Positions 1 to 64,000 of a DNA stretch of 64,000 bases are shown here, piece after piece. A program made the translations under genes and the position numbers. The notes under the pieces are model-generated. The model worked only from the letters and a program-made list of their open reading frames with translations. It did no database searches and was not told the DNA's origin. Numbering within the stretch: position 1 is the first letter of the stretch; each line of letters begins with the position of its first letter. Location: positions 65,844,001 through 65,908,000 of the forward strand of contig OZ287749.1 of assembly GCA_965649765.1 (NCBI GenBank), in the 5' to 3' direction. Source of the DNA: Bispira polyomma (Eukaryota).

Positions 1-605
1 TTAAAATTCTGTTGGGGCCTGGGTGATACAAATTGCCCAACTTATTTTAATTCACAGTTCAAGTATCTAAACTTTATTTTATATTATATTTATGAAACTT
101 AATGGTCAATAAGGCTTCACAATCGACTTGTTTTATCCAATTATACCATTAAGCCACAGCTTATTTTTGGGGAGAATTTTTTTTCTTTTTTAAGCTACAG
201 CTGATTTGTTAGATGTTTGGTATAATTTAATGGCTAACATTGGTTTGTTTGGTGTTAAATTATATATTTGTATGTAGAAATATTTAATTTGTGGAGCTTG
301 ACTTAAATTTTTATATCTCATGGCTAACATTGGTTTGTTTGGTGTTAAATTATATATTTGGATGAAGAAGTATCAATAATAAATTTGTAGTGTTTGACTC
401 AAATTTTCATATTTTATGTTATTATATTCTGTTGTTTGATAAATGTAAAAATACAACAGTATATATTTATTATATTTAAATTACTGTATTTGTCACTATA
501 ATAATAAATATCTATCGGATGCACGGAAGATACCCCGGGACCCCACTTTTTATGAGAGGTGGGGTCCCAAAAACCCCACTTTAAAAAATCCTAGCGCCAA
601 CCCTG
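1..605. mobile_element. Right end of a probable hAT-type DNA element (terminus ...CTAGCGCCAACCCTG), with a 90-bp internal tandem duplication at ~231-400
   Basis: Terminus reads CAGGGTTGGCGCTAG on the minus strand, preceded by GC-rich repeated accccacttt motifs; other end not in window so no TSD check. Confidence 0.4.
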
Positions 606-845
606 ATGTATATAGTTACAAAACACATTGTGTAGTTTATATGTAAATAATTATGTACTTACAATCAAACCCCTCAATGGACAAGAAAAAAATATCTCTA
701 CTTAACCAGAATTTCTAGTTAACATGGTACATTTAAAAATAAATGCCTTTGTGGGACTTATAAGATATTCCTCCATATCAAAGGTAAATTGACTTAACAG
801 AGTTCTAGTTAAAGGGAGTTTGACTGCGTATGTATGTACTTGTAC

Positions 846-932
846 CTGATAACAATAATATGTGAATACCCTGGATGTTTCTCCACCTCATCTCTGAACT
901 CTCCCGGAACTCGAGCAGTGTTAAACAGGTAC
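846..932 (-). CDS. CPT1: CPT1-like exon 7 (YLFNTARVPGE...SHIIVIR)
   Basis: atccag acceptor, GTACAA donor, FNT.R.PG and HI.V motifs. Confidence 0.88.
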
Positions 933-3900
933 CTGGATTTATATAGTACAAGGCAGAGAAGTAAATAGTAGTAAAAGCATGAAACACTGAAAATACAATA
1001 TGCCATCAAGCCTAAAGGGCTTTACAGAACACCCACGACACAACACGGCACGTTTTTTGAGACTTCTCCAATGCCAATTGCAGTGTTGTGCACGGACAAG
1101 TCTAAATAATCAGCCGATATTTTCTTGTTTTCATTTTTTATGTAGTTTTGTGTTGTGTCGTGGGCGGTTTGTAAAGCCCTATATAATCATAATCCCTGGG
1201 ACACAGCAGGCTCATTTTGGAATACAGAGTTAGTTCTATGCCAGCTTGAGATTCATTCATAGGTGACTAGGGTGAAAACAATAAACCATCGCCCATATAT
1301 AGGCTTTAGGGGTAAATATACTGTCATCATGAGACTGAAACACATAGGACTCTTCAGATGTTTATATTTTCGTCTTGAGTTTCAATGAGAGTAAAATCTC
1401 AAGGAATATTGAATGTGTTTGGAGGAGCAGGGATTTTGTTAAGAGAATAGAAGGTCAAGAGGCATTTCAGTACAAAACAACAAATGTGGCTTGAAAATAA
1501 TTTTTTCAGTTAGTAAACAGGCGATACAGAGAAATATGGTTCAACAAAAAACCAATACATCTGAACAATGAGTCGTTCCTTTTCTTAAGTATAATGCTAT
1601 TTATGACCCCTAGTGTATTGATGAAATGACTCAGAGCCCTCGTGTGCACTATCTGTCACCTATGTAGTGGCCATGTTACCTTTTCCACAAAACAACGGAA
1701 AAACCATACATTTAGAAGAGTAAAAGTAAGTACTTAGATTGAATATTCAGACACTTAGCCTACATTTTCATGTACGCGATTTGTGATGCACAATTAGCGA
1801 TTGCGAAGTCTTCCATATTTATAAAATTAATGATTTCTAATCGTTCTAATGTGTGCTACTGTGATTAGCGACATCCAATGTACGTTGTCTGAATCCGGTT
1901 TTTTTACTCACAGTGATTTTCTAAATATAGCATCCTTGCATAGTTTATATCAAAACAATAGCATCAAATTTCGCGATCACAAATCGTCATTTGCCGCAAA
2001 TCGCGTACATGAGAACGTAGGCTTAAGAGGTGCAGAAAATAGAGATTCCAATAAAATAAATGAGGGTTCACTTACTTGTAACCACCCATACACAGGGGGA
2101 CAGTATCAAGGACCATCACTGGAGGAATTCCTTCGGTTTCAACTAACCTATGAAATCTGTGAAAAACAAGTGTACTGAACTTAATGATAAAAAACAACAA
2201 CCCCAAACTAATTATTTACAGTTCAGTCACTTCAGTTATAAAAGCTGGGGCAATTAAGTCACAAGATGTCTCAATCTTAACTTACTCTACAGCTTTAAAA
2301 GTTTCATTTAAACTATTTAAGATGGTCTTGTGTTACAGTTAACACTAAGATAGGATCTTATGTTAATGTTGCCAGGACCGAAACAAAAATTTTAGCTTTC
2401 TTGGTCAAAAGGTTCGACTGATACGGTAACCTCAGCTTTAAAACTACGACTAAGCTAATACCAGCCCTGTATTGTTTTTGTATATACACAACCATATTTT
2501 AACGGCTCCAGTTAACAACTACAGCTGTAGGCATAAGAAAATAATTTATTAACATCAATCTTTTTTTTTACTCTCATCTATAGAATTACAATTTAAAATT
2601 TAAACTTGAGAAGCTTCACTATAAAATTCCAGGGCTAGAATTGATTTTGTCCCAAGTCTAGATTTGTCCCTATTAAGGCTGCGACGATTAACGCTAGCAT
2701 CGATGCATTAATCGAGTGAGGCAAAAAAAGCGATACATTAAGCCGGGCTTTGCGACTCGATCATTTATCTAGTACTGCCTATTGGCCAAATTTTAGTATG
2801 CACCCAAAAGCACATTGTCGCCTAGAACAAATATAAGTAATAGATACGTGAAAATGGAAGTTTATGTTCGTTTTACACCTAAATTTGAAGGTATATTGTG
2901 GGATAACATAAACAACAGTAGATTCTAGGTATGTATCAGCACTTTATTTGGTAAAAATGAAGTTTTCGATGCGTCGAATGAAGCATCGAGTCCGTGTGGG
3001 CGATAATCGATGCACTTTACACCCTTCGACTCGCAGTCTTAGTCCCTATTATTAAATAAGAAGGGCACACAGTAGAGCGCATACTTCACCAAGGTGTCTC
3101 CACACTGCCAAAATCTTCCAAAAAAAAACAACAAAACATTCGCGGATTCACTCCTTCTACCAAGATCCACTCCGAAATTTTAATGGATTCTTCCCTGGTC
3201 CATGCCCTAACAGATCTCTCCAACACATTTCATGCAAATTGGTTTAGTACTTTTAGTTTACAGGTGACAAGTAAACAAACATTCTGGGTGAAGATATTTA
3301 TACCCTACTATATGGGTTAACTTTAAAACAAAAGGTATATTTAGTCTTCCCACTCCCCCCCCCCCCTCCCCCCCCCCCCCCAGACCCTTGTAGGAGGTTT
3401 GTACTCTGGTATTCTTGGTGGTTATTGATTAATATATTAAAATAACTTTACTTGGTAATCATAGTGGTAACCACAGCAGCTCTGGCCAGAGGATCTGTCG
3501 TCTTATACTCGGGTACTACTAACTGTCCAGATATATTGCTGTTCACTGTAACAATAAAAAACTCAATCAATTGGGATAAATTCTAGAATTCAAGGAATTT
3601 TAAGAAACAAAAACTTTCTATGAAACATATTAAAATCAATCTGTCAAGCTACCTATGCTCAATAAAATTTTAAATACTTTTGTTACACAGTTATGTAGTT
3701 GTATGTTCAGATGTAAAACATTTTACACTGTGCATAAAACTACTGTTAACAGTGGATGTAAAGGGTAAATAAAGTGAGAAATATGCAATGCAATAAGAAA
3801 TTTAAAATGTTCTAGAATTCTCAGGATGCGGCCAATTTTAAACTAGTTCTAAAAATAAAAGATAAAATATTGTGGCACATTAAATATCACAGAATTAGTG

Positions 3901-6900
3901 GTGGTATCATTCTTAAAAAGGCACTGCCATTTTAGAAATAATATGTAAGGCCTTCATGGATTGGTTGGAAGTAGTAATGGGAGTCGTTGGTGTTCTTCGA
4001 ATCGATTATTCGCCGAGATTTGTAAACGATTATCGAACAAAAATCGAATCGGAATTTCGTATACCTCGAGTACAAAGTGCTAATTGTTTTACAAAGTATT
4101 TACTAATTTAAACCAAGGAAATGATTGGAAGTATACAATAACACTTCATATTGATGTTATATTTACCTGTTATAATCATATAAATCCACAATAAAACTTT
4201 GAATGAAATCCAGGTAGTTTTTTTCTTGACAGGAAGTGGCCATTTTATTTCCTGTGTCCCAGGTATCTTTGCAGGGAGCAGGCATTATTCCAGGTGCAAA
4301 TAGGAGTCAGAAAAACAAGAGTTGGCATAAGCTATGAAAATTTTAATTGCAAACTACACACAACCAAATGTAATTAGTAATCTTTAGAAATTATGCTTTA
4401 TTGGAACCTTACACTAATTGGCTAAACAGTAAAAACAGCTTAAGTATCTTAACAGAAAACTGAGTTTATCAGTCAGAATTGAATGGCAAGTTCCAGTGTA
4501 CAGTGTAGTAAAACACGATTAGTCTGTTGTCTGTCAATCAGTCTCAGGAATCAATTTCTTAAATATACAACACTTGACTAAAGATTGAAAAACTGAATTC
4601 ATTATAAGTTTGTGATGATCATTTGATAAACTTATTTCATATTTTTATTTAAAAAGACCAGCAAGTCCACATTTTCTGCTTTAAGCTGACACCTCTTCTT
4701 AGACACCAAATTTCCTGCCAAGCTAAAAATTCGTTCTGAGCTGGTACTGCTAGCAGGAATGGCTAAATATTTCTTTGCCAATGGTGACAAATGAGGATAA
4801 CTTGCTGATCTTTTCGACCACCAATCCATGGCATTATCTTTTCCATCTATCTGGGGTTCACGTAGGTATCTCTGAATTTCATTTTCAACTATTTCATTTT
4901 TTGATGGAGCCTCTTCAGTTGCAATCCAAAGGATATCATCAAGAAAATTATCAGAGTGTTGGCGTTTCTTGGGAGGTGAGGGGTGGTTGTCAGATCCAGC
5001 AGGTGTTTCTACTTTAACATTTGGCATATCCGGCAATGCAGGCAGGCTCGGAAGATTAGACGCTCCAGGCAGGCTAAGAAGTGGTGGCAAGCTTGCTCCA
5101 GCCTGAGTTTCATCTTGAGGCTCTGGCTTGACATTTACAGTCATTGAGAGATTTCAGGTCATTGATAGTTTTTTCTTTGGTAGCCCCACTAACAAAATTC
5201 AGGAGCTTGGTTCTTGGGTCAAGTAATGAAGCAAGGAGGTAAGTGGATTGAGATTCAGTACTACATGCTCTTTTCTTAAGGTTCTTACTCATGGCCTTAT
5301 TCACCTTGGTTATTGTGCCACTATCATCAGGAGAAGTTTCAAGCAAATTATTGAGTTTGTATAGAATAGGCAGAACTTTGGAACAAGTGGGCTCGCTTTC
5401 TGAAGATAAGATAACAGTAGCCGTTTTGAATGGTTCCAAAATCTTGATCAGGGACTCAACTGTGATCTGTTCCTCAAAGCTATACAATTTTGACTTCAAA
5501 TCATTGCCCTTTGAAAGGATGGGATCCATAACAGCTGCATGAACTGCAGGAATTTGCTCAGAGAGCCTCTTAAGCATATCTAAGCTGCTGTTCCAGCGGG
5601 TTGAGACATCTTGTATCAAACGATGACCTTGTAAGGCTTTGTCTAAAAGAACTTCTTGTTTTTTAAGCAAGATGTCAGTAGCCAAGGGGCTTCTATGAAA
5701 ATAAGTGACCAAGCTTCTTCCTTTGCCTAAGAGCCTATCAACAGAATCTACATTAGTTCCAGCTTTGACCGCTAAATTTATGTCATGACAGATGCACTCC
5801 AATCTTGGCCAATCCAATATGTCGGCTGCTTTGACTTCATTGGCAGCGTTATCTGTGACTATAATTGGTTTGGGTGGTAGCTTCCAATTTGAGTAAGCAT
5901 GCCTAAGACTTTCTGCAATATTTTCAGACGTGTGTTGACCCTCAAAAATAAGAGTCTCAAGTACCTTGCATTTCAAATCCCAATTTTCATTAATGAAATG
6001 GCAAGTAACAGTACCAAAACTTTGTGTAGCAAGTGAAGTCCATAAGTCATGAGTAAGTGAGATGTGGCCGAGTTTATTGATATCATTTGCTATTGATGTC
6101 ACAAGACCGTGTTTCATTTTTGGTAAGACTGAATCTGACAGAGTTCTACGTGATGGACACTGGTATCTTGGCTCTAAAACTTCAATCATATTTCTAAAAG
6201 CCTTTGATTCAATGGTACTCAGTGGTCTGAGATCTGCAACAATATAAGTTGCAATGGCATCTGTTATTTTGGAGACCTGGGGACCAGACTTCCACTTCAC
6301 AGTTGATTTGAAAACTTCAGTTATTTTAATTTTACTGGCATTACTACAGGTGTCCACAGTGTTAGTAGGGGCTAACTTATGAATTCTCTCAATATGCTGA
6401 GCAAGGTTAGTTGTATTCCCTTAAAAAATAAAAAAAAAATAAAACGTAATCAAAATCATACTACAAACATATCTGTTGTACACAAATCAATAAAAAGTAT
6501 TAAAAATTCACCTAAAGTATTTTTACAACCTACACTTTCAAAATTTGTTTGGATTTACTCTATAAACAATCACATGGCCGGGTGATAAAATAAGATTTGA
6601 CCAAAGTATAAAATATTTTGAAGTCCTACCTTTGTATGCATACTCTGCCTTGCATATTTTGCACACTGCTTTTGACTTATCAATTCCATCATCCGTTGAG
6701 TAAAACCCAAATGTTTTCCAAACTTCAGATTTGGCTTTACCAGGAAAGTTTACAATTCTTTTATTAATATTTGCCGCCATTTTATCACAAAAAAAAAATT
6801 GTCGAATGAAACCGAAAAACTTTATTCTCCCTTGATTTTGTGACCCTCACCTTTGCAGTAGACATGCAAAACAATGGAAGTGCTGTACGTCAGTTATAAA

Positions 6901-9681
6901 CTTGTAAATGATATAAATTATGGCTGAAAAGGATAAAACATATACTTTTTGGCGAGTTATATATATTTGTAGTAAATTTCGATTTATCGATGAATGACGT
7001 TGTGTAATCGATGTTTGGTAATACAAGCCATCTCGACCGACGCATCGATGTTTGCCGACAATCGTTCCACCACTAGTTGGAAGCAATTAACCCGTCCAAA
7101 CTGAGGGGTGTCAGATTAATATTTGTAAGGGTGCCAAGTGGACCTATAGTATATAGTGGCCATATCAACGGTAGTGTATTTCACACTATGTGCCTGTATC
7201 TTTCTTAAAAGACAGCTCTTGATCAGACATTTCCAATAATCATGTACCTTAAACACCTCCCCACTCACCAGCTAGGGGTTGTCTACCATTTAAGTAAACT
7301 CCATTCAGCCAATAGTCATTAAGCCAACTGTCTCCAGTCTCTGCTCTATAAAAATACAGCATATTCTTAGATCATACTAATAAAAGGTCTACCATATATG
7401 AAATATACATTAAACATCATATGCTGATTAGAGTCATAGTTATTAAACCAATATACATGTAGAATATTATACCTATATATATATATATATATATATACTC
7501 AAGTCTACATATGGACCAGAAAATCATAATACAATATTTAGTATTTATGAAATTTAAGACCTTAACACAATTAATATAGTTAACAGCATGACAAAAAAAA
7601 AATTAACTGTATGTTATATACTGATACTCGACCTCGTACTGACAATATTAAAACATTTAGAATTATAGTGATAAATATTGCAAGAGCAATACATGATCCT
7701 AACACTAGAACTACTAGTACAAAAATTATTTAAATTAATTAATTAAACTTGATGCAGTTGTCAAATATTATACTCAGATTACCACAAGAACAAATATACA
7801 CATAATAATGAAAATTTACTTTTTCAATAGATATTGCTGTAACACTGGTCCTTCGTTTTTTCTAAATTCCTCGACATATTTTTCTGTTACTTTGTAATCT
7901 TCATCTTTCAGCAAAGGTTTTGCAACTTGTAACCATCTGCAAATTGGTCGTCCATATAAAAAAAACATACAAATGGGTTGAAATGGTACATGTACAATTT
8001 ATGTCACTGATGTCAATGTTTCAATGTTACACCACTTCCAATCTTACACTAGCTGTTACTCAGTCAGAAGTACATGAAATCTTAAGTCAAAACATTCTCT
8101 ATTTTGATTACTGTTTGTTATTGTCCCATACTGGCTATATATACATTATATCAGAAAACCATTCTATATAGTTTTTATATATCACATAATCACAACCAAC
8201 ATTACTAAGAGATTTCTGTATACAATGTTTTATGGCAAAGCAGCATATTTTTTTAGTTTTTCTAAGTCTGCATATTCTCAGTTAAAAAGGCTTAAAATTT
8301 TAACACATACAGTCTGATTGGATTCTCCACTAGAACTCAAGTTTGGCAGAGCCCATAGTTTCTACCTTCATCAAATTGCACAGTGCCAAAAGGTGAAAAC
8401 AAAAATCATGGACTCTTCCTTCTACCCGGGGCCAGTATTTGCAAAAGGGCTTAGTCTAGAAATTGTTCTAAATCTATTTAATCTAACACAAAAGTATACT
8501 AGATCGGAGACAAAATCATGGCTTAGCCCTTTTATGAATACCGCCCCAGATTAGCTCCAAAACTTAATGTATTTTGCCTTGACCCATGTCCATCTCTCCT
8601 ACCAAGTTTTATGTAAATTAGTTCAGTATTTTTTGTGTAAGTCTGGTGACAAAGTGAGACAAACTAACCAACTGACATGGGCACAAAACATAACCTCTTT
8701 GATTAGTTCATAATACGATGGAAAATTGGACTGAGTAACAGATCCTTGTGAAAAATATATATGCTGTGTCTGTTGTATAAAGATTATAAATTATCATAAA
8801 TTACTACAGTACTGACCTATCAAGTGAAGCATCCAGAGAAGGCACAGGTAGATTTGGAAGACACTTCTGAAACTGGTAAGTGGAGTATGGGCCAGGTCCA
8901 GTCAGAGCCTTGAGAAGCATGAACCAAGTCTGTAAACCAGTAAACACTCAAACTATAGCATAAATGTGTACGTAATTTGACCAACTAGAATTCTATGGCT
9001 CTATACTAAACAAATACAATCTAAAATCTAGATATGTTAATGTTTAAGTTTTCAAATATATACTCAGCACATTAGATATAGACATAGAGTTACATTTTTA
9101 ATATGTACGAATGATTAACAATAAATTAACATAATTCAGTTTAGTCATATTTTTCTGAATAAATGCACAGCTGGGCCTGTATTCATGATGGGGCTTAGCC
9201 AGGTCTTAGGTTCAACTCAGTATACTTTTGTGCTAGATTTAGCTAGATTTAGGCCATAGTCGTTATAATCACAAAAGGGCAAAGCTGAGAATTTTTCTTA
9301 AATCTAAGGTACAATTTTGTGTTAGATATAGAATAATATCTTTTGTAAATATGGCCCAGCAGTATTTTAAAAACTTGCCTTTGATTTCTTGGAGCCTGGT
9401 GACGTCATCCATCCTTGATACGTTAACAAACATTTCACAATTCTCCACCTTAAGAAGTTCAGTGTTTTGGTGGAGGAGTATCCCAGTAGGACAGTAAATA
9501 GTCCAGTGCATATCCACTTGGGAATGCCTAGTTCCTCCAGATAACGACCCACAACGGGCAAGTCTAGGTCCTTGATGCTTGGAAGAAGTGTTAAGGCCAC
9601 GCCAACAAGTAAGCCCGTTTTTGTAGAGGTAGCGTGCATCCAGAAATTATTGGATGGCTGATATGGATTTGGTAAAGGCAT
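846..9681 (-). CDS. CPT1: CPT1-like carnitine O-palmitoyltransferase (choline/carnitine acyltransferase family), 5' part; 7 coding exons, gene continues beyond the left edge
   Basis: Exons 9681-9379, 8929-8817, 7936-7820, 7345-7269, 3545-3452, 2156-2076, 932-846 splice in frame to ...KCLLTYQGWM...TWFMLLK...YQFQKCLPNLPVPSLDASLDRWLQVAKPLL...GPVLQQYL...WLNDYWLNGVYLNGRQPLAVNSN...ARAAVV...VPLCMGGYKYLFNTARVPGE...SHIIVIR, matching CPT1 motifs LLSYHGWM, LPRLPVP, YLRGRGPLMVNSN, PLCS.Q..MFNT.RIPG; hydrophobic N-terminal segments as in CPT1. Confidence 0.9.
1758..2022. mobile_element. PIF/Harbinger-type MITE
   Basis: TIRs gcctacattttcatgtacgcgatttg / caaatcgcgtacatgagaacgtaggc; TTA TSD at 1755-1757 and 2023-2025. 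Confidence 0.85.
2076..2156 (-). CDS. CPT1: CPT1-like exon 6 (FHRLVETEGIPP...VPLCMGGY)
   Basis: ttcacag acceptor, GTAAGT donor, PLCM motif. Confidence 0.88.
2674..3041. mobile_element. Non-autonomous hAT MITE
   Basis: TIR taaggctgcga / tcgcagtctta; perfect 8-bp TSD gtccctat (2666-2673, 3042-3049); atcga subterminal motifs. Confidence 0.9.
3058..3296 (+). mobile_element. Short interspersed repeat resembling non-autonomous Helitron/Helentron-type elements; related fragments at ~8400-8700, ~10845-10905, ~15688
   Basis: Shared blocks agaagggcac(a/t)cagtagag, ggattcactccttctacc, ctccaaaa.ttaatg, tttcatgcaaattggtt.agta among copies; family assignment is from recall only. Confidence 0.45.
3452..3545 (-). 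CDS. CPT1: CPT1-like exon 5 (VNSNISG...DPLARAAVV)
   Basis: gttacag acceptor, GTAAAG donor, completes PL-VNSN motif. Confidence 0.88.
3972..7075 (-). mobile_element. hAT DNA transposon (ZBED1/Ac-like), 3.1 kb, in CPT1-like intron 4
   Basis: Perfect 8-bp TSD gttggaag (3964-3971, 7076-7083); imperfect TIRs tagtaatggga.. / ..ttccaccacta; subterminal tcga repeats; transposase inside. Confidence 0.93.
4632..6780 (-). pseudogene. hAT transposase (BED zinc finger, DDE, C-terminal dimerization domain), one intron (6629-6420), one frameshift at ~5145
   Basis: Exon 1 6780-6630 (VW..F, CKIC) joins exon 2 at 6419 (NTTNLAQHIERIH); LTHDLWTS, TDNAAN, CICH, TRWNS, LDPR, WW..S..YP.L, SSERIFS motifs; ORFs 5110..6357 and 4632..5144 overlap out of frame. 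Confidence 0.9.
7269..7345 (-). CDS. CPT1: CPT1-like exon 4 (SWLNDYWLNGVYLNGRQPL)
   Basis: tttatag acceptor, GTGAGT donor, WL.DWW...YL..R.PL motif. Confidence 0.9.
7820..7936 (-). CDS. CPT1: CPT1-like exon 3 (WLQVAKPLL...GPVLQQYLLK)
   Basis: tttgcag acceptor, GTAAAT donor, phase matches neighbours. Confidence 0.88.
8429..8546. mobile_element. Short MITE, Harbinger-like with CWG-type TSD
   Basis: TIRs gggccagtatttgcaaaagggcttag / cttagcccttttatgaataccgccc; flanks ccg / cag. Confidence 0.7.
8817..8929 (-). CDS. CPT1: CPT1-like exon 2 (TWFMLLK...LPNLPVPSLD)
   Basis: tttacag acceptor, GTCAG donor, LPxLPVP family motif. Confidence 0.9.
9174..9356. mobile_element. MITE of the same family as 8429-8546, opposite orientation
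   Basis: Ends ggcctgtattcatga / ttttgtaaatatggcc; flanks ctg / cag; internal agtatacttttgtgctagatt is the reverse complement of the 8429 copy core. Confidence 0.7.
9379..9681 (-). CDS. CPT1: CPT1-like exon 1 (two hydrophobic segments, LLTYQGWM); GC donor
   Basis: ORF 9367..9681; in-frame TGA 9 codons upstream of ATG; ends AAG|GCAAGT. Confidence 0.8.
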
Positions 9682-9837
9682 ATTACCCGGCCAGTCTGCT
9701 GTGAATCAGACACTGAATGTATGAGCGTGGTATTTCCCAGATAAAATAGCACTAACCTTCACTAGCTACCACAGATTATATGAAACTATACCGGGTACTT
9801 CGTGATAATAATGTGGCGATAATGAGAACAAACGTAA

Positions 9838-9880
9838 AACACGTGTGTCGCTGTGGAAGTGACGTCACATGTACGTCACA
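9838..9880. promoter_or_regulatory. Putative CPT1-like proximal promoter: palindromic CRE (GTGACGTCAC), CRE half-site and E-box (CACGTG)
   Basis: aacacgtgtg at ~9840 and gtgacgtcacatgtacgtcac at 9859-9879, CpG-rich patch ~170-200 bp upstream of the ATG. Confidence 0.4.
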
Positions 9881-11130
9881 GAACAGAGTCCTTAACTCCA
9901 CGACGCAATGTATCTGCATATATCTGTAGTCCTTTCTGACATTGCAGCTGAAATCAAAATAGCTAAAGTAGATTTAAGCAACTTTATACACAAATCAGAT
10001 GATAACAGTGGTCTGTACTTAACAGGTTTACTGGGATTAAGATAATTTAAGTGTGGCCATTTGTCAATATACCAAAAGGAAACTATGGCTGTTTAATATT
10101 ATTAAGAGCTGTCCCTCACAGCCAGCTTTGATATTTGATTGCAACCATCCCATGATGCATATGTATTGCATGTGATGTTTGCAATACAATGAAATCAATT
10201 GATAGCAGAGTGGGTTGGTGTATTATTTATCATCAGAAGATTGGACATTTGTACAGAAGAAAATTAATATAGTCATGTGATTTTCACTTTACTTTGTCTT
10301 CATAATATTGAAGACACCAAATGTCATTACTAATGTTTTACAGGTACGTAATTAAAAAAAAAAAACAAGAAACCTGACATGTTTTATAATCTTGGTACAT
10401 ATTTCAACAATCTATGACTTCTCTATAACAGCTTAATCATTTTCCCTTGGATCTGATTAATAGGTTGTAGTATTTGCACTGGACAGATTGGTAATTTCTT
10501 TGTTTTTATTCCCCATTTAACATTGTTTCACCTAAGCTGTTAAACTAACATTTCTCCACAAAGAGCTAGATCCTTAAAAATAAGTACACATGGGTCAATA
10601 TTGTACACAGTGCTAAGGATAGAAAATTAACAAAGTCATATTTTTACATGTTTTTTTTTTGGTTTGTTTTGTTTTTTAAATAGATTGTTCACAAAACCTT
10701 TTTAACACTAGCTTGTATCCTGGTTTGTGACTGGTTGAGCGGCAGAGTAGAATGCCATAATAGCTACAACATGTACATCCGGGAATTGCTTTATTTAAAT
10801 TTTGCCAAATAATTAAATTAAAAAAAAAAACACTCTAAAAAATTAGAAGGCACTCAGTAGAGGGCACACCTCTGACAAAAAAGCTGAAAAATGCCAAGAT
10901 CTGCCTTTTTTTTTTTGTTTAAAAATAACATAATGATTTATTTTGAATAATTACACTGCACCAGGCCAGATATTAAGATTTTTTTATTTATATATATTTA
11001 TTCAATGTTGTTTATTTGTCATATTTCATGTGTACTATTTCCATAATTTTCCTTGGTACAGAATACTAAATGCACTATTAAGTTTGACTACGTCATGACC
11101 TCGATTTTTTTCCCTCTGTTCTAGAGATTA

Positions 11131-12243
11131 CTGAAGAGTAGAAGGGCCATCTAGAATTCTTTTTTTCTTTTAATTAGTTGAGTTAATGTCTTAATAACTT
11201 GACTTAGCTATCTTGATACCATGTGATATTGAGATTCTATCTTCATACATTGACTTAGCTATCTCGATTTATCGACTAACTACCTTGACAAATTGACTTA
11301 GCTATCTTGATTTATTGACTTAGCTATCTCAATTTATCGACTTACTATCCTAATAAATCGACTTAGTGTCTTGGTCTCAGTAATAAGGAAATACTACTAT
11401 GGTTATCTTTGTTTAATTGACATGGCTGTACTTTGTATGCATTTACTTGTGTGTATGTGTTATAAGTAAAAAATACTGTGTGTTCTTCTTACATTCACCA
11501 ACTTACAATGTGAATTATTAAAGCTATTGCAGTTAATTTATGGCTTAAAATTCCCAGGTAATGTTTCAAAAGCCTTTTAATTTTTCCTACATGTAAATTT
11601 GATGATGATAATATTATATTAAGTACATTAAACAGTTTTCTCCGACTGAAGTTTTTCAACATATATTGCAAGTTAAATATTTAAGTTGAAATATTTATTT
11701 TCAACCTATATAAATCACATGGTTTAAATGCCATTATTATGACTATATAAAAATCAAAATATATTTTGAGATAAATTATTAGTCAAATTTTATGTTTTAA
11801 ACTTTTTTTTGAAAAATTAGCAGGTAAGGTATAATTTGTCAGAAATGTTATCGATACAATTAAAGTTTAAAATCATCAAGCTCAACTGTAAATATCAGTC
11901 TCAGTTGTTAACACGTCACTTTTCAGACCCACCAAAATACACTCAGGAGAAACTTAATATTCTATCATACTCAAAAACTTCCTCTACTTCCTCAAAACAG
12001 AAGTTGGTGCCAAATGTAAATCATCTAGTTTTACTACATTCAAATTCCTAACCATTGTTATCATTAATATTTCCAAAGAGTTTATTTGTTAAACTCGAGA
12101 CTTTTGCCTCTTTTTTTACTTAATATCTCGAATTATTGACTTAGTAAGACAATAAATCCAGATAGCTAAGTCGGTTTAGTGAGATCTTGAAGTAGACATT
12201 TAAAGAACAGGTTATTTCTATAAGTGGCACTTCTACGCTTTTG
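11131..12243. mobile_element. Old non-autonomous DNA element with TA TSD and 22-bp subterminal tandem repeats
   Basis: Degenerate TIRs ctgaagagtagaagggccatcta / taagtggcacttctacgcttttg flanked by TA; ttgacttagctatctcga repeats at ~11200-11370 and inverted copies at ~12125-12185. Confidence 0.6.
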
Positions 12244-14028
12244 TACTACACATCTAAAGCATTGGCCATAATTTGATGTTTTGTGAACAACACAAAAAAA
12301 AAAAAAAAAACGTCAGGAAACACTGGTAGGACATATAGCCTATAAGTTTAAGTGTTCGCATCTGAAAAGTTTAACAGACGTACGCATGCGCAAGAGAATG
12401 TGCGCAAGTGAACTGTCACACATACCCTGATGCACACATACCAGTTTTAAGTGTACTATATTGTGTGCAATAAATACATATACTACTTGACATACAGCTA
12501 ATATCCTTGCGTGTAAAATTAGCAAATCTAGTAACTTATACATATGTACATACAATATTTTTATACCGTTAAAAGTATCCAAGAATTACACTTACTCCAA
12601 TTTCTGAATGAATGTACATTTGTTTACAAAAAGTTCACATTTCCTTAGATCGTAGACATCCACTCAATACATAGTAACATGTTTAGTTGTTGTTTGCTCC
12701 ACAGTTCCTACATACATGTATACTCGCTCACACACACAAGTGCTAGATACTTGAGTCTGCAATAACAAGAACATATATTGGCTGAAGTATACTCAAGTGT
12801 AGGAGGTACACATGGGACTATATAGCAGTGTTCAACCCATTACCTAATGTAAAGATACAGCCATAGAGACTTCCAGAAGGGTGTTAGAATGTGTTAGAAT
12901 GTATCAGGCTTTATACACAGTAGTGAGTTAAGCTGAAATGAACAGTAGGATAACATTTCATCTGTCCTACAGCCGTGGGTTCGAATCTCGACCCTGGGGT
13001 CTGTTATATGTGAGTAGGTTGAATAAGTGTTATAAATAGTGTCAAAAAATATGACAATTTTATCTAAATTATAATCAAACCAAAGATTCATGGTAATATT
13101 TTGACCACAACTTATGTAAAACAAAACAAAGCTTTTTACAGATTTTTTTTAGCTATTTTTAGCTTTTTAAAACAGGGGTGGTGCATGTGGTAAATTTTGC
13201 AAACTATCTTATGATAAAAAGCCTTTCCAAATGAAGTATTATAGTTAAAATTGCCCCCTACCACAATTTTTTGTATCTCCTGTATAGCTTTTGCATTTTT
13301 AAGAAATTAAAAATTGGTACTTGGTCTATTTAACTCGAAGCAACCAATCTATACTTCAACCATACTTGTAACAATAGGTCATTAAATTGTTGCAGTGATG
13401 TGAATTTATTAGTCAACTTATTGAGGCTTGTATTTGAAATTCCTAAGTGCACCTACTCATCATGGTAAACAAGGTAATATCATAAATAACTGTTCAAATT
13501 GATGACAACTTGGATGGCCTACTTTTGGTTTAAGTATTAAAGATTAACCTTTATAGGTGCCAAAAGGATTTGTCCCAGTTTGTTGTACTAATGACTTTGC
13601 ATATAATAACTCTGAATTAGTACCTCAAAGGAACCATAATCAACCCATGGTATTTGGGGGTTGACACTTAATGGGGTCCCTTTGCCATGGTCTAAGTAGA
13701 ATGTAGAACCTCTATTACCTGAACGATTACTTTGATTATCAGAATATTTGATTTCATTCACTCAGTTGCACTTTCCTTAATTTATATTTCTCTATTTTTT
13801 TTATAATAAAATGACTTTTTCTGGTTATTCAACCTTCTATATTCTAAATTGAGGTTACTCTACATTTATAAGTTGGTCGATAATTAGATGTTCTATATTT
13901 GGTGAAATAAGTCACATCATGTGAAAACCATAAGAGATTGAATAATTTGAAACTCATTTTTAAACCATTAGGATCTAACAACAGAAAATACCATGTAGGG
14001 ATGCCTCCTTGGTCGACCCCAAAAGGAT

Positions 14029-14170
14029 CAAGTTTTCGTATTTTTTGTATTGTCTCAAGTTTTCGTATTTTTTGTATTGTCTCAACAGTGTCGACCTTTA
14101 AAGATTTAACCTAACCATCTCAAAAATGCCAAACATAATAACCTAACCATCTCAAAAAATGCCAAACACA
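14029..14170. repeat. Two adjacent short tandem duplications (27 bp x2 and ~32 bp x2)
   Basis: caagttttcgtattttttgtattgtct twice; aacctaaccatctcaaaaatgccaaaca twice. Confidence 0.85.
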
Positions 14171-17100
14171 ATAGGAGCCTGTAAACCCCAAAGAATCAAT
14201 ATATATGAAAACAACTTTCACCTGTCACCATCCGTTTTTAAAGTGCTTTTAATGCCAGATTTAATTACGCAGTCTGATTTTACCTAACTTCAATTCTAGG
14301 CATAAAGATATAAAACCATTAGAATTGAGATTGAGTCTGAGTTTACCTGATATATTTTGGAAAATAATAAAGCCAGACCTGCAACATCAATGTGTGACGT
14401 CACTTTGAGACCAGCTGTGCGCTAGGCTTCTGTGTTGGATCTTGCGGTCTGTACCGGACAGCGAGAATCATGTGTGCACTCATCAAAGGACCCTCATTGC
14501 AAGAGGTGTCTTTGAAAAAATAGACACAGTCACACAGTGTGACCAGCACATACAGTCCTTTGGCAGAAGGTCTTATATCTGGGTCTCAATTGCACACATA
14601 CCCGTCACGAGCGCACAACGGACATCTTTGTGGCGATCAATGACAGTAGGTTTTAACTTTGTTCAAGTTTGTCTACAGTAGGAGTATTTCGGAAGTCTTT
14701 GTTGATATCTGTGAGCATTAGTAGCGGCGCAAGAAAGTTTTGAAATGTTAAAAAAATGTCAAGGACAAATGGGGTTTTGTTTTGGGGGAAGAGGGGCGGA
14801 GAGGTATATGTCTTAGTTAGTTTGGGAATGTTTCTCGTCAGTGCGCAGGTTGTGTTGTAGCTCGTTTCCCATTAGTTGCAATTAGTAGCAGTTAGTGAAC
14901 TTTTGTTGTGCTTAGCGATGTATTAGTGGGTGTTCGGTATTGTCTGTTATGTCTTTGTTTCTCATTAGTGGGTGTTAGGTCAGCTGTAACTGGGATGTTT
15001 TTTTTTTTCCATTTTCATATTAATGATTTTCAACAGAACACAATGACGCAAGTAAATTTCATATTTTTATCATAACATTTAAGTTGTCAGCCCTCTAATA
15101 ATTGAATTTAAAGAGAAAATTGGTTTAGATTTACTCCAAATGTACATGTAATATAGCGGGGTTAAATAATAAGCTGTCTGCTTTCTTTGCTAGTTAAGTA
15201 AATGTTTAGCAGTTCTGTATATTCAGTATAGTTAGAAATGCAGGACTCAATGGGGGGTGGTCCTACAAATTACTCTCGGTTTTGTTTACTACACAACAGT
15301 TTTAGATTCTCACAAGCTATCGTTTCTGCTCTGGAGTTTTACTAGTCTTGCTTCAGGCTCCAGATTCATCTAGGATAATTTATAATAAGTCTAAGATTTT
15401 ATAATTATCTAAATGTATGATCCAATAATTCTAATATTTTCACACAGAGATCAAAAGAACGATGTTGTTAACTATAACATTACCTAATGCTAAAGGAAAT
15501 CTGTACAGATCAACAGTGTGTACAGATTTGCTATTCTAAATTAAACAATTTGTTTCACAGATGTAAACTACAAAGGCATTTAATAGCCCTGTACTACGTC
15601 CACTCGGACAGATATGTTATGGTATTAAACTGAAGCAAGTAATTGATTTATTATTTCCGTACACATGGAATAATAGATTAAATAATTAACTAGAAGGGCA
15701 TTAAATAGAACATAAAGCAGTATTTAACCTTCAAAAGGCAAGTGGAGGGTCAAGATATCAGGCTACTTTCTTAGCTATGTACTCCATGCCATGATTCCCA
15801 TTCAGAAAATAACATTATTATAAAGTATAGGATTTTCACTGATTGGATTCAAGGTAAAACTTAAGTGAGTGGATTTTCGAGAACATGTTCCAAATCTAAG
15901 TAAACTTTGGCAAGTGAAGAATCACATTTATTTGAGTATGTAATTAAATAATCACGTAACTTTGACGTAAATGGAATTCATAATGTGGCGTCATAAACAA
16001 CACATGACGTCACTGAAAGGTATGACGCATCTGCCGCTGTTCCACTAGTTTAGGTTGGTACACAAGTTTTTGTAATTTTAAAGTTTCGTCGATTTTCAAT
16101 GTATCCCAGTTCAACAAAGGCTTATTTCGACTGTTCGAGCCTGTAATGTAACATAGTAGTGTCGCATACATCATATGGATTACTTTTTGACTGGTTTTAC
16201 ACTAAGCTTTGTAACGAATTAGACGCCTTGAAAAATCAGTATTTTTGTGACCATTTCCCTGCAAATAAGGCTTTAAATAAATCTAAAGTTTTGGTTATTT
16301 TAGCTATTTTAATGCAGCAGATATCCTAAAACAGTTATTTTAATAAATTTACGTTAGTACAAGTATTATGCACTGGGGATATGTAAAATATATGCGCACA
16401 TTATAAATAAAGCATTTCTATTCTTTTTGGTCGAATTTTTTGATAAGTTGTGGATACATATTGTCACTGATACTGTATGCACTGTTGTGTTGTTGTTATT
16501 TCATTCCAGTTCTTGTCATATATTGGCTGTTGTTGTCAAAGTTGACTATACTGTTCGTTTGTAGTCACTATACAATCAGTAAAATAGAAAGGACTTTGGG
16601 AAAGTTACACGATGACCACTTTCAAGTGGACGTAAGACATCAGTCTGAGTATACATGCACCCTTGATGACAGGAGTACTGGGCCTGTATTTACAAAAGGG
16701 CTTAGACTTAGACAAAACCTAGGCCAAGTAAAGTCTGAAATGTAAGACTTTTGTCTCAGCTAAGTTTTGTCTTAAAATTGTAGTATTCACGAAAGGTGAC
16801 TTGGCAAAGACTTTTGTCTTAAATGGTGGTTCCACATTGCTGATTTGGTCCTCAACCTTCCCGACTTTGAGGTTGTATAGGTCGGGGAATGATAACGGGG
16901 CGGTCGGAATGTTGGCAAGTATATTCAACATGTTGAATATTGGCAAAAAGTGTCCCGACTTACCTCCCCGGAACTCTAAATCGTATTCATGGATAAGTTT
17001 GATCTTATTGTCAATATGTTCTGTCGGATAGGTCTTATCGCACTTGAGGCCTGTCCTAACACTGGCCAGGTCTTTCCGACTCTGATCTGCCCCTTTTTAC

Positions 17101-17837
17101 ATCAGACAGAATGGGCCAGTAGTAAGATCAAACTTACTCATGTCCCGATCTGACGTATTGCACCCCGACTGAACTTATTCGCACCCCGGACAAACCTAGA
17201 GTTGATACGTGTTTTATCCTCGATCGAACTTAACAGAGTAGGACAGAATGTAGTGGCTATCAGATCTGCCGGGGAAGGAAAAAGATCGAACGGGGTGAAG
17301 ATATGATCGAACTTACACCCAATATGATCTGACGTATTCACTCCTGACCAATAGGATTGAACTTTTGCAAACCGGGGCGTTTGGGTATAAAAACATCCCG
17401 GCAATACTGGACTCATTGTATTAGGAGATTGCTGGCTGGTATACGATTTGTTTTTGTAGAGAGGGGTTTTTATTGTTTGTAATTGTTATATGTATTAAGT
17501 TTAGGGAAAGTTTCACATTTAGGTTTTTGTCACACAACATTTATATATATCAGCAAGATGCCTAGAGGGAGAAAGGTCAAGAGGAAGATGGATATGGAGA
17601 ATGTTAAGGAGAAAGAGACAGAGAGAGTTTGAAGTAGGGATTTCTTTAGATGAGTTGGAAGCACAGAGAAAGAGGAGAGACCAGAGGGAGAGCCCCACCC
17701 CTAGTGAGAGGAGTGAAAGAGAGGGATTGTGTAAGTCGTCCAAGGTATTGTGTGAGTCGTCCCAGGGATTGAAGTAGTCGTACTAGGGATTGAAGGAATC
17801 ATCCCAGTACAGAGGTAGAGTAAAAAAGGCTGGCCAG

Positions 17838-18386
17838 ATGGTGCATGTCATACTGACAGAGGAGAATGATGAGGCCGTTGTTGAGTTTGTAAGAGACAAC
17901 AAACTCCTCTACCACAAGAGGCTTGAAAAGTTCTAGGACAGAAGTCTTAAGTAGAGACTGTGGGAGGAGTTTGCCACCAGTAGAGGCATCAAGATGACAG
18001 AAGTCAAGACTTGGTTTGAGTCACAGAGGACCAATTTTGGCAAGTTGATTGTGAAAAAATCAGGGCAAGGAGCCCCAGACTTCACTGACAGGGAGAACTG
18101 GCTCATGAGTAGGTTTTCTTTCCTAGGATCCCACATAGTGCGCTACGTGAAGTCGTCTGTCTTCAAGCCGTCTACATTGTCAACTCAGGGAGCTTCCCCA
18201 CCACACCCGGAAAAGGTTGTGCATGACCTGTCAAGGTGCTCGAGTATGGGCGTGGACAGTGCAACAGAGACCAGCATTAGGAGTACCCAGAGAAGCTCTC
18301 TAGCCCGTCAGGTAATCAATATCAACACTCAGCTGGTCGAGCATCTAGGACACGAGGACTATGTTTTCTACCTTTGTCAGGGATAG
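17838..18386 (+). pseudogene. Harbinger MADF/Myb-like DNA-binding protein remnant
   Basis: EAVVEFVRDNKLLYHKR...LWEEFA...VKTWFESQRTNFGKL..KKSGQG...ENWLM..FSFL; in-frame TAG stops near 17933 and 17952. Confidence 0.8.
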
Positions 18387-19164
18387 CCAGAAGCCAGAGA
18401 GGCCCCAGTCGAACCGCGCCGCTTTCTGGCAACAAAAGCTGAGAAGCTGGACAAGGGGGACTTCCAGACTTTTAGGAACAAAACTTTTACCACCCTGAGT
18501 AGGATTCAACGTGAGAGAAGCCAGGTCTGCAGCAGTGCCTTTGTGAGGACAGCCCCAGCTTCACACATTCGCAAGCACCAGGTTCTACCTACGTTTCCCA
18601 GCAGATACCTCAGTATTAACCGCAGCAGCCTCAGCATCCAGCATAGCATTCTCAAGTTCTCGTGCTGGATATATCCACCTCGTCCCAGACTGCTCCGCAA
18701 CAGTTACTTTAGAGTCAGAAGCCGCTTTCTTATATTGTTATAGACGACAGTTTGGGGGTTACTATGAAGGTGAAGATAGCTAGCCCTTCACCCAGTAAAC
18801 AGTTTTCTAACCCACCGTCCAACGCATTAGTAATGCTTGAGGATTCGGTTTACAACACTTTTTCTTCATTCATGAGGAAGTACAACCCAGAGATACCATG
18901 GATATGAACAGATCAGTTCCCCCACCCCAGGACTTCTTTCACCACAACCATCAGATGTGCAGCTAGAACCATCTTCAATGTTTACAGTGAATGTCCAGCA
19001 ACTGACAGATCAACAGCAACTTGGATCTATCACACAACAACAGAAACAGCCCCATCTCCAGCCCGCTTCACCTCGACAGCCAACACCCACTCCACAGCCA
19101 ACACCACCTCCGCAGTGGCCAGTAATCTTCTAAGAACAATATCTAAAGGTTTTTGTTGAAAATC

Positions 19165-20995
19165 ACAAACAAGCAGATTACACCGTCTCTTCAAAAACAA
19201 TTCACACATACACACAGAAATAAAAATATCATTGGCCCAAATCTTAAACCCCAATTATTAGTCCAAAAAATAATCCCAAACAAACAGATTACACTGTCCT
19301 CTCAAAAACAATTCACACATACAGACAGAAATACTAATATCATTGGCAAATCCCATACCAACTCTGAAGGGTAAAAACACCTTGTTGAGATGTATGGAAT
19401 ATCAGTCGTGCAGTAAGATTTGGTGGTGGGTGGAGCTTTAAAATTGTAGACAATATTCAGAATTAATTTTGGAAAAATGTCTCCGAAGACTGGATGATAA
19501 ACAAAGAGTTAATACAACTTGCGAGATTCTTCGTTTATTTATTTGGTGTAATACACAGATATTCAAAACCCCGACCTTTTTTCCAGTTTGGTTTAAAAGA
19601 GAAGTCTGGAGATATATTTGAAACAAATGGGTGAATATTGAGTCTGAACGAAATTAATAGTAAATTCAAAATGAAGGTAACTATTTTGAACTATTATACA
19701 GTTAGCATGAACATCTAAACGTTTCTTACAAAGTATAAATGTTAAGGTCTTTGGCTGTATGAAACACCAACACACCCATTTCATTTAAGCAAGATTTTAC
19801 CATCCCAAAAAGGTTGTAGAGAATTCTATAATTTATTTAATGAAATTAAGTTGAATGAGAAACCCTTATGTGAATTGCTATGGGAAAACATGTTAAATAT
19901 GGAAAACTTTCAAACAAATTGGAAAGAGGTTGGGAGCAATATATACAAAAGCGGCTTCAAAAGCATTAAGTACAATTGTCTTATATGTTTTCAATATCGA
20001 ATACTTTTCAAAATTTTAGGCACCAAAGAACACCTGAGCAAATAAAGCTTTCTGATGACAGTAAATGCAGATTGTGTAATCAATTCTCTGAAACGATTAA
20101 GCATCTCTTTTGTGACTGTTTGAAAGTAAATGAGCTTTGGCAAAATATTAAACAATGGATTTTAATTAAACTTGGCATTGATTTTACAATAACTAACACT
20201 ATGAAAATTCTAGGATATTTACAAATGGACCAGCATTTTTGGCCAATGAATCTAATATTATTAGTGACAAGAAGACATATAATTTGGTGTCTAAAGAAAA
20301 ATTATGCATTAAACATTTACTACCTGCAGAAAGAAATAAAACGAAAATATCTAGAACAAAAATCTTTGTACAGCATACAAATGCAACACGTTAAATTTAA
20401 CAATAGGTGAATTCTTTGGTAAAACATTTTTATAGAGATATGAACAGGAAATGGTCTACCCAATGTTTACTTTTAATTTTTAATATTGCTGTAGTTTTTT
20501 CTTTATTCTTTGTCAAGCAAATTTTAATGGTAATACGTTTTGGGAATTTAAAACTTGTTTATTTGTTGAGGCATTGAATGTACTAAAGCAATGTAAAAAA
20601 TGTATTGTTGTTTACTTAATGTTTTTAATATTATAGAAGAAGAGAGCTTGTAAATATTCTAACATGTGAACTACTTTGTATTTTTTTCCTTTAATCTTTG
20701 TCTGTTAAAACCTTTTGATATCTTGTTTTTGTTTGTAACATGTTCAAAAAATAAATAAAAATTAAAAAAAAAAATATCATTGGCCCAGAGTTCAAATCCC
20801 AAAATATTAGCGCAAACAGATTACTTTGGCCCTCAAAATAATTGACACACATACAGACATAACTTATAAGTCACTGGCCCAATTTTAAACCTCTAGATAT
20901 ACCCCCTGACCAGACATTACACCGTCCCCACTTAAATAATTGTCAAACATACAAAAATCATAAGTCACTGGCCGAGAGTTCAAAACCAAAAGTAA
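19165..20995. repeat. ~100-bp tandem repeat inside the Harbinger, split by the LINE
   Basis: acagattacac.gtc..ctcaaaaacaattcacacatac..acagaaa...tcattggccc units at 19171, 19272, ~20810, ~20910. Confidence 0.75.
19348..20772 (+). mobile_element. 5'-truncated L1/Tx1-clade LINE (ORF2 C-terminus, 3'UTR, poly-A)
   Basis: FWK.V..W, IW.N, FQYRILFKILGT, CRLC....ETIKHLFCDC (zf-RVT) motifs; A-rich tail 20745-20772; 12-bp TSD aatatcattggc at 19336-19347 and 20773-20784. Confidence 0.85.
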
Positions 20996-21579
20996 AAATC
21001 ATATGACAGTAAAAGAAACAAAGAAAGCCCACATAATTACCAAATTAAAAGAAGAAGTTTCTCTTTCCATAGCAAATTTTATGTTCAAATAATAAAAGAA
21101 AAGAAATGATTTAGAAACAATTTAGAAATAAACAACTCTTTGTAACCCCTTATTTTGACAATTGTGCAATAAAAAAGTTTATAATGTCTGTGTAAGGCCT
21201 TGAGATCAAATCTGTTACAATAAGGGGTTTTTATAAATGCCTTTTATCATTGTGAGTGTTTCGGTAAAAAAAATATTCAAGTTTGTTAAGGATATGCTAT
21301 GTTTCTATGGTGGGGCCAAAAATATTACATGTATGGGTGGTGGGTTTGAAACCTAACAAGTGTCTTGTGTGAATTTGTGACTGGGCAAGGGGGTGAGGGG
21401 TGTAACAAATAGCTTTGACATTGTTCTTGAAATATTTGGGTGGTCCTAAAAAGGACCTTTTTTGGTTACAGCACAGCTCGGGGGAGGAGGGGGGGGGGGG
21501 GGGGGGGCTTCTCATCAGATTCAAGTGGCTAGACTCAGGTTAATGTGGCTTCTCATCAGGCTTAGGCTCAGGTAAAAGT

Positions 21580-22930
21580 TCATATTCGCTCATTTTGCCA
21601 AGGTACTGCCCTCTCATTCATGAAGTAATCCCTCAATGTGCCCCTTTGATGTTTTGCCCCTGTAGTTGCATTCCTGTTTTCTCCGCCCAGTTGATTCCCT
21701 ACCAGGTTCTCCTTGGGCTCAGGTGGATCATCTTGAGGGTTGGAGTTTTCGAGGGCTGGGTTGCGGCACCGGCTTCTCAAAATGTTACGCAGTATCACAC
21801 AGGTTAAAGTCAGGTTTGAGGCCACCAGAGGATACTGTTTCATGGTGGTCAGTAGAAGCCGGAACATGCTGACCAATATGCCGAAGGCATTCTCGACCAC
21901 CCTCCTTCCGCTTGATATCCTGTATTTACATATCCGTTGCTAGTTGGTCAGGGCTCTCCTTGAATATGGTTTCATTAACCAGGACTTCAGGGCGAAGGCG
22001 CCGTCCTCCGGCAGAAAGTAGTTAACATCACGTTGAGATCCCTCAAACAGTGATGCTGGTCTGGGCAGCCCGATGGATCTATCTTCTAATTTTTCCTTCA
22101 GCTCTGAGTTGTTGAAAATTTAAACGTCTAAACAGGAACTATTGCAGCTAATGTCCACCCAAATGAACCTGTAAGCAGCATCAACCAGGGCTAAGAGGAC
22201 TATTGAGTGGAAGCCCTTATAGTTTAAAAATTTGCTCCAATCCTTGGGTGGTTTCTTTATGGCTACATACTTTCCGTCAATAGAACCCACAGCATGAGGG
22301 ATATTCCATCGGGTTCTATAGACTTCCTCCAGTTTCATCCAGTCAGCGTGTGTGGTTGGGCAGGCTAGATTTTCAGTCTCGTATTCCTTGATAATGGCCT
22401 TACAGACCTCTGGGATGAACTTTGTGATGGTTGATTTTCTCACCCTGAACTGATATGACAGGGAATTGGACCTCTCTCCGGTGGCCAGGTGCCTCAAGGT
22501 GATTGCAAAGTTTTAGTTCAATATCCAAGGGCCTTCTGTACCAGGTTGTGCTTCTTTTCACATGGGGTGTTATCCTGTCCATTATTTCTTGGAATAGGTC
22601 TGGAGGCAACCTAAAGAAATTCCGGTATGCAGGTCCATCCCCTTGCTCTAACTCTGGCATTAAGTTGGTGTAGTATCCAAGAGCCTCTCTTCGCCCGATC
22701 CAGGGCTTGATCCAGTGTATAGGTGACTTTCTTGGCAGCCTGACTTTCTCTGGGAAAGCCCAAGAGGCCGGTGAAGGTCTTGTGTTCAATTCCTGTTGAG
22801 CCTGAGCCTGTTCTCTTTGCTGTTGTAGTATGAACATGAGATAATATATTTCTAAGTAAAAAAAAAAAACTAAAAAATTCCCTACTCTCTTAAAAGCTTC
22901 TCTTTTCTCCATTGGTGGCATTATACTCAA
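21580..22930 (-). pseudogene. Harbinger (HARBI1/DDE_Tnp_4-type) transposase, frameshifted
   Basis: W.KPWI, YRNFFRL, LRHLATG, GSIDGKYVAIKKP, NYKGFHSIVLLALVDA, WLMKPYS, RRVVENAFGIL motifs across ORFs 22400..22930, 22120..22497, 21580..21900. Confidence 0.92.
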
Positions 22931-23490
22931 TTATTTACTCAATAATACACAACTTTTAGGGCTCAAAAGGGGTATATATAGGGTCAGACAGCGTTCCTAT
23001 AGCAGTCCCGACTTCATTTTTGAAAAGTTCAATCCTATAGGTCTGGATCACCAATCCGTCAGATCCTATTGGTGATACATTCGATCCTGGGGTGATACCT
23101 CAGAACTTATCGCCAATAAGTTCGATCATACCAGGATTGGGAAGGTTGGGCAATCTTAGTGTTCAAAGTTGTACGACCATTAAGTTAGATCTGCATTGAT
23201 GTCCCATCAAAACGGGGCGCAATCAGTTCTATCTGGAAGGTTGGGCCACATTTTCATTAACCCTCCCAAAAAACGGATTTCTTCAATTTCTTGCCCCTGA
23301 CCGTCCTGATCTCTAAGTCGGGCCAATTTGGCCGATCGAACTTGAATGTGGAACCACCACTTTAGCAAGGCTAAGTCTTTTTGTGTGAAAATCTCGCAAG
23401 ATGTTATACAACCACTGAGAACATACGAGAATATCTTGCGAGATGTAAACAAACGATCATCTGCACTCGTAAAGAAAATATGGTATAGAT

Positions 23491-23760
23491 ATGGATCTTT
23501 CTCAAGGAAAAGCTTTTAGAGAGAGAACAGTGAAGGTTCTGAAAGAACAGTATCCTGTCAATTCCAAAACATGGTGCCAGAAATTCATGTCTAACTGTAA
23601 AAAAAAAAAACTTTGGCGAGATATAATCGACAAAGTAAATGCAGTGACAGGCGGCAAAAGTACAGCGGAGCAAAATAACAAAAAAAAATGGAAAAATTCA
23701 AAAGCCAAGACTGTGTCCACTGTGAGAAAGTTTGCCTCCTATAGTAAAGGGACAGGAAAT
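23491..23760 (+). pseudogene. Myb/SANT-like (Harbinger ORF1-type) protein remnant of the outer element
   Basis: KKKLWRDIIDKVNAV...KKKWKN.K.K.......SKGTG resembles the Myb_DNA-bind_5-type domain ending in TGGG. Confidence 0.65.
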
Positions 23761-24479
23761 TATATTTCTCTGTATTTTATGTTCGATAATATCAAGGTGA
23801 GTTTTTATTGTATTCATTGTACTAAGTGAGAACATTATGCTCATATTATGCAAATCTGCATAATTAATTGTGTCTTCTTGTTTTCAAAGCTTTTCTAAGT
23901 TTTTAGGTAGGGTAAGTAAATGTTTGTATTTATGTTTTAAACTAACAACAATGAAATTATTGATTTAATGTCAAATTAACTTTTTAAGAGGAAACATTTT
24001 TTGTTCTAATTAGTATAAATAATTCGCCGCAATGGTATAATTTAGTTAGAAGCCAGCTGACGATTTCAATCCTTGCCAGCTGATTGGCCACTCTAAGTCA
24101 GCTGTGCCCCACTCTCTTTTCCCACCTTTTCTACACAGCTATTCTTTAAGTTGGCAGCCATAATCCATTATTCACCCTGTGCCTCCCTTTAGTAGTAAAT
24201 AGGGGTGCATATTACCTACAGTTACCATGTAATGTATATTAGAAAAAGTGTCTATATATGTGTCTTAGAATATATGTGATTCTATACATGTGACTTTGAA
24301 TAAAATATTAGGACTTTATGAAGTTGTGTGACATTGCTGTGGTGTTCTCTATATTAATATAGCTGACGCACAAAGAAAAATGGACAGATTTATGACCCAG
24401 ACAAAATTGTAACCCCCATGTAATGTATTATGTCTTCACAAATTATTATAGAATTGACTTCCCTCCGTCCCCCCTAATT

Positions 24480-25395
24480 GCAGATTATTTCGAAGCCTAA
24501 AAGGTATAGGAGACAATTGTGTATTCTGCAGCCTAGAAGACCAGAGTTCCTGTTTCGACTTTGAGACACCAAACTTTGGGTTACATTTTTGAATCTGTGC
24601 CATATTGTATCCTAGGAAAACTAAAAGAAATAAATTTAGCAAAGCATGTGAATCAGATGTCAAAATTTGCATATTGTTACTCAAAGGCTGATCTTTGCAT
24701 CTTAGGAACAGATTTGTTTGTTTATTTCGGCCTGAGAAATAAAGATGACTTGGTCAAAGATGGGTATATGGTTTCCTTAAAAGAAAACCAATATTAATGG
24801 CTCTTTAACTTATAAGAGAAAAAGCATGTTCAGTAGAATTCCTGATCAATTAGTACCATGAATTGAAAGTAACATTAGACAAGTATAAATTGAAAAAGAC
24901 TCTCCTCGTATGATATTTAATGTTAATGAAACAGGAATAAATACAGAACACTCTCCACTTTCTGCATATTCTTAAGCTGGATTTACTCCACAGGCTATCA
25001 CTTTTCCCAGATCTTCGACCAGCACTATTATAACGTGTGCCAGTGCTACAGGGTAAATTCTGCCTTCTTTCTTTGTTGTCAATAGAAAAAGGTTCACCAC
25101 TGATTTCAAGTGATTTGTTAGCAGGAACTTTACAAGGAACTAAGTGTGAAATGTCCCACATTGGATGGCCAAACAGCCACTTTCTGACATTCATATCAAA
25201 CTGGCCAAATGGAGAACATATTCTGTTGGTTTACGATGGCCATAAGTCCTACCATTCCAGTTGTCAAAAGTTTTTAAAAGAAAATCTTTGAAGATTAGTA
25301 AATAACTAGATATGATGTAATAGCCTTCACATCATTTGTAAAGGCCATAAATTTAAGTAATGTCATATCTGCTTTCAAGAAAACAGGCATTTAAA
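24480..25395 (+). pseudogene. Degraded pogo/Tigger-like (DDE_1) transposase relic
   Basis: Fragments FNVNETGINTEHSP, GTKCEMSHIGWPNS, HILLVYDGHKSY, NVISAFKKTGI in shifting frames. Confidence 0.7.
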
Positions 25396-26054
25396 GTTCA
25401 GCATGTGAAGTCTTCAGTATAAAGTCACTAAATATGTATAAAGTCACTTTATATGTATGCATTAATATTAAACCTATGTGTTTTACGACGTTGTTTTCCT
25501 ACCTTAAAAATTTGGGTCCAAATATTTTCACAAGAACCCTTTTTTCACTTCTATTTACATCCACAAATGAGGCTTCGTCACCTTTTGAATACTTTTATTT
25601 GGTGTTAACTTAAACACATCTGTATACACCTTAAAAAATCTGCTCGACATTGATTACATCTAATCAGTGAGCACTAAAACCATAGTTTGCCAAAGAGATT
25701 TAGATATTGGTTATATTTACGGCATATCTGTATTACATGTAGAAACGGAGCACTCCTGGTTATGGTTAGTTTTATAAGTCTGTTATTTTCGGCAAAATAA
25801 TTATATATACAATAATGTACGATAAATAGTTACTCGAGGGGTAAAAAGTTAATATCCCCCTGAAATAACATAATGAAACCGTATGTTAAAATGAAGCAAT
25901 ATATGCATATTATGTATGTATGTTTTTGTGCCAACCAATAGATTTGCATGACAAAATGACAAATGGTAAGATAATATGTTTGATAATAGTTTGAAACGAA
26001 GTTTTAGCAGATTAAGTTGATAGACGTTACAAGTACACTGAGTTTTCAATTAAG

Positions 26055-26211
26055 TTATAATCTATTGAGTTCCATCGCAACCTCTTCCTCAAAGCTTATT
26101 CCTTCTTCAAGCCGTTTCCTTTTCTCTTCTTCAATTTTCTTCTTTTCTATATCATTTTTCATCAGCTGCAGCTTCTTTTCTCTATTGGCCTTGTCTCCGT
26201 CAATCAGTTCC
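26055..26211 (-). CDS. LRRC74: LRRC74-like alternative terminal exon C
   Basis: tttcag|G GAA; ELIDGDKANREKKLQLMKNDIEKKKIEEEKRKRLEEGISFEEEVAMELNRL*. Confidence 0.8.
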
Positions 26212-26927
26212 CTGAAATATACACAGAGAAATACGGTGACATATCTATTTACGTTAATCTGTTCACTAAAATATATATAGGGTAAAAAATATGTTTCCAA
26301 ATAACAGGAACAGTGTTTGTTAAGTACTCGTTTCAATCAGTGCAAGAATCTGGAGACACAGCAGACTTTCAAAAACACATAGAGATTTCAATGTCGCGCT
26401 GTTTTGAATTATTTTGTTAACAATATGTTTAGCAGTTTAATTTTCATAGAACTCGCTAGGTGATATGAGCTGCAGTCACGAAAGAAGTAAAGAAAACTGT
26501 GGATCCAATATGACTGGCCTATTCGGGCTTCAATAAATAAAATGTATGTTCTGTTCATCTTAAAAAATTAAAGAAATAAATTGATTTTAATAAGTTATGG
26601 TTAGATAAATGAATATGATTGATTGTTGACTTGGTAGACATGACTAAATGCATTTCTACCAGTGATTTAAATACAAGATTCCACAACGCACGAGTTATTG
26701 TCATTCAGATTTGGTTAGTGACCACAGTTTAATTACACAGTGTTAAATACTATTTAAGTGTACATTAAAATATTCTGACTTAAAATCGTGGAGAATGTTA
26801 ATATCAGGTGTAGTAACATGAATAGCTACAATAAAATATTGCAAATTAGAAATAAAATACTCTTTAAGTTTATCGAATTTATACATAAAAAACAAAATGC
26901 TGGATAATGTAAGACATCACTGGACAA

Positions 26928-27491
26928 AACCAGTTTAGCCCTGTACCACATACATTAATAATACCAGTTTAACCCTGTACTAAATACATTAATAATACCA
27001 TTTAAGCCCTGTAACAAACACATTTATAATACCTGTTTAGCCCTGTACCAAATTAATTAATAATACCAGTTTAGCCCTGTACCAAATACATTAATAATAC
27101 CAACTAGTTTAACCCTGTACCAAACACATTTATAATACCAATTTAGTCCTGTACCAAATACATTTATAATACCAATTTACTTCTGTACCAAATGCATTAA
27201 TAATAACAATTTAGTCCTGTACCAAATACATTAATAATACCAGTTTAGCCCTGTACCAAATAAATTAATAATACCAACCAGTTTAACCCTGTACCAAACA
27301 TTTATAATACCAGTTTAGCCCTGTACTAAATACATTAATAATACCAGTTTAGCCATGTACCAAATACAGTAATAATACCAGTTCAGCCCTGTACCAAATA
27401 CAATAATAATAATAATAATACCAGTTTAGCCCTGTACCAAATACATTAATTATACCAACCAGTTTGACCCTGTACCAAACATTTATAATAC
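26928..27491. repeat. 34-bp minisatellite, left part
   Basis: Unit taccagtttagccctgtaccaaatacattaataa, about 16 copies. Confidence 0.95.
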
Positions 27492-29807
27492 TGTAACAGG
27501 CTAGACCAGAACTGGTTGAACCTAGATCAGAGATTATAAAGAATTAGGACTAAGTAGTATTTCCCAATGCTAGTTAAAACCAACCCAGCTCAGTATTCTT
27601 TAACCTTAAGATCACCAACTATGACTACGACCCCATAAAGGATAACCAGAACCAACGTAAATTCTCTTGTCTTCATATTTTCTCTATATGTTAGAAAAAT
27701 ATATCTATTATATATTTCATATTAACCAGAATTTCCTTTCAGGTATCTCGGCATATGCCAGTGTTAGACGGTGTACACTACGGTAATAGTGTAGACCTAA
27801 ACTATGCCTCAGTAATACCATATACTGGAAATCTTAGCCTATACCTCAGCATATTTCTAGTGATTTCACGGTGTGAACTATTTTCATAGTACAGATCTCA
27901 CTATGCCTCAGTGGTATAACTGGTTTCCTCCCAATATACTTTAGCAGTACATATGACATTTATTTTGGTATCTCGGCATTATAACATTAAATCACTTGAC
28001 TATTTTCATAGTCAGTATTTAACAATGCCTCAAACAATACCAAGACTGTGTTAACCGTCTCCGCTTACTATAAACTTTATCAACCTGTCTATTAAGTTAC
28101 AAAAAACAGGGTTGAGGTATAACAAATTAAAAGGCTAATTAGACATTCAGTTACTACTCTATTGGGAAATAATAAAGGAGATTAAATGAAAAGTAACACT
28201 TTCATTTATTAATATTCACAAGGATATACACAGAGAATATATAACAATAAAATTAGTGCCAGAATTAAACCACAAAGAGTGCAAATAATGTTCTGCACGC
28301 TATTAGAAAAGCATAAGCCACCAAATTATGTGCATTAAAAAGTGCATCAAACAAGCCCCATTCTACTCCTCAACATAAACTACATAAGATCTACACTAGC
28401 CACAACAGTTAATATATAAGCAAAGACATTCCAAACTAAGTTAGCTGAACTAATGCCCATCAGCAATAAAATAAATAAACATCCAGAATGAAATACTGTG
28501 TACATACTCAGGACAGGGCCACACCCCCCAATCTGGTAATCTTATAGGACAAAATACCCAACCCCTTTACATGACAATCAAGTACAAACTGATTAAGCTT
28601 TTCCATGACCTTATTACTGTTTATTTACAGCACAGCATGCTAAAGTTTATAAATAAACATTACCATGCTGCAATTTACAAGCAAATTTTGTATCTAAATA
28701 GCCCAGTTATATTTCTCAAATTTAATCAAGTGTCTTATGAAAGACTACATGTCCCCATTGACCTCCTGTAAAAACAACTGTCTGACCCATAAAAGCAGGG
28801 GGATAAAACAAGGGGGACATGAGGGACTCAAAGAAGGGGGACATGGGGGGGACATTTCGTGGGGGGACCCCTCCCCCTTTTTATCTTAAACATATACATT
28901 TTCCCATCCCCACTCCTAATCACTCCTTATAGCAAAAGTATTTGAGGAAATACATACTTTTCGTACTATTTAATTCCTGTAGTTTTAACAACTATTTCAT
29001 TCTTCTTTTCTTTCCTGATAAATTATAACTTTCTTCCCTCCTTCTTCACGGTTCACTTTTAGCAAGGGAACCCCCCGGAAAGGTAAACATGGTACTTATA
29101 TAGACAAAATTAATTTATGTTAAATCACTACACTGTGAATAGGCTGACATGCTCAGTGGAGCTCAAGTATATAGTTTTCAAACTACACACAACCTTTCAT
29201 AAGAAATAAAATAAATCATCTCTAATTACTAATACTACAGTATAAAACATGTTTTAAAATAGAAAGATTCACTAAATATAGTGAAATAATTACACTTTAC
29301 TGAGAACTACTTAACAGGTTCTCTTTCATATATGGATAATATATTCAGAAATTACTACACCTGACATACTTCCTGTAAAGGTCATTGAGTGACATTATGT
29401 AAAATATAAAATGACCTGTTACCTATTTAAATCTAAAACATACACACTTAGAAACATATAAAATAAAATGTCCTGTCAGTATTTTTAAAAAATACCATTG
29501 TAAAACCACTACACAATTATCAACTTCCTGGAACTGTATTTTTATATTCATACAGTGCAGCGTGATGCACCCAAATAAAACACATGAAACTCCTGTCAAA
29601 TAAATCAATTAAAATGATGTGGAATTTTAGCTGTAATACTTGAATTTAGGATATAATAATAATCTCAAAATGTGTTTAACCAAAGGATATTTACTTTAGG
29701 ATAATTTAAGGTGAGTATCATAATGATTTGAGTTGTAATTTTGACTTTAATGGGCGATAATCAAGGATACTTGCACTCGCGAATTTGGTACAGTATTTTT
29801 CTTTATA
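27492..29807 (-). repeat. 3' LTR of the Gypsy element
   Basis: Direct repeat of 35628-37923, starts tgtaacagg on plus strand. Confidence 0.95.
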
Positions 29808-29889
29808 ATACACCCTACTTCGGGAATGTAGCGTCCCACACATTCACAACATTAAATAATGAGCAACATACTCAAATGAGTAAAACTGT

Positions 29890-30871
29890 TTAATCTAAGC
29901 TAATAAAACTTTCATCAGAACTACTACTACTACAACTACTACTACTACTGCTACTACTAATTGTTCTTTGCCTCTTGCTTATATGATGTTCGAGGACCTC
30001 AGCTGCAACTTCATCTTCTGTAATGTAGTCGCTTGTGCCAACGGCCACTTCACAACTCTCCTTCCTTGACTCCATCATTCCCTGGTTCTGGTAGCACTTC
30101 ACACATTTTATCTTGGTCGTGGTCTCCGATCCTTCAGGTGACTTGTATTCTACAACTTCAACTATTGGGTATGGGACTCCATGCCGACAGGTATCCCGAG
30201 CACCTTGAATAGCTATCTGAACTACTCGCTTCTTGAAAGAAGGATCTCTCAGGTCGGTGAGATGGTAGCCAACCTGTCTCTCCAGTGGGATGTCTTTTGG
30301 TTTTCTGATAAATACCCTCCTAGTTTCCTTCACGGGGGACGATGGTGCAGGCTCACAGTTGCTGGCTTTAGGAGCTATCTCAGCTGTCGCTGGACTAGTA
30401 TTTATTGGTAACCCGGGAGTTGGATGGTAGACCTCGTCTAATTCAGGAAAGGAGCCATCTACATTCATGGGCTCATAACCCTCTGCTGCTTGAAATAGAT
30501 CAACCCCCCTTTAGTATCTCTTTGCATTGTTTAGCTACTGACGGGGACATCTTTAGTGGTGAAACGTTTGTGTCCATTTCCTGAAGAGGTATGCCTTTCT
30601 GCTTCTTCCGCGTTACCTTAACCCTTGAGCCATTTACTGTCCCAATTTGTTCCTTGTTGTGGGCATAATATGCGTACTCTGTTAGATGCTTGACTTTGAT
30701 GTGCTCTTCAATGAGCGCATCAATGCGGGTGCGGCACACCATCTTACATACTGGACACTCGTACTTGTTGTCACCGTGCCTTTCCCTCTTGTGCCTCTTC
30801 ATACTGGAACGGCTGCTAAATTGTGACCCTGTCCTCAATATCATCCTCGGTGGATGATTCAGTGTGCACAC
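29890..30871 (-). pseudogene. Extra ORF3 of the Gypsy element: C2H2 zinc fingers, Cys-motif domain, poly-Ser tail; one homopolymer frameshift
   Basis: ORFs 30500..30871 (FSSRSSMKRHKRERH; YECPVC...EHIKVKH) and 29890..30468 (CRH...CVKC, S-rich end) join if the G6 run at 30504-30509 loses one base. Confidence 0.65.
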
Positions 30872-33800
30872 TAATCAGGTGTGGAATCCTTCGGGATTCC
30901 CCACCTACTTCATGGTGACTTGATACTTGACTAAGTCGGTCACCATTCCCCGAACTTGAGTCAGTTGATGACAAGAAATTTAGTTTTGTCCGTCCTTTGT
31001 AGGGTTTGAGCCTGTTAAAGTGAACTACCAAAGCCCTTGACCTAGGCTTAGTAATTCCATATACCACCTCACTGTACCTTGTAATTACCTTGTATGGCCC
31101 CTGCCATTTCCCTTGTAATTTTGGTGAAAGTCCCTTTTTCCTAGCTGTTACTGATAACCATACCAGATCCCCAACCTTGTAAGCTTTTTCGCAATTTTCC
31201 TGTCATAAAGTCGCTTTTGCCTTTCGGCACTCAACCTTAAATGATCCCTGGCTATTTGGATGCTCTCCTCCATTCTAGTCCTTAACTGGCTAACATATTC
31301 TGAGGCATCTATGTCATGCTGATTTGGTGGTCTTCCCAATAGTAGATCAATTGGAAGGGTAGCTTCTCTTCCAAACACCATTTTGTAAGGTGATATCCTA
31401 GTACTTTCCTGTGGTGTTGACCTGTATGCTAACATCAAGAAGGGTATGTGAACATCCCAGTCATGTTGATCTCCTGAGACAAAATGACTAATCATCGTTT
31501 CCAGGGTACGGTTAAATCTTTCTACCATACCATTGGAGCTTGGATGGTATCCTGTTGTCCTGGTTTTATCTATTCCTAACATTTCACACAGTCCCGTAAA
31601 TACCTCTGACTCGAACTGTGACCCCTGATCTGACATAATTTCATATGGCATTCCAAAAGTGCAAATGAAACGTTCCATAAATTTCCTGGCAACTGTCCTG
31701 GCCTCCTGATTTGGCATTGGTATGGCCTCTGTCCACCAGAATGTACTGATTCCCTCTCCTGCTTCGTGGAAGTGGCCCCAAAATATCAATACTGACCCTC
31801 TCAAATGGACATCCACTTACGAATTTCTTCAGTGGGGCTGTTCTTTTCTTTGAAGGTCCTTTTCTTGCTGCACATGTATCACATTGCTTACACCACCTCT
31901 CAACAGAATCCCTGTATCTGTACCAGAAAAATCTTTCCTTTACTCTGTCGTATGTCTTCTGTTCTCCTAAATGTCCTGATGTTATCGAATTGTGCATTTG
32001 TTTCATGATTTCTTCCTTTAAACACTCAGGTACTACTAACTTCTTTATTTTCTTTCCTTTTCTTGCTTCCCAAATGAAGTACAGAACACCATTATCTAGT
32101 GTAAGGTGATCCCATTTACTCCAATAAGCTTTTAGCTCCTCTCCTTCCATTGATATTGTCTCCCATGCTGGCCTTTGATCTGATACTTCTTTCCACTCCG
32201 TGACCTTTCTCAATACAATATCCTCCAATAGCCATTTTCTAAGGTCACTGACGTCCCATGGTACTATCCATGCACCACTACTGCCCACTGTCTGTACCAA
32301 CACTTCTGGCCTGTGCCGTCCACACTGCCTGCATGGAATTCTCGATAGAGCATCTGCATTTTCATGCTTCTTTCCTGGATGATGCTGAATTTCAAAATCA
32401 AGTGGTGCTAAAATCTCCAGCCATCTTGCCATCTGTCCGTCAAGGTTTTTAAAATTTATCAACCACCGAAGTGAACCATGATCGGTGCGTACCAGAAACT
32501 TTATGCCAAGCAAGTAGTGTCTAAAATGCTTCACCAAATAAACTACAGAGCATAATTCTTTCCTTGTGACGCAGTAATTTCTTTCACTTCTTGAAAATGT
32601 TTTACTTCCATATGCAATCACTCGCTCCTGTCCGTCCTGTACCTGGCTTAGTACTGCTCCCATAGCCACATCTAATGCATCCGTGTCTAGTATAAACGGG
32701 TCCTTTGTGGTTGGATATGCTAACACTGGCGTGCTTGTTAACCTCCTTTTAAGCTCTAAAAATGCTGTCTGACACTTTTCGCTCCACAAAAACGCTGTTC
32801 CTTTCTCAGTGAGCCTGTGCAGTGGTTTAGCAATCTCTGAAAATGACTGTATAAACTTTCTGTAGTAGGCACAGATCCCAATAAGACTCCTTACCTGGCT
32901 TACTGAAGCAGGAGTTGGCCATTCTTTGATTGCTCTTGTCTTTTCTGAGTCAGTTGAAATTCCATCCTTTGAAACTATATGCCCCAAAAATGGTACCTTC
33001 TGTTGAAATAGGACACACTTCTTTGATTTCAGTGTAAGGCCAGATTCACGTAATTTTTGAAATACTAATCTGAGCCTCTCCAAACCTTGTTCAAAACTTA
33101 TACTAAATGAGATGATAACATCAAGATACAGAAGTAGCTCTTTCCACTGCAAACCTGCAAAGATGGTTTCCATTAGCCTCTGAAAAGTAGCTGTTCCATT
33201 TGCTAGACCAAAAGGTAGAACCTTATACTGGTACAGGCCATGTCTTTCGGTAGCAAAATCTGTCTTTTCCTTATCACTGGGATCCATTTCGATCTGGTTA
33301 TATCCACTGGCCAAATCTAGTGTAGGAAAGTACTTTGCTCCTGACAAATGGTCCAGGCTCGTTTGAACTGAAGGTACGCTGTAGGAGTCTTTCCTAGATA
33401 CATCATTAACGCGGCGAAAATCAATACATGTCCTCAAACTGTTATCCTTTTTGCGTACTAAGACTATTGGTGAACACCATGGACTGTCTGATGGTTCTAT
33501 CAATTCTTTAGCTATCATGTCTTCCATAGCTTTATCTACTTCTCTTAAATGGATCGGGACTGGCCTCGGTCTTTGCCGTATTGGTGCAGCATTTCCTGTA
33601 TCAATCTTGTGCCTAACTAAGCTAGTCCTTCCTTTTTGGCCCTTTCCATCTACAAATATGTCCTGGTACTGCTTGATTAACTCTTCCAGCTCCTCAGTCT
33701 GTAGAACTCCTTACAAGCAAGTCCTGTATATGATCCGGAATCTCTGTGCTCTGTGTAGTCACTTCTGAAGTGGTCAGTTGATTTATTAGCGTCCTTGGTT

Positions 33801-34530
33801 GTTGGTCCTTTTCAAGTATGTCAATGACTGGATGTCCAATTGCTACTGTTGTGCCTTTTCTGAGTAGGACTTCTTCATGTATTGTGTTCCAAACTCTGAC
33901 TGGAATGTGACCTGTAGTTACATCAACCAATGACCTGGCCACCAAGACCCCGCTCCTTTCTGCCAGCAAAGAGGTGCCCTCTAACATGTTATGTGGTGCT
34001 AACTTACCCTTCTTGTTGACCTTGGCCTGTATAATAGTCTCTTCTAGTGGTCTGAGCTTTTCGTTTTCCTGTATTACTATCTGACAACATTGGACCTCCA
34101 TATTTCCGTCCACATTTACTGTGACTTTGTGACCATCTAGGATAATTTCTGATTTTGCTATGTCCAGTTTACAGTTGTGGTTCATCATGAAATCCATTCC
34201 TAGAATTCCTTCAACTTTTATATCTGCAACAATTATTGTATGTTCTATCAGGTTCCTGCCAAAATCCATGGATCCTGGATACTTCAAATTCCTGTCCATC
34301 TGCAAGCCAAATTCCATATGGTAAATTGTCCAACTTAAAACTACAGTTTTTATTTACATGCTTATATAATTGTTTGGACAACAGTGTAACGGCTGAACCT
34401 GTGTCAAGCAAAAAATTGACACTTAATCCACCTACTTTCCCCTTTATACTAATTCCATTCTCACCAGGCACTGCCAAAACTTTGTGAGGCCGATTATTAC
34501 TTTGGACTGGTTCCTGGCCTAAGGAATCAG
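30816..34530 (-). pseudogene. pol: Gypsy Pol (protease, RT, RNase H, integrase, GPY domain), disrupted
   Basis: FLLDTGS; WCSPIVLV, LDLASGY, LPFGL, YLDV (catalytic YLDD mutated); LDTDA, TDHGSL, ADALSR; HHCC zinc finger; SIDILG, SDQG, VERFNRT; WQGPYKV; several frameshifts and a deletion in the integrase. Confidence 0.93.
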
Positions 34531-34594
34531 CCCGTCCTAGTTTGACACTTTAAATTTTTCTCATTTTTCTCCAGCGGGTTTGAACCCAAACCCG

Positions 34595-35623
34595 TCACCC
34601 TTTTTTTTCCATTTTGCAGTCTCTACGGCTATGACCAGTGTTGCTACAATTCCAACATCTGAAGTTTTCGGAACTCCTTGGTCTCCTAGTTCTTAGTTCC
34701 TGTATTTCCTCCTTTAAAGTGCCCACTGCTTGACTCAGTGACTGCATCATTTCCTTTATTTGTGCTCCAAATTCCTGTCCCAATGGTGCCTTGGTAGTAC
34801 CTATGTCAGTGGTAATTTCCCGTACCATTTTTCTGCTGTTATTATTGCCACGGTGCTTTTCTGCCAACTGAAAAACCTCCATTTCTACAGCAACTCCCAC
34901 TGCTTGGTCCAGATTGGCTCCTTTTGACTGGAATATCCTGAATCTCATCTCGGCATCATTCAAAGCATCAACAAAGTGGTCTTTGCATAGCATCTCCAGT
35001 AAGGTTCCCTTAGCGTCTGGGTATGCCTTAATTGCAAGATTCCTAATAGTCTGTGCCAGCTGAGGAATGGACTCCTTCTCTTTCCTTGTGTAGTTCCTAA
35101 GTTGAATCCGATAAAGCTCCGTCTTATCACCAGGGTTAAACCTGCGTCCAAGTGCTTCCACAAAAGTATTAAAATCCCACCTTGCTTCTTCCGGAAGAGA
35201 TGGCAGCATTTTACATGCCTGGCCCCTGAGACTGACAGCTAAGTACTGCTGCTTTTCCCTTAAAGTCCACCCATTGAGTTCAGCCACCACATTAAAATGT
35301 GTCAAGTAGTCTCCCCAAGACCCACTGCCGTCATACAAATCAGGCATAACCTTGACCCTTGACCCAGTTTTCCTACTGCCAACCCTATGATGATCCCCTG
35401 CAAATAAGCTTTGCCCATGCATGGCTGCATCACCCTGATATCCCCTGTTGCCATCCTGCTGCATTCCTCTCAGTGCCTCTGCTGCCCCTAAATCATGCCT
35501 GGGCCTAGAATGACCACCATGTCCTGCTCCTTCAGTCAGATCCTCCCTATCACCAACCTCTGATCCTGTCTCTACCACATCCATGTTCCTAAGACTGTTT
35601 AGAGATCCCACATCTGACACCAA
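34595..35623 (-). CDS. gag: Gypsy Gag with CCHC zinc knuckle
   Basis: YDGSGSWGDYLTHF, LAVSLRGQA, ESIPQLA, CWNCSNTGHSRRDC; open 342-codon ORF (first ATG at ~35584). Confidence 0.9.
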   Translation of the reverse strand: MVSDVGSLNSLRNMDVVETGSEVGDREDLTEGAGHGGHSRPRHDLGAAEALRGMQQDGNRGYQGDAAMHGQSLFAGDHHRVGSRKTGSRVKVMPDLYDGSGSWGDYLTHFNVVAELNGWTLREKQQYLAVSLRGQACKMLPSLPEEARWDFNTFVEALGRRFNPGDKTELYRIQLRNYTRKEKESIPQLAQTIRNLAIKAYPDAKGTLLEMLCKDHFVDALNDAEMRFRIFQSKGANLDQAVGVAVEMEVFQLAEKHRGNNNSRKMVREITTDIGTTKAPLGQEFGAQIKEMMQSLSQAVGTLKEEIQELRTRRPRSSENFRCWNCSNTGHSRRDCKMEKKG

Positions 35624-35627
35624 AAAT

Positions 35628-37923
35628 TGTAACAGGCCAAACCAGAACTGGTTGAACCTAGATCAGAGATTATAAAGAATTAGGACTAAGTAGTATTTCC
35701 CAATGCTAGTTAAAACCAACCCAGCTCAGTATTCTTAAACCTTAAGATCACCAACTATGACTACGACCCCATAAAGGATAACCAGAACCAACGTAAATTC
35801 TCTTGTCTTCATATTTCTCTATATGTTAGAAAAATATATCTATTATATATTTCATATTAACCAGAATTTCCTTTCAGGTATCTCGGCATATGCCAGTGTT
35901 AGACGGTGTACACTACGGTAATAGTGTAGACCTAAACTGTGCCTCAGCAATACCATATACTGGAAATCTTAGCCTATACCTCAGCATATTTCTAGTGATT
36001 TCACGGGTGAACTATTTTCATAGTACAGATCTCACTATGCCTCAGTGGTATAACTGGTTTCCTCCCAATATACTTTAGCAGTACATATGACATTTATTTT
36101 GGTATCTCGGCATTATAACATTAAATCACTTGACTATTTTCATAGTCAGTATTTAACAATGCCTCAAACAATACCAAGACTGTGTTAACCGTCTCCGCTT
36201 ACTATAAACTTTATCAACCTGTCTATTAAGTTCAAAAAACAGGGTTGAGGTATAACAAAATTAAAAGGCTAATTAGACATTCAGTTACTACTCTATTGGG
36301 AAATAATAAAGGAGATTAAATGAAAAGTAACACTTACATTTATTAATATTCACAAGGATATACACAGAGAATATATAACAATAAAATTAGTGCCAGAATT
36401 AAACTACAAAGAGTGCAAATAATGTTCTGCATGCTGTTAGAAAAGCATAAGCCACCAAATTATGTGCATTAAAAAGTGCATCAAACAAGCCCCATTCTAC
36501 TCCTCAACATAAACTACATAAGATCTACACTAGCCACAACAGTTAATATATAAGCAAAGACATTCCAAACTAAGTTAGCTGAACTAATGCCCATCAGCAA
36601 TAAAATAAATAAACATCCAGAATGAAATACTGTGTACATACTCAGGACAGGGCCACACCCCCCAATCTGGTAATCTTATAGGACAAAATACCCAACCCCT
36701 TTACATGACAATCAAATACAAACTAATTAAGCTTTTCCATGACCTTATTACTGTTTATTTACAGCACAGCATGCTAAAGTTTATAAATAAACATTACCAT
36801 GCTGCAATTTACAAGCAAATTTTGTATTTAAATAGCGCAGTTATATTTCTCTAATTTAATCAAGTGTCTTATGAAAGACTACATGTCCCCATTGACCTCC
36901 TGTAAAAACAACTGTCTGACCCATAAAAGCAGGGGGATAAAACAAGGGGGACATGGGGGACTCAAAGAAGGGGGACATGGGGGGGACATTTCGTGGGGGG
37001 ACCCCTCCCCCTTTTTATCTTAAACATATACATTTTCCCATCCCCACTCCTAATCACTCCTTATAGCAAAAGTATTTGAGGAAGTTTTAACAACTATTTC
37101 GTTCTTCTTTTCTTTCCTGATAAATTATAACTTTCTTCCCTCCTTCTTCACGGTTCACTTTTAGCAAGGGAACCCTCCCCCCCCCCCCCCCCCCCAAAGG
37201 TAAACATGTTACTTATATAGAAAAAATTAATTTATGTTAAATCACTACACTGTGAATAGGCTGACATGCTCAGTGGAGCACAAGTATATAGTTTTCAAAC
37301 TACACACAACCTTTCATAAGAAATAAAATAAATCATCTCTAATTACTAATACTACAGTATAAAACATGTTTTAAAATAGAAATATTCACTAAATATAGTG
37401 AAATAATTACACTTTACTGAGAACTACTTAACAGGTTCTCTTTCATATATGGATAATATATTCAGAATTTACTACACCTGACATACTTCCTGTGAAGGTC
37501 ATTGAGTTACATTATGTAAAATATAAAATGACCTGTTACCTATTTAAATCTAAAACATACATACTAGAAACATATAAAATAAAATGTCCTGTCAGTATTT
37601 TTGAAAAAGTACCATAGTAAAACTACTACACAATTATCAACTTCCTGGAACTGTATTTTTATATTCATACAGTGCAGCGTGATGCACCCAAATAAAACAC
37701 ATGAAACTCCTGTCAAATAAATCAAATAAAATGATGTGGAATTTTAGCTGTAATACTTGAATTTAGGATATAATAATAATCTCACAATGTTTTAACCAAA
37801 GGATATTTACTTTAGGATAATTTAAGGTGAGTATCATAATGATTTGAGTTGTAATTTTGACTTTAATGGGCGATAATCAAGGATACTTGTGCTCGCGAAT
37901 TTGGTACAGTATTTTTCTTTATA
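35628..37923 (-). repeat. 5' LTR of the Gypsy element
   Basis: Adjacent to PBS; differs from the 3' LTR by scattered substitutions, small indels and a 32-bp deletion near 37082. Confidence 0.95.
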
Positions 37924-38310
37924 ATACCAGTTTAGCCATGTACCAAACACATTTATAATACCAGTTTAGCCCTGTACCAAATTAATTAATAATACCAACT
38001 AGTTTAACCCTGTACCAAACACATTTACCCACTAGTTTAACCCTGTACCAAAAACATTTATAATACCAATTTAGTCCTGTACCAAATACATTTATAATAC
38101 CAATTTAGTTCTGTACCAAATACATTAATAATAACCGCTTAGCCCTGTAATAAATACATTAATAATACCAGTTTAGCCCTGTACCAAATACAGTAATAAT
38201 ACCAGTTCAGCCCTGTACCAAATACAATAATAATAATACCAGTTAAGACCTGTACGAAATATCCAAATACATTTTTAATACCAGTTTAATCATATACCAA
38301 ATACATCAAT
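37924..38310. repeat. 34-bp minisatellite, right part (same array split by the Gypsy element)
   Basis: Same unit resumes in register after the LTR. Confidence 0.95.
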
Positions 38311-38312
38311 AA

Positions 38313-38628
38313 GCCTAGGCTTCCTTACAGCATATTTCTCTCGACCAACTTTATCAGTCATTGCTTAATATTACCAAGTGCTTCCTTTCAACATATTTGC
38401 TGCAGAGCAGATCAGATGCTGGCAGATGTCTGTTGCCCCAACATAATTTATCAATTGGGAAGCGAAAAAAGGGACGTCAGTCTAATTTTTGAACCAAAAT
38501 TTGGAATAAAAAATTATCACACCATTTTACATAGTACTTATCGAATGAAAGGAAGCCCTACATCAGCTGATGTCGCTCTAATTTAATAAATTGGCCGACG
38601 TCGAGATTGACTGAGAGGAAGCCCGGGC
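38313..38628. mobile_element. PIF/Harbinger-type MITE just downstream of terminal exon B
   Basis: TIRs gcctaggcttcct / aggaagcccgggc; TAA TSD; related to 60445-61142. Confidence 0.75.
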
Positions 38629-38682
38629 TAAGACAATTAGAGTGCCTAAATATGAAGTTCCACAATATCATTTGTGTTCTGT

Positions 38683-38827
38683 TTATTCAGTGTTTAGGTT
38701 ATCCACATAATCAAAGCCATCGTTAAATCGTTGTTTTTGCTGTTCCTCCTCTTTGGCTTTCTTAGCAGCCTGCTCTTTAGCTTGTCTGAGTTTCTCCTTG
38801 TTTGCCTTATCTCCATCCACCAATTCC
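38683..38827 (-). CDS. LRRC74: LRRC74-like alternative terminal exon B
   Basis: tttctag|G GAA; ELVDGDKANKEKLRQAKEQAAKKAKEEEQQKQRFNDGFDYVDNLNTE*; AATAAA overlaps the stop (38682-38687). Confidence 0.8.
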
Positions 38828-38945
38828 CTAGAAATAAAACCAAAAGCTTTAAGGACTGACTTTGTAAAAAAAATGTATTATTTTACAAAGGGCAGTTTAT
38901 TGTTGGGAAGGAAGCCATGCACAGTAGTTGGTCAAGGTTTCTGAA

Positions 38946-39036
38946 CTGCAAACCACCGGTATATTGGCATACAAGTATACTTGTATGCCAATATACGGCA
39001 AACCACCGGTATATTGGCATACAAGTATACTGGCAT
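38946..39036. repeat. 51-bp tandem duplication
   Basis: gcaaaccaccggtatattggcatacaagtatact repeated at ~38948 and ~38998. Confidence 0.85.
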
Positions 39037-40339
39037 ATGTCCTACATTATGCAGTGCCTTAGACTCGAACCCATGACTGCAGATGTGGGAGGCGTGACTG
39101 TTACCTCTATGTCACAGAGCCCTCCAACAGTGTTAGTTTGCTCTACCAATATATCTGACGACCGTAATATAAATGCATCATTACATTGTAAATGGTGATG
39201 ATGCCTCAAAAATATTAGAAACCAGTTTTAGATTTACTTTTTTTCACCATAATATGATGGGTAAATATACATAGACATTTACGTTATTCAGCTTATTCTA
39301 TATAACTTGCATGTGAGTATTTTCAAATGTTATAAATGTGATCCAAAAAGCACATGCTCTTGGCTTGTAAAATAGCTATAGTATTACTAAAAATTCACTC
39401 TCGAGTGTATGCTAGCAAGGTATATTATGTGTTTGTGACTTTGACAACTATATCGTGATGGTTGCTTCATTGCAGTATACTTGTAAGCCAATATAACATA
39501 TAATCTATGCCGTACACCAATGGTAAAAATGGAAAGTACATTGCATACTTTACCACATGGAAAAAAATAGACAAAGAGGACAGTGGTTCAAATCCAACTG
39601 GGTAAAGAAACAAGTGACCAGAAAGCTAACATATATATCTCATTCTCTTTGTGACGGTATACTTCGATCATTACCTCTGTTTTTACTCTTTAGTTGGTTT
39701 GTTTGTTACCAGTATTATACAAAAAAAAAACAATTGCTCAAGTAAAAATTAAACTAAATTTTGGAGTGAATCCGGATAGAAGGGCAGATCTATATAAGAA
39801 GTTGTCTAAAATGTTGGCACCGTGATTTCTTGATAGAGGTATGATGCATCTACTGAAAATTCCCTTCTAGTTTATAAGGTAAATACACTGTTAACCATTA
39901 TATCAGAGAGGCCATGCCATTGTTAATTGCATTCACTTTGCCCTGTAATGCATGCGCCATGCTCAAACCATAGTTTAGTTTGAACCACATCACTTCTAAA
40001 CATTCATTATCAAACATAGAAAACAAAGTGAGACTTAAACACAAAAATACTCACACTTTTTATATGCAGGTGCAGCGCTCTCTCGTCAAATTGTAATTCA
40101 AACCTCCAAAATAACCCAAATGTCTTTCCAACTCCAGTACTTTTTATCAGCTGTTTCTGTCGTTTCTCTGATGTTTAGCTTCTTTTAATCATTGATGCAT
40201 ATTTGTTCAGTTCATTGTACTATGTAACTTTTTACATTTGAATCTAATATTAACTACCTACACACCTTTCTTTCTTCAAAGTCTGGCCATAATGCCTTTT
40301 TAACAATAATATATTATTCAAGGGCTTATGCATTTTAAT

Positions 40340-40540
40340 TTAGCTGAGTTTAATGTTGCTTTTAACAGCTTAGGATATATCACGATGGCCAGATTTAATG
40401 GTAGAAGAAACCACGACATACGGCAAAGTACCTGATAAACTTTCCCACGTGAAGGAACAAATAGATTTAGAACCCACAAGTGTGAGACCAGTGATTATTA
40501 GCAAGTTGCTCGAACCACTAGGCTACCGCTGCCCCTCAAA
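40340..40540 (-). mobile_element. tRNA-derived SINE-like fragment
   Basis: Minus strand gcggtagcctagtggtt (A box) ... gtgggttctaaatc (B box) ... aaatctggccatcg.atat..cctaagctgttaaaa; second copy at 45870-46046. Confidence 0.6.
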
Positions 40541-41589
40541 GGCATATGCAAATTTATGTCAATGTTTGGCCAATCAATAAAAAAGATTAAGTCATCAGCA
40601 TAGTATAAAACAGATACTTTGAAGTAGCATTTCAAGAAACTGGTTTATAAAATTTAAATAAAGTAGATTTTTTCTTTCATCCTATTGGATAATAATTGTT
40701 TGAACTAGGGCTTTATTATGGGTGGCACATTTCTGTGCAAAATGTGTGGGTAATATATATAACTTTTATAATATTTAATAATCCTGTGAAAAGAGAAACT
40801 TGCTTTTTCTTATTTGCTTTACTGGTTCTAATTAGGTTGTAAAGAATCTGATAAACTAAGAGGTAGGATTAAAACAGTTAAAATGTGAATATTTAGTTCA
40901 GTGCTGACTAACCCCCTGAAGCTTGTGTATTATTCTTTTGGAAAACACAATAAAACACAAAAACAAAAAACACAACAAGTGTATTTTAGATAAATAAATA
41001 CAACATTAAGTATGAGTGAAATGAATGAGATCTTGTGACAAAATCTAGTGACTTGCTGTGATTCGACACTGTAGAGATATTTCATTTATAATGCAGTGTC
41101 TGCATACAAGGACCACTGGTAAAATAGCTAACCTAAATTTAATGAACAGATAAGTACATATAAATCATAAATTAACTATTACTTGTGAATATCTAGAAAA
41201 ATAATATAAATAGCTTATAAACTATGAACTTGTACTAAACACTGAGGCACTACAGGTGTCCGGTTTGTTAAAATAAAATAATAAATTGTGTAAATAAATA
41301 AATTTTACAATGTGTGTACACTAAATATAGGTTAGCCTCCATATTAGTGTTCAATCTTTAATAATAAAGAAAACTGTTGGCGAGTTGTTGAATGAAGTTT
41401 TAATACATGTACATATCCCAACGTGATAGACGATTAAGATTTATATATAAAAGCACACATTCATGTTTTTCCTGTAAGTTAAGAAACTGTTTCAATTTGT
41501 GCTCTCAAGATGCCTTATTATAATTTCCAAAACCTTATAATGTCTAGAAATGCTATTGTGTTTTCATGTGAGCACTATTGGATTTTGCA

Positions 41590-42560
41590 AGCTGTCTTAA
41601 AATGATAAACAATGACCCTTGCAGAAATGCTTGCATTCATCTGCAATGCACCTGTTTATAAAAAAGCTAAGATCTGCTTCCATATTAGCAATATCAACTT
41701 TGATAAATATTCCAAAATGACAGACTTTTTAGTATAGTAGTGTGCTCTCAAATGAGCAAAGGTTAATATAAATACTTATTCTAACATGATATACAATAAA
41801 GATTAATTAATGCATAAATGCTGCCATTATGTTTTTCTTGTAATTGTATCAAGCTCTTCCAATATCTGCTCTGAAGCTTTTTGGATATGAATTCCAAACC
41901 ATTAGAAACCATCAAGAAAACTGTGCTTTTAATGGAGCGAAATTAAAATGAATTAACATTTAACATTAATACTTTCATTAATGGACAATGTCCCTGTTCA
42001 GTTTCCCTGTATTATATAATATAAAGGCTAAGATATCTTCACTTTGATTGGACTTTGAAGGTTTAATAAAGCAGTCAACTTTTATAGTTATCTTAAAATG
42101 AAAAAAAAACCCCCAAAACAATGACCCATGTACAATGCATTAGTTAATGTGTCTACCTACATCATTTAAAAAGGGTAAGATCTTATGACCTTAATTGAAC
42201 TCCTAGGTTTACTAAAATAATAAACTTTAATACTTATCTTAGAATGAAAAAAAAAACGCCACAATGACCCATCAATGCTTGCAACAATGCACAATGCATT
42301 CGTTTATGTGACTGTCTGTATGCTATCAGAAGGCTAAGATCTCTTGACTTTGATTGAACTGCTAGGTATACTAAAGTAGTAAACTTCGATAGTTATCTTA
42401 AAATTAAAAAAAAACCCAAAACAATGACCCTTGCACCAATTCTTGCTACATTGCTTGTATCAGTTCACGATGCATTCGTTTATGTGCCTGCCTGTCTGAT
42501 ATCAAAAGGCTAAGATCTCTTGACTTTGATTGGACTGCTAGGTTTACTAAAGTCATCATC
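41590..42560. repeat. Degenerate ~150-180-bp tandem repeat overlapping the end of terminal exon A
   Basis: aaaggctaagatctcttgactttgattg.actgctaggtttactaaa unit at ~42023, 42171, 42329, 42504, plus decayed copy at ~41595-41705. Confidence 0.85.
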
Positions 42561-42687
42561 ATCATCAAACAGGAAGCCTTCCTCTTCACGTTTTCTCCTA
42601 ACTTCTTCTTTTTCCTCTTTTTCCACATTGGCTTTTAACAGTTCTCTTAACTTTGCTCTGTTCATGTTGTCACCAGAGACAAGCTCC
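42510..42687 (-). CDS. LRRC74: LRRC74-like alternative terminal exon A
   Basis: tttag|G GAG; ELVSGDNMNRAKLRELLKANVEKEEKEEVRRKREEEGFLFDDDDDFSKPSSPIKVKRS*. Confidence 0.85.
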
Positions 42688-45600
42688 CTAAAGGGGTCAT
42701 AAAGTGCAAGTGTACAATGAAGTGCAGAAACAAAAGACAATGAAACAACAAATAAACACATAAAACCTACAGCATGCTGAACTTGATGCTATGTCAGTAA
42801 TTTTAAAAACCTCCAGAAATTTACTTAAAAGCTTTCTGAAAAAAAGAACAAATATGCTCAACTTTCAATTTCTCTCCAAACCTGTTATCTTTAATACCCC
42901 CAGCATAGTAATTATATAAAATTGTATCACTGTGTTTTGACATTTTCAACAAGAAAGTAAGCATACTAAGATTAAATTTGTCAATTTCTAATTTTTTCAG
43001 TTTCTAGTTTTTCTTTCGGAAAATAGAGTTTCTACGCCAATGAAATTTAAGATCACAAAAAAAAAAAAAAAATAAGTAGTGCAGGCTGAAATCTCTAGTG
43101 TTTTACTTGTGACATTTACATCTGTGCATAAACACATCGGTGTTTCTGTTAAATATATCTGAGCAACAAATATCAAAATAGTTTTGACTAGCGGCTTGTT
43201 GACAAATGGTATATATTTATAACCAATACAACATGAGTAATCATTAGTGTTATGTTTTGTTCAGGGTTATGAAAATGGTAGATAAAAAGAAAGCAAAACT
43301 AATTTTAAAAGGTTTTTAAGAATTTCATGTAAGTTTGATACTAAATGTCAATTAACGGATATTCATATATTTCCAAACATTTGTCATCGGTAATAAACCA
43401 ACAGTGAAGGAAAATGATACTTTGTTGCACAAGGTATAAAAACTTTTCATCATACATATATATATTTAGTGTGCAGCTTTTGTTAAATACAAATTGAACT
43501 GTTAAGAGATATTATTCAAACATTCACTGTGTATATAACAGTAACTCATAATGTAAGTGAAAATGCTGAGACGAGGGCTACTGGGATTACGTGTGACTGA
43601 AATATATATGTCAGATTTGACGTACTGTTTCCAGTGAAATTGATATCATAATTCACTGGACAGAGTGCAGCCATGTTGGATTTTATCGTATGGATACATT
43701 GACTAGATCAAATTATTAACACTCAATTTGAGGGATAAGAGTAAACGCTAATGGTATGATAGTATGTATAATTCTGTGATATTGACTGTGACCGAATATT
43801 TTGTCTTTTTATTTTGAAAAATACTTTCAATATGGCCATGCCCTGTCCAGTAAAATTGCAGAATTTAGCTGTTTGGAAGATGCACCGCTGCTGACAAGAT
43901 ACAGAATCTTCATATTAAGATGACTTTGTGTAAAAAGGCTACCATGTCCTAGTACCTCTGCATGATCACTTACAGATATATGTTTTTTTTTTGTTCTAAT
44001 ATGTATGCAGATAACAAACAATAAACAGCAAGAGTTCTGGTAACATCAACGTCACATACCCATAGTCGATTTCACCGTCACCATCCTGGTCCAACGTAAG
44101 AATTAGTTTGTCTATTTCAGCTTCTGACATTTCTATACCAGTTGACTGAAACATAGTTCATAAAGGAAGTACATGTTAACCAGTTGTAGAGTGTAAGTCA
44201 TACAGTGGGGTATGATTCTGGAAATGAGAAACAGGGATTTAAATTCAGTCATTGGATTTAGTTTAAAACAGGGTAGTTGATCAAGGATTTTAGCTCTGCA
44301 AACCACTCTGGCCTGTGACAATTCTACTTACTGCCAGAGCCGAGATTTAAACTATTAATACTGCAGATGTAGGAGGCCAGTGCGGTAAGGAGCAGGGAGA
44401 TATTTTACTTGAAAGTTCCATAATTTTAACAGTAACCTTTAGACGTTTAAAAGAGGGTAGCCAATTCTCAACAGAAGACTCCTTACTTTGACTCCTGCAA
44501 TAAATTCATCTCTGTCCACACTCCAGCTGTTGTCTTTGTCAAACTGCCTAAACAGATCTACCAACCGCAACTTATTTTTTTCTGCATATCTGAAATGTAC
44601 AAACATTCAAAAGCGGATGTAAACAGTGTAGTAGTCTTTCTGAATCGGGGTACTTTTATGATACTGATATATATAAACCATAGACTTTGCACTTTGGGTT
44701 GAGTACCAGACAATTTTTTCATTCGGAGATGGTCTTCTATGAAAGCAAGGAAAACCTATTTAAGCATTTACTGATGTATTTGTTAATGATGCACTTGTTT
44801 ATACTGAAATATAAACATATTTTCAGTAAACAGAAGTAATATTTCAGTGAAATTAAAACAATAAGATTAAAGGATAGCAATATTATACGTTTGTTGATGT
44901 ACTTTTCCAGCTACAGCTAATGGTGTCCGATCAGGTGCTGTACATTTTTATCATGAAAACGTGGACTTTTAAGGCCTCTTTAATGACCCAATTTAAGAAT
45001 AGCAATACGATCAGGGTCGGTATTGATAAACATTCCTAGTCTTAAATTTTTGTCTTTACTAATGAGATTGGGTGAAAATATTCTTTCAAAAAAAATCTGA
45101 TTGGCTGAGACTGAGATAATCTTTTGAAATTTTATTAAAATAATGTTTGTTGAGATATCTCCTACATCTACCATATAACTACAGCAGTACAGAGGACCAT
45201 GTACCAACCTCTTCAGTTTGGTCATGGGATCATTCTCAAATTCATCCAGTGGGTCTACATCTGAGTAGTGGATCTTGTTGGCATAATAAACACCACCATG
45301 GATGACCTTCAACTTGTAGAACTCTCTCTGATCATTGACCTTTGCATGTAAAGTCTCAAACTCATCCATTACAATGACATTCTGGAGCAGAGGACAGAGT
45401 AACATACAAATTGTAAAGTGAAAAACCCCATACTGGATTATGAGTGTACAAAACACTGACATATTCCCTGGATTTGGAGTTTTAACAAATATTGTATTAT
45501 TTATTTTTTTAACCATATACAGTTAATAACACATTGAAGCATGGCTACTTACAGTTAAGTCCAATAAATTCAGGGTGGAGTTGTCATTCTTTCCTATAGC

Positions 45601-48600
45601 AGAGAGCAATGCAAATGCACCATTGGCAGTAATAGGATTTCTTCCAAGCTGTCAAAGATAAAAAAAGGATTTGTTAAAAATATTTCAAAGCAATATTATT
45701 ATTAGTGATACTAATAAACAAATGTTAACACTAAAAATAACTCAACAATAAGCCTAATGAATGCTGGACAGGTGGTTTTATTACACTAAAATATCTGGCT
45801 GTTAAATGATGACTTACATGATGAAATTGGCATAAAAACTCAAATACACTTTACAATAGATTTGACTTTAAATTTAATTTTAACAGCTTAGGTCATATTG
45901 CGATGGCCAGATTTAAGGGTGGAAGAACACCACCAGCCTATGGCAAGTACGTGACAAGATGAAGGAATAAACAGGATATAAAACCCACATTAGTGAGAGC
46001 CCAGGGATTGTGAAGCTAACGCTTCTGACCACTAGACCACTGTGGCTGTTCTCCACACTAGATTTGAGAGATACAGTCACATAAAAACTCTACATACCCT
46101 GATTGTTTCCAACACATCATTGACCAGCAGTCCTTTAGCCACCTGCACTGCTCCCTCTTGGCTGATCCTGTTTGCCATAATGTTGAGCTCTACCAGACAT
46201 TGATTATGTTTCAGTGCGGCCCCCACAGCGGCTGCCCCCTCATCACCCAGCCCATTCATCATCAGGTTCAGGTATTTCAGTCCATAGTTTTCCTTAATCA
46301 TCTCCGCAATATATACAGCCCCCTTTAACCGGATTTTATTCCAACTGAGATCTAATATTCTGAGGTTTTCATTTTCGGATAAGGCATCGCGTATCCATTT
46401 GGCAGCCATGAATTCAAAATTGTTGTGCTTGAGTACTAGTTGTTTTAGGGTGGAATTGTTCTGAAATTTAAGGAAGCATTAGACAGCATGAGTGAATGCA
46501 ATGTAGAAGCAAGCAAGTAATAGAAGCATTGTGTAGATAGAACTATGACATAGTTTAAATGCCATATATATCTAATGATGAAATTATTTTATTTTAGGAT
46601 TTATTTTTCAGTATTATTGTAAGACATTCTATGACATTTCATTAGAACCCAAATAGTCCAGTTTAAAAAGTTTTGTTAATAGCAAACTGTTTCCTTAAAT
46701 TTCACAACAATACATTATAATACATTTGCATTACAGACACACACAATATACAACAGCCCAATTTTACATCTACAGTATTAAAAAAACCAAAAACAACCAT
46801 ATTCTGTTGAAGTGTTAAAGTCACCTACTATTAACATAGTGTGGAAGTGTTCTCCATCTGAGTCTCTGAAGTGATTCCCTGATAAGTCGAGTTCTTTGAT
46901 AGTTGTGTGTTCTTTTAGAGCTGAACAAATAATCTGAGCACCTTCTGAACCTAAGTCATTTTCCGACAAATTCTAAAATACACGATATTCAGTTTGTGCC
47001 ATATTAGAGATTACATAATAAGGTTAAAATGGTATCTAATATTGTTCTATTCCTTATAGTGATTGTATTGCATGTATTGTAGTAGAAAATTAAGTTAATA
47101 AAAACTAACTTCTAGCATAATACAGTAATTTTAGAGATGATTAGCTCTACTCTAACAAAAATATTATAAAAATAACAACTATATCTCAAGTTCAATTGAT
47201 TTAAGAATATTATTAATGATACTGAAGCTTGAGCCTTAGTAATATAATTTAACACCATAGTTTGGGTAAAATACTGCGAAAGCGCAGTACTGCTGTTGCT
47301 GGTTTTGAAGAACTTACCACATCCGTTATGTACAAGTTTTCTTTCATAGTTTTACACAAAAACATCAGACCTTCTCCGCCAATATCATTTCCCTCTAAGT
47401 CCAAACTCTCAATCTTTGTGTTATTCTGTAAAAGACAAAGGGAAGCTAGGTCTTCTGTAATATATATTGTATAATATGGGAATTCGGTGTTGTCATAATT
47501 TAGGTAGAAACATTGAGATAGATGTTTGCATAATGTACAGCAAAGTACGAACACAATCTCTTCAATACAAACAACCAGCTGGGTATTTATGGTTATAAGA
47601 TAAAAAGGCAGAGAAATGTAAACACAGTGTGTCAAGTACAAATAATTCAAGATGTCCAAAATGTAGTTATTTTGTGAGAGTATTGTTTAGAAGAACTCCG
47701 TGAGACTAAATATAATATACTGTGTGATATTCAACAAATATAATCTCAGTCATATGTGGCCTCTGTGGCCTAGCGGTTAGAGTGTTGGACATTGGATTTG
47801 AGGGATCTGAGCTGCTGGCCTAGAGATTCTATTCTTGGCCAAGGTTCTTGACACAAATTTGTCACTCTCTATCCAAGCACGGCTAGCATACTTCCAGATA
47901 GGGGGCTGAAACTAAACAATTGGTTTACAAGTGGAAGATTCCAAAGTGTAAACTGTTAAGTCGGCTGAGACCTCGATAGAGGTGATATCAGACTACGTTA
48001 TTATATAGTATATGTATGTAAATCATTAAGGTAAAGCACTGACAAACACTGTCAAAAAGAGTACACTGGTCTATTTAAAACCAATCTTATTCTTAATGTA
48101 TTATGGAAGAAACATGATTTTAATTTACTTTGATCACTTGTCCACAAATCCAGTAATCTAATGTTTATGAAAATGACATACTTAATGTACTTGGCGTATT
48201 TTCATAAGAGAGTGAGGCTTAAATACAACTGCAACTATTAGATAAATGATCTAACATAGATGACACTGTCGATTGTTTATACAAGTTACAAGTGTGTGGA
48301 TATCTGACGACAAAAACACCTTGACCAGTACTAACGTTTTAACTGAATTAGTACAAAATATGATTCACTCATTCATTGCAGAATCAATTGATCAGATTCA
48401 ACCAACCAGTTTAAAAGATTAGAAGGAAAATCTCCTCAGATCAAAGATCGAGACATTTCTGACATAGTTTACATATAGCTGATAATGGGGGTCGATTGGC
48501 TATTGTATATTATTATCAAATACAATCATCTGATACAATTCAGTGTTATTTAATAGTTACTTTTGTGGTAATATCAATATTGACTCTGTTTTGTTGCCAA

Positions 48601-51600
48601 GTGAAAAAAAAAATATATGAACAGAGTAAATACAACTCTAACAACATGCTAAAAGATTACTCAAAGAGGAGGGATACAAAATTATATATAAAGTAAAAAT
48701 GTTTTACTTTGAAGCCTGGACAGTTAAATGTAAAACAAAATATTCTTCTGATATATAATACATATTTTGGCCTGAAACGACTGCTGTTTCAAAGCTGAAT
48801 TGGAAAAATAAAAAGTGTAGAATATTTAGTTTTAATACAAATTTTTGACATAGTAAAAAGGCCACAAGTCTAAAACAAGACATTTTTGGATCAAACTGAT
48901 CAAATACATTCAGTTACACTCTGGCAGATTTTTAGATATGTTACTCCCACATATTCAACATTGTAGTTTGGGAATACTTTTCTATTCATACAAAATCAAT
49001 TTTGGCATATATATCCACCATTGTACATACAGGAATTAGACATTAATACCTTCTGCATATTGTTATCTACCTACCTCTAATGGTTTGGCTATAGCCTTGG
49101 CCCCGAGTGGACCGAGGCCGTGGTGCTTCATCACAAATGCCCTGTCCTCTATGTGTCTTTTGAAGAAGCTGACGGGGATCACCCCCATCTTGTTACATTC
49201 CCGGATGTAGTCCTTAATGCCAGACCCGTCATACTCTTCAGTTGGGTTGAGCCACTCTGTGTGTTGTACATATAGAAAGTCAGAAGTTGGACCATGGTGA
49301 TGTGTACATTAGCCCCTTCTTTGCGAAAATGGCCTACATAGACAATATACTATTATACCAAAGATTTGTTAGTGCGGATCCTTAACCCTATTCTCCAAAA
49401 TAGTAGCTTTGTATGTCACCCACATTCCCAATAATAGAAACCATGGGACTCGCCCTTATTCCCCAAAATAGTAACCTTATGGTTGGGTTTTTGTGTGGAT
49501 GGCACACTCTATTCCCAAAAATAGGAACCATATACGACAAGATTTTGTTTTTGTTTAGAGCTTTCTCTACTGCTGTTATGGAATGGTCTCCATGTTGAGC
49601 TAAGATCGCTTGAGACATTATCTGGCTTTAGAAAACCAGTTTAAACCCATCTTTTTAAACTCGCCTACCCCCATAGTTTCCCTCCCTGTACACCCCTACA
49701 TCCTTCCTTATGACATTAGCTATGTTTTTGGACTTTTACATTGGTTCACTCATTCTGTTGCTGTGCTTTAGGAGATGCCTAGCATCAATAAGGCGTGTGT
49801 TAAAATTTAAAATCCAATACGATTTTAGGTCTGTATCATTACCTCCTTATTATCAAAAAATAGGAATCTCATCCATTAGACCCAAACTGGCAACCACATA
49901 GAATTTTGTTTCAAGTGTGGATAAGCATCCCATATTTTCAATCACATTAGATTTGGTATTGAGTGTAGTTTCTAACCTATTATTCCTTAACATGGGAGCC
50001 ACATTGGATTGGGTTTTGAGCGTAGTTCCTAACGCCTTATTCCTAAACATAGGAACCACATTTGAATGGGTACTAGGTGTAGATCCTCACCCCATATTCA
50101 TAAACATGAATGTCGGCTTTAAGGAAATCACTGATTATGTGTTTGTGGTGGATAAGATGTCTTGTAAGGATTATATAAAGTGATGCACACCTTGGATCAC
50201 CCCTCTAGATACAACATCATTGATAAATGGGTGCCAAACGACAGCACTAGTGCTAATTATTACTGGAAAACTCAACAAATGCTTGATATGAACAGTAGTT
50301 ATAAACTATTATGAAAATAACTTTCACTTATACATGCTGTGTGCAAATATAAGTATATTTGCATTTTAGACACTAGTGCTAATTATTTCAGTAAAACCCA
50401 ACAAATGCTTAATATGAACAGTAGTTATGAACTATTGTGGAAATAACTTTTACTTATACATGCTATGTGCAAATATAAGTATATTTACTTTTATAGACAA
50501 TATAATATTATTTTAATAAACTAGGATCATTAAACACAAAAAAATTAGGTCAAAATAATATAAATTAATTATGCAAGATAGTAAAAGTGATTCATGTTAT
50601 AGTCTGCTTCGATTTACAGAAAGAATCACAAAAATGTGAATTTCTGTATAAAACATCTACCATGTTTGTTATGGGTTGGTAATCTGACTAATGTCCTTTT
50701 ATTCTATGGAATATGATGTACATTAAATACACATTATCAGTGAATGTAGCTTTAAATACCATGATCATCAATCTCCAGATCTGTGTCGTATCCATTCACA
50801 TCCTCGTCATCCAGAGCAGACGTTAACTGACCGGATGAAACGGATCGCTCCTCTCCAGGCAGGACAAAAGGAACCATATGTTCATCCAGCTCCAGGTCAC
50901 TGTCATACCCATCTTGAGGCTTGACATGTAAACAAGTAACTATTTGTCCAGTGGATTGTTTAAGCATGGTGGAGATGGGAAATATTAATAGCTAGTTAAG
51001 ATATACTTCACCTATATATTATATACATCCAGAACCATATCTTTCATTTTTTTCTTAATATTTTTACAAGCACAAGGTTACTGTTAATTATGAATTAGAA
51101 TAATTAAAACATACTCTTTTTTATTGATCTTTATATCTCATTAACTATCTTGCTAAACAGTCAACTCGTATGGCTTTTAGTCTGTAAACTTTATTGCATT
51201 TTATAACTACAGAGTTGTCCTTCCAATCACATGGACTTTAATACTGCAACAATTATCCCTATTATGTCAAATATTTTATATCTTTAACAAATGCCACAAC
51301 TTATTCCCCAATAAATTTGTTAATATTTATGCATAGAGTGAACATCTATAGATCAGTATGTATGTGCTCTTTATTTGTACATATGTTTATCATGTAACTA
51401 CTAACATCAATGGTCACATAAAGATATCGTAGAAAGCAGGGAGAACAAGATACAGCCAAAGAGAAGAAAGCATAAATTACAAATGATTTAGTACATTAGT
51501 AATCATGATGACGAGCCGCCAGACTTGCTTTATGAACTAACAATGGATACACTCCATTCACCTTTTTAATAGTCTGAAGATATTGGCATTATTTTGTCTA

Positions 51601-54600
51601 TTTCTACAATAGGTTCCTTGCAAAACTAATGCTCAATGTCAACAAAGAGTATTGCCTATGCTATGATAAAAATAGTGTTGGATACCAATGTAATAGAATA
51701 GGTCATTAACTTTCTTGTCAATAATTAGTTCACCTGTCACAATGTTACATTTGTATTTTAAATAATGTGTTACTTGAATTATTAATAAATCTGCCAACTG
51801 ATCCATTTTGGGGGTGGATTCAACATATTTGACCCTCAGTATTATTGGGAAGTGACACTGGGCATTTATCAATTCACTGAACATCATTAAAAGCTCATAG
51901 AGTTGTACAGCTACTTTTTACTCAAACAATGTGTACCAAATATTTGAAGCTTGGAAGGAATATATAATACAATTATTTTATAACATGGCTGTGATCAAAG
52001 ATCAACAGAAAGTAAAGGTGTGCAAAAATATGTATCGGTTTTCAGGGAAATTGTGAGATCTGAGGAAATTAGAAATAATTCAAAGGAAAGAAGTCGTCAT
52101 ATATTGATTGTAAGCTCCTTGAAAAATTGAAATAATACAGACAAATTAGTAGTTGTCTTAAATCAGGGTGAGTCATAAACAGTGTGATATCGTGTTATTT
52201 AAATGATTCAATCTATTTTCAATAAATGAAATAAAGTTGAGAAAAAAATAAATGTAAAAATTCTTAAAAGCTGGTCTATTTTACTCACACGAAATTTAAC
52301 CTTTGCTTTCTAAATGCATTGTTAAATAAAATAAATAGTGTACATTAATTATATATAAACTAAACTGTAACTCGACCATTAATACACACTTAGTTTCTTC
52401 ACACTTAAACTGTAGCATTTAATAGATATTGACAGTGGGCCTTATGTGTAGGCTTAATTATTTGTACAAAGGCTTGTGTGGGTGTTATGCACTAACATTT
52501 ATAAATATATGCAGCATTTAATTGAATTATTTCTCGAAGTGAGGCCGTGTTGTAGGTAGTATACCTCCACAGATATCTTTCTGATTAAATTAAGTATTCT
52601 CTGCATTGCAGGTATTAAACTGACTTATCAATTTAGTTACAATTCACAGGTTTGACACATTGTATAGATCATCATATCACAACGGGTAGTTTCGGTGCTA
52701 GAGGAAATCAGTGTAACCTAGTTGGTCAAGATTCTGCACTAGAAACCAGCGACCATCTACATGTAACTGGAAACTTTCCCATTTAAAGCCCCGGTTAAGA
52801 TTCAAACTGTGAACCATAGAGCTGGGAGGCAAGTGCGTTAGGATATTTGCCTTGGATATCTAAACCATAAAACAACTGGAAACACTACATTGGCACCATA
52901 TTTAACTGCAGTTTGTTTGCTTTTAAAGTATTTGGGAGTATAAACTATAAATCATTGTATTTGGTCACAACTTTTACGGTAATCTTTGACAAAGGACATT
53001 TAATTGACACTATATTAAAAGAAAAATTAAAAATATTATGCAAAAATAGTGCACACAATTTAAAATTTCATTTTATGCAAATAGAATATCTATATTCTTG
53101 AATTGTACCATCAGTAAAATCAACGCATCATGCTCATGGGACAGAAACTCAGTCTATGGTGGAGGCAATCAAGTTTCCCACATGCAAGGCCAGGGTCGAG
53201 ATTTGAACCCTTAACTGTTTGAGGTGGGAGGCCAGTATATTTCAACTACACCACAGAGACCCTCGCCCGTTAAAAATAGGAAGACATACTGCACGGAGTA
53301 AAAAAATTAATTTGACTTCTCAAACTTATTGCACTGTTTCTTCTTGTTTTCATGCCACACAATGAGTGTGTGTACAGTCTTACCTGGGTATCAAAGAAGT
53401 GATCATCCTCCTGTTGACTAGCTGGCCGACTGTTCTTCCTGGTCTGGGGGTCAGTCTGTTCCCTCCTTAGTGCTGACCTCTGTAATCTCACACTGCCGGT
53501 CAGAGAAGGGGCCGGAGTTTTGGAGCGCAGCTTTTGATTCTTGTCGATCCCTGAGTAATCTGTGCACGGACTGTCTGGGATCTCCTTATAAGGAAAGAAA
53601 TGATATATTGGTGTAAGCCCCTTAGTCGTGTTATATCAGGTGGAGCATTTTAAAATTATTACCTTTTACACACTTTTCGCTGGTAATTTCAGATTACCCT
53701 CTTTCCCTGGGGTAGTCTGTATGGTAGGTTGAAAGAGGATAAAAAGTGATCATCCAATTTAATTTTTTAGGTTCTAAGAGCCGGCCGGATAGGATCTAAT
53801 CCAATCAAGGACAATAGCATTTAGTCCAAACCACTGTTTAACGGTGTCCAATAGTAAACTGTGGTCAATGGCATCAAAAGATGGTGATATTTCTAGAAGG
53901 CTAAGGGCAACAGTTTCATCACAGTCCAAGGTAATGGCGATAGAAAATAGGCGCTTTTGGTGGAGTGAAACTTTCTGTAACCAGAATGGTGTGAGTTTGC
54001 AAAGTTTTGTGGGTTGAGGTGGTCAGAGTTTTATTTTGGGACAACTTTCACAATTAGTTTAGAGTCAAAGCTGAGGTTAGAGTCTGGGCTGTAATTTTTC
54101 AGCTCATTTTTGTCAAGCCCTGATTATTTCAGCACAGGAAAAGCAATGTTAAATAAAGAGGGGAAAATACCATTACAATAGTGAAAAATGAATAATATTG
54201 GTAATAGCAGTAATTAGAGTGTGCAGCCATGCAGTGAAAATAATGGCAGGGACAGGATCCACTTTGCAGGATTTGATAGAACAGGACATTATGAGGGAGA
54301 CCATTTTATGAGTGAGAACATCATTTTCACGAAGTATGTGGAACAGAATTGACACATTGTTAAAAAGCCATCCAAGAATTTGTGTTAACTGTGTGTTAAA
54401 AGTGTTACTCATTGATTTAATTAGGCATGACAGAAATTGATATTGATGTGGAAAAGGTTCCTCAGAATACATTCATATAGGCCTGAATCTGTGTAGTATG
54501 TTGTGACTTTGTTGTCATTTTAGGAATTCTAAGGAAAAGGCGTGTTGCTGCATATATATGTTCTCTGTGAGGGAACAATTTTATCTAGAAAGACAATTTC

Positions 54601-56846
54601 TTTTATAATAAACATGTCTATATTTGAGATTACACAGAAAGTACATATCTGTTTTGTCATTCATAGTATCTGTTGAAAATAGTTTTACTTATCTCTAAAT
54701 TTATTCATTTTAATTAACTATCCATGATTTGTTAATTATTTTTCTTTGGAAAATGTTAATAATAGGCTTTTTATTTAAAAATAGTGGTTTATGGGTGCAT
54801 CAGTCGTTTCCTAAGGGCCTCTCTTGATAGGTGGAATTGTATAGATTTATTATCAAAAGTAGCAAGGAACACACTAATTTCCAGCTCAACCAGTCTGTTC
54901 AACCCAAAATTCAGCAGATTCTTCATGCTCCATTCCTCTAATAAACCTTGTGTAAGTTGGATCTATAAGTTGGTTTTGTGTAACTTGGTTCTATAAGTCG
55001 GTTCTGTGTAATTTGGTTCTATACGTCTGTTTAGTGTAAAGGGGGGGTTCCACATCCAAGTTCGATCAAAATGGGCCCGATTTTAAAGTCGGGAAGGTCG
55101 GGGCGAAAAAATCAATAAAATCCATTTTTGGGCGGGAAAATTCATGTGTGGGGTGGCCTTCCCGATCGAACGGGACGCTAACCCCGATCTTACCTGAACC
55201 AGGATAGGATCAAACTTACTAGTGATAGGATCTGATGTATTGCCCTAGGATCGAACGTATCGCCAATAGGATCTCACGGATTTAGATCCCCGACCATAAA
55301 GATCGAACGTAGAAAAGTCAAAGTCGGGACTGTTATTGTATATAAATATAGATGACAAACGAGGTGTACTTAATGAAATAAAAGAAATAATACCTGTTTA
55401 GACCTCATTTTTGATGGAAGTTTGTTGTAAATAACACCAAGTAAATTCATCGTTCGCGTACATGAACTGTACCAGAAGTGGGTTTGATGTCGCAAAGGTA
55501 AGGTAAACTTTGAAACTGATTTCCGTTATGAAAACTAACAAAATGACAAACTAGGTTCAAAATATGTGTCTATATTCTTCTTGACCTTCCAGACCACCCC
55601 AATTTCGCCCCCCCTCCCGACCTATACGTTTCAACGGGCCAGCATTAGGACAGGCCGGTAGTGCACCCCGACTTATCCGACAGAACGTATCGCCAATAGG
55701 ATCGAACGTATTGATGGTCCTGATTTTGAGGTTCGGGACCAAAAGTCGGGACCATTTTCAAAATATCTAATTTTTTTTACATTCTTCCCGACCTTCCCGA
55801 CCACCTCATTTTTGCTCCTCAACCTCCCCGTACGTGTCCCCGACCTCAAAATCGGGAAGGTCAGGGAGCAAATCCTGAATGTGGAACCCCCACTTAAGTC
55901 GGTTCTATAAATCAGTTTTATTCATCAAAGACTGAAGGGGGGTTCCATATTCAAGTTCGATTGGCAAAATGGGCCATATTTTAAAGTTGACTTTACTATT
56001 TATAATTAATTATATTTTGTATGTAAAGGTTATATAAATGTTAAAAAAAATTTAATTAAAATCTAAAACAACCTCAGTCTTATTCTTGAATCAATGTGGT
56101 GTATGAAAGTTAAATTTGGTACATTTACTTGTCCATTTCACGAAATTGACAATTTTCTTACACATTTCACGAAATAGGCAATTTCATGGATTGGGTGTAA
56201 CATATTTATAATTTACTGTCACAGATAAAGTTGAAGTTATGTATAGAGGTCTAACTCTTAGTTATATCCGCTTTCCATATGAGTCCTACGTGAGCTGAAC
56301 AGAGACCACTTAGCCGTGATAGCTGTTGATAAACTTGCCGTAGGTTGTGCTTAGATGGCGCCAACTCTGGGGACACTTGGCGCACCACCTATCAAACTGG
56401 TGTCAATCTGGGTACCTACTGTTAGACTCCAAGTCAAACCTGACAAGCTTATGGTCAACTCTGCTAGCCTTGGCTTGGCTTTTGGCATTATCTACAGGCA
56501 TACATATATAAGTTATCATGAATTCCCAAAAATTTTGCAGAATAAGAGCTCTTTCATGAGCTTTGCTGAGTTAACTCGACATTATAAACTCTGCTTTTAA
56601 CTTGGGAAGGTGTGATATTTTGTTTAACACTTTTAAACTAGTCATCAGTATATATGAAGCTATAATCTTTAACTATTAGAGAGATATTTTAAAATTTTTA
56701 AAGTGTATAAATGTTGTAACTTGAGACAGTTTCAATTTGATGCTTACCTTCTCATCTTCTAGGGCAGATGTTTCCTGGGCTGGTGATTTTGGAGTCTGGA
56801 CACGGGCGGGTGTTTTGGCACGCGGTGGAGTTTTAGCAGACGGCAT
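42510..56846 (-). CDS. LRRC74: LRRC74-like leucine-rich-repeat protein with two C-terminal EF-hands (isoform using proximal terminal exon A)
   Basis: Exons 56846-56748, 53584-53384, ~50919-50760, 49256-49075, 47425-47318, 46972-46829, 46460-46098, 45648-45553, 45381-45209, 44589-44487, 44145-44060, 42687-42510 with GT-AG and matching phases; GYDTDLE, YI.EC..MGVIPVSFF, MKHHGLGPLGAKAIA, RI-like LRRs (LDLEGNDIG, LDLSGNHF, LDLSWNKI), EF loops DKDNSWSVDRDE and DQDGDGEIDYGE; in-frame stop upstream of ATG. Acceptor of exon 3 is uncertain. Confidence 0.88.
44060..44145 (-). CDS. LRRC74: LRRC74-like exon 11 (EF-hand 2, incomplete loop)
   Basis: STGIEMSEAEIDKLILTLDQDGDGEIDY-GG|GTATGT, phase 2 donor. 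Confidence 0.9.
44487..44589 (-). CDS. LRRC74: LRRC74-like exon 10 (EF-hand 1)
   Basis: LRLVDLFRQFDKDNSWSVDRDEFIAGVK; ttcag / GTAAGG. Confidence 0.9.
45209..45381 (-). CDS. LRRC74: LRRC74-like exon 9 (NVIVMDEF...DPMTKLK)
   Basis: ctccag / GTTGGT; inside ORF 44980..45516. Confidence 0.85.
45553..45648 (-). CDS. LRRC74: LRRC74-like exon 8 (LGRNPITANGA...LLDLT)
   Basis: gacag / GTAAGT, phase 0-0. Confidence 0.9.
45870..46046 (-). mobile_element. tRNA-derived SINE-like fragment (same family as 40340-40540)
   Basis: Shared ttttaacagcttagg..atat..cgatggccagattta block and cagtggtctagtggtc head. Confidence 0.6.
46098..46460 (-). CDS. LRRC74: LRRC74-like exon 7 (four LRRs)
   Basis: 363-nt exon containing ORF 46077..46409; ttcag / GTATGT. 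Confidence 0.92.
46829..46972 (-). CDS. LRRC74: LRRC74-like exon 6 (LRR)
   Basis: NLSENDLGSEGA...LDLSGNHF; tttag / GTAGGT. Confidence 0.9.
47318..47425 (-). CDS. LRRC74: LRRC74-like exon 5 (LRR)
   Basis: NNTKIESLDLEGNDIGGEG; tacag / GTAAGT. Confidence 0.9.
47755..48000 (+). mobile_element. tRNA-derived SINE-like fragment
   Basis: ggcctctgtggcctagcggttagagtg A-box head followed by caaggttcttgacacaaatttgtcactctctatcca CORE-like block. Confidence 0.5.
49075..49256 (-). CDS. LRRC74: LRRC74-like exon 4 (GVIPVSFF...HHGLGPLGAKAIA)
   Basis: Family signature motif; acacag acceptor, GTAGGT donor. Confidence 0.9.
49840..50110. repeat. Degenerate ~63-bp tandem repeat (also ~49385-49545)
   Basis: tattcctaaacataggaaccacatt.gattgggt..tgagtgtagtt units. 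Confidence 0.7.
50245..50495. repeat. 125-bp tandem duplication
   Basis: cactagtgctaattatt...tgtgcaaatataagtatattt twice. Confidence 0.9.
50760..50919 (-). CDS. LRRC74: LRRC74-like exon 3 (two GYD[ST]DLE motifs)
   Basis: Part of ORF 50752..50967; donor G|GTATTT at 50759; acceptor position uncertain (50919 phase 0 or 50912 phase 1). Confidence 0.7.
53150..53268 (-). mobile_element. tRNA-derived SINE-like fragment (related fragment at ~52690-52845)
   Basis: Minus strand gtctctgtggtgtagttg...gcctcccacctc...gggttcaaatctcgaccctggccttgcatgtgggaaa. Confidence 0.5.
53384..53584 (-). CDS. LRRC74: LRRC74-like exon 2 (EIPDSP...HFFDTQ)
   Basis: 201-nt open phase-0 exon, CAG|GTAAGA donor. Confidence 0.72.
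53780..54345 (-). mobile_element. Degraded CR1/L2-clade LINE RT fragment
   Basis: KSCKVDPVP, LITAITNII..SL, GLDKNELKNY.P.SNLSF.SKL, SGYRKFHST, ALLEISPSFDAIDHSLL remnants. Confidence 0.7.
55040..55894. mobile_element. Non-autonomous Harbinger related to 16822-23361; extra terminal fragment at ~55935-55990
   Basis: TIRs agggggggttccacat / atgtggaacccccact; TAA TSD; same gatcgaacgtatcgccaatag and gtcgggaaggt subterminal motifs. Confidence 0.88.
56748..56846 (-). CDS. LRRC74: LRRC74-like first coding exon (MPSAKTPPRAKTPARVQTPKSP...)
   Basis: AAAA-ATG after an acceptor at 56919, upstream in-frame TGA, AAG|GTAAGC donor. Confidence 0.7.
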
Positions 56847-58431
56847 TTTTGCTAAGTTTTGTGTGCAGTTGTTTTCTAAAGTTCTTCAATGTATAACTGG
56901 TGTACGTCCAAGTAATGGACTGCAAATAATAAAATTCTATTTATTGTATGCAAATCCTCCTGGTATTTAATTTGTTGTTGTCTCTGCCTTCAGGTGTTCC
57001 TACCACTATACACTGTCTAATTAGGTGATTAACATTCCCATAGGATTATTACAGTATCATTAATTGTCAAGGTCAAACTTCTAGGTACACTTTAACAGAG
57101 CCATCCTATAGAACACTGTTGTTACATTGTCTATATTCCAGTGATGTTTGATCATAATCCATTTTTCTTTTTTAAAGTGTTAATTCAGTTTCCATCCTTG
57201 CTTATATATATCTATCATAAATCATATGAGTTACAACAGTTCCAGAAGTAGAATCTAGATATGTAAATATAACTGTAAATTTAGACCCTATAGATGGGTT
57301 TTTGTCTGTGTGAACTCATTGCATGTTTAAAGACATAAAAGGCCTCTTTTATGCTTCATAAACAAATCATAACAAACTCCACAATGGCTTCTGTAGTTCT
57401 AAGCACTTTTTTCTACTTTTCTGCAAAGCTTTTTTTTCCTTAATATTCCATTATCAACCCAATATATAACTAGAAGTGTCTTCCTATTTTATCTCTATTT
57501 TCTCTTGTGGTTTTAGTAAAGTGCTGATTTTCTTTTTTTTTTCGAGTTTGTTATTAGTTTTATTATCCTTTTTCAAAGAATCTGTGTGAAAGAGTAAATA
57601 TTTATCTTATCAACAAACCTCTAAACGACCTAATGATTTTGTCCTGTTTTTCTTCTGTTGTTATTAAATATCCAGACCTTTTACTAATAACAGTTACTAC
57701 TTCTAGAATATATTAATATATTTTTATATATGTCTCCCCCAACTTCTATCTGGACCTCACTGTGTGGTGGAGGAAACGTGTGTCAATGTGGTATATATTT
57801 CTTTTTTTTCTATTACTTCTTAATGATCTGGTGTATAAACTGGTGTGTATATATATAAATAAAAAGACTCTATATGTTCTTTGAGAGCTGGTATATATTG
57901 AGTGATCCAGTGGACATTTTGTGCACAAAAAGACACCAAATCACAACCTGAAACTCTTTATAGTTTTCACTTAAACTAACTCATATTACAGACAATTAAA
58001 TTTCTCAAAATTCCTTATATTACATCAAAGCAAGATCTCTATTTTCTGAATTTGATACTACACCTAAACCCTTTTTGTAACTTGAATTTTATACATATAT
58101 CATTTTAAATTCTGTTTTTTAGCATAACAAAACTTTTTCATAATATAACACAGTATATTACTATTAATTTGAAAGAGTTTAAGATCTTAAGGTAGGTAGA
58201 ACTCTACGTTCCCTTGGGGCCATCATAATTGATATAAAGACATATTGGGAAATATTGGAGTTAAGCTTTATGAGAGGCTCTTTGGGTCTTTGTGGTAGAA
58301 TGTTTTGAAAGCTTTTATTATGTCTACCGGCTTGAGCCTATCATCCTACATATAAAACTTACTTAAATCCTATAACAAAGTGGATGTGAATAATCCAAGG
58401 ATCCATAAAGATTTACAGGGGGATTTGTGGG

Positions 58432-58433
<2 letters not shown>

Positions 58434-58510
<77 letters not shown>
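58434..58510. repeat. (TA)n microsatellite (shorter one at 7474-7497)
   Basis: Pure TA run of ~38 units. Confidence 0.98.
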
Positions 58511-58514
<4 letters not shown>

Positions 58515-60444
58515 ATGTTACTGTGGGTTCTGTGTGGTGGTGAATTGAGTGCGAGTGTGTGTGTGTGGGGGTGGGTGGGGGGTGGTATTTCGTTCGGAAA
58601 ATTGTAACTATAAATTAATTTAAAATTATTTCCCGTAGCTAGAGAAAATTTAAAATTGAATTTATCTTGTAATTAAAACTGACCAACGATGAAAATTATT
58701 TTCTTCTGTGATGGAATCCATGTTAATAATCCATGCTAGTCTTTCTGATGCCTGTGTATATGAGAAAGGTTAGAATGATCTATTTGGTTTATTAATTTAT
58801 TCATTTGCCTGGATGGACATGCTGTCAGGCTCAAACTGGGTGAAAAATCAAATATATAAAGCAATACTGCAAAAGTACAAGTTTTTTAGTAACTTTGCTG
58901 TGTGGATATTTCAAAACATTGTTTTGGGAACGACAAATCAATACTGTTTAAACTATCAAAAAGGAAATAGAAAACTGTCTTTTAAGACCCAGTTTGAACT
59001 AAACCTAAAGTCATAGGTCAACTTCGATCAATCCATTAAACTCCCTGACCATTGTATCCTGTACAAATTACAAAAAAATACAATGTTCTTGAAGCAGTTA
59101 AGTATATATTGTAGGAAGATATTGTAACAAGTTTAATGGAATTCCATTTTGAAATATGACACAAAATATTTAAAAAAAATAGACATTAATGACCACCGTT
59201 CAACTTCGAACCTTAAATAAGTAATGGTACCACAGTCCAAGGTCAAACTTAGTTAACATAATATAGAACATTTGAAGCTATTGATCGCTGAACACTTAGT
59301 GTAATAAGTGATATATTTTAACAGAGTTTTTACAGAGTGAAATGACTTCGACCAGAAAGAGGAAGTTCCAAAATATACACACTAAAAATGAATGCATCTA
59401 GACTTTATCAATTCATTGGCGCATTTTTTAGAAATCTAAAGCCCCAGTCACACAGCGCTTACGACCAGTTAGAGAGCTGCTGCGACCTTAAAATCATGTT
59501 AGGTTGCTGGAAGTCTCTAGTGATCATAAACCACTTGTGCGTTCATTCCTTAGAGGTTGCTGGAGGTTCTGCTAGATCCTTGAAAATATTATAATGGTTT
59601 TGTTTGTATAGAGATTACCTGAATTACAAGTGATTCCTCTCTACACTTCAAAAGGTTGCTGGAGGTCTTTGTTTGATCTCCGACTGATCTGCAACCGGTT
59701 CCTTAAAAGGTGCCACCTTCGAGCCACAACTCACCAAAGGTTTTTGTTTGTCTTTAACAGGTCTTTGATATTTTTTAATCGGGAACCTATCTGACATCTG
59801 TTTTCGACAAGTCTGAAGATCACTTGTCGATCTGAAAACTAATCTTTAGTAATCCAGGGCAGCGACTAATCTTAAATCAGTTGTACAAACAATCCCCGAG
59901 TGATCTCCCCACCTGTCGCCGACATATCAAACATCAATAGAAAATCCCCGATCGCTTTTTACTGATTTCTATTCAGTCTGCCACCAGTCTGCCATCAATC
60001 CCCGAGTAGTCTCACCACCTATTGCTGTCCAATCAAATTATCGCAGAACGCTTGTAAAATCCAGCATTTATAGCCAGATCAGTATGCTCCTCGAGGGGTC
60101 TGCGATGGACGTGCCCCCTGTAGGAACCACTGTTTGACAAACGGTGAGTAGTCTTTGATAGTCGCACGACGATCTCAGACTGGACAAAGACAGTCGCACG
60201 GAGGTCTTTGCTTGTCACCGACCATCGCACAACTAGTCCATACAGATCCCACATGAAAGCTACAAGCTCCACAGGGCTGCCGTGGATCGGAAGTTAGCCA
60301 CCGTAAAAGTGGTAGGCAACTGGTGGCCAACCACCAAAAAGCTAAAAATATGTGTAACTGCAACCAGACGTCTTGCAAAGATCCTAGGGAATCGCTAGTG
60401 ATCAGTGGTTTTTCTTTGATTTTAAGGTTGCAGCAGCTCTCTAA

Positions 60445-61142
60445 GCCTACGCTTCCTTTCAGCATGTTTTTATCGGCCGACGTCGGCTGATTTTTTCCCT
60501 CATTACAAAAAACAACCAAATGCTTCCTTTCAGCAGATTTGCATCAGATCCGATCAGACGTCGGCTGACGTCTGTTTGGCCAACATATTTTATCTCTCAC
60601 GGAGGGAAAAAATCGGGAGGACTGTCCGATTTTGAAACAAAAATGTCTGCAAAAATGACATCATAGGTACAGTTTTCATCCTATTCATACTCAATATTCG
60701 TCAGATGTTGATGTTAAAAATGGCATGAGAAAGGTTATTTTATTGTGATTACTATGCCTTTTTCCCCACCAAAATCCGTTAAGAAACGGCTCAGATATTT
60801 AAGGTTATAGATGGGTACCCCATCTAACTTCCCTTCTACAGTAAATAATACGTCACGGTGACGTCATAATGACGTCAGTTTTGCAGCTATGTCACGATTC
60901 ACACATAAGCAAGTAAAAATGGGTACCCCTCTATAAAATTAAATATCTGAGCCGTTTCTTAACGAATTTTGGTGAAAAAAGAAGCACAGTAAACACAATA
61001 AAATAAGTTTTCTTATAACATTTTTAAATCAAACATCCGACGAATATTGGGTGTATATCTGATAAAAGGAAGCGCTACATTGGCCGACGTCGGACACACA
61101 CAAATCGGCCTACGTCGGAATATGTTGAAAGGAAGCGTAGGC
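60445..61142. mobile_element. Harbinger-type MITE inserted into the right TIR region of 59440-61174
   Basis: TIRs gcctacgcttcctttca / tgaaaggaagcgtaggc; flanks taa / tta; host TIR resumes exactly after it. Confidence 0.85.
60686..61055. mobile_element. Fold-back MITE with ~140-bp inverted arms, innermost insertion
   Basis: caatattcgtc.gatg...cgttaagaaacggctcagatatttaa...gggtaccc arm at 60690-60820 mirrored at 60920-61053. Confidence 0.85.
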
Positions 61143-61736
61143 TTACTGGTCGTGGGCGCTGTGTGACTGGGGCTAAACAAAATAAAATAGGTTGTTGAGT
61201 AATTTCTTAACACCTCTACACAATTTTCACTAAACCTTGTCACATAAAAATAAAGATTTGTTTGTTCATAAACGTTTTTTAAAATGGAGGAAAAAATGTA
61301 GCTTTAAAGAGACCTTTTTACACAATATAATAAAATTTGACATTAATAGATAGATTATGACAGTTAGAACGAAATAGTTTACAATAGTTTAGCAAAAGAT
61401 GGGATAAAGCCCCCAAACCCCTTGTCTGAAGTGAAGTTAGCGATGTCATATTGGCATTCTAGCCGCAAACCATGGTCATGCAGATAACTTGTGCTTTAGA
61501 AACGGTGTTCAGAATCAAACAAAAAACATACACAAGTCTTCGTATTAACAATAAATATTAACATCATATATAGATTACTATTTACAGATTGTATTGAACA
61601 AGCACTATCAAGCAACATTATAATCTGAAGTTAAAGTAATTATGCAACAAGCCCATATAATCACATGAGAACACTTTAAGACGTATTTCATATCTTTTGA
61701 CCAGACAGTCATATATAATGTCTGCTATAATATTCG

Positions 61737-63176
61737 TTAACTCCAGGACAGGAACTGTGCGTTGAATCCAGATTGTACTTGGCTCATGTCCACCTCATTC
61801 ATGATATCAGGAATGTCTAGAAATGTCGGAAACTGCACATCAAATGCTGGTAGTAAATCTGCTGTGGTCAATTTACTCGGAGACAGTGATTCTATTGGTG
61901 CACTGTAATTCTTGTCAGAAAATGCGCATGCGCTGTGGTCATTCTCCGATATTTGTTTGGCCTCAGCCTCGTTTCTGCACTGCATTTCTGGTGACGAGGA
62001 TTCCTCTGAAAGTTCGGTAGACAATCGCCTGCAAACATTAGTGATGTCGTCATTTCCTTCCTTGTTGTCGCTAAACTCTGGAAACAAACATATGTCATTG
62101 AACTGATCTAGGTCAAATGACGACATATAACAGTTTGCTGGTGAGGAATCAGTCCCCACTGGTATTGATTCACAGCTGTTTGTTGTTGCTGTTGTTTCAC
62201 TGGGCGAGACTGAGCACGTGCTAGAACCGGAAGGGGAAGTGTTCTCTTCTGTAGCACCATAATCTGTTTCACTACTAGGTGAGCTAGATTTGTCAGTGCT
62301 ACTTTTGCCTGACTTCTTACTGTTCTTGTTCCTTTTATATTTGTCCACTCTTCCTTCAAGCAGACGACATTTCCTCCTGAGAAGACTTCCACTTTCAAAC
62401 ATGCCTTCATATTCCTTGTCCAGGGTCCACAGGCAACCTTTGTCTCCCAGCCTCCTGCCGGCCTTCAAAAAGCAGTCATTTAAGGTCAGGTTGTGACGTA
62501 TGGCCCCGTGGAGTTTCCTGCTGTGCTGTTTATAGTAAGGGAACCTGTCTTCTATATAGTCTAGGATCTCCCTTAGAGTACACTTCCTGTTGGGGTTGTC
62601 TGCCATGGCCATGTTGATCATAGCTACATAACTATATGGAGGTTTCTTCTCCCCATATTTTTCTCTGTCTGCCTGTACTGTGGCAGAACCATCGTTGTTG
62701 TTCTCTCCAATGGCTTGTCTGAGGTCAAAGAAGTTCAAACTCAGGGGGTTGCTACTAACAACCGGTCGACTTCCGATACACGTCTGGCTGTCCCTGACCC
62801 TGTGTTCCCTCTGTACGGATGAGATGTCAGAGCTTGCCTGGTTCCCATACTCTGTCTGGGCTGTGTAGTAGTTTTGTGTTGTAGATTTTGCTGCCTGGTT
62901 CCCTATGGTGTTCTGGCTGGTAAATGCAGTAGGGTGAGAGACTGTACTTGGTATTCCTGTATAAATGGATGGTAGAGTTGACTCACCATACTGCTGTTGC
63001 TGCTGGTAACACTGTTGGAGTTGGACACCATATTGTACTGGCGTGTACTGATCAAATGCTGTCTGGTTGTTATACAATGGGTAACTATTACTAGACTGGT
63101 AACCAGGAGCTGTGGCTCCAGATTGAGACTGGTACCCTGTATAGCTTGGGTAACTAGACTGGTTAAAATACTGCAT
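61737..63176 (-). CDS. Intronless divergent forkhead-box transcription factor, 479 aa (class not assignable by eye)
   Basis: KPPYSYVAMINMAM...TLREILDYIEDRFPYY...IRHNLTLNDCFLK...KGCLWTLD...MFESGSLLRRK forkhead domain; Q/Y/S-rich N-terminus, acidic/Ser-rich C-terminus; AAAA-ATG context. Confidence 0.95.
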   Translation of the reverse strand: MQYFNQSSYPSYTGYQSQSGATAPGYQSSNSYPLYNNQTAFDQYTPVQYGVQLQQCYQQQQQYGESTLPSIYTGIPSTVSHPTAFTSQNTIGNQAAKSTTQNYYTAQTEYGNQASSDISSVQREHRVRDSQTCIGSRPVVSSNPLSLNFFDLRQAIGENNNDGSATVQADREKYGEKKPPYSYVAMINMAMADNPNRKCTLREILDYIEDRFPYYKQHSRKLHGAIRHNLTLNDCFLKAGRRLGDKGCLWTLDKEYEGMFESGSLLRRKCRLLEGRVDKYKRNKNSKKSGKSSTDKSSSPSSETDYGATEENTSPSGSSTCSVSPSETTATTNSCESIPVGTDSSPANCYMSSFDLDQFNDICLFPEFSDNKEGNDDITNVCRRLSTELSEESSSPEMQCRNEAEAKQISENDHSACAFSDKNYSAPIESLSPSKLTTADLLPAFDVQFPTFLDIPDIMNEVDMSQVQSGFNAQFLSWS

Positions 63177-63389
63177 TTTTTTTCTCGAAGAGGGCTTCTA
63201 AATGCTAGACTGGTATTTTTAAAGTGTTTTTTTTTTTTTTTTGTAAAATTTTGATTACAATAAACTTTTGCTTTAAGAAGAACTTTGAGGTTCTGAGAAT
63301 ACCACAATATATAACTGAATCTCTAAAATACTTGTGACAATAATGTTCTAAGTAAATCTACTGACTGTACTGATGTAGTGAATTCACAA

Positions 63390-63425
63390 GAATGACTTTT
63401 GACCAAGTAGGGTGTCCTATTTATA
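63390..63425 (-). promoter_or_regulatory. Core promoter of the Fox gene: TATA box and Inr
   Basis: TATAAATA at 63425-63418 and TCATTC with A at 63393, i.e. TATA starts at -32. Confidence 0.6.
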
Positions 63426-64000
63426 CTACTTTAGGTAGAGCTATAGTTAATTTTAATTTATAAATCTATTACAATTTACTCTTTAATTTCTTCTCAATGT
63501 AGTGACAGAACTCCGGAACTGAGTAGCTCTTAAGAACCTTACCCCACCTAACGGTACCCATGTGTCCTGTATTGTAGTAAGCAGTAATATGTGAGTAGGT
63601 AAGTCAGATATTAAAACAGCCCAGTGATTCGGTAGCTAGAAGTGAAATCGGCGGTGTGGCCTCGGCCGAACGGAGATTAAGCCTTTTGAAATTGCAATTG
63701 ATACAACTTCAGCAGTAAAAGAGTGAAAAACAAAGGAAAGGCTGTAGGTGAGTAGACATTGATTTAGTATGTGTTTAACATTAATTGTTTAAAAACAACA
63801 AATCCATGTACACTCACACTGTGTTATTTATTATTATTTATTTGTATACGACAAATAGTAGAAGAAAGTGAAGTAAGTTTGAAACATACTATCAACCTCA
63901 AAATGTTTTGTTGTTTTTTTTAAAATTGTAAACAGATCTTTTTGTATCGTACATAAATATATAATTCATTTTATATTTGGATAAAAACTGTAGAACCTGA

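What the first reader, a model, noticed from the sequence alone, without database searches (positions are those of the whole stretch)
26055..44145. Cassette of three paralogous, mutually exclusive terminal exons on an LRR/EF-hand protein
Seen: after the phase-2 donor at 44060 there are three separate exons (A 42687-42510, B 38827-38683, C 26211-26055), each with a polypyrimidine/AG acceptor in the same phase, each starting G|EL[VI][SD]GD.[AM]N[RK].K, continuing as a charged helix to R[EFL][EN][ED]G[FI].[FY] and ending in its own stop. They are clearly homologous at protein level yet diverged in DNA with no shared flanking intron, and all three frames are open, which argues for old exon duplication under purifying selection rather than junk duplication. 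No other exons of the gene are duplicated between them, so they are not three genes. Inference: a splice/polyadenylation switch giving three C-terminal tails (and three 3'UTRs) on one LRRC74-like core. I do not know of this arrangement being described for LRRC74-family genes.
Basis: partly seen in the sequence, partly recalled or inferred. Interest (0 to 1): 0.85.

Follow-up and report, generated by a model that had tools for sequence, protein, structure and literature searches.

The report
Three alternative tails, cilia LRR gene
An invertebrate gene for a probable cilium protein (LRRC74-like) carries three old, intact copies of its last exon, so it most likely makes three versions that differ only in the tail after the calcium-binding hand; this gene layout is well known elsewhere, but we found no report of it in this family and have no RNA proof.

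Summary
An 11-exon LRRC74-like gene (minus strand) ends in a phase-2 donor at 44060, inside the loop of EF-hand 2. Three homologous last exons (A, B, C) each complete it in frame (630, 619, 623 aa), each supplying the loop's twelfth-position Glu. They are the only three copies found in the genome. Third codon positions are at shuffle background while first and second are conserved (omega far below 1, p<1e-9), so all three were under purifying selection for most of their history. No RNA run exists, so use of the junctions is inferred. A young, same-sense Gypsy element lies before C and may hamper it. The layout is a known kind: tandem-duplicated homologous last exons with separate poly(A) sites (77 human cases; tropomyosins have three). 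New here: the family. Two other LRRC74-like paralogues in this genome also show duplicated exons at the same spot (twin last exons on C3, twin EF-hand exons on C8), while the nearest annotated relative (Owenia) has one tail. The scan noted the same layout before in an Ig gene of this genome. Verdict: real, new member of a known kind, moderate interest.

The parts
56748..56846 (-). candidate first coding exon (ATG at 56846); least certain exon
   Evidence: joins in frame, GT donor; no homology support
53384..53584 (-). candidate exon 2, low-complexity N-terminal region
   Evidence: joins in frame; no homology support
50760..50919 (-). exon 3, acidic, ends in the family's TDLE motif
   Evidence: matches LRRC74 proteins and the ENA orthologue
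49075..49256 (-). exon 4, LRRC74 N-terminal cap with HHGLGP motif
   Evidence: E 1e-17 to LRRC74 proteins; 73% to ENA orthologue
47318..47425 (-). exon 5, LRR
46829..46972 (-). exon 6, LRR
46098..46460 (-). exon 7, LRR_6 repeats
   Evidence: Pfam PF13516 E 4e-18; whole exon matches PDB 9fqr chain Km
45553..45648 (-). exon 8, last LRR
45209..45381 (-). exon 9, linker
   Evidence: single copy in genome; 85-88% to ENA orthologue
44487..44589 (-). exon 10, EF-hand 1
   Evidence: Pfam EF-hand_6 E 3e-6
44060..44145 (-). exon 11, EF-hand 2 up to loop position 11; shared phase-2 donor at 44060
   Evidence: Pfam EF-hand_7 E 7e-5
42510..42687 (-). last exon A (58 aa), 1.4 kb below the donor
42019..42553 (.). 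159-bp tandem repeat (about 3.5 units) covering the last 13 codons and stop of A and its 3' UTR
38683..38827 (-). last exon B (47 aa), 5.2 kb below the donor
27492..37927 (-). Ty3/Gypsy LTR retroelement in the intron before C, same sense as the host gene, inserted in a 34-bp minisatellite (26926-27491 and 37918-38312); LTRs 2.3 kb, 1.5% apart; not part of the gene
26055..26211 (-). last exon C (51 aa), 17.8 kb below the donor (7.4 kb without the LTR element)

Best explanation
One LRRC74-like gene with three alternative last exons made by ancient tandem duplication of the family's ancestral last exon. The shared donor at 44060 splices to A, B or C; each exon has its own stop and, by inference, its own 3' UTR and poly(A) site, so the choice is made by competition between cleavage after the nearer exon and splicing to a farther one. 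All three isoforms keep the LRR solenoid and both EF-hands, including the twelfth-position Glu of EF-hand 2, so the switch does not turn calcium binding off. What is swapped is the second half of the EF-hand's exit helix, a charged helix of fixed length ending in a Gly-aromatic motif at tail positions 37-40, and the 3' UTR. Most likely role: ciliary or sperm axoneme protein (bovine LRRC74A sits in the distal lobe of the nexin-dynein regulatory complex), with tails giving different partners or different mRNA control in different ciliated cell types. Shown: anatomy, frame, homology, purifying selection, family. Inferred: splicing, poly(A) sites, tissue choice, axonemal role.
For: In-frame models of 630/619/623 aa with canonical GT-AG. 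Codon-position identity 0.58/0.68/0.33, Fisher p 1.5e-8; codon model omega about 0.04 with saturated dS, LRT against omega=1 p<1e-9; per-branch p 0.007-0.024 (B), 0.03 (C), 0.08-0.13 (A). Shuffle control: third positions 42 against 35.8 +/- 5, first 75 against 43.5, second 88 against 52.8. A dead copy stays open with its AG in about 35% of simulations at 0.05 substitutions per site, 13% at 0.1, under 3% at 0.2. Five paralogues in this genome and the Owenia gene have the same phase-2 intron, and their last exons start EL/EM; the annotated Owenia last exon begins ELLSGDK and keeps Gly-37 without gaps. No consensus donor in the last 150 nt of A and B or 600 nt after their stops. AlphaFold gives one helix, residues 4-36 of A (pLDDT 67). 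Two more paralogues carry duplicated exons at this spot.
Against: No RNA evidence at all. No orthologue with the tail region was reached, so conservation of three tails in another species is untested. Poly(A) hexamers after each stop are no denser than background. With dS saturated, per-branch tests are weak, and A alone is not significant. The same-sense LTR element carries three AATAAA per LTR and is young, so an open frame in C says little about use since the insertion (about 72% stay open at 0.015). Orthology to vertebrate LRRC74A or B is not resolved, so the axonemal role is by family.
Confidence: 0.72

Rival explanations
1. A and B are used; C was a real isoform but has been cut off recently by the same-sense Gypsy element, whose LTR poly(A) signals end transcripts before C.
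For: LTR-LTR distance 1.5%, three AATAAA in each LTR, intron lengthened from 7.4 to 17.8 kb. C would probably still be open after so short a time.
Against: Many intronic LTR elements are spliced out without effect (own knowledge). C's acceptor is as good as the others and C has the cleanest charge pattern of the three (19 opposite-charge i+3/i+4 pairs against 2 like pairs).
Confidence: 0.15
2. Only one tail is used now; the other two are recently dead relics of once-functional exons.
For: No expression data; saturation hides recent relaxation.
Against: Two independent recent losses with intact frame, acceptor and motifs are unlikely given the age: each copy must have been constrained until within about 0.1-0.2 substitutions per site.
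Confidence: 0.07
3. A, B and C are internal mutually exclusive exons that splice on to a shared non-coding last exon, or are chosen by competing RNA pairings as in Drosophila PGRP-LC.
For: The mechanism exists for 3' variable regions (PMC6191721); untranslated last exons cannot be seen from sequence (PMC3228551).
Against: No donor consensus after A or B; no complementary docking/selector stretch beyond short repeat-derived or chance matches. Without relatives this search is weak.
Confidence: 0.04
4. B and C belong to another gene or are left-overs of whole-gene tandem copies.
For: The family does form tandem gene pairs elsewhere (two genes on C6).
Against: No body exon copy between the tails; exons 9 and 10 have no close second copy in the genome; decaying gene copies would not keep only the last exon under selection.
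Confidence: 0.02

Closest known systems
Tandem duplicated exon substitution at the C-terminus (homologous 3'-terminal exons, multiple poly(A) sites): human CAPZB, TPM1, Drosophila Tm1, C. elegans lev-11
   Same: Homologous last exons in tandem behind one donor, same phase, own stops. 77 of 236 human events are C-terminal swaps, often helices or coiled coils; TPM1, Tm1 and lev-11 each have three such exons (PMC9741552; PMC3228551).
   Different: Different protein family; LRRC74 is absent from that paper's text and from the two supplements held. Expression is unproven here.
LRRC74A / LRRC74B family
   Same: TDLE and HHGLGP N-terminal motifs, RNI-like LRR_6 solenoid, C-terminal EF-hand pair; 33-40% identity over about 450 residues, E down to 1e-104. 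Bovine LRRC74A is an N-DRC distal-lobe subunit (PMC11779644).
   Different: Belongs to a separate clade with an Owenia gene (100/99 support), not with vertebrate genes. Relatives examined in Owenia, Nematostella and Pocillopora have one ending.
ACTN1/ACTN4 duplicated EF-hand exons
   Same: Exon duplication touching an EF-hand (PMC9741552).
   Different: There one copy loses calcium binding and the exons are internal; here all three keep the twelfth-position Glu. The twin 86-nt exons of the C8 paralogue are the closer match to actinin.
Drosophila PGRP-LC, CG42235, Pip 3' variable regions
   Same: Several duplicated 3' cassettes behind a common core (PMC6191721).
   Different: Those use competing RNA pairings; none found here.

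Membership tests
Tandem duplicated homologous last exons | Copies homologous, adjacent, same strand, same phase as one shared donor | tested here: met
Tandem duplicated homologous last exons | Each copy has its own stop; rest of gene not duplicated | tested here: met
Tandem duplicated homologous last exons | Copies kept by purifying selection | tested here: met
   (jointly strong; branch A alone p 0.08-0.13)
Tandem duplicated homologous last exons | Each copy found in transcripts | not testable with these tools
   no RNA run; only genomic contigs
Tandem duplicated homologous last exons | Own poly(A) site for each copy | tested here: inconclusive
   hexamers 96-456 nt after the stops, at background density
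Mutually exclusive exons in the strict sense | Internal cluster flanked by common exons on both sides | tested here: not met
   each copy stops; no donor after A or B; definition in PMC3228551
3' variable region with competing RNA pairings | Conserved docking and selector sequences | tested here: inconclusive
   only repeat-derived or 11-14 nt matches; no related genomes to test conservation
LRRC74 family | N-cap motifs + LRR_6 solenoid + C-terminal EF-hand pair, colinear with named members | tested here: met
LRRC74 family | One-to-one orthology with vertebrate LRRC74A (N-DRC subunit) | tested here: inconclusive
   deep branches unresolved; groups with Owenia 679-aa gene
LRRC74 family | Location in the axoneme | not testable with these tools
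   by family only (PMC11779644)
Canonical EF-hand | 12-residue loop with acidic ligands at 1, 3, 5, Gly 6, Glu 12 | tested here: met
   loop DQDGDGEIDYGE in all three models; calcium binding itself not tested

The most novel reading that the evidence does not exclude
The LRRC74-like family of this animal has repeatedly evolved exon-duplication switches at EF-hand 2 and its tail (three tails here, two tails in the C3 paralogue, two EF-hand exons in the C8 paralogue) to build cell-type-specific versions of an axonemal calcium-sensing subunit, with the tail acting as a fixed-length helical arm that docks a Gly-aromatic motif on different partners in sperm, larval and adult cilia.
Probability: 0.2. 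Interest if true: 0.62.

Novelty: new member of a known kind. Interest (0 to 1): 0.38.

Why it matters
LRRC74 proteins are barely studied; one was only recently placed in the nexin-dynein regulatory complex. Three tails kept for a long time mark the region after EF-hand 2 as the functional, tunable end of the protein and point to a conserved 37-residue spacing shared with Owenia. If the isoforms sort by cilium type, this would be a splice-level route to axoneme diversity in an invertebrate, where mammals mostly use paralogues (own knowledge). Practically, automated annotation will call only one tail. The gene layout itself teaches nothing new.

Tried and rejected
RNA support: the look-up of sequencing runs gave three DNA runs of one study; laid on 38620-44600 they showed no joints and no polymorphism; C was outside the 6,000-letter limit. 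Orthologue tails: two metagenome scans found nothing; a 77-88% identical orthologue exists on short ENA contigs, but all end about 85 nt after exon 10. The representative search was swamped by many-repeat LRR proteins; an alignment led by a bacterial LRR protein gave mostly noise; the Nematostella query gave paralogues only. Atlas searches of exon 9 and tail C gave nothing usable; Pfam has no family for the tails. RNA-pairing search negative. The retroelement was described only. Rejected: haplotig artefact (copies too diverged), composition-driven similarity, whole-gene copies, a calcium on/off switch (Glu 12 invariant).
Full report
Observation. The upstream exon 44145-44060 ends GG|GTATGT, phase 2, and each tail begins with one G, so all three read Gly-Glu-Leu. 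They match each other at E 3e-10 to 1e-6 and align without gaps over 43 codons. A scan that knows nothing of the tails, asking only for a phase-2 acceptor followed by Glu and a hydrophobic residue, returns A, B and C and nothing else in the 44 kb below the donor. A profile of the three finds only these in the 1.035 Gb genome. Flanks do not align. Contigs from three public DNA runs tile donor, A and B with no differences.

The gene. Eleven exons from 56846 to 44060 join in frame with GT-AG ends, giving 630, 619 and 623 residues with A, B and C (the first two exons rest on frame only). Pfam finds LRR_6 and two EF-hands. The model is colinear with proteins named LRRC74A/B-like from corals, amphibians, fish, bivalves and Owenia at 33-40% identity. 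The Nematostella member matches PDB 9fqr chain Km over nearly its whole length, the chain that also takes the whole LRR exon; I read that chain as bovine LRRC74A, which PMC11779644 places in the N-DRC distal lobe, though the tool prints another molecule name. In a tree the gene groups with an unnamed ENA orthologue (77%) and an Owenia 679-residue gene (100/99); its relation to vertebrate genes is open, and this genome's own paralogues were not in the tree. The organism is not given; an earlier scan note calls it a worm, which fits the tree but was not tested.

Where the switch sits. The donor falls inside the loop of EF-hand 2, DQDGDGEIDYG|E. The twelfth ligand, Glu, comes from the tail and is invariant, so the isoforms should all keep the site; this differs from alpha-actinin, where one duplicated exon loses calcium binding. 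The same intron is present in five paralogues of this genome and in Owenia, and their last exons start EL or EM. So A, B and C are copies of the family's ancestral last exon. After the EF helix comes a Glu/Lys/Arg-rich stretch with more opposite-charge than like-charge i+3/i+4 pairs (15:9, 10:3, 19:2), predicted as one helix for A (residues 4-36, modest confidence), then Gly-37 and an aromatic residue. The Owenia tail, which is the annotated end of that gene, keeps Lys-23 and Gly-37 without gaps (positions 13-43, shuffle p 0.012). A's extra last 13 residues lie in a 159-bp tandem repeat and are not homologous to B or C.

Selection. Identity at codon positions 1, 2, 3 is 0.58, 0.68, 0.33 (Fisher p 1.5e-8). 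A codon model gives omega near 0.04 with saturated dS and rejects omega = 1 at p below 1e-9; branch tests give p 0.007-0.024 for B, 0.03 for C, 0.08-0.13 for A. Shuffling codons shows that third positions are at background and that composition does not explain the first two. Simulated neutral decay leaves frame and acceptor intact in 13% of runs at 0.1 substitutions per site and under 3% at 0.2. Since silent sites are saturated, each copy has been constrained for most of its life. This cannot exclude a very recent loss.

The caveat for C. Between B and C lies a 10.4 kb Ty3/Gypsy element (27492-37927; RT, RNase H and integrase domains), inserted in a 34-bp minisatellite, in the same sense as the host gene, with LTRs only 1.5% apart and three AATAAA in each. 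Without it C is 7.4 kb from the donor. It may cut transcripts short of C; at that age C would probably still look intact.

A pattern in the family. Of about eight paralogues seen in part, two more have duplications at this spot. The C3 gene has two short candidate last exons (L029:4829 and 9915), both phase 2 with 75% pyrimidine tracts and both starting EM-x-x-GA. The C8 gene has two 86-nt EF-hand-2 exons (L020:8324-8409 and 9171-9256), both phase 0 to 2, which would shift the frame if joined, the mark of a mutually exclusive pair. In 488 kb scanned, 7 of 53 phase-2 Glu acceptors fit the family start, and all 7 lie below an LRRC74 EF-hand donor on the right strand (the pattern was drawn after seeing the hits). 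The Owenia relative has one tail, with a convergent gene 600 bp on; the Nematostella and Pocillopora genes lack the intron. The Mya and Mytilus genes gave no exon-11 hit and were not assessed.

Mechanism. Most likely the three are alternative last exons chosen by competition between 3' cleavage and splicing to a farther acceptor (inference; class described in PMC3228551). No donor follows A or B, and no docking/selector pairing was seen. Poly(A) hexamers follow each stop but at background density. Function is inferred from family: an axonemal LRR/EF-hand protein with interchangeable helical tails and 3' UTRs.

Comparison and novelty. Homologous last exons are the most enriched class of tandem exon substitution in humans, 77 of 236 events, and three tropomyosin genes carry three each. 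PGRP-LC and others have 3' variable regions. No paper found mentions this for LRRC74. The scan has noted the same layout in an Ig gene of this genome. It is therefore a new member of a known kind.

Limits. Verdict: real, probably functional, ordinary in kind, of moderate interest for its family and its recurrence in paralogues; interest 0.38.

Noticed in passing
L029:4829-4868 and L029:9915-9948 (G000:C3 about 41.392 and 41.397 Mb, +): LRRC74-like paralogue with two short homologous candidate last exons (12 and 10 residues) behind the same phase-2 EF-hand donor at L029:998.
   Followed up: partly
L020:8324-8409 and 9171-9256 (G000:C8 about 50.349-50.350 Mb, +): LRRC74-like paralogue with two 86-nt EF-hand-2 exons of identical phase that cannot be joined in frame: candidate internal mutually exclusive pair; one tail at L021:9094.
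   Followed up: partly
window 27492-37927: Young Gypsy element, LTRs 2.3 kb and 1.5% apart, primer site starting TGGTGTCAGA, reading frames interrupted, inserted into a 34-bp minisatellite; extra ORFs at 30874-29893 have no Pfam match at E 0.001 for the first.
   Followed up: partly
window 42019-42553: 159-bp tandem repeat whose unit holds the end of coding exon A, its stop and part of the UTR; later units keep near-copies of the last 13 codons.
   Followed up: partly
L005 (G000:C1 about 73.099-73.101 Mb, -): Degraded partial copy of exons 7-9 of this gene (about 65-79% identical in pieces); no EF-hand or tail exon seen in 30 kb.
   Followed up: partly
window 61740-63197: Intronless forkhead gene (477 aa, Pfam PF00250 E 2e-27) about 5 kb upstream of the LRRC74-like gene, same strand, with an unusual recognition helix.
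   Followed up: no
G000:C2:66021607-66031513 (+): Another LRRC74-like paralogue about 120 kb from this gene on the opposite strand; Owenia also has two adjacent family members (L033), there tail to tail.
   Followed up: no
L010 (ENA ERZ27264195 contig): Orthologue 80-88% identical in protein but with short introns and different intron positions: exon 9 is split and exons 9-10 are fused.
   Followed up: partly
window 5113-6846 and 21583-23826: hAT-like transposase ORF (435 aa open) and fragments of a Harbinger-like DDE_Tnp_4 transposase.
   Followed up: no
window 40340-40510, 43650-43850, 38930-39090: High-copy short interspersed repeats in the introns around exons A and B, some in opposite orientation; no long inverted pair found.
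   Followed up: partly
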